Source: an uncultured Gammaproteobacteria bacterium (GTDB lineage: Bacteria; Patescibacteriota; Patescibacteriia; Magasanikbacterales; UBA922). From it: a stretch of 64,000 nucleotides of DNA. A program made the translations under genes and the position numbers. Positions 1-64,000 of the stretch are shown piece after piece. The notes beneath the pieces were generated by a model that was given only the letters and a program-made list of their open reading frames with translations, was not told where the DNA came from and did no database searches. Location: the NCBI GenBank assembly GCA_964345045.1, contig CAYFPM010000002.1, positions 36,286-100,285 on the forward strand, read 5' to 3'. Position 1 is the stretch's first letter; the number at the start of each line of letters is the position of its first letter.

Positions 1-312
1 AAATTTGGTTTGCGGCATTGGGCCTTCTTGGGCATCTACTAGTAGTAGAACTGAATCAATAGAACGCAAAACTCGTTCTACCTCGCTACCAAAGTCGGCA
101 TGGCCTGGGGTGTCTACTATATTAATTTTGGTATCTTTGTAAGTTAATGAAGCATTTTTTGAATAAATTGTAATTCCACGCTCTTGTTCTAGAGCGTTAC
201 TATCCATGCTTTTGTCATCTGTTACCATGCCAGTTTGGCGCATTAAAGCGTCGGTCAAGGTAGTCTTACCATGGTCTACGTGAGCGATGATGGCGATATT
301 TCTTATTTTCAT
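1..312 (-). CDS. typA: GTP-binding protein TypA/BipA, N-terminal part; gene continues beyond the window start
   Basis: Reverse translation from the ATG at 312 reads [28 protein letters not shown]...[39 protein letters not shown], showing the G1/G3 GTPase motifs and a TypA-type N-terminus; it is absent from the ORF track because it is truncated. Confidence 0.85.
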
Positions 313-578
313 AATTTCTGTATATATAAATCAAAGGTTGCACCAAAAAAGCCTCCTTTGACTATTTTCCTTCAAGGCTTACCTTGCGGGATTAAAACGT
401 TCTCTCGTCCCGTACCGAGGTACGAGGTCGGGATGAAAGCAGATTCTACCTAGAATCTGCTTTTTTGTCAATGTTTTAGTCCAAATTTGATTTGCCTCTA
501 TTCTATCCACCGACGATTGACTCAATTTTATAGTCATAATATATTATATGAATACATAATTAAGTATAGCTAACACTT

Positions 579-1187
579 ATGAAACATAAATGGAAAATAA
601 TAATTTTACTTGGAATTGGGATATTGTTACTTGTCACAATTAGTCATTACAAATCTTTTTATCCTAAAAATAAAGAGGTACAAAATATTAGAATAAAAGC
701 TGCAAATAATAAAAATATACCGCCAACAAAAGTGAATATACCTAAAAAAAACACCAACTGCAAAGAATCGACTCAATTATATGAAAATCCTGCGTACCCT
801 TATTTTTCGTTTTATTATAATCCAACATTTTTTACAGTTAAACCGTCAGACTATGGATTTAAAGTATATAGCAAAACGTCTGACTCTCCACTTGCTGGAG
901 CGATATACTATAGGAATATCCCAAACTCAGAACATTATTTGACGATGAGAAAAGATCCAGAATGGAAGTATTACAAAAATAAAACATGGAGAAACAAAAA
1001 TAATGTTTTAATTATGGAATACACTGCAGATATATATGACTCATCTTTCGCAGGGGCAATTTTTGAAAATGGAAACGAGGACGCTGTATTAGATATAAGT
1101 TTTAAATTACCAATGGAGGATGAAGAAATTTGTTTCTTAAAATCACTTATTGAAACAATGACTTTTAAAGCCCTAGAAGAAAATTAA
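579..1187 (+). CDS. hypothetical membrane-anchored protein
   Basis: 202-aa ORF with an N-terminal TM helix (IIILLGIGILLLVTI); no recognisable domain. Confidence 0.5.
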   Translation: MKHKWKIIILLGIGILLLVTISHYKSFYPKNKEVQNIRIKAANNKNIPPTKVNIPKKNTNCKESTQLYENPAYPYFSFYYNPTFFTVKPSDYGFKVYSKTSDSPLAGAIYYRNIPNSEHYLTMRKDPEWKYYKNKTWRNKNNVLIMEYTADIYDSSFAGAIFENGNEDAVLDISFKLPMEDEEICFLKSLIETMTFKALEEN

Positions 1188-1276
1188 TTTACTTTGACTA
1201 CCTAAATTGCCCGCCTCTGGCTGATGTCCCACCGAGTCAGAAACCACAACATCCTCGTTAACAATCCCAACAATTG

Positions 1277-1348
1277 CTCCTCGACCAGGATTCGAACCTG
1301 GAACATCAGCGTTAACAGCGCTGCGTTCTACCATTGAACTATCGAGGA
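1277..1348 (-). tRNA. tRNA-Asn (anticodon GTT)
   Basis: Minus-strand cloverleaf: acceptor TCCTCGA/TCGAGGA, D-arm GTTC-AATGGTA-GAAC, anticodon stem CAGCG / loop CTGTTAA, T-arm CCAGG-TTCGAAT-CCTGG, discriminator G; no CCA is encoded. Confidence 0.85.
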
Positions 1349-1370
1349 ATATAATTAGAAAAAAGAAAAA

Positions 1371-1390
1371 ACTCTCCTTGGCGGAGAGTC
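1371..1390 (-). terminator. intrinsic terminator downstream of the ATP-grasp gene
   Basis: The minus strand reads GACTCTCCGCCAAGGAGAGT as a hairpin followed by a T-run. Confidence 0.5.
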
Positions 1391-1509
1391 TTATCTAATT
1401 ATACAAACAAAACTAGGCTCCGCAGAGGGTGGAGTTATTATTATTCAAATTGTTGAATAAAGTTTGCATAATACTAATAAGTTAGCAGAAGTATTTTAAG
1501 CTGTCAAAT

Positions 1510-2784
1510 CTAGGATCTTTTCCCAATAATAATATCAATTGATTGCTCTACCCTACGAATATCTGCCAAAAGATCTGAACGACTTTTGTTGAAAAGATGA
1601 ATGTTACAAACAGATTTGCCTCCATGCTTGGCAAAGCGGCACATATCGCCAATTTGCTTAAACCTTTTCAATTCTACAAAAGAAACCAATCTTTCTATCT
1701 TTTTTATTCCCTTTAGGGCTTTTAATCTTCCTTCTTTTTTGGAATAAATTTTAAGTGTAGCCGCATAACCTTTTTTCTTTTTTGGTATTTCTACCTTTTT
1801 GCCCATGCGAACCAGCACATCATTGGTAGAGTGATCAATCCCGTAAGATAAATTATATAACTTGTTACGAAACCCTCCAATCCTAGGACCAAGTTCTATA
1901 ACCTTCCACCCCCTGTCCGTTTTTAATAGTTCTACATGGGTAGTGATATTACGCAGACCCAGCGCATGAATAGAAGCTCTGGCAATTTCTTCTGCTTTGG
2001 CAATTTCTTCTTTTGACAAAGTTGTGGGCACAATAGTTTGATAAGCAAAAAAATCATCAAAACCAACTGAGCGACCAGTTTTTACATGAACCAATGGACA
2101 AAAATTTACTCTACCTTTGGAACTAACATAGCCATCTATAGAGTACATCTCCCCTTCCATAAATTCTTCTACCAAAATCTTTGGTTCAATATTTCTTTTG
2201 TTTTTTTTGTAAGCTGTTTTAATTTTTTTAAGAACAGTTTTCAAGGTCTTTTCAAATTCTTCTTCGTGAAAACAAACACTAACGAGCAAACTTTGTGCCA
2301 AACCAGCCGGTTTGAGAACTAGAGGAAAACCAACTTTTTCTTTTACTTTTTGAATTGTTTCCAAAGAATTATCACTAATTACCAAAAACTTTGGAGTAAT
2401 TTTTTTATTATAAATACGAAACATTTCTCGCATCATAATCTTGTCTGTAGCCCAAGAAAGCGAAGCCGCAGTAGCTGTACGCACATATGGTACATGTGGA
2501 ATTACTTTGGCCAGCCAGTGGACAGCAGCCTCTCCCCGACAACTCACAGCGGCAATTCTGTCCAAATATGGCAAGATTGCTTTTTGAATTTTGATTGGAT
2601 TTTTCAAATCACAATTCAACAAAAAATCTACTCCATTTTCCTTAGCTTTCTCTGTCCAATTTTTCTTTTTGGAATCTCTAATTACTGCTACTTTGTAATC
2701 AATCCCCTTTTTCTCTCCATATCCTTTTATACCGGAGACTGTTTCGGACGAAGCAGAATTGATAAATAATATAGTATCTTTCAT
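1510..2784 (-). CDS. ATP-grasp domain protein (carboxylate-amine ligase-like)
   Basis: 424-aa ORF with an ATP-grasp-type central/C-terminal region (KPAGLAQS..., EEFMEGEMYSIDGY..., ELGPRIGG); the substrate cannot be assigned. Confidence 0.6.
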   Translation of the reverse strand: MKDTILFINSASSETVSGIKGYGEKKGIDYKVAVIRDSKKKNWTEKAKENGVDFLLNCDLKNPIKIQKAILPYLDRIAAVSCRGEAAVHWLAKVIPHVPYVRTATAASLSWATDKIMMREMFRIYNKKITPKFLVISDNSLETIQKVKEKVGFPLVLKPAGLAQSLLVSVCFHEEEFEKTLKTVLKKIKTAYKKNKRNIEPKILVEEFMEGEMYSIDGYVSSKGRVNFCPLVHVKTGRSVGFDDFFAYQTIVPTTLSKEEIAKAEEIARASIHALGLRNITTHVELLKTDRGWKVIELGPRIGGFRNKLYNLSYGIDHSTNDVLVRMGKKVEIPKKKKGYAATLKIYSKKEGRLKALKGIKKIERLVSFVELKRFKQIGDMCRFAKHGGKSVCNIHLFNKSRSDLLADIRRVEQSIDIIIGKRS

Positions 2785-2973
2785 ATATTCTTATAATGAA
2801 CCAAGATTATAAAGTAATTTATCCTTACAGTCAATGAATTTCGGCACACATTTTATCCACCTAATTTTTGGCAAATTCACAAAAATTTTATCTTCCAACT
2901 TATCCACAATTGCAGACCAACTCCAGGTAAATTACACTTTATGTAGTAATTAATTACTTAATTAAAAATAAGT

Positions 2974-3639
2974 ATGAATAATATAGTAAAAGGAATTGGA
3001 GTAGCGGCGGTACTGCTACTAATTGGCCAAGGTTGTGCTAGCCAGCCAGCCGCAAACAACAATATGGAAGCTGGTCACAACGACTCTGCAATGCAAGGAG
3101 AAAGCATGATGAAAAGTGATGACAAAATGACAGAAGGAGACAAAATGGAAAAAACTGGCGACAGCATGATGAAAGATGACGCTATGATGGATAACCACTC
3201 TGGAGATGCCATGATGGCAAGTGACAAAATGGAAAAAGATGGAACAATGATGGAAAGTGGAGAAAAAATGATGAAGGATGATACAATGGAAAAAGAAGAT
3301 AATAAAATGATGGAAAGCGAAAAAGTAAGTAAAGGCAGCTACCAAGAATACAGCAACGATAAACTAGCTTTGGCTAATAATGGAGATGCGGTTATATTTT
3401 TTCACGCATCTTGGTGCCCAACCTGTAGAGCTTTGGACAAAGATATAACCAAAAATTTATCTACTATCCCAAATGGATTAACTATCTTAAAAGCTGATTA
3501 TGACAGCCAAATAGAGCTAAGAAAAAAGTACGGCGTCACTTTTCAACACACTATGGTACAAGTTGATGCTAGTGGCAACCTGATAAACAAATGGAGTGGT
3601 GGCAACACTTTGCAAAGCATTGTGTCTAGAGTTAAATAG
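2974..3639 (+). CDS. Met-rich thioredoxin-fold lipoprotein
   Basis: Signal peptide with lipobox (LIGQGC), a Met-rich DxMMKxD repeat region, and a C-terminal thioredoxin motif FFHASWCPTCRALD. Confidence 0.7.
   Translation: MNNIVKGIGVAAVLLLIGQGCASQPAANNNMEAGHNDSAMQGESMMKSDDKMTEGDKMEKTGDSMMKDDAMMDNHSGDAMMASDKMEKDGTMMESGEKMMKDDTMEKEDNKMMESEKVSKGSYQEYSNDKLALANNGDAVIFFHASWCPTCRALDKDITKNLSTIPNGLTILKADYDSQIELRKKYGVTFQHTMVQVDASGNLINKWSGGNTLQSIVSRVK
3040..3330 (+). repeat. intragenic tandem repeat encoding Met-rich MxxM motifs
   Basis: Recurring gacaaaatggaaaaa / atgatgaa units; the antisense ORF 3019..3345 is an artefact of this repeat. Confidence 0.7.
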
Positions 3640-3664
3640 AAAACAAAAAATAAATAAAAAGCAA

Positions 3665-3688
3665 AACCCAGGGCTTTGCCCTGGGTTA
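3665..3688 (+). terminator. intrinsic terminator after the lipoprotein gene
   Basis: Hairpin aaacccagggc-tttg-ccctgggtt followed by a T-rich tract. Confidence 0.55.
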
Positions 3689-3768
3689 CTTATTAAAATA
3701 AAGTTTTTCAAACTCTTCATATTTAACTATACTTAAAAAAATAGCCTACTCTTAACCGATGTGATCAG

Positions 3769-3948
3769 CAGTTGTAGTTACAAAACACTTAAACGTCATC
3801 CTGAATGGAGTGAGTCCAAAGGACGAACGCAAGGAAGGATCTATTCGGACTACCACTGGGATCCTTCTCCCGACTGTGGTCGGGAGAAGGATGACTACAA
3901 TCTACTACGTCACGCTGTAGCTTTAGCGAAGGCGGACTCACTACAACC
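3769..3948. repeat. composite palindromic GTCAT-family element (core 3795..3895, outer inverted repeat gttgtagt/actacaac)
   Basis: Termini gtcatcctga...ggatgac plus an internal 11-bp perfect hairpin cttctcccgac/gtcgggagaag; it shares the gtcatcctga start and gaaggatc/gatccttc core with the copies at 50718 and 56280; the 65-aa ORF 3761..3958 inside it is probably not coding. Confidence 0.6.
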
Positions 3949-3985
3949 TAAAAAATAACCATCTAATTACTAACCACTTAATTAT

Positions 3986-5716
3986 ATGACCCTACTTTTA
4001 GTATCGTTTTTGGCTGGAGTGCTAACCGTGCTAGCCCCGTGTACCTTGCCACTCTTGCCAATTATTGTTGGCCGTACGGCCGACAGCCAATCCAAAAAAA
4101 GACCCCTTATCATTGCCGCCTCGCTCGCGATTGCAATTGTAGTCTTTACTCTACTTCTAAAAGCTTCGACTGCTTTTATAGATATCCCACAAAGTGTGTG
4201 GTCTTATGTGTCAGGTAGTATTATTGGCATCTTTGGACTTGTTTATTTGTTCCCAACTTCTTGGGAAAAATTGTCTACCAAATTTAATTGGTCTGGCTCC
4301 TCTGGAGAACTGCTACAAAAAAGTGCCGAGAAAAAAGGTTTGACTGGAGATATTCTGGTAGGGCTCTCTCTTGGTCCGGTTTTTTCTAGCTGTTCTCCAA
4401 CCTACTTTCTAATTTTGGCTACTGTTCTCCCACAAAACTATGCTACTGGGGTAGTTTACCTAATAGCCTATGCCATTGGTTTATCTCTAATGATGCTTTT
4501 GATTGGGTATCTTGGCCAAAAATTGGTAAGAAGGTTGCAAGGCTTTTCTGATCCTCATGGTAAATTCAAAAGAGGTTTAGGAATTTTGTTTCTCTTAGTT
4601 GGTCTTTTTATTGTAACTGGAGCAGACAAAAAAGTTCAGGCCTTTATTCTTGAAAAAGGTTACTTCGACATTACCAAAATTGAACAAAAATTGTTAACAG
4701 AGCCAATGGCCGAAGATATGGAAGAAGAAATCCCAGAAGTAAGCAGCGCAGCTACCACCAAACAATACCCTCTTTACAAAGAAATTGTTAACCCTTCTGG
4801 ATTTGTAAATAGCGAACCATTTGAACTAAAAGACTTGGTGGGAGAAAAAGTAATTTTGCTAGATATTCTTACCTACAGCTGTATCAACTGCCAACGTACT
4901 TTTCCCTACCTAAATACTTGGTATGAAAAATATAAAGATGCTGGGCTTACTATAGTTGGAATTCACACTCCAGAATTTGCTTTTGAGAAAAAAATAGAAA
5001 ACGTAGAAGACGCTGCCAAAAGATTTGGCCTAGAATTCCCACTGGTGCTAGACAACGATTATGCTACTTGGCGCGCTTATGGCAACCGCTATTGGCCAAG
5101 AAAATATCTAATTGATATTGATGGTAACATTGTTTACGACCACATTGGAGAAGGCGCATACGAAGAAACAGAAAAGAAAATCCAAGAGCTTTTGGAAGAG
5201 CGAATGGAGAGACTAAACCAAGCCATAGTTTTTGAAAAAAGTATCGAAAGACCTGCCGATGCCGAAGAAGTAGACTTTGGAGCACGCCGCAGTAGAGAAA
5301 CTTATTTTGGTTCACTAAGAAACAAAAATCCGGGCTTAACTACAGCTCAAGATGGCAACTTGGTAAGCTTTGCCAAGCCAGAAAATATTAACGCCAATCA
5401 ACTTTACCTAGTAGGAGATTGGGAAATGACTGGTGAATATGCCGAGGCTGTGTCGGAAGATGCTTCTATTATTTTTAACTACAGAGCCAAAAAAGTTTTT
5501 TTGGTACTAAGTAGCGAGGAAGCAGTTCAAGCCGAAGTTTTGGTAGATGGAAAAAAAATTGATTCTGACAAAGGTATTCATGTAGATGAAAATGGATTTG
5601 TAAATGTAGAAAACGAGCAGCTCTATAGACTAATTGAACACGACCAAATAGAAGAGCATACTCTTGAGTTAGAAGTAGAACCAGGCTTGCGCGCCTTTGC
5701 CTTTACCTTTGGTTAA
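3986..5716 (+). CDS. cytochrome c biogenesis CcdA/DsbD-like transmembrane domain fused to a TlpA/ResA-type thioredoxin domain
   Basis: Two membrane Cys motifs (LAPCTLP, SSCSPTYF) typical of the CcdA/DsbD beta domain; the C-terminal domain carries the CxxC motif YSCINCQ in a thioredoxin fold. Confidence 0.8.
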   Translation: MTLLLVSFLAGVLTVLAPCTLPLLPIIVGRTADSQSKKRPLIIAASLAIAIVVFTLLLKASTAFIDIPQSVWSYVSGSIIGIFGLVYLFPTSWEKLSTKFNWSGSSGELLQKSAEKKGLTGDILVGLSLGPVFSSCSPTYFLILATVLPQNYATGVVYLIAYAIGLSLMMLLIGYLGQKLVRRLQGFSDPHGKFKRGLGILFLLVGLFIVTGADKKVQAFILEKGYFDITKIEQKLLTEPMAEDMEEEIPEVSSAATTKQYPLYKEIVNPSGFVNSEPFELKDLVGEKVILLDILTYSCINCQRTFPYLNTWYEKYKDAGLTIVGIHTPEFAFEKKIENVEDAAKRFGLEFPLVLDNDYATWRAYGNRYWPRKYLIDIDGNIVYDHIGEGAYEETEKKIQELLEERMERLNQAIVFEKSIERPADAEEVDFGARRSRETYFGSLRNKNPGLTTAQDGNLVSFAKPENINANQLYLVGDWEMTGEYAEAVSEDASIIFNYRAKKVFLVLSSEEAVQAEVLVDGKKIDSDKGIHVDENGFVNVENEQLYRLIEHDQIEEHTLELEVEPGLRAFAFTFG

Positions 5717-5734
5717 AAAAATTTGAGATAAAAA

Positions 5735-5759
5735 AACCGCTCGAAAGAGCGGTTTTTTT
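5735..5759. terminator. bidirectional intrinsic terminator
   Basis: aaaaaaccgctc-gaaa-gagcggttttttt, with an A-run on one side and a T-run on the other. Confidence 0.7.
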
Positions 5760-5775
5760 ATTAATTTTTTGATAC

Positions 5776-6063
5776 TTAAATATCTTTGTTCAAATCATCG
5801 TTAGCTGAACCCCATTTTTTGTCCCCCCATTGCCAATGTGGTTTTTCTCCAGTGCGCACACAAATTAGTATCAATACAAAAACTAAACCCAATAGCTCAA
5901 AAAGAAACGGCCGCAAACTCTGACTGGCTGAATCGGTTAGATCAATCTGCCAAAAACGCCAATAAGAGAACCCAAAAAATAAAATTAAAACCAACCAACC
6001 CTGCCAGCTACTAGGCTGCCAACCCCAACCGTATTTTTTCGCTTTGAACCATGGTTTCTTCAT
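5776..6063 (-). CDS. small Trp-rich two-TM membrane protein downstream of the RND pump
   Basis: 95-aa ORF beginning 24 nt after the RND stop; two hydrophobic helices. Confidence 0.5.
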   Translation of the reverse strand: MKKPWFKAKKYGWGWQPSSWQGWLVLILFFGFSYWRFWQIDLTDSASQSLRPFLFELLGLVFVLILICVRTGEKPHWQWGDKKWGSANDDLNKDI

Positions 6064-6087
6064 AACTCTCTTTAGATAGCTTAGAAC

Positions 6088-9000
6088 CTATTTAGCATTG
6101 TAAGCCTTGCCAGCTTTATTATAATCCTTCATACAAAGACTAGTATATAGCACTGGAATATAAATTAGGGTTAGGACAGTTGCAAACAAAAGCCCAAAGA
6201 TAATAGTAAAGCCCAGTCCAGCCCAAAGCTCTTCGGAAAGTGCTAGTGGGAATACACCGGCAATAGTGGTAAGTGAAGTTAGCAAAATTGGCTGCATACG
6301 AGCCAAACCTGCTTCTACCACTCCATCTATAAAGTCCATATTTCTAGCCAAGTTCTTGTTGATTCTATCAATCAAGACAATAGCATCGTTTACCACAATC
6401 CCAGAAAGTGACACCAAACCAATAAAGGCTGGTAGACTAAAGGCCAAGTTTAGAATAGCTAGACCAAAGAAAGCTCCTACAATTGCCAATGGCAAAGAAA
6501 AAATAATTACAAATGGTTGTTTGAAAGAATCAAACTGCAAAACCAAGATAAACATGATTAGGAAGATGGCCAAAAACATCGACATAAATATCTCGGTGTA
6601 AGATCTTTGCAAGTCTTCGAACTCTCCACCAACTTCGTACTTAAATCCATTTGGTAAATTAATTTTTTCTTCTACTTGCTTGTTGAAACTATTGTAAATA
6701 GCTCTAATGTCGGCCGTGTCTGTAGTTTGTGCAGTAATCCTTACCACTCTCTCTGCTGCATAGTGAGCTATTTCAAATACAGATGGCTCTAGTTGCAAAT
6801 CGGCTACTTGCTTTATGGTTACAGATTGACCATCTCTAGAAAATAGCAAAATATTTTCCAAGCTCTCGGTATTTTCTAGTTTACCTTTTTTATATTTTAC
6901 TAGTACATCTACATCATCCCCATTTATATTTACTTCTGTAGCTTCGGCACCATAGACTGCCTGGCGGATAGACTGGGCAACAGTAGCTACATCCAATCCA
7001 TAAAAAGCTACTTTTTCTCTATCTATATTAAAAACAAATTCACCAGAAGATTCTTGAATACTATTGTTTACATTTACCAATCCATCTAGCCCTTTGGCAA
7101 TAGTAGTAATCTCTCCAGCAATGGCATACAAAGTTTGCAAATCTTCGCCAAACACACGCACTTCAAATGGGGAACCACTTGGAGGTCCGGCGGCCAACTC
7201 TTGTACTTCCACTTTGGCACCACCAATTGATTGTAATTCTTTTCGGATACTCTTGGCGATTTCAAAACTAGTTCTATCTCTTTCTTCTGGGTCAATTAGG
7301 TTTACAATCAAACTACCAACATGCTCCCCAGAAGCAGCTGCATCACCAGCATAGATAGAATAACCTTCTCCTACGTTGGTTACATAATTTTTTAACTCTG
7401 GCAAAATTCCTACTACTTTTTCTACTTCACCAATTACTTGAGTAGTTTTTTCTAGGTTAGAACCAGTTGGCAACTCTACTCCTACTACAAAGTAGTCAAA
7501 GTCAACCGATGGAAACATTTCTATTCTCATAATCCCAATCACCGGCATCATGATAGTAAAGATCACTAACATAATCGCTCCAGCCACGATACCTCTTCTT
7601 TTTTTCTTAGAAATCAAAATACTTCTAAGAAGTTCTACGTAATCTTTTTTCAAATTATCTAGCAAGTGGTGAACTTTGGAAACTCTATGTCTTTCTCCAT
7701 TTTTTCTTTCGATCCTTTTATAAAATTTGGCAGAAAGAGATGGAATAATGATAAGAGAAACAAACAAAGAAGCCAGCAAAGTAGCCGTAATGGTTTTTGG
7801 CAAAATACCCATATATTCCCCCATAATTCCGGATACCAAAAGCATTGGCAAAAAGGCAGCCACCGTAGTCATAGTACCGGTAATAATCGGCCATTTGTAA
7901 TTCCAAACCGAAAGAATAGCTGCTTCGCGCGGAGTTTTTTTCTGTTTGTACAAATACTCGTTGATACCTTCCATCACAATAATCGAGTTGTCTACCATGA
8001 GCCCTAGAGAAAGAATAAGGGCAAACAAAACCATGCTATTTATAGTCATGCCTTGGACAAAAAGAACAATAAAAGAGATAAGAAAAGCAATCGGGACAGA
8101 AAAACCAGTAATCAAAGCTCCACGGATTCCCAAAACTACAAACAAAATCAAAATGATTAAGAAAGTAGTTTGTAAACCACTTTTACTAAGCCTGGAAATA
8201 TCCTCTTTTATAAAAGTAGAGTTATCATTGGTTCTAATTATTTCCAAATTGGCTGGCAAAATTTCTTTGGCTTGCAAATCTACAATTGCAGCTTCGGCAT
8301 TTTTTACAATGTTTAGAATATTACCACCGGTTCTTTTGTAGATTTGTAGTGAAACTGTGTTTCTAGAACCAGTCCCGTCAAAACCAATTTTGGAGATAGT
8401 ATTTCTTTCTTTAAAACCGTCTCTTATTTCGGCTACGTCTTGTAGATAAATCGGTGCAGAATCTATATAAGTTAAAATAATATCTGATAAATCTTCTACT
8501 CCGGCAAATTTACCTTTTACACGCACGCTATACTTAAAATCACCAATTTCTACTTCTCCAGAAGGGAGATTAAAATTGGAACTAGAAATAGCTCCCACTA
8601 CTTGACCAAGCGAAAGATTGAACTGAGCCAATTTTGATTGATCCACCAAAACTTGAAATTCTCTTTCTACACTACCCAAAACCGAGACTTTGCTTACATC
8701 TGTAAGATCTTCAAAAGAAGCTTGCAAGGTGTCGGCATAATTTTTTAATTCTACTTCCGAATATTCTCCAGCTAAACTATATGTAACAATTGGAAAATCA
8801 TTAAAGTTAATATCTGCCACGACCGGGTCTTCTGCTCCATCTGGGAGTCTTGGTTTGGCTTCGTCTACAGCTTCTTTTAGATCTTCTATACTTTTGTCGA
8901 TATCTGCTTCGGCCGAAAATTCTACAAAAATACTTGCATAACCAATCCCTGCCGAAGAGTTTAACCTTCTTATATTTTCAACATCTTCTATCTTGTCTTC

Positions 9001-9276
9001 TAATTCGTCTACTATTAAATCTTCTATATCGGCCGGACTAGCACCAGGATAGATAGTTGTTACAGAAGCAAAAGGAACCCTAACTTCTGGTTCGGCTTCT
9101 TTGGGCATGGCAGCAATAGCAAAAGCGCCTAGTGAAAAAATCAAAGCCAAAAGAATATAAATAATACGACTGCGCCTAATAAAAAATCCCATTACCGAAT
9201 GCTCACTTTTTGCCAAAGCCTTTTTCATATCTGACTCTAGCACTTCTTCGTGATTTTGCTGCTTATCAAAATCCAT
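6088..9276 (-). CDS. RND family efflux transporter permease (AcrB/AcrD/AcrF-like)
   Basis: 1062 aa with a 12-TM, two-large-periplasmic-loop architecture and RND signature regions. Confidence 0.85.
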   Translation of the reverse strand: MDFDKQQNHEEVLESDMKKALAKSEHSVMGFFIRRSRIIYILLALIFSLGAFAIAAMPKEAEPEVRVPFASVTTIYPGASPADIEDLIVDELEDKIEDVENIRRLNSSAGIGYASIFVEFSAEADIDKSIEDLKEAVDEAKPRLPDGAEDPVVADINFNDFPIVTYSLAGEYSEVELKNYADTLQASFEDLTDVSKVSVLGSVEREFQVLVDQSKLAQFNLSLGQVVGAISSSNFNLPSGEVEIGDFKYSVRVKGKFAGVEDLSDIILTYIDSAPIYLQDVAEIRDGFKERNTISKIGFDGTGSRNTVSLQIYKRTGGNILNIVKNAEAAIVDLQAKEILPANLEIIRTNDNSTFIKEDISRLSKSGLQTTFLIILILFVVLGIRGALITGFSVPIAFLISFIVLFVQGMTINSMVLFALILSLGLMVDNSIIVMEGINEYLYKQKKTPREAAILSVWNYKWPIITGTMTTVAAFLPMLLVSGIMGEYMGILPKTITATLLASLFVSLIIIPSLSAKFYKRIERKNGERHRVSKVHHLLDNLKKDYVELLRSILISKKKRRGIVAGAIMLVIFTIMMPVIGIMRIEMFPSVDFDYFVVGVELPTGSNLEKTTQVIGEVEKVVGILPELKNYVTNVGEGYSIYAGDAAASGEHVGSLIVNLIDPEERDRTSFEIAKSIRKELQSIGGAKVEVQELAAGPPSGSPFEVRVFGEDLQTLYAIAGEITTIAKGLDGLVNVNNSIQESSGEFVFNIDREKVAFYGLDVATVAQSIRQAVYGAEATEVNINGDDVDVLVKYKKGKLENTESLENILLFSRDGQSVTIKQVADLQLEPSVFEIAHYAAERVVRITAQTTDTADIRAIYNSFNKQVEEKINLPNGFKYEVGGEFEDLQRSYTEIFMSMFLAIFLIMFILVLQFDSFKQPFVIIFSLPLAIVGAFFGLAILNLAFSLPAFIGLVSLSGIVVNDAIVLIDRINKNLARNMDFIDGVVEAGLARMQPILLTSLTTIAGVFPLALSEELWAGLGFTIIFGLLFATVLTLIYIPVLYTSLCMKDYNKAGKAYNAK

Positions 9277-9375
9277 AAATTATATTTCTATTTAATTTAA
9301 AGTCCTGTTCACTGTTTACTATTTACTGTTTACAAAAAACAAATCTAATCCTACTCACTACAAACTATCTCACCA

Positions 9376-9418
9376 CGACGTAGCCTTGGCGAAGGCGGGC
9401 TATTAACTCACTACAACC
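9376..9418. repeat. solo copy of the right-end segment of the composite element at 3908..3948
   Basis: gtagccttggcgaaggcgggct...cactacaacc versus gtagctttagcgaaggcggact-cactacaacc; the hairpin is kept by compensatory changes; it overlaps the stop codon of the adaptor gene. Confidence 0.55.
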
Positions 9419-11103
9419 TCTTCACCAACTTCTACTGCACCGGCCGTAGCTACAATACTAGTCAAATTTTCCAAACCGGAAATAATTTGAATTTTGTTTC
9501 CAGAAATTTTTTCTACTTCTACTTCTCTTTTTTCTACTTTGTTTTCTTCGTTCACAGTGTATACAAACTTACCGTCTACTCCTATTTTTACAGCCTCTAG
9601 TGGCAAAAAGATTTCTTGTTCTTCTGTTGGTGTCTTTTGAATTTCCAAACTTACAAATTGTCCAACTACCAATGATTCTGGTTTTTCTGGTAACACAGTA
9701 ATTACCTCTACCTTTTTGGTAATAGGATCAATACTTGGAGCGATATGACTAACCACTGCTTTGTAATCGCCTTCTACCAAAGCTTCGTTGCCAGAAGAAA
9801 TATCTTTCAAGTTACTACTATCTACAAATGTTTTTACTTGCAACCCGTTTACATTAACTACAGATACAACATGCTCTCCACTACTCATTAACTCTCCAAC
9901 TTTGGCGGGCAAAACAGAAACTACACCAGAAATTGGAGATCTAATAACTGTTTTGGACAGTAGGGCTGAAACTTTTTTAACACTAGCTTGACTGCTGGCT
10001 ACTTGAGAATTTTGTACTCGCAAAGCTGCTTCGGCCGAGATGATATCTGCTTCGGCTTGTTTTTCGGTATCGGTCAAATCTTGCACTGCTTTGTTGTAAG
10101 CAATTTCAGTAGTAGACAAACTGGTTTTGGCATTTGCTATATTTTGCAATTGATTGGTAAGCGAAGAATCTTTGGTAGAGACATCGGCTTGAGCAGTTTG
10201 CAAACCAGTCCGCAAACTATCTAAACTAGCTTGATCTAGTGATCCCCCAGTCGGCAAAGCGCTATTTACCATAGCAGTTAACGAAACAAACATATCTCCC
10301 AACTCTACCAAAATTTCGGCAGAATCTTTGGCCATTTTGTCTAACTCTTCGAGACTGGCAGTATTCACAGTTTCCATTAATTGATCCAAGTTTTGTCTTT
10401 TTAATCTTAACTGACGATATTTGGTAGTATTTTGGTTTATAGTAGACGGATCTTGGTTGAATAGTTCTGTTTCAAAAGCATCATTTACTCCTTTGTTATC
10501 TACCCCCAAAATTCTGTCGATAGAAATAAAAGCACTTTTTATACTGCTGTGTACAGAACGCAAAAGAATAGATAAATCTTCGTAAGCATCTTGGACAATC
10601 TGGCTGGTATCGGTATTTTGGCTAATTTTCAAATTATTTTCTGCTGTTTGCAAAACAGCTTTGGCAGCAGCAATATTATTTCCAGCAGTAATTCTGGTTC
10701 TGTCGAGAGCCGCTTGTTGTACCGAAGCTTGAGCCAAATTGGCTTCTAATCCGGCCTGAGCTTGAGCCAAGTCGGCAGATAGGTCAGCACTATTAAAAGC
10801 TACCAAAGTTTGACCAACAGAAACTTGATCACCCAAATTTACATAAACTCTAGCAACTGGAGCAAATACTTCACTTTTTAATTTTACTTGTGCTTTGGAT
10901 TCTACCTGACCATTTACTTCTACTTTGCCTGCAGCATCGTACAAACTAGCCAATTCTATCAATTCGACTGATTTGACTACTTTGGTTGGTTCTTCTTCTA
11001 CTATAGCTTGATTACCAATAACTCTAAAAACAAATAAAATCATAATAGCGACAATCGCCATTACAGGAACGTGTTTCTTCTTTGGTTTTTTGAAAAATTT
11101 CAT
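9403..11103 (-). CDS. efflux RND periplasmic adaptor (membrane fusion protein, HlyD family) with a long coiled-coil hairpin
   Basis: N-terminal TM anchor, a long Ala/Gln-rich coiled coil, and C-terminal beta-barrel/MP domains. Confidence 0.8.
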   Translation of the reverse strand: MKFFKKPKKKHVPVMAIVAIMILFVFRVIGNQAIVEEEPTKVVKSVELIELASLYDAAGKVEVNGQVESKAQVKLKSEVFAPVARVYVNLGDQVSVGQTLVAFNSADLSADLAQAQAGLEANLAQASVQQAALDRTRITAGNNIAAAKAVLQTAENNLKISQNTDTSQIVQDAYEDLSILLRSVHSSIKSAFISIDRILGVDNKGVNDAFETELFNQDPSTINQNTTKYRQLRLKRQNLDQLMETVNTASLEELDKMAKDSAEILVELGDMFVSLTAMVNSALPTGGSLDQASLDSLRTGLQTAQADVSTKDSSLTNQLQNIANAKTSLSTTEIAYNKAVQDLTDTEKQAEADIISAEAALRVQNSQVASSQASVKKVSALLSKTVIRSPISGVVSVLPAKVGELMSSGEHVVSVVNVNGLQVKTFVDSSNLKDISSGNEALVEGDYKAVVSHIAPSIDPITKKVEVITVLPEKPESLVVGQFVSLEIQKTPTEEQEIFLPLEAVKIGVDGKFVYTVNEENKVEKREVEVEKISGNKIQIISGLENLTSIVATAGAVEVGEEVVVS

Positions 11104-11163
11104 ACAAATTAGTTACTTAATGGTGGGGTAATGTACATTACTTCAACCAATTTGTCAACCTAA

Positions 11164-11191
11164 AAAACACTCTAGAAAATGAGTGTTTTTT
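11164..11191. terminator. bidirectional intrinsic terminator
   Basis: aaaaaacactc-tagaaaat-gagtgttttttt. Confidence 0.65.
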
Positions 11192-11207
11192 TGCTTTATT
11201 TAGTCAA

Positions 11208-11516
11208 TTATAGTTGGCAATAAGCTCTATACCCACCTTCCAAATTGGTTACATCTGTATATCCCAAACCAAGTAGAGTTTGGCAAGCTTGGCTAGATCT
11301 ACCACCACCGGCACAACAAGCCACAATCTTGGTGTCTAGATCTGGGATGGCTTCTTTTATTTTTAGTTCTAATACAGGAAGAGGAATATTGTTGGAATTT
11401 TCAATATGGCCTTCTTGCCACTCCTCTGAGCTTCTTACATCTATCAAGGTATGATCTACTCCCTCTTCGAGCATCTTTTTATATTCTTCGCAATTTATTC
11501 TTTTACATTGTGACAT
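11208..11516 (-). CDS. single-domain rhodanese (sulfurtransferase)
   Basis: Active-site loop CCAGGGRS (CX5R). Confidence 0.8.
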   Translation of the reverse strand: MSQCKRINCEEYKKMLEEGVDHTLIDVRSSEEWQEGHIENSNNIPLPVLELKIKEAIPDLDTKIVACCAGGGRSSQACQTLLGLGYTDVTNLEGGYRAYCQL

Positions 11517-11525
11517 ATATTTTAT

Positions 11526-12509
11526 TTATCTTATCCCAATTATTTTTCTTACATCTTTCATTGTTTTTTCAGCCACCTTGTTGGCTTTCTTCCCTCCCTT
11601 GTCCATTATTTTTTGCAAAGATTTTTTGTTGGCCAAAAGTTGGCTACGCTTCTTTCTAAAATCTGCAAAATAATTTGCTAAACTTTCCGAGACTTCTTTT
11701 TTCAAATCTCCATATCTTATATTTCCATTTTTTTCTGCTTTTACAAACTGCTTGTAAACTTTTTCTTCTCCAAATTCTCTTAGCAGCAAAAGTAAATTTT
11801 CTACACCAGGGGCAGACTCTCCAGAACCAGAAGCTGTTACTGCTTTTTTTATTTTCTTTTCTATAGTTTCTGGATCATCAGATAAATTTATGGCATGATT
11901 CTCCCCCTTGCTCTTGCTCATCTTCTTGTTTGGTTCTAGCAAACTCATTACTTTTGGAATTTTGGTTAAGAGTGGTTTGGTTTCTGGGAAATATTTTTTG
12001 TAGCGGTTGTTGAACCAACGAGCTACATCTCTGGTTAGTTCTACGTGCTGAACCTGATCCTGCCCAACTGGCACAAGCTCACCGTGATAGAGCAAAATAT
12101 CTGCTGCTTGTAATATTGGATAGGTAAACAAACCAGTATTTATATTTTTGGCTTGCTGAGTTGATTTGTCTTTGAACTGTGTCATGCGCTCCAACTCTGC
12201 TATAGGTGTCACAGTGTTAAAAATCCAAGTGAGCTCTGCAACTAAAGGAACTGAAGACTGGACAAACAAAGTAGATTTGTCTGGATCAACCCCTGCTGCA
12301 ATTATTTCTGCTGCTAGATTGTAAGTACTCTCATGTCTTTCCTCTGGCGTCATGCCCCCTGTCAAAGAATGATAATCTGCAATAAAAAAATAACAATCGT
12401 ACTTACCAGAGTTTTGGAGTTCTACCCAATTTTTAACTGCTCCCAAGTAATTACCTAGGTGAAGATTGCCTGTAGGCTGGACGCCGGAAAAAATTATTTG
12501 TTTTTTCAT
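11526..12509 (-). CDS. trpS: tryptophan--tRNA ligase
   Basis: HIGH-type motif TGNLHLGNY and KMSKS motif; C-terminal Lys-rich extension. Confidence 0.9.
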   Translation of the reverse strand: MKKQIIFSGVQPTGNLHLGNYLGAVKNWVELQNSGKYDCYFFIADYHSLTGGMTPEERHESTYNLAAEIIAAGVDPDKSTLFVQSSVPLVAELTWIFNTVTPIAELERMTQFKDKSTQQAKNINTGLFTYPILQAADILLYHGELVPVGQDQVQHVELTRDVARWFNNRYKKYFPETKPLLTKIPKVMSLLEPNKKMSKSKGENHAINLSDDPETIEKKIKKAVTASGSGESAPGVENLLLLLREFGEEKVYKQFVKAEKNGNIRYGDLKKEVSESLANYFADFRKKRSQLLANKKSLQKIMDKGGKKANKVAEKTMKDVRKIIGIR

Positions 12510-12660
12510 AAAAAAGTTTATTTATCATATTGTATTACAGATACTACTTTGTGGCAATCATTCTACAATTCACGTCGTATCCTGATTTATAGAATGGACA
12601 GGTCGGCGTAAACAGACCTGCGAGTTCGTATTTAGATTTTTCAAAGAACAGACAAAAAGA

Positions 12661-13458
12661 TTACAAACGAACGCCAGCAATCTCGAGAGCTCTCTGCACC
12701 CAAAGCTCGGTATAGGCCAAATCACCACCGGCGTCCGGGATACGCACCTCGATCATTACCCCGGTCGCCCGAGCCTTGATCCGGATAAGGTCGTACCAGT
12801 TGCGGAGATCGAAGGCCCACCCCTCCTCTATCCCACGCTGGTAGAGAGCTTCGGGGCTTTCGATTGTCCTGGCTGTTGGGTCGTTACCAACAGCCTCTCG
12901 GTAGAGCCACAACCTCTCTCCACCGGAGCGATCGCACATCTTGATCAATTCATCCTGGCCTTCGACCAATCTATTGTAGCGATCAAGCAATCTGGGCCAG
13001 TCCGGGCAGCCGATGTTCAACTGTTCGCTGGTGATACGTAACGCTGGTAAGAGAATGCCGCGTGCGGCAAGAACCTCTGCAACAGCTCTGTACTCAGTTG
13101 TGGGGTAAATGTTTTGCGGCATGTCTGCTGGCGCTACTGGCATACCAAAGTCGATAGTATATCCAAGCCCATTGGCGACGAGTTTAACTACAGACTTAAG
13201 CGCATCGATCTCGGACAACATCGAATGCACGCAACTATGTGGCTTATTGTTCTTGGCCTCCAGCTGACAAGCCGAAGGCTCGGCACTAAAAGTAGCCGGA
13301 TCCAAAAACGGTAGAATCATCGAAGCCGCAGGCGCCAGAACCCCAGACCTTGCGTTGAGAAAGAAACCCTCAATCTCTATAGAAAGAAGGGCAGCATGTG
13401 AATCGTCGAACACGAACTGACTAAAAAAAGCCTCTTCACCATCTTTATTTACAACCAT
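12661..13458 (-). CDS. hypothetical protein on a GC-rich (about 55%) island
   Basis: 265-aa ORF of atypical composition; SD gagg upstream of the start; no recognisable domain. Confidence 0.55.
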   Translation of the reverse strand: MVVNKDGEEAFFSQFVFDDSHAALLSIEIEGFFLNARSGVLAPAASMILPFLDPATFSAEPSACQLEAKNNKPHSCVHSMLSEIDALKSVVKLVANGLGYTIDFGMPVAPADMPQNIYPTTEYRAVAEVLAARGILLPALRITSEQLNIGCPDWPRLLDRYNRLVEGQDELIKMCDRSGGERLWLYREAVGNDPTARTIESPEALYQRGIEEGWAFDLRNWYDLIRIKARATGVMIEVRIPDAGGDLAYTELWVQRALEIAGVRL

Positions 13459-13705
13459 TCAAAAACCTCATTTCTATTTATTCTCCAATAAAACAAAAGA
13501 GCCTCAGCTGCAGAAAGGCTCCATGAAGATCTCCTTGAGTGTCCAAATACGATAAAGTCCACCCAAGAAGAACCTTCATAGAAGCTTTCTTATTTATCGT
13601 ATTTGAATTTTTTAATTTTTCGCCATTACTTAAATTATTTTTTTGCAAACAATCTAAGTGATGGTGAGGTCTCTGAAAGATAAAAAAATTGAGAAGACAA
13701 ACTTG

Positions 13706-13891
13706 TTACGAAACGGTCAATTCTGCTAGCTTTGCCTCCAAAGCTTTGACCGCCTTGTCCATGTTTTTGAACTTGATTTGTTCGAGTCTGTCAGATGATT
13801 CGGCCATTCCATTTTTCGCCATAGCATCTCTCACTGGTCGAATTTGGCCAAGTCTGTACTCGATCTGTCCGATATCATTCTCTCGCATCAT
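13706..13891 (-). CDS. small hypothetical protein (possible coiled coil)
   Basis: 61-aa ORF lying between a terminator and the island gene. Confidence 0.3.
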   Translation of the reverse strand: MMRENDIGQIEYRLGQIRPVRDAMAKNGMAESSDRLEQIKFKNMDKAVKALEAKLAELTVS

Positions 13892-13924
13892 AGGACCTCA
13901 GTCCCCCTTTCAAAAAACCCTCGG

Positions 13925-13950
13925 CGTTAACCGAGGGTATAAAAATGACT
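13925..13950 (-). terminator. intrinsic terminator downstream of the trpR-like gene
   Basis: ccctcgg-cgttaa-ccgaggg followed by a T-run on the minus strand. Confidence 0.6.
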
Positions 13951-13965
13951 TCAACAAAATCAGTT

Positions 13966-14253
13966 TTATGCCTTGGGCAAACGCAAATACTTGAGGATTA
14001 TAGCAAATCCTCCTTTACTCCCTCGCCAAACACTAGCTCCCCTAGTCACCTTGGCAATACTTACTTTTAACTTATTAGAAATAGCTCTTTGTGTTTCTCC
14101 TTTCTCTAGCATATCTACAATACTAATCCTCTGGAGGACATCGTCTATCTCTGCCGGAGTAAGTAGATCTGCCAAAACCTGAGCCATATGAGCTGGGTCT
14201 TTTATAGAGGCAAGAGAGCTTGCTAGTTTATTTTTGGTAAATTTAGGTTTCAT
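13966..14253 (-). CDS. TrpR-like DNA-binding protein, YerC/YecD family
   Basis: Motif ...GETQRAISNKLKVSIAKVTRGA..., typical of Trp-repressor-fold YerC/YecD proteins. Confidence 0.7.
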   Translation of the reverse strand: MKPKFTKNKLASSLASIKDPAHMAQVLADLLTPAEIDDVLQRISIVDMLEKGETQRAISNKLKVSIAKVTRGASVWRGSKGGFAIILKYLRLPKA

Positions 14254-14341
14254 ACGTACTCATGTACTAGTGCAACAGTACAAATATAACCCAAATAAAA
14301 ACAGCCGTCAATTGGCGGCTGTGGATAAAATTCTTTCTACA

Positions 14342-14776
14342 CTAACTAAAAAGGTTCTTGATCTTAGCCAAAACTCCCTTAGCTTTTTCTTTATCTTTTG
14401 TACTCTGCGCTTGGGCTCTAGCTTCTCTAATAATTCTATTTGCCTCTGGGGCATAAACAGCTGGGGCTCCCCCACGTACCATTATCTCTGCAACCTTATT
14501 TGCCATTTCATCGTTCAGCAAAGCCTCTACTACACTCTGGTCTAGGTCTCTACCCATATTGTCGGAGATAAATTTAAGGGCAGCAGCTCTATCTGCTTCT
14601 GTTATCTTAATCTCATTTTCTACTCCTGCATCGGTGCGAACTATATCGTCACGGGTTATTCTTTCTCTTTTAGCAAATTCAGCAGCAGCTCTAGTTTCGC
14701 CATATTTTTGCATGGCTTCAGATGGCTCAACCGGTGGCATGGCCTCTGCTGGAATATGTTCTATTGATTCGGACAT
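14342..14776 (-). CDS. hypothetical protein
   Basis: 144-aa ORF, slightly elevated GC. Confidence 0.5.
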   Translation of the reverse strand: MSESIEHIPAEAMPPVEPSEAMQKYGETRAAAEFAKRERITRDDIVRTDAGVENEIKITEADRAAALKFISDNMGRDLDQSVVEALLNDEMANKVAEIMVRGGAPAVYAPEANRIIREARAQAQSTKDKEKAKGVLAKIKNLFS

Positions 14777-14792
14777 AAAAATCTAGTTAAAA

Positions 14793-15005
14793 TTATTGAT
14801 CAGAAACTATTTTGCGCTTTGGAGCTTCTGGTAGTAACCAAGCTGCCAAAAAATAGGCAACTACAAGCGGGAAAATCCCTGTAGCAAACACTCCCAAAAT
14901 AAATACAATCCGTACAATAATTGGATCAATCTTTAGATACTCCCCAATTCCCCCACAAACTCCGGAAATTTTTTTGTCTTTTGTAGATTTGTATAATCTT
15001 TTCAT
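14793..15005 (-). CDS. PspC domain protein
   Basis: Motif GVCGGIGEYLKIDPIIVR followed by a TM helix. Confidence 0.75.
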   Translation of the reverse strand: MKRLYKSTKDKKISGVCGGIGEYLKIDPIIVRIVFILGVFATGIFPLVVAYFLAAWLLPEAPKRKIVSDQ

Positions 15006-15121
15006 AGGTATAAAAGCTTAAGAGGCTTAAAAAGCTTGAGAGGGTTGAAAGGCAAAATTTCAAGCCTCTCTGGCCAAGCCTGCCGATAGGCAGGCTGTCC
15101 GGCTTCTCAGGCCTCTTTTAA

Positions 15122-17032
15122 TTATACTTCAATCACCACTGGCAAAATCATTGGTCGCTTCTCTGTTTTGGTGAACAAAAACTGACCAATCTTATCGCGG
15201 ATATCGTTTCTAATTTGGTCGGTGTCGGCCCAAGTTTTTGGGTCAGATTCAATAACAAGTTTCTTTACTTTGTGGCGTACGTCTTCAATCAATTTTTTAT
15301 TATCTTTCAAAAACACAAAACCACGAGAGATAATATCTGGATTTTGGACTAGCTTGCCGGTGTGAGAATGAATAGTAGCAATAACTACCACCATACCATC
15401 TTCGGCCAAAACTTGTCTGTCTCGCAACACCACATGTTGAGTATCACTTACTCCCAAACCATCTACAAATACATAATCAGATGGAGCTTTTTCTTTTAGA
15501 ATTTTGTATCCTTTTTTATCAAGTTCCATAATAGTACCATTGTCCGGTACTATAATTTTTTTAGGATCAAAACCATTGGCTTCTGCCAAATTGGCTGCTT
15601 CGCGCAAGAAAAAATGATTGCCATATACCGGCATAAAATAGTCTGGCTTGGTCTGAGACAACATGTCTACAATGTCTGTACGAGTAGAGTGTCCACTAAC
15701 ATGCACATCCATTAAGTCCCCATGAATAACTCTATCGCATTGTCTATAAATATTGTCTTTTAATCTTTGGATAGTCCGTTCATTACCCGGAATTACCGAA
15801 GAAGAAAAAATAATGGTGTCACTCTTACGCAAGGTTACACTTCTATGTTGTTTGTTGGCAATTCTAGAGAGAGCTGCATTTTCTTCACCTTGGGCGCCGG
15901 TACATACAATTACAGTTTTTTTCTCCGGATATTTATCTATATCTTTTATATCTATTAACGTAGCTTTGGCTGGTTTGATATAACCAAGTTCTTTGGCAAT
16001 CTCAATATTCTTTTTCATGCTGTAGCCATCTAGAGCTACTTTTTTGCCTAGGTCTTTGGCCGCTTCCATCAACCATTTTACCCGCTCAACCTGAGACCCA
16101 AAAGTGGTAACAATCACTCTACCCGGAGCTTTGGACAACACCTCATAAAGATTGTCATAAAGCTCTTTGTGAGTAGCATGTCGGCCTTCTTTTAGAGATC
16201 CCAAACTTTCTAGCATCATTACACTGGGTCTTTTTACGTGTTGCAATTGATCGTATTTGATATGGGTTACACCATTTGGCTGTCTTTCCATAGTCCAATC
16301 TCCAGGATGAAGCGCTGTCCCAACTGGAGTTTCCAAAATCGTTCCCATAGAATCCATAATCGAATGTTCCACTTGAAAAAATCCAAGTTTAAAATTACCA
16401 AGTTGCACTTTGTCGGTAATTTTTTTAACTGGAATGGTCTTGATTTTGTTGGCAGTACCTTTTTGATAATCCTCTTGTCTATTTTTTATCATAGCCAGAG
16501 TAAGAGGCATAGCGATTACCGGTGGGTAGCCAAGTTTTTCGAGCAAAATCGGAGCTGCCCCAATGTGGTCAAGGTGACCATGACTAAACACAACCCCGCG
16601 TACATTTTTTTCTTTACCTTCTAAATATTTTATATTTGGAATAATGTAATCAATCCCAGGCATGTTTTCTTCTGGGAACTGTAATCCCATGTCTAGTAAG
16701 ATAATGTCATTTTCATATTCATAAATGACCATGTTTCTTCCTACTTCTTCTTGTCCTCCAATAGGAATAATTCGAAAAACTCCTTTGCCAATTGGATTTA
16801 CTTTGCTAAATTTTTTGTAAGTTTTTTTGGTGTTATAAGTTTTTTTACTAGAAGCTCCCTTTTTACTGGGCCCTCTTTTGCCAGAAGTAGCTCTAGAGGT
16901 TCTAGGTTGCACTTTTTTGTGCGAACCCATTGTTTCTTTGGTGTCAGATTGTTTTCTGCCGGTAGAACTAGATCCACCATAGGTTCGTCTACTTCTCTGC
17001 ACTTTTCTGCCACCACTATTTCTTTTTATCAT
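15122..17032 (-). CDS. rnj: ribonuclease J (beta-CASP metallo-beta-lactamase) with a basic N-terminal extension
   Basis: Motif HGHLDHIG and beta-CASP region; the N-terminal ~90 aa is Lys/Arg/Ser-rich. Confidence 0.9.
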   Translation of the reverse strand: MIKRNSGGRKVQRSRRTYGGSSSTGRKQSDTKETMGSHKKVQPRTSRATSGKRGPSKKGASSKKTYNTKKTYKKFSKVNPIGKGVFRIIPIGGQEEVGRNMVIYEYENDIILLDMGLQFPEENMPGIDYIIPNIKYLEGKEKNVRGVVFSHGHLDHIGAAPILLEKLGYPPVIAMPLTLAMIKNRQEDYQKGTANKIKTIPVKKITDKVQLGNFKLGFFQVEHSIMDSMGTILETPVGTALHPGDWTMERQPNGVTHIKYDQLQHVKRPSVMMLESLGSLKEGRHATHKELYDNLYEVLSKAPGRVIVTTFGSQVERVKWLMEAAKDLGKKVALDGYSMKKNIEIAKELGYIKPAKATLIDIKDIDKYPEKKTVIVCTGAQGEENAALSRIANKQHRSVTLRKSDTIIFSSSVIPGNERTIQRLKDNIYRQCDRVIHGDLMDVHVSGHSTRTDIVDMLSQTKPDYFMPVYGNHFFLREAANLAEANGFDPKKIIVPDNGTIMELDKKGYKILKEKAPSDYVFVDGLGVSDTQHVVLRDRQVLAEDGMVVVIATIHSHTGKLVQNPDIISRGFVFLKDNKKLIEDVRHKVKKLVIESDPKTWADTDQIRNDIRDKIGQFLFTKTEKRPMILPVVIEV

Positions 17033-17202
17033 AAATTATCTAATTAATTATTTTATTTAAGTCTGCAACGTATCGACCAACGTATGCGAAGATTTGCTAC
17101 CTAAGTAGCTTATAAATTATTCCAATATTATTTGAAATAAAATTGCATCGGAAAAGGATTCGAACCTTTTTTAGGCTACTCTTGCCTATCGTCCATGCCG
17201 AT

Positions 17203-19215
17203 TTATTTAGAGGAGTTGTCGCCAAAATTCCATTCTCCTTTGGTTTCCAAAAACCATTCTGTAACATTGGCAAAACGGTCTGCCGGATGAAAAATTCTAA
17301 TTACATCCAAACCTTGCAGAGCTTCTCTTGTAGCATAAGTATAAGTTGGCATATATAAAAATATTGCCGGTTTATCTGCCAAGATCTTTTCTTGAAATTG
17401 TTTGGATAATTCTTCTACTTTGGTTTCGTCATCTGTTTCTCTAATATTTTGCAAAAGAGTATCTACACTTCTGTTTACGTATCTAGCCAAATTCAAACCT
17501 GGAAAGTCTATTTGGGTAGAATGCCAAAAAGGATACTGATCTGGATCACTTCCCAAGATCATGCCATAAAGTAAGACATCATAATCTCTATCTTTTAGAG
17601 TTAATCTAGAGATTTCTTTTGGATCTACCAATTCTATATTGGTTTTTATACCAATCTCTTGCCAAAAACCGGCCATAAGTGCAGAAGCAGATCTATACTC
17701 TGGAGTATCGGCTGTAACCAAATCCAAAACCAAAGTTTTGCCTTCTTTTGTTTGTCTATAAAATGTTTGAGCGCTATTTAATTCATTATCCAATATAGTT
17801 TCTATCTCTGCTAAAATATTATCTTTTTCTGTAGTTGTGCTTGTTTCTCCCTCTTCACTTACTACTGCGAGAGTGCTAGTAGCCGCAGTATCCAGAGCTT
17901 CTTCTCGCTCTTCCAAAAGCTGTTCTCGTCTTTTTTCTCTAAATTCTTCGGCAGAAATTCTATTCCAATTTTTATCCAAAATCTCGTTAGCTTTGACTCT
18001 ATCATAAGGATTTGTCTCTACATTGGGATCAAATCCCGGGAAACCTGGCAAGATAGGGCTATTGATTATTTTGCCTTCATCTTTTAGAGCGTCTCTTAGG
18101 ATTCTATCTTTGTCTAGCGCCAAAGCCATGGCTTCTCGCAAGTTGGCATCTTTCAAAAGTGCTTGTTCGTCTTGATTAAAAAACAGAGCAGTATACTGAG
18201 GCAATTGCAAAGTATGCAAATTTATACTTTTTCTTTCTACTTTTTCTTTCAAATCATGTGGCACAAAACTAAGACCGTCGACTCTTTGACTACGTAGAGA
18301 TTGTATCGCCCCGCTTGGCCCCTCGTATTCTCCAAAAAATTGAAAACTGAATTCTTCTATAAAAGCTGGCTCTCTATAAAATTTTTCAAACCTTACCAAA
18401 TCATAATTAAAGATAAAACCAGTATCATCTTTGGTAAGCTTTTTGAACATAAATGGTCCGGTACCTACCGGTTGAATATTTTGACGATGCAAACGCATAC
18501 GTTCTGGAGAAACATCGAACCAAACGTGCTCTGGCAAAATCCCCACAGTTAAGCTACCCAAAAAAGGAGAAAATGGTTCTTGCAATTCAAATTGCACAGT
18601 ATAATCATCGAGAGCTTCTACCCCTACTCCTTTGAACCCTACCAAAAGAGGACTATTTACAAAGGGGTCTTGAATAGTTTGGATGGTATAAAGCACATCA
18701 CGAGCAGTAAACGGGTTACCATCGTGCCAAGCGATATCTTTTCTCAAATTAAAAATGTAAGTTTTTTTATCATCGCTTATGGTATAACTTTCGGCCAGAT
18801 CCGGAATTAATTCTTGATTTTTGGTATACCGCATAAGTCCGGTATAGGTAAGCTTGGTAATATCCAAATCAATATCATTTAGACTCGCAAAAATAGGGTT
18901 AACTAGCTGAGGGGAACCTACCACAGCTTCGGTATACTTACCCCCCACTTTTGGAACTTTTACTCTATAATCGTCTACAATTACCAAAAAAGACCAGGCC
19001 ACACCCAATATCAAAACCAGAATCGCTGTTTTTATAACTCGTCTTTCTGCATCGGACAGTATATTACCTACCCGTCTTATTTGTTTTAGATTTGGCAATT
19101 TTTTGCTATGTATGGCCTGTACCATTTGTACATCTTTTTTGGTAGATACCAAGGGACGTACTTTTTGCTTTTTTCTCAACAGACGCTCTACATGTTGCCT
19201 AATGTTTGAAAACAC
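17203..19215 (-). CDS. ABC transporter substrate-binding protein, family 5 (oligopeptide/dipeptide type), membrane-anchored
   Basis: 670 aa with an N-terminal TM helix and SBP_bac_5-like layout. Confidence 0.75.
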   Translation of the reverse strand: MFSNIRQHVERLLRKKQKVRPLVSTKKDVQMVQAIHSKKLPNLKQIRRVGNILSDAERRVIKTAILVLILGVAWSFLVIVDDYRVKVPKVGGKYTEAVVGSPQLVNPIFASLNDIDLDITKLTYTGLMRYTKNQELIPDLAESYTISDDKKTYIFNLRKDIAWHDGNPFTARDVLYTIQTIQDPFVNSPLLVGFKGVGVEALDDYTVQFELQEPFSPFLGSLTVGILPEHVWFDVSPERMRLHRQNIQPVGTGPFMFKKLTKDDTGFIFNYDLVRFEKFYREPAFIEEFSFQFFGEYEGPSGAIQSLRSQRVDGLSFVPHDLKEKVERKSINLHTLQLPQYTALFFNQDEQALLKDANLREAMALALDKDRILRDALKDEGKIINSPILPGFPGFDPNVETNPYDRVKANEILDKNWNRISAEEFREKRREQLLEEREEALDTAATSTLAVVSEEGETSTTTEKDNILAEIETILDNELNSAQTFYRQTKEGKTLVLDLVTADTPEYRSASALMAGFWQEIGIKTNIELVDPKEISRLTLKDRDYDVLLYGMILGSDPDQYPFWHSTQIDFPGLNLARYVNRSVDTLLQNIRETDDETKVEELSKQFQEKILADKPAIFLYMPTYTYATREALQGLDVIRIFHPADRFANVTEWFLETKGEWNFGDNSSK

Positions 19216-19263
19216 AAAATTAAAAGATAAAAAGTCCCAAATGGACTTTGGAGAGTTTGGGCG

Positions 19264-19482
19264 TTACAAGATAACACGAAGTAGTGAAACGCCAAAAAAT
19301 AGAATAGATATGATAATTGTTCCCTTGTGCAAAACTGCATCAAGACCTCTTTTGGTACTGTAGATGTTGCTAGAACCACCAAAAGCAGCTCCTAGTCCAG
19401 AACCTTTTTGCTGTAGCAAAATTACTACCATTAGTAGTAGGGCTAGGATTATTTGTAATACTGAGATTATTTGAATCAACAT
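19264..19482 (-). CDS. secG: preprotein translocase subunit SecG
   Basis: 72 aa with two TM helices and the LLQQKGSGLGAAFGG motif. Confidence 0.8.
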   Translation of the reverse strand: MLIQIISVLQIILALLLMVVILLQQKGSGLGAAFGGSSNIYSTKRGLDAVLHKGTIIISILFFGVSLLRVIL

Positions 19483-19652
19483 ATTATAGTGAAGTATACC
19501 GAAACTAACTGATTATGAAAAGTGGGTTAATTTTAGCTTGCTGGCCTATTTTAAATGAAAAGGGTGAAATTGTCAATATCTCCCTATCCCCCTTGATTTT
19601 TTGGTCAAAAATCATCATTCTATATAGATATTTTTTGTTTTTTACTTATCTA

Positions 19653-19681
19653 TTGACAAGAATCTCTCTTATTGCTATAAT
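19653..19681 (+). promoter_or_regulatory. consensus sigma70 promoter upstream of rpmE
   Basis: TTGACA (19653-19658), a 17-nt spacer, then TATAAT (19676-19681). Confidence 0.7.
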
Positions 19682-19753
19682 CCTGACTACTTTTAAGATT
19701 GACTTTTTAAAGCCCTCAGGCTTCTCTAGCCTCTTAAGGCTTCTGCAAAATTT

Positions 19754-20086
19754 ATGAAAAAAGATATTCATCCAAAAAATCATCCTGCTATCTTTGTAGA
19801 TACTTCTTGTGGAGTAGAATTTTTTACTACATCAACTCTAAAATCTGATGAAACCAGAGATGTAGACGGCGTAACCTACATGGTACACCGTACAGAAATT
19901 TCTTCTGCTTCTCACCCATTTTACACTGGCAAACAAATCTTGGTAGATACTGCCAGACGTGTAGAAAAATTCCAAGAAAGAGCTGCCAAACAAGCCCAAG
20001 CTAGTGAAAGCAGAAAAGGTAAAAAAGTAAAAAAAGCCAAAATTAACGCCAAAAAAGAAGCAGAAAAAAAAGACGAATCAAAATAG
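19754..20086 (+). CDS. rpmE: 50S ribosomal protein L31 with a Lys-rich C-terminal tail
   Basis: Begins MKKDIHPKNHP...VDTSCGVEF. Confidence 0.85.
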   Translation: MKKDIHPKNHPAIFVDTSCGVEFFTTSTLKSDETRDVDGVTYMVHRTEISSASHPFYTGKQILVDTARRVEKFQERAAKQAQASESRKGKKVKKAKINAKKEAEKKDESK

Positions 20087-20102
20087 CTACAAAAAATAAA
20101 AA

Positions 20103-20130
20103 AAGCAGGCTTACTTAAGTCTGCTTTTAT
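20103..20130 (+). terminator. intrinsic terminator after rpmE
   Basis: aagcaggctt-actt-aagtctgctttt. Confidence 0.6.
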
Positions 20131-20276
20131 ATTTGCCTATATTAGAGTAAAATTATAAATTAGTAGCTGGTTGATTGGATAATTGGGTTTTAAAGATTAT
20201 TGATAGTAAAAAATGAACAATTAACAAAGAACTACAAATTTATTTCTTAAAACTTACAACTTATTTCTGATTAGTT

Positions 20277-21338
20277 ATGAACGAAAAATACCAAAAAATT
20301 AAAGAACAATACCAAAAACTAGAACAGGAGCTAACAAACCCTGCTATTGTGGCTGATCAAAAAAAATTAAAAGAAACTTCACAAGAATACAATGAACTAA
20401 AACCAGCGATTGAAAAAATAACTGAATTAGAAAAAATCGTAGAGAGTATTGCTGACACCGAATTACTTTTGGCAGACGAAGAAGATGTGGCTACCAGAGA
20501 ATTGGCCGAAGCCGACTTGGCAGAACTAAGAGACAAAAAAATTAAATTGGACGAAGAAGTTGCTGTACTAACTAGACCAAAAGATCCACTAGACAAAAAA
20601 AATGTAATTGTAGAAATAAGAGCTGGAGCTGGTGGTGACGAAGCAGCTCTTTTTGCTGGAGAATTAATGCGCATGTACATGAAATACGGTGAGAAAAAAA
20701 ATTGGAAAACATCCCTTATTAGCGCCAATCAGATTGGGATTGGGGGTTACAAAGAAGTAATTTTTGCTATAGACGGTGTAAATGTGTTCAAAGATATGAA
20801 ATACGAAATGGGTGTGCACCGCGTACAAAGAATCCCAGAAACCGAAAAAGCCGGTCGTGTGCACACATCTACTTCTAGTGTAGCTATACTGCCAGAAATA
20901 GAAGAAACCGAAATTGAAATAAAACAAAACGATTTGAGAATTGATACCTACTGTGCTAGTGGGAATGGTGGCCAAAGTGTAAACACTACTTACAGTGCTG
21001 TGCGTATTACTCATATTCCAACTGGAATTGTCGCTCAGTGTCAAGACGAAAAATCCCAAACTCAAAACAAAATAAAAGCCATGTCGGTACTGCGCGCTAG
21101 AATCTACGAAGCCGAACAAGAAAAAAAAGAAGCAGAATTATCTGAACAAAGAAAAAGCCAAATTGGCACCGGCGACAGAAGTGAAAAAATCAGAACTTAC
21201 AATTTTCCACAAGACAGAATTACGGATCATAGAATAAAACAAAGCTGGAACAACATCCCCAATGTATTGGATGGAGATTTGGACGACGTTATCGAAGCTT
21301 TGCGTACAGCAGATTATGAGGCGAAGGATGGTGAGTAA
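20277..21338 (+). CDS. prfA: peptide chain release factor 1
   Basis: GGQ motif ([10 protein letters not shown]) and an RF1-type domain 2 (QRIPETE at the PxT position). Confidence 0.9.
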
Positions 21339-21387
21339 TGAGTAAAGAGTAACGGTAATGAATTAATTATATAATCAAAGGAGAAAT

Positions 21388-21753
21388 ATGAAGTTAGGAG
21401 AATTTGAGATTTATAAACTTTCTCGTGAAACATCAAAGTATGTGTGGGAGATATATGATCAATTTGATTGGAAGGTGAGAAAAACAATTGGTGATCAATG
21501 GCTAACTTCTACAGATTCTATTAGCGCCAACATAGCCGAGGGTTTTGGTAGATTCCATTTTTTAGACAAAAATAAATTTTATTATAATGCTAGAGGTTCC
21601 TTGTTCGAAGCCTTGGACTGGACAGACAAACTTACAGAAAGGAAAATTATATCTGAAAAACAATCAAAATATATAATTTCAAAACTTATTTATCTAAGGA
21701 TAAAATTGAATACTCATATAAGATCTAATAAAGAAATGAATTCTAAAATTTGA
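21388..21753 (+). CDS. four-helix-bundle protein (23S rRNA intervening-sequence protein family, TIGR02436-like)
   Basis: Motif SISANIAEGFGR; strong SD aaggag 7 nt upstream; flanked by an 11-bp inverted repeat. Confidence 0.75.
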   Translation: MKLGEFEIYKLSRETSKYVWEIYDQFDWKVRKTIGDQWLTSTDSISANIAEGFGRFHFLDKNKFYYNARGSLFEALDWTDKLTERKIISEKQSKYIISKLIYLRIKLNTHIRSNKEMNSKI

Positions 21754-21793
21754 GTAGACATTACTTATTACTCATTACACTTTACCAAAATTC

Positions 21794-23308
21794 ATGAAAA
21801 AACATCTACCTATTGTCTTAATCATATTTTTAGCTCTAACTCTAAGAGTTACACTTTTATTCTTTCGTGGGACTTTGTGGTTTGATGAATTATTTAGTAT
21901 TCATTTTAGCTCTCTGCCTTGGGTAGAAGCCTGGCGCTTTTGGACTTTAGAAACCAATCCTCCACTCTACACCTTTTTACTTCGCTTTTATTTACTCCTA
22001 GGAGATCCCCATAATCCTTTCTTTACTCGGTTCCCTGCCTTTGTTTTTTCGATTCTTTCTATCTTTGCCCTATACAAACTAGCCAAAAAAGTTTTCGACA
22101 AAAACACCGCCATATTTGCTAGTCTTTTCTTTTCTTTATCTGGGATTCATATCTTGGCTAGCACCGAAACTCGTACCTATACCCTACTCGGTCTAATTAC
22201 TATTTTGTCTTATTTTTACTTTTACAAACTTTTTTTTGCAGAAGAAAAAAGTCGCAAAAATTGGATCATTTATACTGTACTTACCACACTTTTACTCTAC
22301 ACTCATCTTACCGCTATTTTGGTACCTCTCACCCACTTATTGGCATTAATCTTGCAACAGCCAAATAAGTTAGATAATCGTCGTTGGTGGTCTAGTCAAA
22401 TTGTGGCTGGAATATTTTGGTTACCTTGGATTATCCCGGCTTTTTTATCCAAATTTAATAGTACAACTACTACTGGTTGGTTTTTTGATGGGGACTTATT
22501 TCAAAATGCCAATATTTTTTCACTACTAGCTACGGGATTTTTTGTAAACAATATTGGAGCCCAGTTTATTTATACTTTTGTAATTATTGCTTTGGTAGTA
22601 GCTGCCATAATTATTAGCCAAAAGTACAGCAAACCAAGTACAGATACAAAAACCAAAAATAGCCTTATATTCTTGGCTTTGTGGGGACTTTTACCAATTG
22701 TCTTTACTTCGCTTTTTAGTATTTTTGTTCCCAAATATGTTTTGTATGCTTACCCGGCTCTCTACATCTTGGCTGGTTATGCAATTACCAGAATTACCCA
22801 AAAGAAAAAAAGCTTGCTAATAATTACTATTGCTGTTTTAATTTCTATTCTACCCTCCAGCACTTTAATTGCTACTAGACCGGTTTTTTCTTGGACACCT
22901 TTTGTAAATTTTGTAGAAAAAGAAGCCAATGATAATTCTCTAGTAATTTTGGCTTTCCCCGAAACTTTGTCTTGGCAACATTTTTACAAAGGAAAAACTC
23001 CTCATGTGGGACTATATTTAAAAGAAGATAATTTAAGTTACGAAGAAAGAATCGTTCGCTACAACTGGAACAAACAGTTAACTAGCGACGAAGAACTAAC
23101 ACTTTGGCTCGACAAAACTATTATAGAACACAACGCCGAGAGAATATTTATTATCCAAAATTCAATTAGTTTCTTTTGGTTACAGGAAATATTATTGAAC
23201 AAAGGCTGGGTTATAAAAGAAAAAATCCGTGCCCCCGGATACTCCGAATCACTTTTATTTTTGCTAGATGCTCCAACAAAAGATAAAGACAATTTTACAG
23301 AAAACTAA
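21794..23308 (+). CDS. glycosyltransferase family 39 (ArnT/PMT-like) polytopic membrane protein
   Basis: 504 aa with about 11 TM helices and an FDELFS (DE-type) motif in the first loop. Confidence 0.65.
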   Translation: MKKHLPIVLIIFLALTLRVTLLFFRGTLWFDELFSIHFSSLPWVEAWRFWTLETNPPLYTFLLRFYLLLGDPHNPFFTRFPAFVFSILSIFALYKLAKKVFDKNTAIFASLFFSLSGIHILASTETRTYTLLGLITILSYFYFYKLFFAEEKSRKNWIIYTVLTTLLLYTHLTAILVPLTHLLALILQQPNKLDNRRWWSSQIVAGIFWLPWIIPAFLSKFNSTTTTGWFFDGDLFQNANIFSLLATGFFVNNIGAQFIYTFVIIALVVAAIIISQKYSKPSTDTKTKNSLIFLALWGLLPIVFTSLFSIFVPKYVLYAYPALYILAGYAITRITQKKKSLLIITIAVLISILPSSTLIATRPVFSWTPFVNFVEKEANDNSLVILAFPETLSWQHFYKGKTPHVGLYLKEDNLSYEERIVRYNWNKQLTSDEELTLWLDKTIIEHNAERIFIIQNSISFFWLQEILLNKGWVIKEKIRAPGYSESLLFLLDAPTKDKDNFTEN

Positions 23309-24155
23309 TCAGCATATTGATCAGTTGGATGCCGAACTCTTGCTTGCTCATGTAATAAAAAAGACACGAGAGTTTGTTATTTCTCATCCAGAATTTTTAC
23401 CTTCAAGTTTTGAGATTTTAAAATTTAGAAGATTTGTAAAAAAAAGACTAAATAACGTACCTTTGGCTTATTTGATTGGTCACAAAGAATTCTTTGGTCT
23501 GGATTTTTTGGTAAACAAACATACTTTGATTCCCAGACCAGATACTGAAATTTTGGTAGAAAAAGTTATTTCAAATATCAAGGAACAAAAAGCAAAAAAA
23601 CAAAATATTCTATTAATAGATGTGGGGACTGGTTCGGGGAATATCCCTGTTTCTATAAAAAAAACAATGGAACAATGGAACAATAAAACAATTACAACTT
23701 ATGCTACAGATATCTCTGCCAAAGCCCTAAAAATAGCCAAAAAGAATGCAAAAAAACATGGAGTAAAAATAGATTTTTTAAAAGGTAATCTTTTGAATCC
23801 GATTTTAAAACAATGGAACAATATAAAAATAGAACAATATAAAAATCTTATAATCACTGCCAACCTACCTTATTTAACCGAAGCTCAATTTGCAAGCGAG
23901 CCTAGCATCCAAAAAGAGCCTAAAACAGCTTTGGTGGCAAACAAGCAAGGCTTGGCACTCTACGAAAAACTCCTAAACCAAATTAAAAAAATAACTAAGA
24001 ACCATGAACTAAGAACTCTAAACTGTTATCTGGAAATAGACCCTACTCAAACCCAAAAAATAAAAACTTTGATAAAACAATATTTACCAAACGCAAACAT
24101 CCAAATTGCCCAGGATTTGGCCGGACATGATAGGGTGGTAAAAATTGAAATTTAA
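23268..24155 (+). CDS. prmC: release factor glutamine methyltransferase (HemK/PrmC)
   Basis: Motifs LIPRPDTE, DVGTGSGNI and NLPY; the exact start is uncertain because it overlaps the upstream ORF. Confidence 0.8.
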   Translation: MLQQKIKTILQKTNQHIDQLDAELLLAHVIKKTREFVISHPEFLPSSFEILKFRRFVKKRLNNVPLAYLIGHKEFFGLDFLVNKHTLIPRPDTEILVEKVISNIKEQKAKKQNILLIDVGTGSGNIPVSIKKTMEQWNNKTITTYATDISAKALKIAKKNAKKHGVKIDFLKGNLLNPILKQWNNIKIEQYKNLIITANLPYLTEAQFASEPSIQKEPKTALVANKQGLALYEKLLNQIKKITKNHELRTLNCYLEIDPTQTQKIKTLIKQYLPNANIQIAQDLAGHDRVVKIEI

Positions 24156-24157
24156 AA

Positions 24158-24183
24158 AACAACCTTATTATAGGTTGTTTTGC
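24158..24183 (+). terminator. intrinsic terminator after prmC
   Basis: aacaacct-tattat-aggttgttttgc. Confidence 0.55.
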
Positions 24184-24250
24184 TTATGCCAAATATGGCT
24201 AAAAAATTGAATTGAGAGAGTGAGAATTTGCTTGTCCCCTAGGGGCCGCA

Positions 24251-24451
24251 TCAGGGAGCTTCGTCATGAAAGACGAATCCCATATTTTTCAAAAACGTCT
24301 CCCCCAAAAGAGTCCTCAAACGCTCCCTGGCATCCTCTTTGGATTTGCCATACTGAATGGCTCCCGGGTAAGCAGGAGCCAAGGCGATGTCTCTTCCATC
24401 CTCTTCTTTCTGAAAACGAATCTGTACGATGATAGTTTTTTTCTCACTCAT
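24251..24451 (-). CDS. HicB-like (UPF0150) antitoxin-fold protein, solitary
   Basis: Motif KEEDGRDIALAPAYPGAIQYGKSKEDA...; strong SD aaggag; GC-rich. Confidence 0.5.
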   Translation of the reverse strand: MSEKKTIIVQIRFQKEEDGRDIALAPAYPGAIQYGKSKEDARERLRTLLGETFLKNMGFVFHDEAP

Positions 24452-24550
24452 CAGGTCTTCTCCTTGCTAAAAAAGCTAGCACAGAAAAAATAAAATGTCA
24501 AGCCTAAGAACACTTTTGACAAAAAAAACAAAAAGGAATAAAGTAGCGGC

Positions 24551-24805
24551 ATGGTGGAGACCATCAATGCAGTAAACTTTCTATACGCGATCGGAGGGGC
24601 AGGTCTGATCGTGCTAGTCGCTATCCTAGCGACTCACGAACGCTGGAGCATCTTCAACTACGAAGATTCCATCAAGAGCTACCAAGATCCTCGAGCCAAG
24701 ATCATGATCAAAAAAATGGAGGCAAAAAGAGCAAAAGAAAAAAGCGAGAGAGCAAATCTACAAAGAAACTCACCGCTCTTGGCCAGGGTCCTTAGCTTGT
24801 TCTAA
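24551..24805 (+). CDS. small hypothetical membrane protein (GC-rich)
   Basis: 84 aa with one TM helix and a charged C-terminus. Confidence 0.45.
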   Translation: MVETINAVNFLYAIGGAGLIVLVAILATHERWSIFNYEDSIKSYQDPRAKIMIKKMEAKRAKEKSERANLQRNSPLLARVLSLF

Positions 24806-24856
24806 GACAAGCTCTTGGCTCAAACAACCCCAGTCCACCTCCCATTCCAAACCAAA

Positions 24857-24885
24857 ACCACCAGCCATTATGCTGGTGGTTTTTT
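24857..24885 (+). terminator. intrinsic terminator closing the small GC-rich island
   Basis: aaccaccagc-catta-tgctggtggttttttt. Confidence 0.65.
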
Positions 24886-24912
24886 ATCCAAAGTTAAACA
24901 GAATCCTAAATT

Positions 24913-26919
24913 CTAATTAAATTTATTTTCTCTGTATATTCTTTTTAATTCATCCACTATCATTCTTTTTTTACTATTTGCTTCGGTACTATTTTCTGCT
25001 AAACCAAGCGCTATCCCAGCTCTGATTAAATAAGTGTGGCCATTTACAATTTTACCCACCCTACACAACACATTATTTTCTCTCATATTTTGACTATGCA
25101 AATCTTCTACAGAATCAACCCCAGTGGCTATAATAAAATGATCTAAATCAGAGACTATGTTTTCTGGTTGGGAAAAATAGTCTTGCCACATTTCTTTTTC
25201 TTCTTCTTGATCCATGTATTTGTCCACTTCATAACCTGCAACTCTGGCCAAATGATTAAAACCTCTAGAGTAGTGTTTAGCAGCATCTTTATGGTGTTTT
25301 GAAAAACCAAGTGAAATTACGGCTCTATTGATATATGCAAGTGGTGTAATAGACTCCCCACTAGAAAATTCTATTGGTCCTATCCCTCTTACATTTTTTG
25401 CGTGTAAGCCAGTTGCATTTATCTTGTCATCTTCTCCTAGACCAAAATTTACGGCATCTACTATTTTTTGCAAATCTTCTCTAACAATCTTCAGATCATT
25501 AAAGTACGTTTCATCCATTGGCTCGTAATATTTAATCTCAAACCCAGCAATTTCTTTTAATACTTCAAGTGTATCTTTCTCGTGGTTCGGAGCATCTTTA
25601 TAATCTTTTGTCATTCCAAGGGCAACTGCGGCTCTATGGACATAGGCAGCAAACTTTATACTTTCTCCTGCTACTGTCAAAACTGCCAAATCTTCCCCCT
25701 TTATATCGGCGCGACGCAATCCAACAACCAAATCTTCGATAGACTCTCCCCGACCAGACATTTTTAAATACCTTTCTAAATCTTCCCCAACAATTTCTGG
25801 ATTCAAAAAATAATCTTTATCCATTTTTGGTTTTATTTGCTCTGGTTTTTCTACCATCTTCGTTGCGTCAACCTCTTCCGGAGAATCTGATTCTTCTGGT
25901 TTCATTAACAAATGTGAAGCAAGATTAAACTTCCATCTTTTTTCATCAGATGTCCAAACAAAATTAGTTACGTCACCTTCTTGCAAAATTCCTTTCGGAG
26001 ATTTCGCTTTAAGATCTTTTTTGGTCATTTCAAAAAATCTATCTATTTTACCTTGGTCATGTACTACAAATGTTCTATTCCCAACCTCATCACAAACCAA
26101 AATAATTTTTCTCAATTTGGGCACAACGATTATCTTGTAACTTTCTTTTCTTACCATACTTGAGTCATTTTTGCCTGTAAAATATTTATTTTCTGATAGG
26201 TCTATCCCCAACTCTTTCAAAACTTCCAAAACATATTTAGATCTTGGGACACTCTCAAAAACCTGTTCCAAGTCTTCTCTATCTCCGTCCTGCATAGAAC
26301 CCTCTCCTGATGGTAAAATTGTTTTATCTGTTGGTACAAAAGCAACTGGCAACTCGACTTCTTCTATTTTATTTTCATCAAATTCTGCAACTTTAGCTTT
26401 AGCTCCATCCAAGTCTTCACTCCCGGGAGTAAAATCTTCAGATGCTTCATCTGGCTCTTGATCAAGCGGATCAAGGATTATATCTCGATCTTCGGTTTCT
26501 GGTCTTTCTTCTTCTCCACTGTCTAAAACTTCAACTTCCTCAGTAACATCATTTACTTCATCTTTTTCTGGTGTAGCAACTGAAACCGTATTATCTTTAA
26601 CTACTTCAACTCTATCTCCAACACTTGCTCCCTTTGCTTCTGTCAAAGGTGGAAAAGTTCTACTAAAAAATAAAGCAGGATTAAACCTGCCAGAAGACAT
26701 ACTTGGATCTCTGTAAGAAGAATGAACCGGGACTAATCTTTTTATTTTGTCCGAATTCAAGCCACCAGAAAAAAATAACTCAGAAAATTCATTATGTACG
26801 GCGGCTCTTTCCTCTTTAGTATTTGCTTTCTTTGCTCTTTCATACAAATCCAAAAATCTTTTTTCCACAGAACCTTCTGGATATTCTCTTCGTCCTCCCC
26901 TTCTGCCTTCTCTTACCAT
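24913..26919 (-). CDS. hypothetical protein with an acidic disordered region and three C-terminal ~90-aa repeats
   Basis: 668 aa; repeats around AYVHRAAVALGMTKDYKDA / AYINRAVISLGFSKHHKDA / YLIRAGIALGLAENSTEAN. Confidence 0.6.
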   Translation of the reverse strand: MVREGRRGGRREYPEGSVEKRFLDLYERAKKANTKEERAAVHNEFSELFFSGGLNSDKIKRLVPVHSSYRDPSMSSGRFNPALFFSRTFPPLTEAKGASVGDRVEVVKDNTVSVATPEKDEVNDVTEEVEVLDSGEEERPETEDRDIILDPLDQEPDEASEDFTPGSEDLDGAKAKVAEFDENKIEEVELPVAFVPTDKTILPSGEGSMQDGDREDLEQVFESVPRSKYVLEVLKELGIDLSENKYFTGKNDSSMVRKESYKIIVVPKLRKIILVCDEVGNRTFVVHDQGKIDRFFEMTKKDLKAKSPKGILQEGDVTNFVWTSDEKRWKFNLASHLLMKPEESDSPEEVDATKMVEKPEQIKPKMDKDYFLNPEIVGEDLERYLKMSGRGESIEDLVVGLRRADIKGEDLAVLTVAGESIKFAAYVHRAAVALGMTKDYKDAPNHEKDTLEVLKEIAGFEIKYYEPMDETYFNDLKIVREDLQKIVDAVNFGLGEDDKINATGLHAKNVRGIGPIEFSSGESITPLAYINRAVISLGFSKHHKDAAKHYSRGFNHLARVAGYEVDKYMDQEEEKEMWQDYFSQPENIVSDLDHFIIATGVDSVEDLHSQNMRENNVLCRVGKIVNGHTYLIRAGIALGLAENSTEANSKKRMIVDELKRIYRENKFN

Positions 26920-26929
26920 ATTTGCAAAA

Positions 26930-28075
26930 TTAATTAATTATTAACTCCCCATTTTGCGACAAAACCTCTACCCAAATTTTACCAGATTTAAATTCTATAA
27001 TTTCACCATCTTCGTTATAAAACTTGGTTCTATCTTTTCTACTAGCTTTTTCCCAAGTCCCTTCTATCTGGTAACCATCGCGAAATACCACAGCTTTGCC
27101 ACTACCAATAGTATCCATCTTTTTTCTACCTACCTCATCTACTACTACTGCTTTTACAAATTGTATTACTACCGTATCGGCCGATATTTCCGAGCCATCC
27201 GAATCTAGCTGCTTGCGTTTGTTTTGGTACCGAGTATAGCTCCCTATTTCTTCGTCGTACTCCCAGCCGGCATCGTAAGTTGGTGAGTAAAAAGAAGCTG
27301 TAAAATTGTAAACACAATTATTTTCTTCTGATTCTTCGTCTATAACACACGGTTCCAACTGACCAAACTTCCAACCTTCATAATTTTCTTTTTCAGCAAA
27401 TTCTTCGTAATCGGAAAAAGCCTTTTCCCAAAGTTTGTTCGAAGTATAAGTATTGTGTGGAGCGCCTCTATCTTTGCTACGCCAAAAATACCAACTTTTG
27501 TAAAATTCATTTATGTTAAAAATTTCTAAATCTTTTATTTTTTCCAAAGCTTCTGGAGAACCCCCAACGTGCATATACATAGTGTCTCCATATTCCCCAA
27601 GCCAATCTAGATAATAAGGTCTGGCACTACGCACCGGGCCAGTTTTTTTCACCTCTTCTTCCAAAAAATAAATAGCCATAAACCTAGGGATATCCCCTTC
27701 TACCGGCGCTTCGTAAACTACTCTAGCTTCCGACAAACCAGATAGGGGCCAAGCGTCTCTACTGTTTTCTATCATAACGGCTACCAAACTTGGATCTACA
27801 TACCTATCCGATTTTACACAAACACCGTCTAATTTTCTTTGGAAATCACATGATTTTTCTTCTTCTACTTCTGGATTTGGATCAATAACTAAACCAGCCT
27901 CTGGCTCCGAAACGAAAAAACTGCGACTGGCATGACCAACCAAAATAACAATAGCTGTTAAAAGTACCAAAGAAGATAATAAATATAGATACTTTACATC
28001 ATCTCCTTCTTGTTTTTGCTTCTTTAATTTCTTTTTAATTTTTACCCAACCTTTTTGGATATGTTTGTGTTTCAT
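26930..28075 (-). CDS. DUF3048 (YerB-like) domain protein, membrane-anchored
   Basis: Motifs ...ENSRDAWPLSGLSEARVVYEAPVEGDIPRFMAIY...RSARPYY... Confidence 0.7.
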   Translation of the reverse strand: MKHKHIQKGWVKIKKKLKKQKQEGDDVKYLYLLSSLVLLTAIVILVGHASRSFFVSEPEAGLVIDPNPEVEEEKSCDFQRKLDGVCVKSDRYVDPSLVAVMIENSRDAWPLSGLSEARVVYEAPVEGDIPRFMAIYFLEEEVKKTGPVRSARPYYLDWLGEYGDTMYMHVGGSPEALEKIKDLEIFNINEFYKSWYFWRSKDRGAPHNTYTSNKLWEKAFSDYEEFAEKENYEGWKFGQLEPCVIDEESEENNCVYNFTASFYSPTYDAGWEYDEEIGSYTRYQNKRKQLDSDGSEISADTVVIQFVKAVVVDEVGRKKMDTIGSGKAVVFRDGYQIEGTWEKASRKDRTKFYNEDGEIIEFKSGKIWVEVLSQNGELIIN

Positions 28076-28124
28076 ATGTCTTTGATAAAGCTTTTATATA
28101 CTACTACTTTTTTGACAAAAATCA

Positions 28125-28148
28125 AATTGAAAAAAGCACCATCCGGTG
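28125..28148. terminator. bidirectional terminator between rplY and the DUF3048 gene
   Basis: aaaagcacc-atcc-ggtgctttttt. Confidence 0.65.
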
Positions 28149-28179
28149 CTTTTTTGGTTTTTGCTTTTTTGAAAGATAT

Positions 28180-28851
28180 TTATTCTTTCTTTTCACCTTC
28201 GGCGGCTTTTTCACCTTCTTCTTCCTTCTTACCTTTTTCTTCTACTTCAATATCTTCTACAGAAGCAGCTTGTGATTCTTCCATAGCTTTCAATTGTTCT
28301 TCGGTTAGAGGAGCTGCTACTTTGGCAATTACCGTGTCGGCATTGTCTTGTACTTTTACGCCTTGTGGAAGTTGTAAATTTTCTACTCTGATTATATCTT
28401 CAAAAGTTTTCAAATTGCTTAGGTCAACTTCTACATGGTGAATAAGATCTTTTGGCAAACAAGTGATAGATAATCTTTCCAAACCTTTGTTCAAAGTACC
28501 ACCCAAAGTTTTTACAGCAGGAGCTTCGCCAACAAATTTTACATCAATTACAGCGTTAATCTCTTTGTCCATGTCGATTTGTCTAAAATCGGCGTGGATA
28601 ATGGTGTCTTTTATAGGATCAAACTGTACTTCTTGAATTAGAACTTTGGTAGTTTGATTGTCTGGTGTAGTTATGTCCACCAAACTGGCGTTACCAGCTT
28701 CTTGGTAAAGTTTTTCAAAAGTTTTATAATCCACTGCTACAGATTTTGGATCTTGCTTTGGACCATACATTACAGCTGGGACAAAACCTTCGGCACGAGT
28801 CTCTTCGGCTGTACCAACTCTGTCTTTTACAGCTATGGCAAAATTTTTCAT
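28180..28851 (-). CDS. rplY: 50S ribosomal protein L25 / general stress protein Ctc
   Basis: Ctc-type L25 with HADFR and GGTLN motifs and an acidic C-terminal tail. Confidence 0.8.
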   Translation of the reverse strand: MKNFAIAVKDRVGTAEETRAEGFVPAVMYGPKQDPKSVAVDYKTFEKLYQEAGNASLVDITTPDNQTTKVLIQEVQFDPIKDTIIHADFRQIDMDKEINAVIDVKFVGEAPAVKTLGGTLNKGLERLSITCLPKDLIHHVEVDLSNLKTFEDIIRVENLQLPQGVKVQDNADTVIAKVAAPLTEEQLKAMEESQAASVEDIEVEEKGKKEEEGEKAAEGEKKE

Positions 28852-28860
28852 AGAATAAAA

Positions 28861-29217
28861 TTATTTTTTTACAAACAGATTTTCTAACTGATAAGGTCTA
28901 TGTAATAGCTCGTGAAAACCGAGAAGATCATCTTCGGAAATTGGCAATTTTGATCGTAGTCTAACTACGTCTCTTGCAGTGAGATCGGTTACCATACCGA
29001 CAGAGCTAATCCCAATTGGAGAGAGGACTATCATAGCCAAAATAGCATTTTGACAACGACCACAAGTAATATGTACCAAGTGGCTATCGGCTCTTTCTTC
29101 CAAAAGATTAACTTTGTCTTCTTCGTAACCATGTCCACAAAGAGGACATTCCTGCATCAATCTTAATTTATCAAAGATAGATTCCGAAGATTTTGCTGGT
29201 TTTGGACTATTTTGCAT
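28861..29217 (-). CDS. hypothetical zinc-ribbon protein
   Basis: CPLCGH...CGRCQN cysteine pairs. Confidence 0.5.
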   Translation of the reverse strand: MQNSPKPAKSSESIFDKLRLMQECPLCGHGYEEDKVNLLEERADSHLVHITCGRCQNAILAMIVLSPIGISSVGMVTDLTARDVVRLRSKLPISEDDLLGFHELLHRPYQLENLFVKK

Positions 29218-29324
29218 AGATCAATAACGTGGCGATTATAGCAGATTAATTTTTTTATGTCAACAGACAGTAATAGTAGCCAAATTATAGCACAAACCCC
29301 ATATACGCTGTCTACTACTAGTTA

Positions 29325-30455
29325 CTACCCAAATATCACACTCTCTTCTTGTCTTTCTTGATTGGAACGGGCAATACTCTCGGCTATCCCAATTAAAAAC
29401 AGGTTAATTATAAGAGAAGACCCCCCATAACTAACAAATGGCAAAGTAAGTCCAGTTACTGGCAAAAGCCCGGTAGCAGCCCCAATATTAAAAACTACTT
29501 GTACCACAAAAAGCATTATAATCCCCATTACAGTATAAGTCCCAAAATCATTTCGACTATTTCTAGCAATTAACATCAATCGCCACAACAAAAGCATATA
29601 CAAAATCAAAACTGTTACGGCTCCAACAAAACCAAGTTCTTCGGCTATTACCGAAAAGATAAAATCTGTTTGAGCCTCTGGCAAAAAATGAAGCTGGCTT
29701 TGTGAACCAAAACCCAAACCTCTACCAAAAAACTGCCCCGCTCCAATGGCAATAATAGATTGAGTCACATTGTAACCAGCTCCCAAAGGATCGGCTTCTG
29801 GATTTAAAAAAGTGGCCAAACGATCTTTTTGATAATCTTGAAAAAGAAAAAACCAACCGATTACAAACATAAAAAGTACGGCCGAAATTAAAAATAATAG
29901 ATATCTTTTTTTGGCGCCCCCTATCAAAAGAAGACCAAACCAAATCCCCCCCAAAACCAAGGCCGATCCCAAATCTGGCTGCATCATAATTAATCCAGCT
30001 AAAACAAAGGTAATAATTCCACTAAGGACTACAAATTGTAATTTGTCGAACCTTCTTCCTTGTCTATACATAAGGAATCCCATAGCCAAAATCAAAGCTA
30101 CTTTGGAGAGCTCGGCCGGCTGAAATGAAAAACCAGCTACCCGAAACCAACCAGTGGTACCACGAATGGTAACTCCAAAAATTAGAACTCCTACCAGCAA
30201 AGCTGCCGATACAATATAGGCAAACTTGGCGCTGGCTTGATAAAAACTCATGTGTACTCTGGCGGCGATTAGCAACACAGCCGAACCGATCCCCAAAGCA
30301 ATTAACTGCGTAGGAAAATAAATAAGATCTTCTCCTCTCGACAAATCTATACTGTATATAGCGGCAAAACCAATCGAAATTAGCACAAACACCACCGCCA
30401 CCAAAAACCAATCATAGCGACGCAAAGAGGAAAGATTGTTTGAGATAAATTTCAT
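29325..30455 (-). CDS. SEDS family peptidoglycan glycosyltransferase (FtsW/RodA/SpoVE)
   Basis: 10-TM protein with a conserved GAGYNVTQS...GRGLGFGSQ region. Confidence 0.85.
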   Translation of the reverse strand: MKFISNNLSSLRRYDWFLVAVVFVLISIGFAAIYSIDLSRGEDLIYFPTQLIALGIGSAVLLIAARVHMSFYQASAKFAYIVSAALLVGVLIFGVTIRGTTGWFRVAGFSFQPAELSKVALILAMGFLMYRQGRRFDKLQFVVLSGIITFVLAGLIMMQPDLGSALVLGGIWFGLLLIGGAKKRYLLFLISAVLFMFVIGWFFLFQDYQKDRLATFLNPEADPLGAGYNVTQSIIAIGAGQFFGRGLGFGSQSQLHFLPEAQTDFIFSVIAEELGFVGAVTVLILYMLLLWRLMLIARNSRNDFGTYTVMGIIMLFVVQVVFNIGAATGLLPVTGLTLPFVSYGGSSLIINLFLIGIAESIARSNQERQEESVIFG

Positions 30456-30632
30456 ATTTGGTCAAAAACTTGTTTAGAAGATTACTCTAGCACAATGTAT
30501 TTTTATAGACAATATTTATATACTAATTTTTTGACTTATTTTAGGTAAAAAACAATCTTTTATTATTGACTAAAATAATTTTTTGTATTATATTTTTATA
30601 AAAGTTATTATATTAAAATATTTTTTACATAT

Positions 30633-30995
30633 ATGAAAAAATGTATCAATACAATTATTGTATCGGCGGTTGTGGCTATTATCTCATCTACTGTAATGTT
30701 TATCATTCTCATGGGAATGTCCGGGAGAGATAATTCCTTAGAGAAAGGAGCACCACAGGCAGCATTTTCTGCCGAGAGCGAAATCCCTATGCCATGTCTT
30801 GCCCAACGTTGTGGCAGCTACGATCCGGATACAAACGACTTTGTAGAAGGAGCACAAGAATATGCCACACTTGTGGACATTATTGATATGGCCTGTCTAG
30901 GTATGATCGGACAAGATCGTAGTGCTATGTCACCATCGGATCAAGAGCGTGCCACCAGCTTTATCACCAAATATTGTGGCCGATTTATTTATTAG
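30633..30995 (+). CDS. hypothetical Cys-containing secreted or membrane protein
   Basis: 120 aa with an N-terminal TM/signal segment and 6 Cys residues. Confidence 0.5.
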   Translation: MKKCINTIIVSAVVAIISSTVMFIILMGMSGRDNSLEKGAPQAAFSAESEIPMPCLAQRCGSYDPDTNDFVEGAQEYATLVDIIDMACLGMIGQDRSAMSPSDQERATSFITKYCGRFIY

Positions 30996-31016
30996 ACGTA
31001 TAAAAAATCAAAAAAA

Positions 31017-31036
31017 AGAGCCTCTCGGCTCTTTTT
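31017..31036 (+). terminator. intrinsic terminator
   Basis: aagagcc-tctc-ggctcttttt. Confidence 0.6.
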
Positions 31037-31119
31037 AAATTTAATTAATTATTTAATCCCCAACAAATAAAACATCTTAATACAAAAAAATCTGCGGAAT
31101 CTGTAAATAATCAGTGTAA

Positions 31120-32016
31120 TCAGCGTCCAATAAATTCCTCTTCATCAAACACATCAAAAGTTGGACTAACTACCACACTACTTACATTTATAGTGCCACC
31201 AAAATAACGCAAATCAATATTTCTTTTTTCACCTGCCAAAAATTGATCCACCACCAAATTTATAACTCCCATTCTTTGGTTGCCACTAAATAACTCTACC
31301 AAAAAAGTCGGTTCCCAATAGCTGTAGGCCGAATCATTGTAAAAATCAAACTGCACACTAGGCACTAGTGGCCCCTCGTTCAAACCGGGTGCACTAAAGT
31401 TAAAATTCTCTACCGAAAATATAATTCTTTCGTTCATAAAACCAGCTACATCGGCAATCTCATGAGCATCGACTCTCTTCCAAGTCACGTCTTCTATTTC
31501 GAACCTGGCGTTGGTAGGAAAAGAACCCAAATCTCTACCCAAAATTGCTACCGGACGTTTTGATGCCGGCATAATTATGGTTTCTACAGTTTCGGTACGA
31601 CTATTTCCAAACACAAAATAATAACGCAAAGTAGCCACCCAATCTTCGTTTATATTGTTTATATCAGCCACAAAGTCATACTTACTGGCCGAACTTTGGT
31701 ATACGCTTATTCTTTCTACTTGCAAATCTTTGGCTCCGTATAATTCGTGCAATGGAACAAAGTTGGTAACTTGTTCTAGTTGTGAACGATGCAATTGCAA
31801 GTCTTGATTGTAACCCACAAACAAATAATGCCCCCACATAAACAAACTAAAACCAACCGTAACTATACACCAAACAACCAAAATTCCTTTACCCATATTG
31901 GCCAATTGCAATTTGTGTTTTAGATACCATTCCCCCATTCTAAGTTTGCGATTGCTAAATTCACCGGTCGGATCTTTGTATGCTTTTAATTTGTCTGGTG
32001 GCTTCTGAAAAATCAT
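31120..32016 (-). CDS. hypothetical membrane-anchored protein
   Basis: 298 aa with one TM helix near the N-terminus. Confidence 0.5.
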   Translation of the reverse strand: MIFQKPPDKLKAYKDPTGEFSNRKLRMGEWYLKHKLQLANMGKGILVVWCIVTVGFSLFMWGHYLFVGYNQDLQLHRSQLEQVTNFVPLHELYGAKDLQVERISVYQSSASKYDFVADINNINEDWVATLRYYFVFGNSRTETVETIIMPASKRPVAILGRDLGSFPTNARFEIEDVTWKRVDAHEIADVAGFMNERIIFSVENFNFSAPGLNEGPLVPSVQFDFYNDSAYSYWEPTFLVELFSGNQRMGVINLVVDQFLAGEKRNIDLRYFGGTINVSSVVVSPTFDVFDEEEFIGR

Positions 32017-32032
32017 AACTTTGTAAGCAAGG

Positions 32033-32108
32033 TAAGTAATAAGCAGATTAAGCAGAGTAAAAATTATTTATGTTACTTACTCTGTCTATTCTGCTTAATC
32101 TGCTTATC
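32033..32108. repeat. AAGCAGATTA(G/A)GCAG palindromic repeat, copy 1
   Basis: taataagcagattaagcagagtaa...ttactctg..ctgcttaatctgcttat inverted arms. Confidence 0.65.
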
Positions 32109-32281
32109 TAATGCTACAATTATACACCAAAAATAAGCCTAATTACACCCCTTGTTTTATATATAGAAAAATGATAAAATCTAGAAGAAATAAAAAGCAT
32201 GAAATCATTAATCTCGACTCCAGTCAGGACTTAGCCTCTCAGCTTAGAGCAAAAAACAAATTGTAAATTACATCTACATAA

Positions 32282-34441
<2,160 letters not shown>

Positions 34442-34458
34442 AAAACTCAACAAACAAA

Positions 34459-34488
34459 AAATCTCTCAAAATTTGAGAGATTTTTTAT
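34459..34488 (+). terminator. intrinsic terminator after gyrB
   Basis: atctctcaaa-at-ttgagagatttttt. Confidence 0.7.
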
Positions 34489-34573
34489 TTTCCACTAATT
34501 TCAAATTTTGAAATCACTGGAATGAGAGAGACTGGCGACATGCCCCCGTTGGCGTAGTCTCGCAAACGCTCTG

Positions 34574-35179
34574 CTAGGTATAACAGAGCAGACGATCATT
34601 CTCTGCCGTATCTGAGTTGACACAAACTATTGCCCTCTTGGGTCTTAGTTCTTTGAGAGAAAGATTCAACCCCTCTTTTCCAGAAAGATCCACCGGATAC
34701 CTATAGGAAGACCAGGGGTGTTCCAATGGCAAGCACATCCTATGCTTGGCGTAGTTCCACCAGTCCGGAATTTTCAGCTCCAGACACTCCGAACCTATCA
34801 AAGAGGCCAAAGCGTGCCACGGATAGTCCAGAATCATGTACGGAAAAGCCGGCTCGATCTCGAAATAAGCTTCGAAGGGATCGACACCAGACAGATCTTG
34901 AAGACTCTGGGGTTTGTTCGTAGGCTCGAGCGGACTCCTCGTGACCGAGACCTTGAACTCGAAGTGGTAGTTGACCACGGCTCGAGTACTCGGCTGGTCG
35001 GCCTGGCAAGTGCAGACGGAGGAGTCCAGGCTCTGGCTTTCTACCGACTGGGGTGGTAGCCCCAGGGACAAGGCAAAAGAGAGCAAGGCGACAGCCAAGG
35101 CGAATAGGGACAAAGTTCCCCAGATCCTCTCCTGGCTATTCGGGCAAGAAGATTGCAAATTGTATTGTGACATTGTCAC
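34574..35179 (-). CDS. hypothetical secreted protein on a GC-rich island
   Basis: GC about 55%; hydrophobic N-terminal segment; probable ATG at 35173 with SD aggagg 6 nt upstream (the ORF track uses GTG at 35179). Confidence 0.55.
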   Translation of the reverse strand: MTMSQYNLQSSCPNSQERIWGTLSLFALAVALLSFALSLGLPPQSVESQSLDSSVCTCQADQPSTRAVVNYHFEFKVSVTRSPLEPTNKPQSLQDLSGVDPFEAYFEIEPAFPYMILDYPWHALASLIGSECLELKIPDWWNYAKHRMCLPLEHPWSSYRYPVDLSGKEGLNLSLKELRPKRAIVCVNSDTAENDRLLCYT

Positions 35180-35213
35180 CTCCTACTTATCAGTTTATCC
35201 ACTCTTGGCAAAC

Positions 35214-35242
35214 TTGACAAGTGGCTCAAATTAGGCTATATT
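35214..35242 (+). promoter_or_regulatory. sigma70 promoter upstream of secE-nusG
   Basis: TTGACA, a 17-nt spacer, then TATATT. Confidence 0.55.
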
Positions 35243-35367
35243 AAGCCTATCATCAATTTCGGCCAAAAGGCCGTTTTAAAATACTTTTTTGTTTGCAAAG
35301 GCTAACAAAGCTGGCAAGGCCTTGTAAGCCTTCTAGGCCTCCTAAGCCTTGCAAGCCTCTAACGCAT

Positions 35368-35562
35368 ATGAACAAAGCTCTAAAAGCTGCCCAAGACTAT
35401 TTCAAAGGATCTATCTCTGAAATGAAAAAAGTCGTTTGGCCTAGCAAAAGACAAACTCAAATCTATACTCTAATCGTAATCGCCATGAGTATTGGCGTAG
35501 CCGTATTTTTTGGAGTACTCGATTATATTTTCAATATTGCCCTAGAGCAAGTAATTAAATAA
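35368..35562 (+). CDS. secE: preprotein translocase subunit SecE
   Basis: Motif SEMKKVVWPSKRQTQIYTLIVIAMSIGVAVFFGVLDY, immediately upstream of nusG; the ORF-track start at 35293 would add a Pro/Lys-rich N-terminal extension. Confidence 0.7.
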   Translation: MNKALKAAQDYFKGSISEMKKVVWPSKRQTQIYTLIVIAMSIGVAVFFGVLDYIFNIALEQVIK

Positions 35563-35585
35563 AATTTGGATTACACATAATTTTT

Positions 35586-36131
35586 ATGGCCAAGCAAACA
35601 TTAAAATTAGGTCGTCGCTGGTATGTACTACATACCTACAGTGGCTACGAAGAAAACGTAAAACACAATTTAGAACAACGTATCGAATCTTTTGATATGC
35701 AAGACAAAATTTTTAGTGTCTTGGTACCAAAGGAAAAAAAGATTAAAATCAAAAATGGTAAACGCCAAGTAATCGAAGAAAAAATCTTCCCAGGTTATGT
35801 AATGGTTGAAATGAATGTAACCGATGATTCTTGGTATGTAGTAAGAAACACCCCAAACGTAACTGGTTTTATTGGTTCTGGGACAACTCCTACTCCTATT
35901 GATCCCAAAGAAATGGAAAACTTACAAAAACGTATGGGTGTGGCCGATCCAACCCACACTATTGACGTAGCTGTAGAAGATCCAGTTCGTATTGTCGATG
36001 GACCATTTAAGAATTTTGAAGGAAAAGTAAGCGCTGTAGACGAAGGTCGTGGCAAGATCAAAGTACTAGTAAGTATGTTTGGCCGCGAAACTCCAATCGA
36101 ACTAGATGCTCTTCAAGTGAAAAAAATCTAA
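35586..36131 (+). CDS. nusG: transcription termination/antitermination factor NusG
   Basis: NGN and KOW domains (WYVLHTYSGYE, IFPGYVMVEM). Confidence 0.9.
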   Translation: MAKQTLKLGRRWYVLHTYSGYEENVKHNLEQRIESFDMQDKIFSVLVPKEKKIKIKNGKRQVIEEKIFPGYVMVEMNVTDDSWYVVRNTPNVTGFIGSGTTPTPIDPKEMENLQKRMGVADPTHTIDVAVEDPVRIVDGPFKNFEGKVSAVDEGRGKIKVLVSMFGRETPIELDALQVKKI

Positions 36132-36236
36132 AAAGGCCGGAGAGGCCTAAGATGCTAAAAAGGCTTGAAAGATCAACTTTCAGCTTCTAGCTTTTCCGGC
36201 ATCTCTAGCTTCTCAAGCTTTTTATATATAATATAT

Positions 36237-36662
36237 ATGTCTAAAAAACTATTAACTCAAATCAAACTTCAAATCATGGGTGGGGCAGCCAATCCGGCTC
36301 CTCCAGTTGGTCCGGCTCTGGGTCAACATGGTCTAAACATCCAAGATTTTTGTACTCAGTTCAACAACGCTACTGCCGACAAAAAAGGCGAAGTGGTGCC
36401 GGTAGTAATCAATGTTTACGAAGATCGTAGCTTTGACTTTATTACCAAAGTTGCCCCAGCTAGCGCTCTTATTAAGAAAGCGGCTGGTCTAAAAAGTGGT
36501 TCTGGCAATCCACTCAAGGACAAAGTTGGCAAAATCACCCAAGCCCAACTTCGTGAAATTGCCGAAAAGAAAATGCCAGACCTAAACGCCAACGATGTAG
36601 AAGCCGCTATGAAAATTATAGCCGGTACTGCCAGACAAATGGGCGTACAAGTAGAAGAATAA
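36237..36662 (+). CDS. rplK: 50S ribosomal protein L11
   Basis: [32 protein letters not shown]...; the ORF-track start at 36165 is an artefactual extension. Confidence 0.9.
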
Positions 36663-36680
36663 AAATCTATACACACAAAA

Positions 36681-36709
36681 ATCAACCCGAAAGGGTTGAT
36701 TTTTATTTT
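36681..36709. terminator. bidirectional intrinsic terminator after rplK
   Basis: aaaaatcaaccc-gaaa-gggttgatttttatttt. Confidence 0.75.
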
Positions 36710-36714
36710 GAAAT

Positions 36715-37005
36715 ATGTTTGTATTGTAAATGCTGAGGCAGCCAGATATTGCTCAATGGGCTTGGGATGCAAGCCTTAGTGTGGGACCGCGCTTCTAGTC
36801 CGAGCGCCTTAGACGCTGCACCTTATCTACGCAAGTAAGATAAGGGAGTTCTGCATAACATCCCCGGAGTTGGTGCGGGCGACTTCGTTAGAGGGTTCTT
36901 CTGCCGGAGGCAGTTGTAAACCGAGTTTCGTACTCATATACTCAAACCAAAAATCATATTGGAGCTAAATCTTCGTATGAACCCGCACTCGATTCATATC
37001 CAAAA
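36715..37005. ncRNA. candidate structured ncRNA (unidentified family)
   Basis: About 290 nt at roughly 50% GC in a 38% background; no ORF of 60 aa or more; bounded by two bidirectional terminators; multiple local hairpins (ggcttg/caagcc, ccttatct/agataagg, ctgcc/ggcag). Confidence 0.4.
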
Positions 37006-37029
37006 ACCAGCCAACAGGCTGGTTTTTAC
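37005..37029. terminator. bidirectional intrinsic terminator
   Basis: aaaaaccagcc-aaca-ggctggttttt. Confidence 0.75.
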
Positions 37030-37086
37030 TTTCCAGCTTGTTGGTGCTAAAATAGATACATAATTCATTAATCATTAATTAAAAAT

Positions 37087-37512
37087 ATGAACCAAGATAA
37101 AAAAAATATTATTAGAAATATCTATCTTTATCTAGTAACTTTGATCGGGTTAATTATGGTGGTTATTCCAGCAGTAGACCTAATCAAGATTACCCTAGAG
37201 TCTACCCTATTCCCCCTAGCTGCCGAAGATGAGTACTACGATCGCGGCCCAGAACCATACATGCTAAAAACAAACATAGATCCAAATAGCACCGAACCAG
37301 TTACAACAGTTACTCTAAACGAATCCGACCAACAGCTATTTGAAAACTGGAAAGAAAATTATAGACGATGGGAAGAACGTGAAAATGATACCGAAAAAAG
37401 AATGGCCATAAGAAGACAAAGAGCCTTGGTAAGAGATATCTCTACTCTAATTGTTGGTCTGGCACTATTCCTTTCACACGGTTCTATTATTCGCAAAAAA
37501 CACAAAAAATAA
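37087..37512 (+). CDS. hypothetical membrane-anchored protein
   Basis: 141 aa with an N-terminal TM helix and a basic C-terminus. Confidence 0.5.
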   Translation: MNQDKKNIIRNIYLYLVTLIGLIMVVIPAVDLIKITLESTLFPLAAEDEYYDRGPEPYMLKTNIDPNSTEPVTTVTLNESDQQLFENWKENYRRWEERENDTEKRMAIRRQRALVRDISTLIVGLALFLSHGSIIRKKHKK

Positions 37513-37521
37513 GTCAAACCA

Positions 37522-37549
37522 AAATCCGAGATAAACTCTCGGATTTTTT
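37522..37549 (+). terminator. intrinsic terminator
   Basis: aaatccgag-ataaact-ctcggatttttt. Confidence 0.7.
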
Positions 37550-37566
37550 AATACACAATCCTGAAC

Positions 37567-37660
37567 CTGTCATTGCGAGGGAACGATAGCGACCGTCGCA
37601 ATCTCTAATACTTTCGTGTGAGATTGCCACGCTCGGCTTTGGCCGAGCTCGCAATGACAG
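37567..37660. repeat. GTCAT-family four-segment palindromic element (gtcattgcgag variant)
   Basis: ctgtcattgcgag...cgcaatctc / gagattgc...ctcgcaatgacag; local hairpins or long-range pairing are both possible. Confidence 0.65.
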
Positions 37661-37727
37661 CATAACTAATGACAGTAGAATAAATTAATTCGTGTTATAA
37701 TATGATCATAAAAATAACAACATAATT

Positions 37728-38648
37728 ATGAAAAATAGAAACTATCACAAAATCGCCATAATCGGAGCCGGCAATGTAGGCTCGGCAGCAGCCTATGCCA
37801 TGGATATCAAGCAAGTAGCCGCTGAAATAGTTTTGATTGATAGAAACGAAAAAAAAGAAGAAGGAGAAGTAATGGACATTGCCGATGGGCTTTGTTTTGT
37901 AGAAACAGGTTGTGTAAAAGGATCGGATTTTCGTGATGCAGCGAGTGCAGACATAATCGTAATAACTGCTGGAGCCAGGCAAAAACCCGGAGAAACCAGA
38001 CTGGATCTAGTAGAAAAAAACAAAAGTATAATGACCTCTATATTCAAAAAAGTTGGCAAAGTAAACAAAAATGCCAAAATTTTGGTAATCTCCAATCCGG
38101 TAGATGTGCTAACTCAACATATCCAAAAAATAACCAAACTCCCGGCCAATCAAGTCTTTGGCAGTGGAACTTGCCTAGACACAGCCAGACTACACACTGC
38201 TTTGGCCGACAAATTCCAGGTTAGCGCCCAAGATGTATCTGGATTTGTAATGGGAGAACATGGAGACAGTGAATTTGTGGCTTGGAGTACAGTTTCTATC
38301 GGTGGCGTACCCATAACAAAGGTAAAAGGTTTTAACAAAAGAATTGCCAACAAAATTGAAAAAGATGTTCGCAAAGAAGCTTACGAAATAATTAATCGCA
38401 AAGGGGCAACTTACTATGGCATTGGCCTAGTTATTGCCGACATTGCCGAAGCTATTTTGTACAATCAACAAAAAATATTGCCGGTTACTTCTGTACTAAA
38501 CAAATGGAATGGATTGAGTGGTGTGGCTCTGGGTGTACCGAGTATAGTAGGTGCAGATGGTATCAAAGATTATTGGCCAATTCCGTTATCCAAAGAAGAA
38601 AAAAAGAAGTTGCAAGCTTCTGCCAAAGTGATTAGGGAGTATTTGTAG
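37728..38648 (+). CDS. ldh: L-lactate dehydrogenase (LDH/MDH family; Gln at the substrate-specificity position)
   Basis: Motifs IIGAGNVGS, GARQKPGETRLDL and GEHGDSE. Confidence 0.8.
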   Translation: MKNRNYHKIAIIGAGNVGSAAAYAMDIKQVAAEIVLIDRNEKKEEGEVMDIADGLCFVETGCVKGSDFRDAASADIIVITAGARQKPGETRLDLVEKNKSIMTSIFKKVGKVNKNAKILVISNPVDVLTQHIQKITKLPANQVFGSGTCLDTARLHTALADKFQVSAQDVSGFVMGEHGDSEFVAWSTVSIGGVPITKVKGFNKRIANKIEKDVRKEAYEIINRKGATYYGIGLVIADIAEAILYNQQKILPVTSVLNKWNGLSGVALGVPSIVGADGIKDYWPIPLSKEEKKKLQASAKVIREYL

Positions 38649-38689
38649 GTTGGTTAAATATTTGTATATGAAAAATAAAAAATGACCAC

Positions 38690-38712
38690 GATGGTCATTT
38701 TTACTTTGTATA
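38690..38712 (+). terminator. intrinsic terminator after ldh
   Basis: aatgacc-acgat-ggtcatttttac. Confidence 0.6.
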
Positions 38713-38895
38713 TTTTTAGTACCTCTTACAACACTGTGTATCTGGCTCAATTAACAAGTAATTTCATTTACATTTTATTATATTGATTATCTTTTTCTGA
38801 AAGAATATTTGGCTCATCAATAACCAAAAGGAATCTGTGTGGAACCGTCGCTCCAACTCCACACAGATGGTGGTAGAAGCGACGGTTCCTGTCCG

Positions 38896-39228
38896 TCAGT
38901 TCAAGATGCCCGAAACTCCGAATTTCGCCACCCAGAAGTAGATGGTCTTCCCCCACCACGAGTGGGGTTCGAGCGGATTGACGTTGTAGATGCCTCCAGG
39001 CTGTGGAGACAGCTCAAGAAGAGTGCCATCGTGGAACGTCGTCACTCGATCGACGATACCCACGATCAGGTCCCAGAAACGAACCGGAACTCTCAAACTC
39101 TTACAGACCATCTCATGGTCAATCTTCGGAAGGTTGACCCGACGCACGGCGTGAGCCAAACTGCTGGGGTTGAGGGGTCGGCCACTATCGTCAAGAATGG
39201 AACGTCTGTACCAATCTGATTGCATCAA
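38896..39228 (-). CDS. hypothetical protein on a GC-rich island
   Basis: GC about 55% across 38830-39290; probable ATG at 39225 with SD ggagg 8 nt upstream. Confidence 0.5.
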   Translation of the reverse strand: MMQSDWYRRSILDDSGRPLNPSSLAHAVRRVNLPKIDHEMVCKSLRVPVRFWDLIVGIVDRVTTFHDGTLLELSPQPGGIYNVNPLEPHSWWGKTIYFWVAKFGVSGILN

Positions 39229-39570
39229 GATCTCCTCCGAGGTTATGCCGGCTGGTGAACTCCAGACGGACGTTTCACAATATCATAAAAATGGACATTT
39301 GTCAATGATTTAGTTAAAATTTTAGCTAATTTTAGCTCTTTTCTACCAAAAGATTTAAAATTAATGTCTATCGTTGTTTGGATGTTGAAGTTTCTAGTTT
39401 TGGAAAAACAAAAAAAAGAGGCTTTAACCTTATATTTCGAAAACAAAGAGCCGAACTTCGCATACACCGAAACGTTGTGATGGAATCACTCACCCTACTC
39501 TATTGAGAGCAATTAAAAAAATCAATCAAAAAACCCCTCTTTCTCGAGGAGTTTTTTAATTTATCTTTAT

Positions 39571-42500
39571 TTATTCATTCAAGAGAATATTCAATTCCTT
39601 CCTAGTATCTTTGTCGAGCGTCTTGGTTACTGGCAAGTCATTATCTTTTTGAAATCTTTCCAAAGCCTCTTCTAAAGTAGTCCCAAAGAAAGGAGTCGTT
39701 TCATAAAGGTAAAAATATTCCATTTCGTGCAAAACCTTTTTCAACTCACTAACATCCTGGTCTTCGTCTTGAAAATTAAGATCTTTTTTAAACGGTCCAA
39801 TATCAGCTTCTGTATAGTCCTCTCCTCCCGGATATTTGTCGAACAAAGTTTGATCCAAATAAATCAGATCATCATACTCATAACCAAGCTTGGAAAAAGT
39901 ATAATCTGTGTTGAATTTCCTCCAGCTAGAATCTTCGAATATATAAGAGTAGCTAGACTCTGGGAATCTTACAATTTCTCCTTCTCTTGGTACATAATTC
40001 TTACCAGGCAAAACTGGGCCAGCAGGATCTTCTGGAATTTGATCCAAGATCTCTTGTGCCTCTATTACCACATCGCCCAAAGAAGAAAAATGAGTAAAGA
40101 ATAAATCTTCATTTTCTACTAATCTTTTGGTACAATTTTCTGTTATTAAATATATTTGCCCAGGCAAGGCAGCGGCATATGGTTTGTCTGCTTCTAGTGG
40201 GCAAACTTCGTTATTTGTATTACCACCATCCAAATCTCTAGTTTCAAAAAACGGGAAAATTGATTTTATTCCAACGATTATAGAATCAAATATAGAGTCT
40301 TCTTCGTACAAAGAAGAAGTTCTGGCTGTGTTATCGCTTTTTCTCAATATCTCACTCAAATCTTCTATGTTCTCAATTTCTTGCTCTGTTAATTCTATAG
40401 ATACTTCTTCATCATAATAAATCCCACTAAAAAGTTTGAATCTAACATAAATTACTTTGTCACCAATCCCTTCCGACAAAACCCAAGGTAGCGAATCTTG
40501 ATAAGGGAAAACAAAGGCATTTTGAAAAGTAATATCTTCTGAAATCATAATTTCTTCAGCATTGTCTATAGCAAAACTCAACAAGACTTTTCTAGAATTA
40601 GTTTTTTCTTCGCCCCCATTTATGGTAACAGCCGACATAGCTACTCCGTTTTCTCCTATAGAGTACTGCACAGAAGAACCTCTCGATACTGCTCCCCCGC
40701 TAACCGAAACCGAATCAGATTCTGCACTAACCACAGCATCTTCTTCTACCGGTGGATAATAAACAATAGCAACGTCTTGGAAAACAGGACTAGATGTAGT
40801 GATCCCGTCTGTGGTTAAAGCTGCTTGATATTGAATATATCTATGTCCATCTGTTACACAACCATTGGCAGAGATATCGTCTCCACTAGCTACAGCAGTA
40901 CAAGAAGCAAAATCTGTAGCACCGCTCATATCACTACTATTATCTGTTCTAACTTTTACTGTGGTGCTAGCAGAGTTGCCAGTAGCTGTATAAGTAAGTG
41001 TCCCCCAAGTTTCGGCCTCTGTAGTATCGAATATTGCAGAAGTAAGAGTCGCCGAACTATTTACTCGAGATTCTACACTACCCACAGAATAAAAATTAGC
41101 TGGATCAGATTGGTTGTTGTATTCCGTTTCAATATACGTAGCGCTTAGAGTAGACGGAGCTAGACGGATTTCATCCAAAGTTCCATCAAATTGACGAACA
41201 GTATCATTGGGATGAGCACCAATTCTAATATCACAACCCGCATCCCCAATAAGCGAGCCAGCAGCAGTATCTCTTTTTAGATAACTACTTACGGCGACAC
41301 CATCTATATAAAATTTAGAATCTGTAGCTCCCAAACTATTGGCATAGGTAAATACAACATGGTGCCAAGATGTTTTGGGGGTAAAATCTGTATCGGAATT
41401 TACAGCTTCGGCATCCGAAGTAGTGTATTCTCTACCCCACATAAAAACCGGATTAGCTGTAGCTGGTTGGCTATCCCAGGCCAAGTAAACATCGCCTGTA
41501 TCGTCGTATTGAATCTCCCAACCACCGCTATTACAACTTCCCAAATATTTGGTAATAAGCCTACCACCATATTGATCAGATCCAGGAGTAGCGTCTCCTT
41601 TTATCCAAAAACTTACCGACATATCGGTCAAGTCGTCTATAGTAGAATCAGTAGCTACATCCAAAACCCTACCGGCGCTAGATGGGTTCTCCACAAATTG
41701 GATAGCGTTACCCAATTGTCCGCTAACAGAATGACTGCTAGAAAAATTAGCATTGGTTGCATTACCATGGTTACTATTGGCCGAATCACAAACTTCGAAA
41801 CCAGCACCACTACAACTACCGTCGGTGCTAATACTAGGGTCTTCTTCGAAGTGCCAAACAGCAGCATAAGCAGAACTCCATGTACTAGCATTATTTGATA
41901 CGTTTGCACTAGCATTACCATAATAAACATAAATATCTGTATCGGCAGCACTACTAACACTTGGCACATTGACCCAAGCTTGCATGGTGCTAGCGGTAGT
42001 GGATACAGATACAACTTCTCTATTTAGGACAGTTGTTCCATCCGAACTGGTGAAAACCAAATCCGTACCATTAGTATTTACATTAGAAAAAAAGTGAGAG
42101 TCAAAATTATCTTCGGTAACCAAAACTGGAAAATTGGATTGAGTAGAAGAAACTTGGGTAGAGTCTATAGTTATTTTTCTTCTATAGAGCCAAGCCGTGT
42201 CGTACCAACCAGTAGTGGTGGCAGCTTCGAATTGACCAGTAGTGGTGGTATAAGCTGTAGTGGCAGACTGGTATTGGTTGCTAGTATTTGTACCGACTCC
42301 ACTAGACCAATCGGTCTGGGTCCAGGTAGAACCGCTGGCATAAGCCAAAGAAACATTGCCCACCAAACCATAGCTAACAGCCAAGGTAAATGCCAAATAA
42401 GAAAAAGCTGTCAACGAAGTGAGCGCAATAGAGGTTTTGCGTCTTTTTCTGTATAGTTGATAAGAAAAACCTTCTTTATTAAATAGAGTTGGATCTATCT

Positions 42501-42675
42501 TGTAAGTTTTTTTGAAATAAAGAGGAAAAGAGACCAAATTAAGAACTAATTCATGAAAAGACATTTTCAAAAATTTTGGAATTCTAAAAACATGATCTTT
42601 GTGAGAAAGTTCTTTTTTTGAAGCAACTACATTGACAGAGTATTTGTCGATTAAACCTAACCATTTTTTCTTCAT
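39571..42675 (-). CDS. large membrane-anchored surface protein with DUF2341 + LamG (concanavalin A-like) + C-terminal peptidoglycan-binding domain, paralog 1
   Basis: N-terminal TM, then WYDTAWLYRRKITID...NFPVLV (DUF2341-like), then a LamG-like region (AVWHFEE...SFWIK...HHVVFTY...LDEIRL), then a PG_binding_1-like C-terminus; the start is set at M42 (MKKKWLGL) by alignment with the paralog; the ORF-track start at 42798 overlaps the next gene. Confidence 0.75.
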   Translation of the reverse strand: MKKKWLGLIDKYSVNVVASKKELSHKDHVFRIPKFLKMSFHELVLNLVSFPLYFKKTYKIDPTLFNKEGFSYQLYRKRRKTSIALTSLTAFSYLAFTLAVSYGLVGNVSLAYASGSTWTQTDWSSGVGTNTSNQYQSATTAYTTTTGQFEAATTTGWYDTAWLYRRKITIDSTQVSSTQSNFPVLVTEDNFDSHFFSNVNTNGTDLVFTSSDGTTVLNREVVSVSTTASTMQAWVNVPSVSSAADTDIYVYYGNASANVSNNASTWSSAYAAVWHFEEDPSISTDGSCSGAGFEVCDSANSNHGNATNANFSSSHSVSGQLGNAIQFVENPSSAGRVLDVATDSTIDDLTDMSVSFWIKGDATPGSDQYGGRLITKYLGSCNSGGWEIQYDDTGDVYLAWDSQPATANPVFMWGREYTTSDAEAVNSDTDFTPKTSWHHVVFTYANSLGATDSKFYIDGVAVSSYLKRDTAAGSLIGDAGCDIRIGAHPNDTVRQFDGTLDEIRLAPSTLSATYIETEYNNQSDPANFYSVGSVESRVNSSATLTSAIFDTTEAETWGTLTYTATGNSASTTVKVRTDNSSDMSGATDFASCTAVASGDDISANGCVTDGHRYIQYQAALTTDGITTSSPVFQDVAIVYYPPVEEDAVVSAESDSVSVSGGAVSRGSSVQYSIGENGVAMSAVTINGGEEKTNSRKVLLSFAIDNAEEIMISEDITFQNAFVFPYQDSLPWVLSEGIGDKVIYVRFKLFSGIYYDEEVSIELTEQEIENIEDLSEILRKSDNTARTSSLYEEDSIFDSIIVGIKSIFPFFETRDLDGGNTNNEVCPLEADKPYAAALPGQIYLITENCTKRLVENEDLFFTHFSSLGDVVIEAQEILDQIPEDPAGPVLPGKNYVPREGEIVRFPESSYSYIFEDSSWRKFNTDYTFSKLGYEYDDLIYLDQTLFDKYPGGEDYTEADIGPFKKDLNFQDEDQDVSELKKVLHEMEYFYLYETTPFFGTTLEEALERFQKDNDLPVTKTLDKDTRKELNILLNE

Positions 42676-42745
42676 ATGGTTTTTGGCTATTATAATATGA
42701 TTTCTAAATTTATTATACATAATTGATAAAAACGTAGAAATATAA

Positions 42746-43267
42746 TTATTTCTCCATTTTTTTGACAGTGATTTTTGCCAGTTCAGCCTTCCAGCCAATT
42801 AGATTGGCCAACAATTGAACAAAGGATGATACACCTGCTATGGCCAAAACCAACCAAAAATACCAGGTAATTGGTAATAGATAATATAGAGCCACGGTAA
42901 AAACAGATATCCATACCCCTACACACCACGGACAACCCAAGAGATCGGCGAAAAGTCTTCTTAGTCCTTTTTTAGGTTTTGATCTATATGTATAAACTAT
43001 TCCTTTTTCTTTTTTTTCTGATTTTACCAAAAACATATCCCTAATAAACTGGGACACTTGATCGTATACCAATAACCTAGTTAATCTAAAAGCAGCAAAA
43101 ACCAAAATAGTAAACTCCCAGATTGTTATATCGTTAAGATCTTTTATTGAAAAATTTGTATAAAAAGATAGCAAATAAGTAAAAAATATTACTAATGCAA
43201 AAAATATTATTGTGAGAAGAAAGCTTAAAAAAACTCCACTTCCCTTCTCCTTTTTTGTAACCTCCAT
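42746..43267 (-). CDS. DUF1360 family membrane protein
   Basis: 4 TM helices with an LLGCPWCVGVW motif. Confidence 0.65.
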   Translation of the reverse strand: MEVTKKEKGSGVFLSFLLTIIFFALVIFFTYLLSFYTNFSIKDLNDITIWEFTILVFAAFRLTRLLVYDQVSQFIRDMFLVKSEKKEKGIVYTYRSKPKKGLRRLFADLLGCPWCVGVWISVFTVALYYLLPITWYFWLVLAIAGVSSFVQLLANLIGWKAELAKITVKKMEK

Positions 43268-43358
43268 AAGATGATTCTAAGTATAGAACAATTATAACAA
43301 ACTCTTGACAAATTAACCAGTTTAAGGTATAAATAGTCTGCATTATTCATCGGTGGAA

Positions 43359-43376
43359 CCCTACCCGTAAGTAGGG
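43359..43376 (+). promoter_or_regulatory. GC-rich hairpin in the rplA leader (possible L1 autoregulatory site)
   Basis: ccctac-ccgtaa-gtaggg, 25 nt upstream of the rplA start. Confidence 0.3.
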
Positions 43377-43400
43377 GCTCGTACCACTAAAAATATTCTT

Positions 43401-44078
43401 ATGAGTAAAAGAATAGAAGATCTAAAGGGTAAGATCGACAAAACCAGATCTTACGCCTTGGAAGAAGCATTGCAATTGGTAAAAGACACCAGCAATGTAA
43501 AATTTGATGCTTCTGTAGAAGCACACGTTAGACTAGGGATCGACCCTAAAAAGGGTGATCAACAAATCCGCGCTACTGTGGTATTGCCACACGGAACTGG
43601 TAAAACCAAAAAAGTAGCGGCCTTTGTAGGCGCCAACGACGAAGCTGCCGCCAAAGCTGGTGGAGCAGACTTTGTATACGGAGAAGAAGAAATAAAAAAG
43701 ATTAAAGATACGGGTAAAATAGAATTTGATGTAGCCGTAGCTAGCCCGGAAATGATGCCAAAATTGGCTGTAGCTGCCAAGATCTTAGGTCCCAAAGGAC
43801 TTATGCCAAATCCAAAGACCGATACAGTTGGTCCAGATGTGAAAAAAATGGTAGAAGATCTTAAAAAGGGTAAAGCCGCTTTTAAAAATGATGATGGAGC
43901 CAACATCCACCAAAATATTGGTAAAGTAAGCTTTGACCTAAAACAACTAAAAGAAAACTTCAATGCTTTTGTAGAAGCTTTGCAAAAAGCCAAGCCAACT
44001 ACTAGCAAAGGTAGTTATATAAAAGCGGTTTACTTGACTAGCTCTATGGGGCCAAGTGTAAAAGTAGTATTGGAATAA
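43401..44078 (+). CDS. rplA: 50S ribosomal protein L1
   Basis: Region ...DPKKGDQQIRATVVLPHGTGK... Confidence 0.9.
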   Translation: MSKRIEDLKGKIDKTRSYALEEALQLVKDTSNVKFDASVEAHVRLGIDPKKGDQQIRATVVLPHGTGKTKKVAAFVGANDEAAAKAGGADFVYGEEEIKKIKDTGKIEFDVAVASPEMMPKLAVAAKILGPKGLMPNPKTDTVGPDVKKMVEDLKKGKAAFKNDDGANIHQNIGKVSFDLKQLKENFNAFVEALQKAKPTTSKGSYIKAVYLTSSMGPSVKVVLE

Positions 44079-44093
44079 ACAAATAGAAAACCA

Positions 44094-44121
44094 AAAAACC
44101 AGTCAATTGACTGGTTTTTTT
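44094..44121. terminator. bidirectional terminator between rplA and LamG paralog 2
   Basis: aaaaaaccagtc-aatt-gactggttttttt. Confidence 0.75.
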
Positions 44122-44133
44122 ATTTAAATGAAA

Positions 44134-47085
44134 TTAGCTATTTAAAATGGTATTCAGCAGTGCTCTGGTAGCTCTATCCAAATTTCCTGTTTCTTGCAAT
44201 TTGTTTTTTCTTTGGAATCTTTTTAGAGCATCTTCTAGATTGGTACTAAAAAATGGGGTGGTTTCATATTGTTGAAAATGACCTTGTTTGTGAAGTAAAG
44301 CTTTTAGGTCGACTACATCTTGGTGAGAATCTTGAAATTTTAAATTCTTTAGATAAGGTCCTATGTCCGCCTCGGTGTAAGTTTCGCCAACGACATATTT
44401 ACCAAATACGCTCTTGTCTATCAACAAAATACTATTGTAACTATGTCCAAGCTGACGAAGGGTAAACTGAGAATTAAAACTTCTCCATTTGTTGTCTTCC
44501 AATATATATATATTAGAATCATCCGAAACTTTTGCCAAAACTCCTTCTTCTAATTCTATTTCTGGGTTAAGTGTCATCGGTCCGGCTGTATCCAAGTTGA
44601 TTTGATCTAACTCTGCTTGGGTAACAAATTGGACAGCTCCCAAAGAAAGATTATAACTATCAAAAGAATATTTATCTAAAAACGGTCTCTTGGTACATTC
44701 TGGCGTGATGAAAAATAGAGTGGCATCTACATAAGAGCGATGAACTTCTCCAATAGTCGCAGGGCAAACAAAATCATCTGCATAGGCTCCTCCTCCATTT
44801 GAATTTGCACCTGTAGAAGTATCCCCCTCATCTCCATTTGGGATCACATTCATAGCGCCTTCTTCAAATACCAAGGTCTTTTCTACATCATAATAAAAAC
44901 CATTATATAATTTGAATCTTACATACAAATTCTTTTCACCATAACCTTCGGAAAGTGTCCATTCCATTTCTTCTGCAAAAGGAATAAACTTGGCATTGGC
45001 AAAAGTAATATCTTCGGAAATGGCTACAGATTCTACATCTCGTAAACCATACTTCAACAAGACTTTATTTTCATCACTTTCTATTTTTTCAATTGTGACA
45101 GCTTCTAATGGAATTCCATCTTTGCCTACACTTCTGGAAACAGAAGTACTAGCCCCAGCTCCCCCAGCTACACTACCAGTATTGGAAGTGGTACTAGAAG
45201 CCGAAGGCACGGTATAAGCAATAGAAATATCCTGAAAAACCGGAGAAGAGGTAGTGATACTATCTGTAGTAAGAGTAACTTCGTATTGTACATATCTATC
45301 CCCATCGGTTACACAACCATTGCCAGAGATATCTGTCCCCGAAGTAATAGTGGTACAAGAACCAAAAGCTGTTGCTCCACTCATATCACTACTACTATCT
45401 GTTCTTACTTTTACAGTAGTACTGGCAGAGTTCCCAGTAGCAGTGTAGGTCAAATTACCCCAACTTTGGGCATTGGTGGTATCAAAAATGGCAGAAGTTA
45501 ATACTGCTGTGCTGGTAACAGCGTATTCCAAAGCAGAGACAGAATAAAAAGTCGAAGGACTATTTTGATTGTTGTATTCGGTTTCTACATACTGTGGAGT
45601 AACTACACTGGTAGCAAGACGAAGTTCGTCCAAACCACCATGAAAAGGTCTATCGTCCCCACCACGAGCACCAATATACAAATCACAAGCAGCATCACTC
45701 ACATGTGCACCAGCACCAGCCACATTTGATGGGTAATAAGCAGCTTCCACACCATTTATAAAAAATCTACCACTGGTACCTGTGTAATTATCATCCCAAG
45801 TAAATACCACATGTTGCCAAGCATCTTCTGTAACAGTTAGGTTATCGGTAATAAAGAACGAATCAGTAGTTGCATTATCTTTGTCCCACACCAATACCTG
45901 ATCGTACCCACTTGGCTGACTGCTACCATCCCAAACATTTCCGTTGTTATCATACAAAAGTTCCCAACCTTCTAAACAAACTTTCTCAAAAATAGTATGG
46001 TTATTGTCCGAAGAAAAGGCACTATCCGGGTTCATCCAAAAAGAAACCGAATAATCACCTAGATCGTCTATGCTACTACCACTAAAGGCTTTTAATCTTT
46101 TGCTTGTACCAAATCTATAACCAGTACCAAAAGGAGAACTAGTCGCATAAGAGGCATCGAAACCAGTAGATGTAGCATGGTTGGCATTTCCAGCCGAATC
46201 ACAAGTAGAATATATTCCTCCACCACAGGCACCATCGGTAGTAGCAGTCGGGTCTTCGTCCAAATGCCAAACTGCAGCATAGGTGGAACTCCAAACTGTA
46301 GTATCGTCAGTTTGAGCGTCTCCAGTATCACTATTACCAAAATACATATAAATATCTGTATCGGCGTCGTCTGGCAAAGAACTAATTCTTACCCAAGCCT
46401 CGAATTGAGAAGTGCTAGAGTTGAAAGCTACAATTTCTCTGGGTAAGAGAGTTCCACTACTATCTGTAAATAGAATGTCTGCTCCGGTATTTTGGATAAC
46501 ATTGTTAAAAAAGTCGGCTCCAAGATTATCTTCTGTAATAAGCACTGGAAAATTGGACAGTGTAGAAGAAACTTGATTTTGGTCTATAGTAATTTTTTGT
46601 CTGTAGCCCCAAGCTGTGTTATACCAACCTGTAGTAGTGGCCGCTTCGAATTGTCCGGTAGTGGTAGTATAAGCAAAACTAACAGATTCGTACTGATTGC
46701 CAGTATCTATCCCTACTCCACCAGACCAATCGGTCTGGGTCCAAGAAGTACTAGTAGCCAAGGCTGTAGACAAATTGGAAAATAAACTAAAACCTAAACT
46801 GATTGCCAGGTAAGAAAATACTAATAACGAGCTAACCCCGAATGAAAGTCGACGTTTTCTATAATGATGAAACGAAAAACCTTCATTATTAAAAATCTTA
46901 TGGTCTAATCTATGGGTTCGCCTTATATAAAGAGGGACAGACAAAAAACCGATCGCAATTTCGTGTACCAAAATATTTAGTAAGTGTAAAAAAGCCAAAA
47001 TAGGGTGTTTATCCTTTAACCCCTTTTTGACCAAATCCACTCTACTAGATAAAAAGTGGAGTAATTTAAGCCATTTATTATTCAT
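44134..47085 (-). CDS. large DUF2341 + LamG + peptidoglycan-binding membrane protein, paralog 2
   Basis: 983 aa, collinear with the protein at 39571..42675 (for example GQFEAATTTGWYNTAWGYRQKITID, SATAFGSCT, a C-terminal PG-binding-like domain). Confidence 0.75.
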   Translation of the reverse strand: MNNKWLKLLHFLSSRVDLVKKGLKDKHPILAFLHLLNILVHEIAIGFLSVPLYIRRTHRLDHKIFNNEGFSFHHYRKRRLSFGVSSLLVFSYLAISLGFSLFSNLSTALATSTSWTQTDWSGGVGIDTGNQYESVSFAYTTTTGQFEAATTTGWYNTAWGYRQKITIDQNQVSSTLSNFPVLITEDNLGADFFNNVIQNTGADILFTDSSGTLLPREIVAFNSSTSQFEAWVRISSLPDDADTDIYMYFGNSDTGDAQTDDTTVWSSTYAAVWHLDEDPTATTDGACGGGIYSTCDSAGNANHATSTGFDASYATSSPFGTGYRFGTSKRLKAFSGSSIDDLGDYSVSFWMNPDSAFSSDNNHTIFEKVCLEGWELLYDNNGNVWDGSSQPSGYDQVLVWDKDNATTDSFFITDNLTVTEDAWQHVVFTWDDNYTGTSGRFFINGVEAAYYPSNVAGAGAHVSDAACDLYIGARGGDDRPFHGGLDELRLATSVVTPQYVETEYNNQNSPSTFYSVSALEYAVTSTAVLTSAIFDTTNAQSWGNLTYTATGNSASTTVKVRTDSSSDMSGATAFGSCTTITSGTDISGNGCVTDGDRYVQYEVTLTTDSITTSSPVFQDISIAYTVPSASSTTSNTGSVAGGAGASTSVSRSVGKDGIPLEAVTIEKIESDENKVLLKYGLRDVESVAISEDITFANAKFIPFAEEMEWTLSEGYGEKNLYVRFKLYNGFYYDVEKTLVFEEGAMNVIPNGDEGDTSTGANSNGGGAYADDFVCPATIGEVHRSYVDATLFFITPECTKRPFLDKYSFDSYNLSLGAVQFVTQAELDQINLDTAGPMTLNPEIELEEGVLAKVSDDSNIYILEDNKWRSFNSQFTLRQLGHSYNSILLIDKSVFGKYVVGETYTEADIGPYLKNLKFQDSHQDVVDLKALLHKQGHFQQYETTPFFSTNLEDALKRFQRKNKLQETGNLDRATRALLNTILNS

Positions 47086-47189
47086 ATAAAAGAATATAAC
47101 ATATTTTTTAAAAAAGGGGAATAAATAATCTCTTGCTGGGGTTAATTTTATTTGTTACACTCCACTTAAATTTGAATAAACAAAAATAT

Positions 47190-47660
47190 ATGTCAGAAAG
47201 ACCAAGTTGGGATAAATATTTTATGGATATCGCTAGTGTAGTTGGCACTAGATCTACTTGTGATAGAGGCAAAACAGGAGCCGTGCTAGCCAGAAATAAT
47301 CATATCTTGGTAACTGGCTATGCTGGTGCTCCCAGAGGACTACCCCACTGCGATGACATTGGCCACCAACTAAAAACTGTTCGTCACGAAGATGGAAGAG
47401 AAACCGAGCACTGCTTGCGAACTGCCCATGCCGAACAAAATGCTCTAATCCAAGCCGCTAGAATTGGGGTACCTGTAGAAGGAGCTACAGTCTATTGTAG
47501 TATGACCCCCTGTGCCGCCTGTGCCAAAATGCTTATAAACGCCGGGGTAAAAAGAATAGTATGTGCCAAACGCTACCACGCCGGAGAAGAATCAGAAGAA
47601 ATGTTTAGACAAGTTGGCGTAGAATTAAAATTTTTTGATGACGGGGTGGAGACCTATTAG
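47190..47660 (+). CDS. dCMP deaminase
   Basis: Motifs HAEQNAL and PCAACAKM; start at MSERPSW. Confidence 0.85.
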   Translation: MSERPSWDKYFMDIASVVGTRSTCDRGKTGAVLARNNHILVTGYAGAPRGLPHCDDIGHQLKTVRHEDGRETEHCLRTAHAEQNALIQAARIGVPVEGATVYCSMTPCAACAKMLINAGVKRIVCAKRYHAGEESEEMFRQVGVELKFFDDGVETY

Positions 47661-47695
47661 ATAGATAACCAGTAAATTGTGAGTGTAGCACAACC

Positions 47696-47777
47696 CGTCA
47701 TTCCCAGCTTGACTGGGAATCCAGATAATGAGCAAGTCCTTGCACATAACTGGATTCCCGTTTGCACGGGAATGACG
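47696..47777. repeat. GTCAT-family four-segment palindromic element (cgtcattccc variant)
   Basis: cgtcattccca/tgggaatccag ... ctggattccc/gggaatgacg. Confidence 0.65.
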
Positions 47778-47823
47778 ATTTAAGGAACCATGCACTACAA
47801 ACCAAAACTATGAACTATTGGCT

Positions 47824-48381
47824 ATGAACAATAAACTAATAATTGGAATCGTAGGACAAATGGCTGCGGGCAAAGGAACCGCCGCTAATTATTTGAAAGA
47901 AAAGTATGGTGCCAGCACTTATACTTTTTCAACTATGCTAGGTGATGTGCTAGATAGATTTCATCTAGAAAGAAACCGAGACAATTTTATAAAAATATCC
48001 GAGCAAATGCGCTCTACCTTTGGTGAAGACATAATGGCCAAAACCATGGCCAATGACGTAAAAAAAGATAGTAATAATCTAATTGTAGTAGAGGGAGTAA
48101 GGAGAGACGCTGACATAGAATATCTAAGCCAAATGGAGGGATTTGTGCTCGTAGAAATTTTTGCTAATATGGAAAAAAGATTTGAAAGAACCAAAAAGCG
48201 TGGTGAAAAAATAGATGATAATGACAAAACTTTTGAAGAGTTCGAAGCAGATCACCAAAGATCTACCGAACTTTCTACAGTAGAAGTTGCCAAACAAGCC
48301 ACAATTAGAATAGATAATAATGGCACACTTGAAGAACTTTATACACAGCTAGACAGTTTAATTAAGCAAAATAAGGATTAA
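47824..48381 (+). CDS. P-loop nucleoside monophosphate kinase-like protein (adenylate/dNMP-kinase fold), specificity unknown
   Basis: P-loop GQMAAGKGT; lies inside the dNTP-metabolism gene run; the ORF-track start at 47818 is TTG, and the ATG at 47824 is more likely. Confidence 0.6.
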   Translation: MNNKLIIGIVGQMAAGKGTAANYLKEKYGASTYTFSTMLGDVLDRFHLERNRDNFIKISEQMRSTFGEDIMAKTMANDVKKDSNNLIVVEGVRRDADIEYLSQMEGFVLVEIFANMEKRFERTKKRGEKIDDNDKTFEEFEADHQRSTELSTVEVAKQATIRIDNNGTLEELYTQLDSLIKQNKD

Positions 48382-48426
48382 GCAGATTAGGCAGGTTAAG
48401 AATTTTACTTACTCTGCTTAATCCTG
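48375..48426. repeat. AAGCAGATTAGGCAG palindromic repeat, copy 2
   Basis: ggattaagcagattaggcag...tctgcttaatcc; overlaps the kinase stop codon and lies 10 nt before dut. Confidence 0.65.
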
Positions 48427-48435
48427 TTTATTTTT

Positions 48436-48861
48436 ATGAAAGTTAAAGTTAAAAAAACTCACCCAGATGCAAAAATGCCAAGTTACGCTCACCCCGGAGA
48501 TGTAGGTTTGGATATGTATTCTGTAGATGAAGCAGTTATAGAACCTGGTGATAGAAAATTGCTCAACTGCGGTTTTGCTCTAGAATTTCCAGAAGGTTAC
48601 GCCGCCATAGTAAAAGACAAAGGTGGCCCTCCTCACAAATATGGTTTACACTGCTTGGGCGGAGTTTTTGACGCCGGCTATCGTGGCGAGTACAATGTAA
48701 ATCTTGTAAATTTGGGTCACGAAAAAGTAACCATAGAAAAAGGACAAAAAATCGCTCAATTGGTTTTGTTTCCAGTAGCCATTGCCGAACTAGAAGAGAC
48801 CGAGGAATTGAGTGATAGTAGTAGAAAAGATGGGAAGTTTGGAAGCACTGGAGTATTCTAA
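48436..48861 (+). CDS. dut: dUTP diphosphatase
   Basis: Trimeric dUTPase motifs (GDVGLDMY, GVFDAGYRGE, RKDGKFGSTG). Confidence 0.9.
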   Translation: MKVKVKKTHPDAKMPSYAHPGDVGLDMYSVDEAVIEPGDRKLLNCGFALEFPEGYAAIVKDKGGPPHKYGLHCLGGVFDAGYRGEYNVNLVNLGHEKVTIEKGQKIAQLVLFPVAIAELEETEELSDSSRKDGKFGSTGVF

Positions 48862-48868
48862 CATTTTA

Positions 48869-48914
48869 GTTCATCGTTCTTGGTTCTTAGTTCTGAGAAC
48901 CAAGAACGATGAAC
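48869..48914 (+). promoter_or_regulatory. 18-bp perfect inverted repeat hairpin between dut and thyA
   Basis: gttcatcgttcttggttc - ttagttctga - gaaccaagaacgatgaac. Confidence 0.6.
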
Positions 48915-48929
48915 CATGAACTACTAAAT

Positions 48930-49802
48930 ATGAGAAATTATCTAGATATTGTAAAAAAAGTTTTGGAGGAAGGAGTGTACAAAGTAGACCGCACTGGAAC
49001 TGGTTGCTATTCTGTAGCCGGAGTTTTGTTTGAACACAACATGGCCGACGGTTTTCCACTGCTTACTACCAAAAAGATGCCCTATAAAATTATTGCTAGC
49101 GAACTAGAATTTTTTATAAAAGGAATTACAGACAAAGAATGGCTAAAGGAAAGAAAAAACCATATCTGGGACGAATGGGCCAACCCAAAAAAAGCTCCTT
49201 ATGGGCACGACGAAGAAAGTAAGAAAAAAATGATGGAAGAAAGAGACCTAGGCCCGGTTTACGGATTCCAATGGCGTAACTTTAATGCTCCATACTACAA
49301 CTTTGACACAGATTATTCTGGCCAGGGTGTAGACCAATTTAAATACGTAGTTGAAACTCTTAAAAATAATCCTAGCGACAGACGCATGCTCGTAGTCGCC
49401 TGGAACCCGGCGATGAAAGATCAAATGGCCTTGCCGCCTTGCCACTACGCCTGGCAAGTGACTGTAACTGGTGGAAAACTAAACCTAATGTGGAACCAAA
49501 GATCAGTAGATGTTATGCTTGGACTCCCCTTTAATATTGCTAGCTACGCTACCCTACTCCACTTACTTGCCAAAGAAGCTGGTCTCGAAGAAGGTCGTTT
49601 GGTAGGATTTTTGGGGGACACCCATATTTACAAAAACCATGTAGAGGGCGCCAAAGAGCAACTAACCCGTGATCCAAACAAGCACAAATTACCAAAGCTG
49701 GTTACAGAAAACTTTACTTCTATTTACGATTGGACTTATACCGATAGTAAAGTCACTGATTACGAAAGTTACCCAAGAATTAAATTTGATATTGCAGTGT
49801 AG
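48930..49802 (+). CDS. thyA: thymidylate synthase (ThyA)
   Basis: Active-site LPPCHYAWQV; MRNYLDIVKKVLEEG N-terminus; the ORF-track ATG at 48909 lies inside the hairpin arm. Confidence 0.9.
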   Translation: MRNYLDIVKKVLEEGVYKVDRTGTGCYSVAGVLFEHNMADGFPLLTTKKMPYKIIASELEFFIKGITDKEWLKERKNHIWDEWANPKKAPYGHDEESKKKMMEERDLGPVYGFQWRNFNAPYYNFDTDYSGQGVDQFKYVVETLKNNPSDRRMLVVAWNPAMKDQMALPPCHYAWQVTVTGGKLNLMWNQRSVDVMLGLPFNIASYATLLHLLAKEAGLEEGRLVGFLGDTHIYKNHVEGAKEQLTRDPNKHKLPKLVTENFTSIYDWTYTDSKVTDYESYPRIKFDIAV

Positions 49803-49861
49803 ATGGTTCATAGCCAATCGCCAATAGTTAATAGTTTATAATTTATATTTAAGGGGGAATT

Positions 49862-50215
49862 ATGAAAACATATAAAGATCTTGATGTGTGGAAAAAGTCC
49901 ATAGAACTAGTTATAGAACTGTATAGGATTACAAAACTATTGCCCATTGAAGAAAAGTTTGGGCTGGTATCACAAATGCGGCGTTGTACTGTATCGATCC
50001 CCTCAAACATTGCAGAAGGTTATGCTAGAAAAAATAGAAAAGAAAACGCCCAATTTGTAAATATTGCATTCGGTTCTGGTACAGAATTGGAAACCCAAAT
50101 AATTATTGTAAAAAAGTTAAATCTAATAAAACAAGAAGAATTTACAAAAGCAGATCAATTATTGGACAGTGTATTACGAATGCTTTATAGGTATCGTGAA
50201 TCACTTTACCAATAA
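49862..50215 (+). CDS. four-helix-bundle protein (23S rRNA intervening-sequence protein family)
   Basis: Motifs DLDVWKKS...SIPSNIAEGYAR; strong SD aggggg; flanked by roughly 25-30 bp inverted repeats. Confidence 0.8.
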   Translation: MKTYKDLDVWKKSIELVIELYRITKLLPIEEKFGLVSQMRRCTVSIPSNIAEGYARKNRKENAQFVNIAFGSGTELETQIIIVKKLNLIKQEEFTKADQLLDSVLRMLYRYRESLYQ

Positions 50216-50239
50216 ACGATTGGCTATGAACTATTGGCT

Positions 50240-50719
50240 ATGCACCAAATATCTCTAGTTGCCGCAATTTCCAAAAACAACTGTATTGGCAAAGACAATA
50301 CCCTGCCTTGGGATATCCCGGCAGATATGAAAAGGGTAAAAGAATTAACCATTGGTAGAAATGTAATCATGGGACGCAAAACTTGGGAATCAATCCCAGA
50401 AAAATTCCGTCCATTACCAAAAAGAAAAAATATTATTATTACCCGAAACAATAATTTGGAAGTGCCAGAAGGAGTAGAAGTTTATAATAGTATCGAAGAA
50501 GCCATTGAAAGGCATAAAGGTGAAGAGATTGTTGGTTTTGGAGGTCAAAGAATTTTTGAAGAAATGATGCCAATAGCCGATGTGCTCTACATTACCCACG
50601 TCGATCAAGAAGTAGACGAGTGCCAAGCTTATTTCCCAGAGATAGATCAAAAAATTTGGCAAGAAACAGAAAGAGAAGATTTCGATGGCTATTCGTTTGT
50701 AACTTATAAAAAAACCTAG
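50240..50719 (+). CDS. folA: dihydrofolate reductase
   Basis: Region ISLVAAISKNNCIGKDNTLPW...GRKTWESIP; the ORF-track start at 50234 is TTG, and the ATG at 50240 is more likely. Confidence 0.9.
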   Translation: MHQISLVAAISKNNCIGKDNTLPWDIPADMKRVKELTIGRNVIMGRKTWESIPEKFRPLPKRKNIIITRNNNLEVPEGVEVYNSIEEAIERHKGEEIVGFGGQRIFEEMMPIADVLYITHVDQEVDECQAYFPEIDQKIWQETEREDFDGYSFVTYKKT

Positions 50720-50798
50720 TCATCCTGAGCGAAACGCAGTGGAGCCGAAGGATCCCAGTGGGAGTCCGAAGAGATCCTTCGCTCAGCTCAGGATGACT
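50718..50798. repeat. GTCAT-family palindromic element with 16-bp terminal inverted repeats
   Basis: agtcatcctgagcgaa ... ttcgctcagctcaggatgact with an inner gaaggatc/gatccttc hairpin; overlaps the folA stop codon. Confidence 0.7.
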
Positions 50799-50810
50799 TT
50801 CTCATAAACT

Positions 50811-51524
50811 ATGGACTACAAAGGCAAATTCATAATGATAGAAGGCACAGATGGATCGGGCAAAAGCCTACAGACCAGTCTTCTTTTGGATAGATTAAAA
50901 AAAGAAGGCCAAGAAGTAGAGCAAATTAGCTTTCCCCAGTATGGAGAGCCTAGCGCTGCTATGGTAGAACTTTATCTAAATGGTAAATTTGGAGAAGCTG
51001 AAGATGTTACTCCTTATCAAAGTTCTATTTTTTATGCAGTCGACAGATATGCCGGAGCAAAAAAAATTACAAACTGGCTTGAAGAAGGCAAGACAGTAAT
51101 TGCCAACCGATATGTAGCTTCGAACATGGGACACCAAGGTGGCAAAATAAAAGATGAAAAAGCCAGAGAAGAATATTTCAAATGGAACTACGATTTGGAA
51201 TATAATATTTTTAAAATTCCCAAACCAGAACTCAACATAATCTTGCACGTAAGCCCAGAAATGTCGCAAAAACTAGTGGATCAAAAAGATGAAAGAGCTT
51301 ATCTAAATGGCAAAAAAAGAGACATTCATGAAGATGATATTAATCATCTAAAGGATGCCGAAGCTGCTTATCTACATATAGCCAAAATATACCCAGAATT
51401 CAAAGTAATAGAATGTATGAAAGGTACAGAAATAGAAACTCCAGAAGAAATTCACGAAAAAATCTGGCAAGAAGTAGAAAAAATACTCGAGGGGTGGTAT
51501 AATCTAGCTAATTCAAACTCATAA
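50811..51524 (+). CDS. tmk: thymidylate kinase
   Basis: P-loop EGTDGSGKS and an extended C-terminus. Confidence 0.85.
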   Translation: MDYKGKFIMIEGTDGSGKSLQTSLLLDRLKKEGQEVEQISFPQYGEPSAAMVELYLNGKFGEAEDVTPYQSSIFYAVDRYAGAKKITNWLEEGKTVIANRYVASNMGHQGGKIKDEKAREEYFKWNYDLEYNIFKIPKPELNIILHVSPEMSQKLVDQKDERAYLNGKKRDIHEDDINHLKDAEAAYLHIAKIYPEFKVIECMKGTEIETPEEIHEKIWQEVEKILEGWYNLANSNS

Positions 51525-51554
51525 ATCAAAAATTTTAATTCTAAAATCAATAAT

Positions 51555-52325
51555 ATGCTGATTTCAGCTTGGGATCTGGTTATCGCCAGCAAAAACTTGT
51601 ATATAAAACACTACAAGTTATTTTTGCAATACACTATATTGCTATACATACCGTCTATAATTGTGACAGGACTTTCTTATCTAATTACAGGACCAACAGG
51701 AACCAACAACGTTAGTCTACTTACATTTATAATTCCGTTTTTATTCTTACTGGCAGCCCTGTTTAGCTTTTGGGTTACCATTGCTTTTATCCGAGTAATT
51801 GCTGCTAGCTACATGGGTAGACCCATGAAATCTATAAAAGAAGAATTACTCGATGCCAAAAATTATTTATGGCCAGCTATCTTTGCTTCTATCCTCTCTG
51901 GTCTAGCAGTACTTGGAGGCTTTATCTTGCTTATTATCCCTGGTATTATTTTTTCTATTTGGTTTGCTTTTGTAGTTTATTCTGTAATTATGGATGGTCA
52001 CAGAGGCGTAGAATCTCTTCGCTATAGCAAGGGTTTGGTAAAAGGCAGATGGTTTGAAGTTTTCTGGAGATTGCTCTTGCCAGGATTAGTTTATTTTGTA
52101 ATCGCTGCTGTTATTCAAGTACCTTTCGATTACCTAGCCAATGCTTCTAATTCTCCTATAGTAGTAATTATTTCTGTAGTTATCTCTACTCTAGTTTCAC
52201 TATTGCTTACTCCTTTTATTACCGGAGCACAAACCATTCTTTACGAAGAACTTAAAAAAGTTCCTGTAGAAACCCAAAACCCAACTCCAAAAGAAACTGA
52301 ATCTGTTGAGCCGCCAAAAAAATAA
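51555..52325 (+). CDS. hypothetical polytopic membrane protein
   Basis: 256 aa with about 6 TM helices. Confidence 0.55.
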   Translation: MLISAWDLVIASKNLYIKHYKLFLQYTILLYIPSIIVTGLSYLITGPTGTNNVSLLTFIIPFLFLLAALFSFWVTIAFIRVIAASYMGRPMKSIKEELLDAKNYLWPAIFASILSGLAVLGGFILLIIPGIIFSIWFAFVVYSVIMDGHRGVESLRYSKGLVKGRWFEVFWRLLLPGLVYFVIAAVIQVPFDYLANASNSPIVVIISVVISTLVSLLLTPFITGAQTILYEELKKVPVETQNPTPKETESVEPPKK

Positions 52326-52349
52326 ATATAAAATTTTTGTAAAAATACC

Positions 52350-52378
52350 AAAGCCCCGGCCAAAAGCCGGGTCTTTTC
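52350..52378 (+). terminator. intrinsic terminator
   Basis: gccccggcc-aaaa-gccgggtcttttc. Confidence 0.6.
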
Positions 52379-52417
52379 AATGTACCGACGACGTGATAAT
52401 CTAACCTGTGAATAAAC

Positions 52418-52480
52418 AATAAGCAGATTAGGCAGAATAAGCAGTTTTTGCTTAATTCTTACTCTGCCTAATCTGCTTAC
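52418..52480. repeat. AAGCAGATTAGGCAG palindromic repeat, copy 3
   Basis: aagcagattaggcag pairs perfectly (15 bp) with ctgcctaatctgctt; 16 nt upstream of gatB. Confidence 0.7.
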
Positions 52481-52495
52481 TACTTACAAAAAGCT

Positions 52496-54040
52496 ATGTC
52501 TAAATACACCCCCATAATCGGCATGGAAGTGCATGTAGAACTGAAGACCAACTCCAAGATGTTTTGTAGTTGCAAAAATGATCCAGATACCAAAGAGCCA
52601 AACAAAAATATTTGTGAAATTTGCTTGGGTCACCCTGGTACTCTGCCCGTGCCAAATAGACGAGCTATAGAGTGGACGGTACTTATTGGCAAAGCACTGG
52701 GTTGCCAAATTCGAGAACTTTCCAAATTTGATCGCAAACACTACTTTTATCCAGACCTACCAAAAGGTTACCAAGTTTCCCAATACGACGAACCAATTGC
52801 CGAAGGCGGTGAGATTACTTTATTTCTACCACTGGCCGAAAACCCCAGAGACGTAGCCAAAATTGGCATAACCAGAGCTCATCTAGAAGAAGACACTGCC
52901 AAACTACTTCACGATACCGATGGTAGCACCCTAGTAGATTTTAATAGAGCTAGCACTCCCCTAGTAGAAATTGTGACGGATCCAGATTTTATGTCGGCTC
53001 TAGAAGCCAAGACTTATTGCCAAGAGCTGCAACGGATTATGCGTTACCTAGAAGTAAGTGACGCCGATATGGAAAAAGGTCACATGCGTTGCGAAGCCAA
53101 TGTGTCTTTGCAAGAAACTGGCAAATTTGAAATTGTCGATGGTGTGGTCAAACCACTTGGGGACTACAAATTAAACAACAAAGTAGAAGTCAAAAATATC
53201 AATTCTTTCAAAGCTGTAGAAAAAGCGATCCAGTTTGAAATTGATAGACAAACCAAAATGTTGGAAGAAGGCAAAGATTGGCTGCAACAAACCAGAGGTT
53301 GGGATGAGAATAAAAGTGAAACTGTAATGCAAAGAACCAAAGAAAACGCTAGTGATTACCGTTATTTTCCAGAACCAGATATTCCTCCTTTTCATCCGCT
53401 CAAATTAGAAATCCCTAGTTTGCCAGAATTACCCATTAAAAAAAGAATAAGATTTCACGAAGAATATGGTTTTTCTTATTCCGATGCCAGGCTACTTACA
53501 GACAACAAAGTTTGGGCTGGTTTTACCGAAGAAGTAATGAGTGAACTAATTGACTGGCTCTACAACTTGCCAGAAGTAAAGGGAGATAGTGACGAGATAA
53601 GAGAAGAAAAGAAAAACAAAATCGCCAAGCTAGCTGGCGGCTGGCTTACTAGCAAGCTAATGGGAGCACTTTCCGAAAGAAACATGGACATAAAAAATCT
53701 TAATCTTAGTGCCGAAAACTTGGCCGAGCTAATCGCTCTTGTTTATACAGACAGAGTTAACTCTACCAACGCTCTAAAAATCTTAAACGAAATGATTGAT
53801 TCGGATGTTGACCTAGACCCTACCCACATTATGGAAGAAAAAGGTTATGGCCAGATCAAGGATACCGAAGCGATTGGCAAACTGGTAGAGGATGTTATAG
53901 AGAGTTACCCCAAGCAAGTAGAAGAATTCCGCGCTGGCAAAGAACCTATTATTAAATTTTTAATTGGCATGGTCATGAAAGCTAGTGAAGGGTCTGCGGA
54001 TCCGGGAATGGTGGAAAAATTGTTGCGAGAGCAATTATAA
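52496..54040 (+). CDS. gatB: Asp-tRNA(Asn)/Glu-tRNA(Gln) amidotransferase subunit B
   Basis: N-terminus MSKYTPIIGMEVHVELKTNSKMFCSC with GatB-type N- and C-terminal domains. Confidence 0.9.
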   Translation: MSKYTPIIGMEVHVELKTNSKMFCSCKNDPDTKEPNKNICEICLGHPGTLPVPNRRAIEWTVLIGKALGCQIRELSKFDRKHYFYPDLPKGYQVSQYDEPIAEGGEITLFLPLAENPRDVAKIGITRAHLEEDTAKLLHDTDGSTLVDFNRASTPLVEIVTDPDFMSALEAKTYCQELQRIMRYLEVSDADMEKGHMRCEANVSLQETGKFEIVDGVVKPLGDYKLNNKVEVKNINSFKAVEKAIQFEIDRQTKMLEEGKDWLQQTRGWDENKSETVMQRTKENASDYRYFPEPDIPPFHPLKLEIPSLPELPIKKRIRFHEEYGFSYSDARLLTDNKVWAGFTEEVMSELIDWLYNLPEVKGDSDEIREEKKNKIAKLAGGWLTSKLMGALSERNMDIKNLNLSAENLAELIALVYTDRVNSTNALKILNEMIDSDVDLDPTHIMEEKGYGQIKDTEAIGKLVEDVIESYPKQVEEFRAGKEPIIKFLIGMVMKASEGSADPGMVEKLLREQL

Positions 54041-54056
54041 ATAATTTAAAGAAACT

Positions 54057-54084
54057 AAAAGCCTTGACAAAAGGCTTTTTTGTT
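54057..54084 (+). terminator. intrinsic terminator after gatB
   Basis: aaaagcctt-gacaa-aaggcttttttg. Confidence 0.7.
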
Positions 54085-54121
54085 TGTATAAAATAGCAGT
54101 CAAAAACCTTGAGGAGGTCCG

Positions 54122-55033
54122 ATGACACACATAATTTTGACCGTAGTCGGGTACCTTGGCCTAAACCTAGCGATATGGTTGTCGCTGGGTGAAGGTGGCC
54201 TGGTCATGATCGCTTTTAGCAACATGCTGGGGGCACTAATCACTTTCATCCGCTTCCGAACGGAGGTGGATTCTCAGCAAAGAGAAATCAAGTGGCTGCC
54301 AGCCCTTAGTGGCTCGCTCGGTATTTTGCTCATAGTGTACGGGCTGCGTTCTTCGCACGCCCACCTGCCAGTAAGCCTATCGATAGAGGCAGTCTACAAC
54401 ACCTTTGCTACCCTAACCTGGCCAATGTTTGTGTTCTTGCACTGGGTGGCTCCAAAGCACTTTTCCGATCGACCCAATACCCTCGATATCTTCTGCCACG
54501 TGCTTATGTTCGGCATGGTAGTCCTAAGGTTTGCAACCTACAGCGGGTTCGAACCTTCCGAAAACATCTGGGTGGTTTTTATCCCAGTGTGTGGCTACAT
54601 GCTGTTCAACATCAGTATCAAGCTGTCGGGTGGGCACCGCATGACCAACATTGCAATGAACATCGGTGGTGGTGTCCTGTTACTCCTAATGGCCGGCAAG
54701 ACTGGCGAGCTAAGAGCCTCGAGCTTTACGCCTCAGTACGTAGCCGCCCTCACAATAGGTGCACTTAGCATCTACACGGTGGTGAGTCGCCTAGGAGCAA
54801 GCTACAAGCACTTCATCGGTCGAGGACAAGCCTCTCTGGTCGCCCCGCTGGTCTACGACGGTATCCTAGTGGCATCTCCAGCTATTATGTATTTCACCGA
54901 CGAAGCCCAACACTTCACCCGGTGGACAATTGTAGTGGCTCTTGGCATGCTGGTCATAACGGCGATTCGCTATTTTGGCCACCAGCGTAGTCTAGTAAGC
55001 AGCGCCGCAGCCAAACCTCAAGAAGAGACATAA
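54122..55033 (+). CDS. hypothetical polytopic membrane protein on a GC-rich island
   Basis: GC about 55%; SD gaggagg 5 nt upstream; about 8 TM helices. Confidence 0.55.
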   Translation: MTHIILTVVGYLGLNLAIWLSLGEGGLVMIAFSNMLGALITFIRFRTEVDSQQREIKWLPALSGSLGILLIVYGLRSSHAHLPVSLSIEAVYNTFATLTWPMFVFLHWVAPKHFSDRPNTLDIFCHVLMFGMVVLRFATYSGFEPSENIWVVFIPVCGYMLFNISIKLSGGHRMTNIAMNIGGGVLLLLMAGKTGELRASSFTPQYVAALTIGALSIYTVVSRLGASYKHFIGRGQASLVAPLVYDGILVASPAIMYFTDEAQHFTRWTIVVALGMLVITAIRYFGHQRSLVSSAAAKPQEET

Positions 55034-55214
55034 TCCCCACCCGCTTCGCGCTTGGTGGGTTCATTCATTTTTATAGACAAATTATAATTTGCCAACCCAA
55101 ATCCTCTGTGTTAAAATAATTCTCGATATGAATAAAAAAATCGCAGAAAAAGACATGGAGACAAATAATCAAAGCCAATGGCCACTCTGATAGGAGTGGT
55201 CTTTTTTTAAAAAT

Positions 55215-56273
55215 ATGAAAGACTCTCAACTAATCCTAAAAAATGGAATTACCTTCCGAGGCTACTCCCCTCTTTGGCAAAAAGACTTCTACCCAGGCGA
55301 GGTTGTGTTTACTACTGGCATGACTGGTTATGTAGAGTCTCTTACCGATCCGTCGTACGCCGGCCAAATCCTTACCTTTACCTACCCCCTAATTGGCAAC
55401 TACGGCGTACCAAGTAAAACAAAGTGGGAATCAAAAAAAATCCATGCTCGTGGAGTGATAATAAGCGAAACTACCGATAACTGGAGCCACAGCGCTGCCA
55501 AGTTGTCTTTTTTGGAATGGCTAAAAGAACAAAGTGTACCAATAATAACAGGGGTAGACACCAGAGAATTAACAAAATTGCTCCGAGATCACGGCGTGAT
55601 GCTCGGAGGTATTGATAGTTCTCTGTCATTGCGAGGAGCGGAGCGACGTGGCAATCTCATTGATCCGAACAAAACCAATTTAGTCGCCGAAGTCTCGATC
55701 AAAAAAACCAAAATTTATGGCAAAGGTAAAAAAACTTTGATCGCTGTAGACTGTGGCATGAAAGAAAATATTATTCGTGATTTACAAAAATTTAAGTGGA
55801 CCATAAAGCGTGTACCTTTTGATTATGATTACACCAATGAAAAATACGATGCCGTGTTTGTTTCCAATGGACCAGGTGACCCAAAGATGGCCAAAACCAC
55901 TATAGAAATTTTGAAAAAAGCAATGGCATCCAAAAAACCAATTTTTGGAATTTGCCTAGGCTCACAAATTATAGGGCTAGCGGCTGGAGCCAAAACCTAC
56001 AAACTTCCCTATGGTCACCGAGGCCAAAACCAACCATGCCAAAGTAGCCAAGATGAAACTTGTCTAATAACTAGCCAAAATCATGGCTATGCCATAAAAG
56101 AAAGTACTTTGCCAAAAGGTTGGTATGTTAATTTTAAAAATTTAAACGATAATTCTGTAGAAGGAATTGCCCACAAAAAATTGCCGTTTTTCTCAGTCCA
56201 GTTTCATCCAGAAGCTGCTCCAGGCCCTACCGATGCTAGCAATTTGTTTGAACAGTTTTATGATTTAGTCTAA
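55215..56273 (+). CDS. carA: carbamoyl-phosphate synthase small subunit
   Basis: N-terminal CPSase small-chain domain plus a class-I GATase domain (GICLG, FHPEA). Confidence 0.9.
   Translation: MKDSQLILKNGITFRGYSPLWQKDFYPGEVVFTTGMTGYVESLTDPSYAGQILTFTYPLIGNYGVPSKTKWESKKIHARGVIISETTDNWSHSAAKLSFLEWLKEQSVPIITGVDTRELTKLLRDHGVMLGGIDSSLSLRGAERRGNLIDPNKTNLVAEVSIKKTKIYGKGKKTLIAVDCGMKENIIRDLQKFKWTIKRVPFDYDYTNEKYDAVFVSNGPGDPKMAKTTIEILKKAMASKKPIFGICLGSQIIGLAAGAKTYKLPYGHRGQNQPCQSSQDETCLITSQNHGYAIKESTLPKGWYVNFKNLNDNSVEGIAHKKLPFFSVQFHPEAAPGPTDASNLFEQFYDLV
55623..55658 (+). repeat. in-frame copy of a GTCATTGCGAG-family half-element inside carA
   Basis: ctgtcattgcgagg-agcggagcgacgtg-gcaatctc versus the intergenic ctgtcattgcgagg-gaacgatagcgaccgtc-gcaatctc at 37567. 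Confidence 0.35.
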
Positions 56274-56279
56274 TTTTTA

Positions 56280-56367
56280 AGTCATCCTGAGCGAAGTGAA
56301 GGATCCCAGTTAAAGTAAGAGATTCTTCGACTTCACTCTGCGTTGCTCCGTTTCGCTCAGAATGACT
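56280..56367. repeat. GTCAT-family palindromic element between carA and carB
   Basis: agtcatcctgagcgaa ... ttcgctcagaatgact; its terminal atgact supplies the spurious ATG at 56362. Confidence 0.7.
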
Positions 56368-56385
56368 AAATACTCCGCAAAACCT

Positions 56386-59300
56386 ATGAATAAAGCACAA
56401 ACAATCAAAAAAGTCCTTATCCTTGGCTCTGGTGGCTTGCGTATTGGCCAGGCAGGAGAGTTTGACTACTCTGGTTCTCAAGCTATCAAAGCCTTGAAAG
56501 AAGAAGGTATTTTTACAATTTTGGTAAACCCAAATATTGCTACTGTGCAAACAGATAATTCTATGGCCGATCAAGTTTATTTGCAACCACTGAACGTAAG
56601 TACCATAGAAAAAATAATTAAAAAAGAAAAACCAGATTCTCTACTTCTTAGTTTTGGTGGTCAAACTGCTCTTAACTTAGGACTAAAATTGGATGAACTA
56701 GGCATTTTGAAAAAGTATAATGTAAAAATATTGGGGACTCCGGTAAGAACTATCAAAATCACCGAAGACCGTGAACTTTTTAAAAACTCTCTGGATGAAA
56801 TAAGCGTAAAAACTGCCAAAAGTATTGCTGTAACCAAAGTAACCGATGCTATAAAAGCTGCCAAAAAAATTGGCTACCCCGTTATGATGCGATCGGGTTA
56901 TTCACTTGGTGGATTGGGTTCTGGCATGGTCAAAAACGAAAATGAACTAAAAGAAAAAGCTACCGAAGCTTTGCATGCTGCTCCCCAAATTTTAATCGAA
57001 GAATATCTTGGTGGCTGGAAAGAGGTTGAGTACGAAATTGTAAGAGACTCGGCCGACAATACTATTACCGTATGCAACATGGAAAATTTTGATCCCATGG
57101 GTATTCATACCGGAGAAAGTATTGTAATAGCCCCAAGTCAGACTCTAAATAACCAAGAATACCACCTGCTTCGCGAAGTCGCTATTAAAACTGCCAGACA
57201 CATTGGCATAGTTGGCGAGTGCAATATCCAATACGCTCTTAACCCCAAAAATGGAGATTATAGAGTAATCGAAATTAACGCCAGGCTATCTCGTTCTAGT
57301 GCTTTGGCTAGTAAAGCTACTGGCTACCCTCTAGCTTTTGTCGCAGCCAAGCTGTCTCTGGGAATAAAGCTAAACGAAATCAAAAATGCCGTTACAAAAA
57401 AAACCTCGGCTTTTTTTGAACCAGCACTCGACTACTTGGTAGTAAAAATCCCTCGTTGGGATACAAACAAATTGAAAGAAGCCGATCGCAAAATTGGTTC
57501 GGAGATGAAAAGTGTGGGTGAAGTAATGGCTATTGGGAGATCTTTCCCAGAAGCTTTGCAAAAAGCGGTGCGCATGCTAAACATTGGGGTTTATGGCCTA
57601 GGGGATTACCCCTATAAAATAAAAAATTTAGAAGAAGAAATAGAATTTGCCACCGACCGTAGACTCTTTGCCCTTTATAAATTCTTTTTGAAAAACGGAT
57701 CAGTAGAAAAAGCTCATGAACTTTCCAAAATAGACAACTGGTTTTTGAGTCATTTGCAAACTATAGCCAAAGCTGAAAAAAAATTTAAAAAAGAAAAAAA
57801 GCTGACCAAAGAAACTTTGCTAGCAGCCAAAAAACTAGGCTTTTCGGACAAATACACTGCTGACAGAAGAAATGAAAGACAAGAAAATATTCGCAAATTT
57901 AGAATTAAAAATAAAATAGTACCGGTAGTAAAACAAATAGATACTTTGTCCGGAGAATTTCCAGCCGAAACCAATTATCTTTACCTCACTTACCATGGTA
58001 CAGAAAATGATTTGAAAAAATCTAAACAAAAACCAATTATTGTGCTTGGTTCTGGCCCCTATTGTATTGGCTCTTCGGTAGAATTTGACTGGTGTGCAGT
58101 AAATACAGCCAGAGAACTAAGAAAGCAAGGCAAATCTGCAATTATAATTAATTCTAATCCAGAAACTGTTTCTACAGATTACGATGAATCAGATAGATTA
58201 TATTTTGAAGAACTTACTCTAGAGCGCGTGCGCGACATTTATGATTTTGAAAATAGCCAAGGTTTGATTGTGTCTGTTGGTGGACAAATCGCCAACAACT
58301 TGGCACTACTGCTCGAAAAGAAAAATTACAATATTCTTGGCACCGCTGCCAAGGATATTGATAGAGCCGAAAACCGCCAGGTCTTTTCTGCACTTTTGAA
58401 TAAACTAGAAGTTGATCAACCTGCTTGGAGAGAAGTTGGAAATATTGCAGAAGCAGAAGATTTTGCAGACAAAGTTGGTTACCCGGTTTTGGTGCGCCCA
58501 TCTTATGTATTGTCTGGAGCCGCTATGAATGTAATAAAAGATGAAATGGAAATGGAAAAATACTTGGGTGACGCCGCTATAGTCTCACCAGATCACCCGG
58601 TGGTAGTCTCCAAATTTATAAAAAATGCCAAAGAGCTAGAGGTGGACGGCGTTGCCAAAAATGGTGAAATAATTATTTATGCTATTTCTGAACATGTAGA
58701 AAATGCTGGCGTGCACTCTGGAGATGCTACCATAGTTCTCCCGCCACAAAGACTTTATTTGGAAACTATTAGAAAAGCCAAAAATATTAGCAAAGAAATT
58801 GTAAAAAATTTAAATATTACCGGTCCGTTCAACATTCAATTTTTGGCCAAAAATAATTGGCTCAAAGTAATTGAATGCAACTTGCGCGCCTCTCGCTCTT
58901 TCCCTTTTGTCTCAAAGGTTACTGGCCATAACTTTATAAAAATATCTACTCAAATACTTCTTAATAAATACAAAAAAGAAGAATACCAAACTCTAGATCT
59001 AGACTATGTAGGCGTAAAAACTCCGCAGTTTTCGTACAGCCGACTAAAAGGAGCCAACCCAGTGGCTCATGTAGAGATGGCCTCTACTGGCGAAGTGGCA
59101 GTGATTGCCGACAATTACCTAGAAGCTTTTTACACCTCTTGGTTGGCTACAGAACAAGAGATCAAGGGCAAGAAGATACTCTTGAGCATTGGCGACGAAA
59201 ATAAGGCCAAGTTGCTAGAGCAAATTGAAAAACTTGACGAGCAAGGCTGGGAGATTTACTCTACAGAGAATACTCATAGGTACTTGGCCGAACGGGGCAT

Positions 59301-59577
59301 CGCCAGCACTTTTCTTTATAAACTTAGCGAAGAATCCAGCCCAAATATTGCCGAGGCAATTACCGAACAAGAAGTGGATTTGATTATAAATATTCCAAGG
59401 AATAATCTAAAGCAAGGGCAAATTACAGACGGTTACAAAATTAGGCGTCTAGCCATAGACCATCACATTCCGCTAATTACAAATCTAAAAATTGCTCAAG
59501 CTTTTTTGCAAGCTTTGATAGAACTAAAGGCAGAAAATTTAGAACCAAAAGCTTGGCAAGAATTTATTAAAAAATAA
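56386..59577 (+). CDS. carB: carbamoyl-phosphate synthase large subunit
   Basis: Duplicated ATP-grasp halves (ILILGSGGLRIGQAGEFDYSG and VLGSGPYCIGSSVEFDWC); start placed at MNKAQTIKKV. Confidence 0.9.
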   Translation: MNKAQTIKKVLILGSGGLRIGQAGEFDYSGSQAIKALKEEGIFTILVNPNIATVQTDNSMADQVYLQPLNVSTIEKIIKKEKPDSLLLSFGGQTALNLGLKLDELGILKKYNVKILGTPVRTIKITEDRELFKNSLDEISVKTAKSIAVTKVTDAIKAAKKIGYPVMMRSGYSLGGLGSGMVKNENELKEKATEALHAAPQILIEEYLGGWKEVEYEIVRDSADNTITVCNMENFDPMGIHTGESIVIAPSQTLNNQEYHLLREVAIKTARHIGIVGECNIQYALNPKNGDYRVIEINARLSRSSALASKATGYPLAFVAAKLSLGIKLNEIKNAVTKKTSAFFEPALDYLVVKIPRWDTNKLKEADRKIGSEMKSVGEVMAIGRSFPEALQKAVRMLNIGVYGLGDYPYKIKNLEEEIEFATDRRLFALYKFFLKNGSVEKAHELSKIDNWFLSHLQTIAKAEKKFKKEKKLTKETLLAAKKLGFSDKYTADRRNERQENIRKFRIKNKIVPVVKQIDTLSGEFPAETNYLYLTYHGTENDLKKSKQKPIIVLGSGPYCIGSSVEFDWCAVNTARELRKQGKSAIIINSNPETVSTDYDESDRLYFEELTLERVRDIYDFENSQGLIVSVGGQIANNLALLLEKKNYNILGTAAKDIDRAENRQVFSALLNKLEVDQPAWREVGNIAEAEDFADKVGYPVLVRPSYVLSGAAMNVIKDEMEMEKYLGDAAIVSPDHPVVVSKFIKNAKELEVDGVAKNGEIIIYAISEHVENAGVHSGDATIVLPPQRLYLETIRKAKNISKEIVKNLNITGPFNIQFLAKNNWLKVIECNLRASRSFPFVSKVTGHNFIKISTQILLNKYKKEEYQTLDLDYVGVKTPQFSYSRLKGANPVAHVEMASTGEVAVIADNYLEAFYTSWLATEQEIKGKKILLSIGDENKAKLLEQIEKLDEQGWEIYSTENTHRYLAERGIASTFLYKLSEESSPNIAEAITEQEVDLIINIPRNNLKQGQITDGYKIRRLAIDHHIPLITNLKIAQAFLQALIELKAENLEPKAWQEFIKK

Positions 59578-59592
59578 TTTAATTATTTAACT

Positions 59593-60513
59593 ATGCCAGT
59601 AAACTTCAAAGGCAGGGATATTATTTCTATACAAGATATATCCAAAGCAGATATTTTGCAGGTAGTAAAAATTGCAGAAAATTTGAAAAAAAATCCAAAA
59701 ACCAAATTATTAAAAGGCAAAGTAATGGGAAGTTGTTTTTTTGAACCTTCTACTAGAACCAGACTTTCTTTTGAAGCTGCTATGAATAAACTGGGTGGTA
59801 AAGTAATTGGTTTTGCAGACCCAAAAATGACTTCGTCCAAAAAAGGTGAAACCCTTTTTGACACTACCAAAATGGTCAGTCAGTACGTAGATGTTGTGGT
59901 AATGAGACATAGCATAGAAGGAGCTGCCAGAAGAGCCACCGAAGCCAGTAATGTACCGGTAATTAATGCTGGGGATGGTGCCAACCAACATCCTTCACAA
60001 ACTTTGCTTGATTTATTTACTATCAAAGAGTCCCAAAAAAAACTAAATGGTTTGCATATTGCAATAGTAGGCGATCTTAAATATGGTCGTACAGTTCATT
60101 CTCTGGCAGAAGCTCTCAAACATTTTGGGGCCAGACTTTACTTTGTAGCACCCAAAGAAATCCAAATGCCAAATTATATTTGTGATAAATTAAAAGCAGA
60201 GGGAGTTAAATTTTCCTTTCACGACACAATAGAATCTGTAATAAATAAAGTCGATATTCTATACATGACAAGAATTCAAGAAGAAAGATTTGCCGACAAA
60301 TTGGAATACGAAAAACTTAAAAACTCTTTTGTTTTGACTTTGGATCATTTGAAAAAAGCCAAAAGTAATATGAAAGTTTTGCATCCTTTACCAAGAGTTG
60401 ATGAAATTGAATACAAAATAGACAAAACTAAACACGCCTACTATTTTGAACAAGCTCAAAATGGTCTTTTTGTAAGACAAGCTCTCTTAGCCTTAACTCT
60501 TGGAAAAATCTAA
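59593..60513 (+). CDS. pyrB: aspartate carbamoyltransferase catalytic subunit
   Basis: Motifs STRTR and HPSQ. Confidence 0.9.
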
Positions 60514-60514
60514 T

Positions 60515-60976
60515 ATGAAAAAAACTTTGTCTGTAGCCGCTATCAAAAACGGCACTGTAATAGACCATATAGATGCTGGCAATGCTCTAAAAATTATCAA
60601 ACTACTAAGGCTACCCTCTGAACACAGACTGGTAACCACAGGTCTAAACTTGCCTAGCAAAGCCATGGGCAAAAAAGACATTATAAAAGTAGAGGGAAGA
60701 GAACTAACTGAAAAAGAAGTCAACACAGTGGCTATACTCGCTCCCAAAGCTAGCGTAAATATTATCAAAAACTACGAAGTCAAAAAGAAAATACCTATAC
60801 ATATTCCAGAAATAATTGAACAAATAATTAAGTGCCCCAACCCCACTTGTATCTGTAACAATGAAAAAATGGACACCAAATTCCATACCGAAGAAAGAAA
60901 AAAAGAATTAAGATTAACTTGTCACTATTGCGAAAAGCAATTTAAAAAAGAAGAAATTAAAGAATATAACGAATAA
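60515..60976 (+). CDS. pyrI: aspartate carbamoyltransferase regulatory subunit
   Basis: Motif IKNGTVIDHI and a C-terminal Cys4 zinc domain. Confidence 0.8.
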   Translation: MKKTLSVAAIKNGTVIDHIDAGNALKIIKLLRLPSEHRLVTTGLNLPSKAMGKKDIIKVEGRELTEKEVNTVAILAPKASVNIIKNYEVKKKIPIHIPEIIEQIIKCPNPTCICNNEKMDTKFHTEERKKELRLTCHYCEKQFKKEEIKEYNE

Positions 60977-60977
60977 C

Positions 60978-62201
60978 ATGATTGAAATAAAAAACGCTAC
61001 CAATATAAAAGGTGAAGTAAAAGATTATTTAATTGAAAGTTCTAGTGACAAAGTCATAGATGCCACTGGACTAACGATAATGCCTGCTCTAACAGACCCT
61101 CATGTTCACTTTCGTGTTCCCGGAGCCGAGCACAAAGAAAATTGGGTTACCGGAGCTAGGGCTGCTATAGCCGGTGGAGTGACCACAGTACTCGACATGC
61201 CAAACAATAATCCAAGCATTACTACCAAAGAAAGATTGCAAGAAAAAAAACAAATTATAAATGAGCAATTGGAAGAAGCAGAAATTCCTCTAAGATACCA
61301 ACTCTACATTGGAGCAACAGAAGACAAGGTAAACGAAATAGAAAATGCCAAAGGCGAATATGTTGGCATCAAAGTTTTTTTGGGCCAAAGCACTGGTGAC
61401 CTATTGATGCAAAGCCAAGCAGCTTTTGAAAAAGTTTGTGAAACAGCTGCCAAAGTTGGTGCCATAGTCGCCGTACATTCCGAAGATGATTTGGTTATGA
61501 ACGAAGCTAAAAGAGAACTTGAAAAAAATAAAGAAAAATTAGAAGTTACCGACCACCCCAAAATTAGACATCGTGAAGCTGCTATAGCCGCCATGAAAAA
61601 AGCTATTGCTGCTTGCAAAAAGTATGGCAATCGCATGTACATCTTGCACGCCAGTACCAAAGAAGAGGTAGACCTAATAAAAGAGGCCAAAGCCGATGGA
61701 TTGGATATTTTTCTAGAGACTACCCCTCACCATTTGTTCTTGGACGAGGTAGATCTTGGCAAAAAAGGAACCATGGTACAAATGAACCCACCGCTACGCA
61801 CCAAAGCCGATATAGAGGCCTTGTGGCAGGGTTTGAGAGATGGTACAGTGGATACTATTGGAACCGACCATGCCCCGCATACATTAGAGGAAAAACAACA
61901 GCCCTATGGCCAGGCTCCTTCTGGGGTGCCAGGCATAGAAAACTATTTGGCTTTGCTACTAAATGCAAATAAAGAAGGCAAAATAAGCCTAGAAAAAATA
62001 GTAGAAACTACTCAAAGAAATATAAACAAAATCTTTGGCCTAGAGCCAAACAAAGATGTAGTTTTGGTAGATTTGAACAAAACCAAAACTATAGAAGACA
62101 GCGACCAAAAAACCAAATGCGGTTGGTCGCCCTACTCTGGCATGACCCTAACTGGTTGGCCGGTTTATACAATAATGAAAGGTAAAATTTACAAAATTTG
62201 A
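60978..62201 (+). CDS. pyrC: dihydroorotase
   Basis: Metal-binding DPHVHFR motif and amidohydrolase fold. Confidence 0.85.
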   Translation: MIEIKNATNIKGEVKDYLIESSSDKVIDATGLTIMPALTDPHVHFRVPGAEHKENWVTGARAAIAGGVTTVLDMPNNNPSITTKERLQEKKQIINEQLEEAEIPLRYQLYIGATEDKVNEIENAKGEYVGIKVFLGQSTGDLLMQSQAAFEKVCETAAKVGAIVAVHSEDDLVMNEAKRELEKNKEKLEVTDHPKIRHREAAIAAMKKAIAACKKYGNRMYILHASTKEEVDLIKEAKADGLDIFLETTPHHLFLDEVDLGKKGTMVQMNPPLRTKADIEALWQGLRDGTVDTIGTDHAPHTLEEKQQPYGQAPSGVPGIENYLALLLNANKEGKISLEKIVETTQRNINKIFGLEPNKDVVLVDLNKTKTIEDSDQKTKCGWSPYSGMTLTGWPVYTIMKGKIYKI

Positions 62202-62211
62202 ATCATAACAC

Positions 62212-62679
62212 ATGGAATTTTTTTTACTACTATCATTTCTTTTGCTATATAGCGTATATCACAAACTTGAAAAAATTAATCTATTGGCAAAACACAATAC
62301 AATTGTTCTTAGCTATTACGAAAAGCTTCTTTTAAAGAAAGAGATTATAAACTTACATGACGTATTTGAGTCTAGGAGACTTATAAGAATAGACGTGGAT
62401 GATAAAAAATATAAAAAACTTGTTAAAACTGTTGTATCATGTGATAAAGATTTTAAAGAACTTAAACGTTATATAAGTTATTCTGATAAATATAAGAACT
62501 CAAGTGTAATGGAAGAAATGGCAGAGGATGCTGTGTACAAAAAAAATCATATTGATGTACTAGAAATACTAAAAATAATAAATAAAAATAAAATAAAAGA
62601 AAGTGGAGAGAAAGAGGAAGAATGGGTATATAGAAATTATGGAAAAAATTTCTTCTTTTCAGATGAAGAAGAAATATAA
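62212..62679 (+). CDS. hypothetical AT-rich ORFan inserted between pyrC and pyrD
   Basis: 155 aa at about 25% GC; Lys/Glu-rich with an N-terminal hydrophobic segment. Confidence 0.45.
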   Translation: MEFFLLLSFLLLYSVYHKLEKINLLAKHNTIVLSYYEKLLLKKEIINLHDVFESRRLIRIDVDDKKYKKLVKTVVSCDKDFKELKRYISYSDKYKNSSVMEEMAEDAVYKKNHIDVLEILKIINKNKIKESGEKEEEWVYRNYGKNFFFSDEEEI

Positions 62680-62702
62680 GTAACTGGAATCTTAATTTAA
62701 GT

Positions 62703-63611
62703 ATGTTAGAAACAAATTTTTTGGGAAAAAATTTTTCCAATCCCCTAGTTTTGGCTTCGGGAGTTTTAGGAGTTACTGGCGCCAGCATGGCTAGAGTTAT
62801 TAGAAATGGAGCTGGCGGAGTAACTATCAAATCATTATCAAAAGAACCAAGAAAGGGCCACCCCAATCCAACCATGTTTGGAACTGAAGAATACTTCCAC
62901 AACGCAGTTGGATTATCTAATCCCGGAGTCCACGAAGGCCTAGACGAAATTAAAAAATACAAAGAACTAACTCCGGCTCCAATGATTGGGTCTATTTTTG
63001 CTGGCACTCCAGAAGAATTTGCCGAAGTGGCCGAGGTATGTAACCAAGCTCCAATCGATATGCTAGAAATTAATGTATCTTGCCCAAACGTAAGTACAGA
63101 ATTTGGCGACCCTTTTGCCTACTCTGCCCCGGCAATAGAGACCATTACCAAAAAAGTCAAAGAAAAATCCAATGTGCCAGTAATAATTAAACTATCTCCA
63201 AACGCTTGGAATATTGCCGAACTAGCCAAAGCAGCCGAAGCTGCTGGAGCCGATGGACTGTGTTGTGTAAACACTGTTAGCGGCATGGTAATTGATGTGC
63301 GAGCCAGAAGACAAATTCTGCACAACCGCCAAGGTGGGATTTCTGGAAAAGCTCTCTTCCCGATTGCCCTTAATGCTGTACACCAAGTTTACAAAGCTGT
63401 AAAAATCCCCATTATTGGAACTGGCGGCATCACCACTGGCGACGATGCTTTGCAGATGATTATGGCTGGAGCTACCCTACTTGGTGTTGGCTCGGCAGTT
63501 TACCACCGCGGCGACGAAGTATTTGCAGACATTACAAATGAAATGAGAAATATAATGCAAGAAGAAGGGATAAATAATTTAGATGAGATTCGGGGTGTAG
63601 TTCACGATTAA
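62703..63611 (+). CDS. pyrD: dihydroorotate dehydrogenase catalytic subunit (class 1)
   Basis: Region GVTIKSLS...NVSCPN...IIGTGGI. Confidence 0.85.
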   Translation: MLETNFLGKNFSNPLVLASGVLGVTGASMARVIRNGAGGVTIKSLSKEPRKGHPNPTMFGTEEYFHNAVGLSNPGVHEGLDEIKKYKELTPAPMIGSIFAGTPEEFAEVAEVCNQAPIDMLEINVSCPNVSTEFGDPFAYSAPAIETITKKVKEKSNVPVIIKLSPNAWNIAELAKAAEAAGADGLCCVNTVSGMVIDVRARRQILHNRQGGISGKALFPIALNAVHQVYKAVKIPIIGTGGITTGDDALQMIMAGATLLGVGSAVYHRGDEVFADITNEMRNIMQEEGINNLDEIRGVVHD

Positions 63612-63717
63612 AAATAATTCCTCCCCCTAGTAGGGGGAGGCTAGGAGGGGGTTATCGGTCGTATTGTGGCCTCTCTCTGCCTCTCCCCTACAAGGGGAGA
63701 GAACTTAAAAAGAAAAT

Positions 63718-64000
63718 ATGAAATCTATAGACAAACCCATCATGATGCCTATAGCAGACATCACCGAAGAAAATGCCAATGTAAAAACTTTTTGGTTTGA
63801 TTTTGAACTGCCTAGTAAACCTGGTCAATTTGTAATGGTCTGGGTACCAGGAGTAGACCAAAAACCTTTTTCTATTGCTTACAACACTGGCAAAAGATTT
63901 GGGCTAAGTATTTTTGCGGTTGGCCCACTTTCAAACAAACTTTTTGAAATGAAAGTTGGTGACAGAGTTGGTATTACTGGGCCATACGGAGTGCCCTACA
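63718..64000 (+). CDS. pyrK: dihydroorotate dehydrogenase electron-transfer subunit PyrK, N-terminal part; gene continues beyond the window end
   Basis: N-terminus MKSIDKPIMMPIADITEENANVKTFWFDF...GQFVMVWVPG, an FAD-binding beta-barrel start. Confidence 0.75.
   Translation, partial: MKSIDKPIMMPIADITEENANVKTFWFDFELPSKPGQFVMVWVPGVDQKPFSIAYNTGKRFGLSIFAVGPLSNKLFEMKVGDRVGITGPYGVPY

Follow-up and report, generated by a model that had tools for sequence, protein, structure and literature searches.

In the 64-kb window (the whole stretch of DNA that was analysed), hairpin repeats are found next to genes for a thioredoxin-like protein, a DsbD/thioredoxin fusion, a DUF5671-like protein, a lactate/malate dehydrogenase, a dCMP deaminase and a nucleotide-kinase-like protein, as well as next to gyrB, folA, tmk, carA and carB. 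The window contains 12 hairpin units. Ten of them form five inverted doublets, and two are singletons, one intergenic and one in frame in carA; 11 of the 12 are intergenic and only the last is inside a coding sequence. All six copies listed in the original prediction are real and lie where they had been placed. The single unit in carA had been missed, however, and the copy described as a half copy at 32291-32331 is a complete single unit. The units are as follows.

3795-3841, plus strand: CGTC-tag unit GTCATCCT...(31-nt interior)...AGGATC, recognized by the own-complement partner rule described below; left half of doublet 3795-3895, with the thioredoxin-like gene on one side and the DsbD/thioredoxin fusion gene on the other.
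3860-3895, minus strand: AGTC-tag unit GTC ATCCTTCTCCCGAC-CACA-GTCGGGAGAAGGAT C, with a 14-bp stem, a 4-nt loop and the tail CCCAG; right half of doublet 3795-3895.
32293-32329, minus strand: TGTC-tag singleton GTCATTGCGAG-GGCGTctgaaagaACGCC-GTGGCAATC, about 60 nt upstream of gyrB.
37569-37603, plus strand: TGTC-tag unit GTCATTGCGA...TCGCAATC, tail CTC; left half of doublet 37569-37658, which is flanked by the DUF5671-like gene and the lactate/malate dehydrogenase gene.
37622-37658, minus strand: TGTC-tag unit GTCATTGCGAG-CTCGGCcaaaGCCGAG-CGTGGCAATC; right half of doublet 37569-37658.
47697-47721, plus strand: CGTC-tag unit GTC ATTCCCAG-CTTGA-CTGGGAAT C, with an 8-bp stem, a 5-nt loop and the tail CCA, the canonical CGTC-1 / dRS3 / NTS-like form; left half of doublet 47697-47776, between the dCMP deaminase and the nucleotide-kinase-like genes.
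47753-47776, minus strand: CGTC-tag unit CGTCATTCCCGTGCAAACGGGAATCCAG, with an 8-bp stem and a 4-nt loop; right half of doublet 47697-47776 and the sole unit that fits the published SRM search pattern.
50719-50754, plus strand: AGTC-tag unit GTCATCCTGAGCGAA...CGAAGGATC, tail CCCAG; left half of the folA/tmk doublet, its G being the last base of the folA stop codon TAG.
50773-50797, minus strand: AGTC-tag unit GTCATCCTGAGCTGAGCGAAGGATC; right half of the folA/tmk doublet, ending 13 nt before the tmk start codon.
55625-55656, plus strand: TGTC-tag singleton GTCATTGCGAGGAGCGGAGCGACGTGGCAATC, in frame in carA, where it codes for part of SLSLRGAERRGNL.
56281-56305, plus strand: AGTC-tag unit GTCATCCTGAGCGAAGTGAAGGATC, tail CCCAG; left half of the carA/carB doublet and the commonest form in public data.
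56321-56366, minus strand: AGTC-tag unit GTCATTCTGAGCGAA...(long interior)...GAAGAATC; right half of the carA/carB doublet.

All 12 units share one layout, in which an H-GTC tag is followed by an AT-initiated stem, a variable interior, the complementary stem ending in AT and then a C. The unit is directional, and the full copies consist of two units in inverted orientation with their GTC tags outward. The four-segment pairing (S1:S2/S3:S4) on which the original prediction had remarked is present and is simply the product of these two inverted hairpins. The tag is CGTC in three units (3795, 47697 and 47776), TGTC in four (32329, 37569, 37658 and 55625) and AGTC in five (3895, 50719, 50797, 56281 and 56366), while the tail after the stem is CCA in two, CCC in three, CTC in six and CTA in one, its first C being invariant. 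Nine units have a basal stem of 5-7 bp and an interior of 12-36 nt, and some of the long interiors carry a mini-hairpin of their own; the remaining three (3895, 47697 and 47776) have the stems and loops given in the list.

The units were detected by a rule that pairs GTCAT + N3 with its own complement N3' + ATC within 80 nt. This rule was validated by permutation and against control pentamers and was adopted in place of the published SRM pattern, which fits one of the 12 units; a perfect-stem detector was dropped as too strict and unspecific. Such a partner is found at 12 of the 69 GTCAT sites in the window, where about one would be expected, and these sites are precisely the units listed. The pattern GTCATYSNNAG has 10 matches in the window against 1.18 expected, a number that none of 100 shuffles reached. 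When folded as single-stranded DNA, the doublets have energies of -15 to -29 kcal/mol and z-scores of -3.0 to -8.4 relative to shuffles, and the basal stem covaries between sub-types (CCT/AGG, TGC/GCA and TCC/GGA). The compensatory substitutions previously proposed between the inner hairpins at 32291 and 37621 are no substitutions: these interiors are unrelated and unalignable, and each forms a small hairpin of its own.

The elements had also been described as overlapping stop and start codons. The overlap holds only for the folA stop codon, by one base, whereas the start codons of tmk (50811) and carB (56386, as called on metagenome contigs) lie downstream of the elements. The gene that had been named dcd belongs instead to the dCMP/cytidine deaminase family (PF00383). 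Within the carA ORF (55215-56273), the unit at 55625-55656 falls in a variable linker between two CarA domains. Comparison of CarA sequences revealed that this linker is hypervariable and is no longer here than in the nearest motif-free relatives, so that no simple insertion of the unit into the linker is evident.

The repeats are built in the way that defines the CGTC-tagged REP superfamily, to which dRS3 of Neisseria and RPE-4 and RPE-6 of Rickettsia belong (Di Nocera et al., BMC Genomics 2013, PMC3733652). The earlier likening to REP, BIME and RPE elements was therefore well chosen, while the accompanying statement that the family could not be named no longer stands, as a described family that includes RPE elements matches; a literature search with raw 11-mers from the elements had returned primer coincidences only. 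The families CGTC-1 to CGTC-4 have the tag CGTC (variants TGTC and CCTC), AT-initiated stems of 8-9 bp, loops of 4-5 nt and the tail consensus CCA, and they occur mainly as inverted dimers between co-directional or convergent genes, with rare in-frame intragenic copies (PMC3733652). The window repeats resemble them in the tags CGTC and TGTC, in the AT at the start of the stem in all 12 units, in part in the short C-rich tail, whose positions after the first C vary, in the predominance of inverted dimers (five dimers and two singletons), in their location between co-directional genes near the upstream stop codon, in the occasional in-frame intragenic copy and in having no associated tyrosine transposase. 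They differ in that the combination of an 8-9-bp stem and a 4-5-nt loop is found only in the 47697/47776 pair and, loosely, at 3895. In addition, five units carry AGTC, a variant that is absent from the list of Di Nocera et al. but is permitted by the H of the SRM pattern; the long-loop types GTCATCCTGAGCGAAG...GGATC and GTCATTGCGAG...GCAATC are outside the catalogue as far as its text shows; and the phylum of the window host is not among the five listed. The nine long-interior units could belong to the CGTC superfamily only as new families. Rickettsia palindromic elements (RPE) are reportedly inserted in frame in protein genes (Ogata et al. 2000), and the carA copy is similar to them in being a palindromic unit that is translated in frame within an essential enzyme at a surface/linker position. 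In contrast to the RPE, however, only one such copy is found in 64 kb, and its 32 nt amount to a single unit, whereas an RPE-1-type element has 100-150 bp.

Ssn is a GIY-YIG nuclease of about 95 amino acids with a single domain, which binds the single-stranded DNA hairpins known as NTS/SRM and cuts just upstream of them; it is inactive on double-stranded DNA, on RNA and on the complementary strand, and the RNA form is not bound (Chenal et al., Nat Commun 2025, PMC11893778). The ssn gene, of the cd10448 type, typically has the motifs on its flanks (PMC11893778). Mutagenesis identified the GTC 5' of the palindrome as critical for cleavage and the C 3' of the palindrome as critical for binding (PMC11893778). 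Both are present in all 12 window units, which also share with NTS/SRM the directional layout, the HGTC tag and the AT-initiated palindrome, and the units at 47697 and 47776 are near-identical to the Neisseria NTS (CGTCATTCCCGCGMAVGCGGGAATCYRG). Among the units, the published SRM pattern, HGTCWYN(0-2)YYVSBRHN(0-5)WNVSBRGN(0-2)RNCYNB, matches only 47777(-), where 0.13 matches are expected from shuffles, and the long-interior units are missed because the pattern permits no more than 5 nt of loop. The window repeats differ further from the NTS/SRM-Ssn system in that most of them combine a short basal stem with a long variable interior, in that they are isolated doublets in biosynthetic operons rather than clusters around surface-protein genes, in that no ssn gene is found within 83 kb, and in that a CPR/Magasanikbacteria-like MAG, not a proteobacterium, carries them.

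Inverted units of the window's sub-types do, however, flank ssn-type genes elsewhere. The density of correctly oriented units was determined in 80 metagenomic loci (L204-L283) with genes for homologues of an Ssn-like protein: it is 2.97 per kb within 250 nt of these genes and 0.25 per kb elsewhere, a 12-fold difference that reproduces the published link between motif and gene. At least one correctly oriented flanking unit is found in 57 of these 80 loci, and units are found on both sides in 29. Own-triplet pairing was observed at 192 of the 760 GTCAT sites in the loci, compared to 30.3 +/- 5.6 with permuted triplets, and involved 18 triplets. The units flanking the Ssn-homologue genes include GTCATCCTGAGCGAAGCGAAGGATC, the commonest window type, and the GTCATCCTGAGCGAAG...GGATC type. 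The 15-mer GTCATCCTGAGCGAA is also found in more than 120 unrelated contigs, which differ widely in GC content, and in most of them (G)CGAAGGAyC follows it. A tblastn search with 120 homologues detected no ssn or GIY-YIG gene in the window and its extended flanks of about 19 kb (L284/L285), which together make up about 83 kb. When the search covered the window, its flanks, 123 viral-collection loci and 80 genome loci, L127 alone was positive.

L127 is the closest relative, a Magasanikbacteria MAG whose carA is 69% identical and whose folA-tmk...carA-carB order is the same. Its GIY-YIG gene (PF01541, E = 2e-13; assigned at the level of this Pfam family) is flanked by inverted units, and an NCBIfam scan of the protein matched no family. 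In the folA/tmk spacer of L127, a doublet surrounds a 26-codon remnant, MKEDYYYIYIMAN...WRDIF, whose alignment with Ssn scores 47.2, compared to 23.9 +/- 6.0 for shuffles (maximum 46); judged by this alignment, the remnant is a decayed ssn. The spacers themselves vary among relatives. For the carA/carB spacer, about 70 of 78 relatives have 0-30 nt and the window has 112 nt; in L149, L143, L145 and L127 it is filled with units and reaches 220-785 nt. L130 has an empty folA/tmk junction, L129 has a type-A doublet there, and L143 and L145 have other palindromes. The orthologous spacers being empty in most relatives points to insertion, the comparison being one among distant relatives (57-69% CarA identity) whose junctions are not clean. 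Three other contigs that code for the same CarA match the window at 100% identity, and hence there is no presence/absence polymorphism among them. The doublet with its ssn remnant in L127 and the filled and empty spacers together provide circumstantial support for the suggestion that the doublets derive from ssn cassettes and that these cassettes may be mobile.

We consider it likely that the window repeats belong to the class described as CGTC-tagged REPs (Di Nocera et al. 2013) and as NTS or Ssn-related motifs (Chenal et al. 2025). The class itself is known and very widespread; what is new here is the host and the long-loop sub-families in a CPR-like genome. According to the mechanism that we propose, a unit that becomes single-stranded during replication, transformation or repair would fold into a hairpin, and Ssn, as shown in other species, would bind this hairpin together with the following C and would nick the single strand a few nt 5' of the GTC tag. 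The ssn genes between two inverted units would constitute an IS-like cassette, and the gene-less doublets in operon spacers would most likely be miniature derivatives or relatives of such cassettes, which may have spread by inserting themselves between genes and, on rare occasions, into coding linkers that tolerate this. The operon-internal elements would also be transcribed and would fold in mRNA, with an effect on expression as a plausible secondary consequence. Mobilization of the repeats by Ssn is so far hypothetical, as is mobility of the GTC class in general, and GIY-YIG nucleases act without covalent intermediates of the kind used by transposases. A further-reaching and rather doubtful possibility is that the SRM-ssn-SRM cassettes would be a distinct class of mobile elements driven by a GIY-YIG single-stranded DNA nuclease, that the window doublets would be their MITE-like derivatives, actively colonizing folA/tmk, carA/carB and a coding linker, and that the long-loop types would be the dominant pan-bacterial forms. 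If true, this would answer the question of what mobilizes the "transposase-less" CGTC REPs.

The elements could instead be RNA structures, such as attenuators, RNase barriers or translational couplers, that are selected in the mRNA of nucleotide-metabolism operons, with their spread as DNA being incidental. Four of the five doublets are flanked by co-directional genes and will be transcribed, their folds are strong, and REPs elsewhere are known to stabilize upstream mRNA (PMC3733652). We nevertheless regard this explanation as unlikely. An Rfam search at gathering and at permissive thresholds (E <= 1) gave no match at any element, and an intrinsic-terminator scan found no element that qualifies, no T-run following any of them. 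Each doublet carries one unit per strand, one copy is inside the carA coding region, and the 25-nt unit recurs across hundreds of unrelated genomes in every kind of context, next to ssn genes as well. Moreover, the empty orthologous spacers of most relatives imply that those operons can do without the structure, and the RNA form is not bound by the published Ssn.

Much of the architecture of the window repeats as CGTC-tagged REPs is also that of REPINs, the classical REP doublets that are mobilized via single-stranded DNA intermediates by RAYT, a Y1 HUH tyrosine transposase of the IS200/IS605 superfamily. In these well-documented systems (Bertels and Rainey 2011; Nunvar 2010), as in the window, a hairpin unit with an unpaired 5' tag forms inverted doublets and singlets in intergenic DNA without target-site duplication, and the singlets resemble decayed or split doublets; as in the GTC class at large, the single-stranded hairpin is the recognized form and the presumed catalytic gene is bracketed by the repeats. 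The tag in the window, however, is (H)GTC rather than GTAG, and the gene flanked by these units in the 80 metagenomic loci codes for a GIY-YIG nuclease rather than an HUH Y1 transposase. A six-frame search for the motifs HUH...Y(I/V)xxNP found no ORF in the window, and the 2.4 Mb of loci yielded just one. That single RAYT-like ORF, in the distant locus L174, has no GTCAT unit in the visible 145 nt upstream, its downstream side being past the end of the locus, and the case is unrelated. The observation that no RAYT or IS200 gene was flanked by CGTC units in any species examined (Di Nocera et al., PMC3733652) also argues against a RAYT, and the RAYT hypothesis, which we consider very improbable, was rejected.

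Even less probable are conventional MITEs, i.e., deletion derivatives of DDE-type IS elements whose terminal inverted repeats are recognized as double-stranded DNA and which generate target-site duplications. The original prediction had offered a miniature TIR transposon as one reading, with 16-bp terminal inverted repeats at two copies; inverted repeats do exist there but match imperfectly (at 50718, 82% over 22 nt; at 56277, 76% over 33 nt). Inverted repeats of 15-22 nt at the ends of the doublets, a length of 80-100 bp that is typical of MITEs and the differing presence at orthologous spacers among relatives would all be consistent with such elements. No consistent direct repeat was found at the flanks of the five doublets, however, the only one being a trivial TAA at 56281/56366, and the window contains no transposase. 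Furthermore, the lone complete units (32293-32329 and 55625-55656) are inexplicable by a pair of terminal inverted repeats, and the supposed terminal repeats are the hairpin units themselves, which differ in sequence among copies while the internal hairpin is kept. Finally, a purely accidental similarity among GC-rich palindromes in AT-rich spacers, with which the mutually unrelated interiors of the copies would agree, is practically inconceivable given the motif and partner counts in the window, the 5' blocks of 13 nt and 3' blocks of 11 nt that units share, and the recurrence of the units in relatives and public contigs.

Recognition of the window repeats as CGTC-tagged REPs turns odd palindromes into a feature with a name, CGTC-REP / Ssn-motif hairpin repeats, that can be used in annotation. 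Such repeats break assemblies, create spurious small ORFs and can be part of the reading frame of genuine proteins. As a class, they are abundant in a Magasanikbacteria-like (CPR) lineage, with a density among relatives of up to about 0.9 units per kb. Long interiors, which are outside the published SRM pattern, characterize the most widespread sub-types, and current censuses therefore probably undercount the family. The basic picture in the literature is unchanged by these findings. As a separate observation, the SRM pattern has one additional match in the window, inside carA at 55287(-), which is unrelated to the units.

All six places at which the original prediction had noted GTCAT...ATGAC palindromes carry the repeat, and they share one building block, i.e., a directional unit that consists of an (A/C/T)GTC tag, AT followed by 3–9 more stem bases, a variable interior, the stem complement ending with AT, and a C. 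A full element, or doublet, is formed by two inverted units with their GTC tags outermost. A pattern scan identified a further copy inside the carA reading frame, which brings the total in the window to 12 units. The elements are listed below with their flanking genes, which were taken from Pfam and gene calls on the source metagenome contigs:

3795–3895, doublet, between thioredoxin-like and DsbD-thioredoxin fusion genes
32293–32329, minus strand, singleton, between a hypothetical gene and gyrB
37569–37658, doublet, between DUF5671-like and lactate/malate dehydrogenase genes
47697–47776, doublet, between dCMP deaminase and nucleotide-kinase-like genes
50719–50797, doublet, between folA and tmk
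55625–55656, singleton within carA, read in frame as ...SLSLRGAERRGNL...
56281–56366, doublet, between carA and carB

The singleton at 32293–32329 had been described as a half copy; the repeat is present there as one complete unit. The pattern GTCATYSNNAG matched 10 times in the window against 1.18 expected, and the 69 GTCAT sites on both strands included 12 at which the three bases after GTCAT find their complement, followed by ATC, within 80 nt; these are exactly the 12 units. The folding energies of the doublets as single-stranded DNA were −15 to −29 kcal/mol; relative to dinucleotide shuffles, this corresponds to z-scores of −3.0 to −8.4. The four-segment alternative pairing noted earlier can be seen, but it is the automatic outcome of two inverted hairpin copies rather than a special logic. 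Named by their start (plus strand) or tag-side (minus strand) coordinates, the units fall into three sub-types, and the interiors of types A and B are 12–36 nt long:

Type A, GTCATCCTGAGCGAA...GAAGGATC: units 3795, 3895, 50719, 50797 and 56281, and 56366 with T for C
Type B, GTCATTGCGAG...GCAATC: units 32329, 37569, 37658 and 55625
Type C, GTCATTCCCNN-loop-NNGGGAATCCAG: units 47697 and 47776

The type-A consensus is GTCATCCTGAGCGAAGCGAAGGATC (found, e.g., in loci L224 and L259), from which unit 56281 differs by one base. Within its interior, the commonest type-A unit has d(GCGAAGC), a DNA mini-hairpin known for its extraordinary stability (PMC13037366), which fits with a structure selected at the level of single-stranded DNA. 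Beside the doublet at 3795–3895, the stretch at ~3914–3937 (GTCACGCTGTAGCTTTAGCGAAGG) may be a third unit in degenerate form. Gene callers placed a 65-aa ORF across this doublet and its flanks (3761–3958 in the window; 13183–13380 in the window extension L285), which is almost certainly spurious. The metagenome contig L286 ends within the same element, consistent with repeats breaking assemblies.

This anatomy is that of a known family, so that the REP/RPE-like reading was correct, and the novelty implied by leaving the family unnamed does not hold: two earlier descriptions of it exist, and a cognate protein has been identified. Prokaryotic REPs were divided into GTAG-tagged and CGTC-tagged superfamilies, the latter with an unpaired CGTC (or TGTC) tag, stems of 8–9 bp that nearly always start with AT, loops of 4–5 nt and a tail of approximately CCA (Di Nocera et al., 2013; PMC3733652). 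The CGTC-tagged members, which include dRS3 of Neisseria and RPE-4 and RPE-6 of Rickettsia, occur mostly as inverted dimers, prefer spacers between co-directional or convergent genes, have some in-frame intragenic copies and are without an associated transposase (PMC3733652). The Neisseria repeat was later redefined as the 28-nt NTS (CGTCATTCCCGCGMAVGCGGGAATCYRG) and generalized to "Ssn-related motifs" (SRM) (Chenal et al., 2025; PMC11893778). The protein SsnA, with 94 aa and a single GIY-YIG domain (cd10448), recognizes the motif exclusively in its single-stranded DNA form and cleaves a few nt upstream of it; cleavage depends critically on GTC, and binding on the C that follows the palindrome. 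The motif is usually present on the flanks of ssnA genes, a layout that the authors likened to an insertion sequence (PMC11893778). All 12 window units have GTC and C at these critical positions, and the type-C units are almost identical to NTS. One type-C unit matches the published SRM pattern; the other units fail it because the pattern allows a loop of at most 5 nt vs. the 12–36-nt interiors of types A and B. These long-interior sub-types, which escape the published definitions, are new here, as is the abundance of units in a CPR-like lineage.

The reading as miniature TIR transposons is not supported; no consistent target-site duplication was found around the five doublets. Of the proposed overlaps with stop and start codons, only the one with the folA stop stands, by one base; the downstream starts are not overlapped. 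No T-run was found 3' of any element in a terminator scan of the window, and no Rfam model matched at the elements even at E ≤ 1. RNA-level effects of transcribed doublets are possible.

The 64-kb window and ~19 kb of extensions from source contigs contain no ssn gene. A motif search of all fetched loci revealed one GIY-YIG ORF (PF01541, E = 2e-13), in the closest relative, the Magasanikbacteria MAG locus L127, with two direct units upstream and one inverted unit downstream. Its product has thousands of homologues of ~95–100 aa, many on very short contigs. In 80 metagenomic loci fetched with a profile of these homologues, units with outward tags had a density of 2.97 per kb up to 250 nt from the gene vs. 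0.25 per kb elsewhere; 57 of the 80 loci had at least one such flanking unit and 29 had them on both sides, including exact type-A sequences and NTS-like ones. Earlier support for selection on structure came from supposed compensatory substitutions, an invalid argument that compared unalignable interiors. The covariation of the basal stem across sub-types is nevertheless real: in the 80 loci, a pairing partner for the site's own triplet was present at 192 of 760 GTCAT sites vs. 30.3 ± 5.6 when triplets were permuted, with 18 triplet types involved, and control pentamers give 5–20.

Comparison of spacers among relatives supports insertion and turnover of doublets, as far as sequences of distant relatives without clean junctions can indicate, and points to no specific mechanism. 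The carA/carB spacer is 0–30 nt in ~70 of 78 relatives, 112 nt in the window, and 647–785 nt, packed with units, in L143, L145 and L127. In another relative, L149, it is 220 nt, and a type-A doublet (GTCATTCTGAG/GTCATCCTGAA-type) is nested within an NTS-like GTCATTCCCG doublet (11040–11225); the nesting implies that one spacer received successive insertions. The folA/tmk junction is empty in L130, holds a type-A doublet in L129, and has unrelated AT-rich palindromes in L143 and L145. In L127 this spacer (6170–6355) contains a type-B doublet enclosing a 26-codon ORF, whose peptide MKEDYYYIYIMANRHWRDIFNELTPW can be aligned with the GIY strand at the N-terminus of the L127 Ssn-like protein and with one of its two W-x-D-I stretches, although it is ambiguous which of the two. 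The alignment score was 47.2 vs. 23.9 ± 6.0 for shuffles (maximum 46 in 500), which suggests an ssn gene with an internal deletion, and the L127 doublet possibly represents a transitional stage from an ssn cassette to a doublet without the gene. A third new point is that gene-less doublets, on circumstantial evidence, originate from such cassettes. That SRM-ssn-SRM cassettes form a class of nuclease-driven mobile elements, as already hypothesized by Chenal et al. (2025), is a speculative proposal that we consider rather doubtful.

Contigs identical to the window occur in metagenome assemblies of PRJEB17505. Among GTDB representative genomes, the nearest homologues of CarA reach only 57–69% identity and are labeled Patescibacteria/Candidatus Magasanikbacteria or uninformatively, with Chlamydiae next; the order folA-tmk...carA-carB is common to the window and L127. 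The host is taken on these grounds, with moderate confidence, to be a Magasanikbacteria-like CPR bacterium. For carA homologues, 80 surrounding genome loci were scanned; bona fide units concentrate in the window's nearest relatives (10 in L127, 8 in L143, 16 in L145 and 7 in L149, each within ~18–21 kb), and the Chlamydiae and gammaproteobacterial loci gave sporadic low-complexity matches only. In a collection of viral/proviral contigs, GTCATCCTGAGCGAA was matched exactly in at least 120 stretches. Most of the matches listed have (G)CGAAGGAyC after this 15-mer, either immediately or past an inserted stretch, and among them the units occur as singlets and perfect doublets in contigs of very different GC content. 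In five GC-rich contigs of this collection (L022, L074, L080, L096 and L100), every type-A unit continues into GCGGTTGCTCTTGCTTTTGC..., after which short CTGA(Y)CC-type repeats occur in runs, forming a composite repeat.

The two domains of CarA are joined by a hypervariable linker, in which the carA unit (55625–55656) is located. The 13-nt and 11-nt blocks that this unit has in common with other type-B units exclude a chance origin. The linker is 6 residues longer than that of Chlamydiae; a simple insertion is not demonstrated by these alignments, because the linker is equally long in the nearest relatives without the motif. The carA genes of L145 (6205–7578) and L143 (10001–11275) have three large in-frame insertions of 20–45 residues each (e.g., NPTPRPSPYRGGK...; ...PLPPSQGG), at least one of which is a GC-rich palindrome from a different family (CCCCTCCCCTTATAGGGGAGGGA). 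Palindromic elements are repeatedly tolerated within carA in this lineage.

The de novo pyrimidine pathway is complete and clustered at 55215–63611 and in the window extension L284 (carA, carB, pyrB, pyrI, pyrC, pyrD with its electron-transfer subunit, pyrE and pyrF). The nearest labeled relatives of its host are Patescibacteria. Horizontal acquisition of this operon is hinted at, because, in the ranking of CarA homologues, Chlamydiae (59–67% identity) come directly after a few CPR-like MAGs.

The window also contains a near-perfect palindrome at 48867–48923 (GTTCATCGTTCTTGGTTCTTAG/CTGAGAACCAAGAACGATGAAC; 22-nt arms, 95% complementary), between a dUTPase-like ORF (48436–48861, identified by eye) and the next gene, with weak chance matches in Rfam to miRNA/snoRNA models only. 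A second, unrelated palindromic family occupies three intergenic sites (32039–32107, 48363–48436 and 52413–52486) as AT-rich inverted pairs of AAGCAGATTAAGCAGA-like 16–21-mers, one copy of which precedes the GTCAT singleton at 32293 by ~190 nt. This family gave 11 matches at ≤3 mismatches vs. 1.14 expected, two of them (5520 and 41859) outside the three sites.
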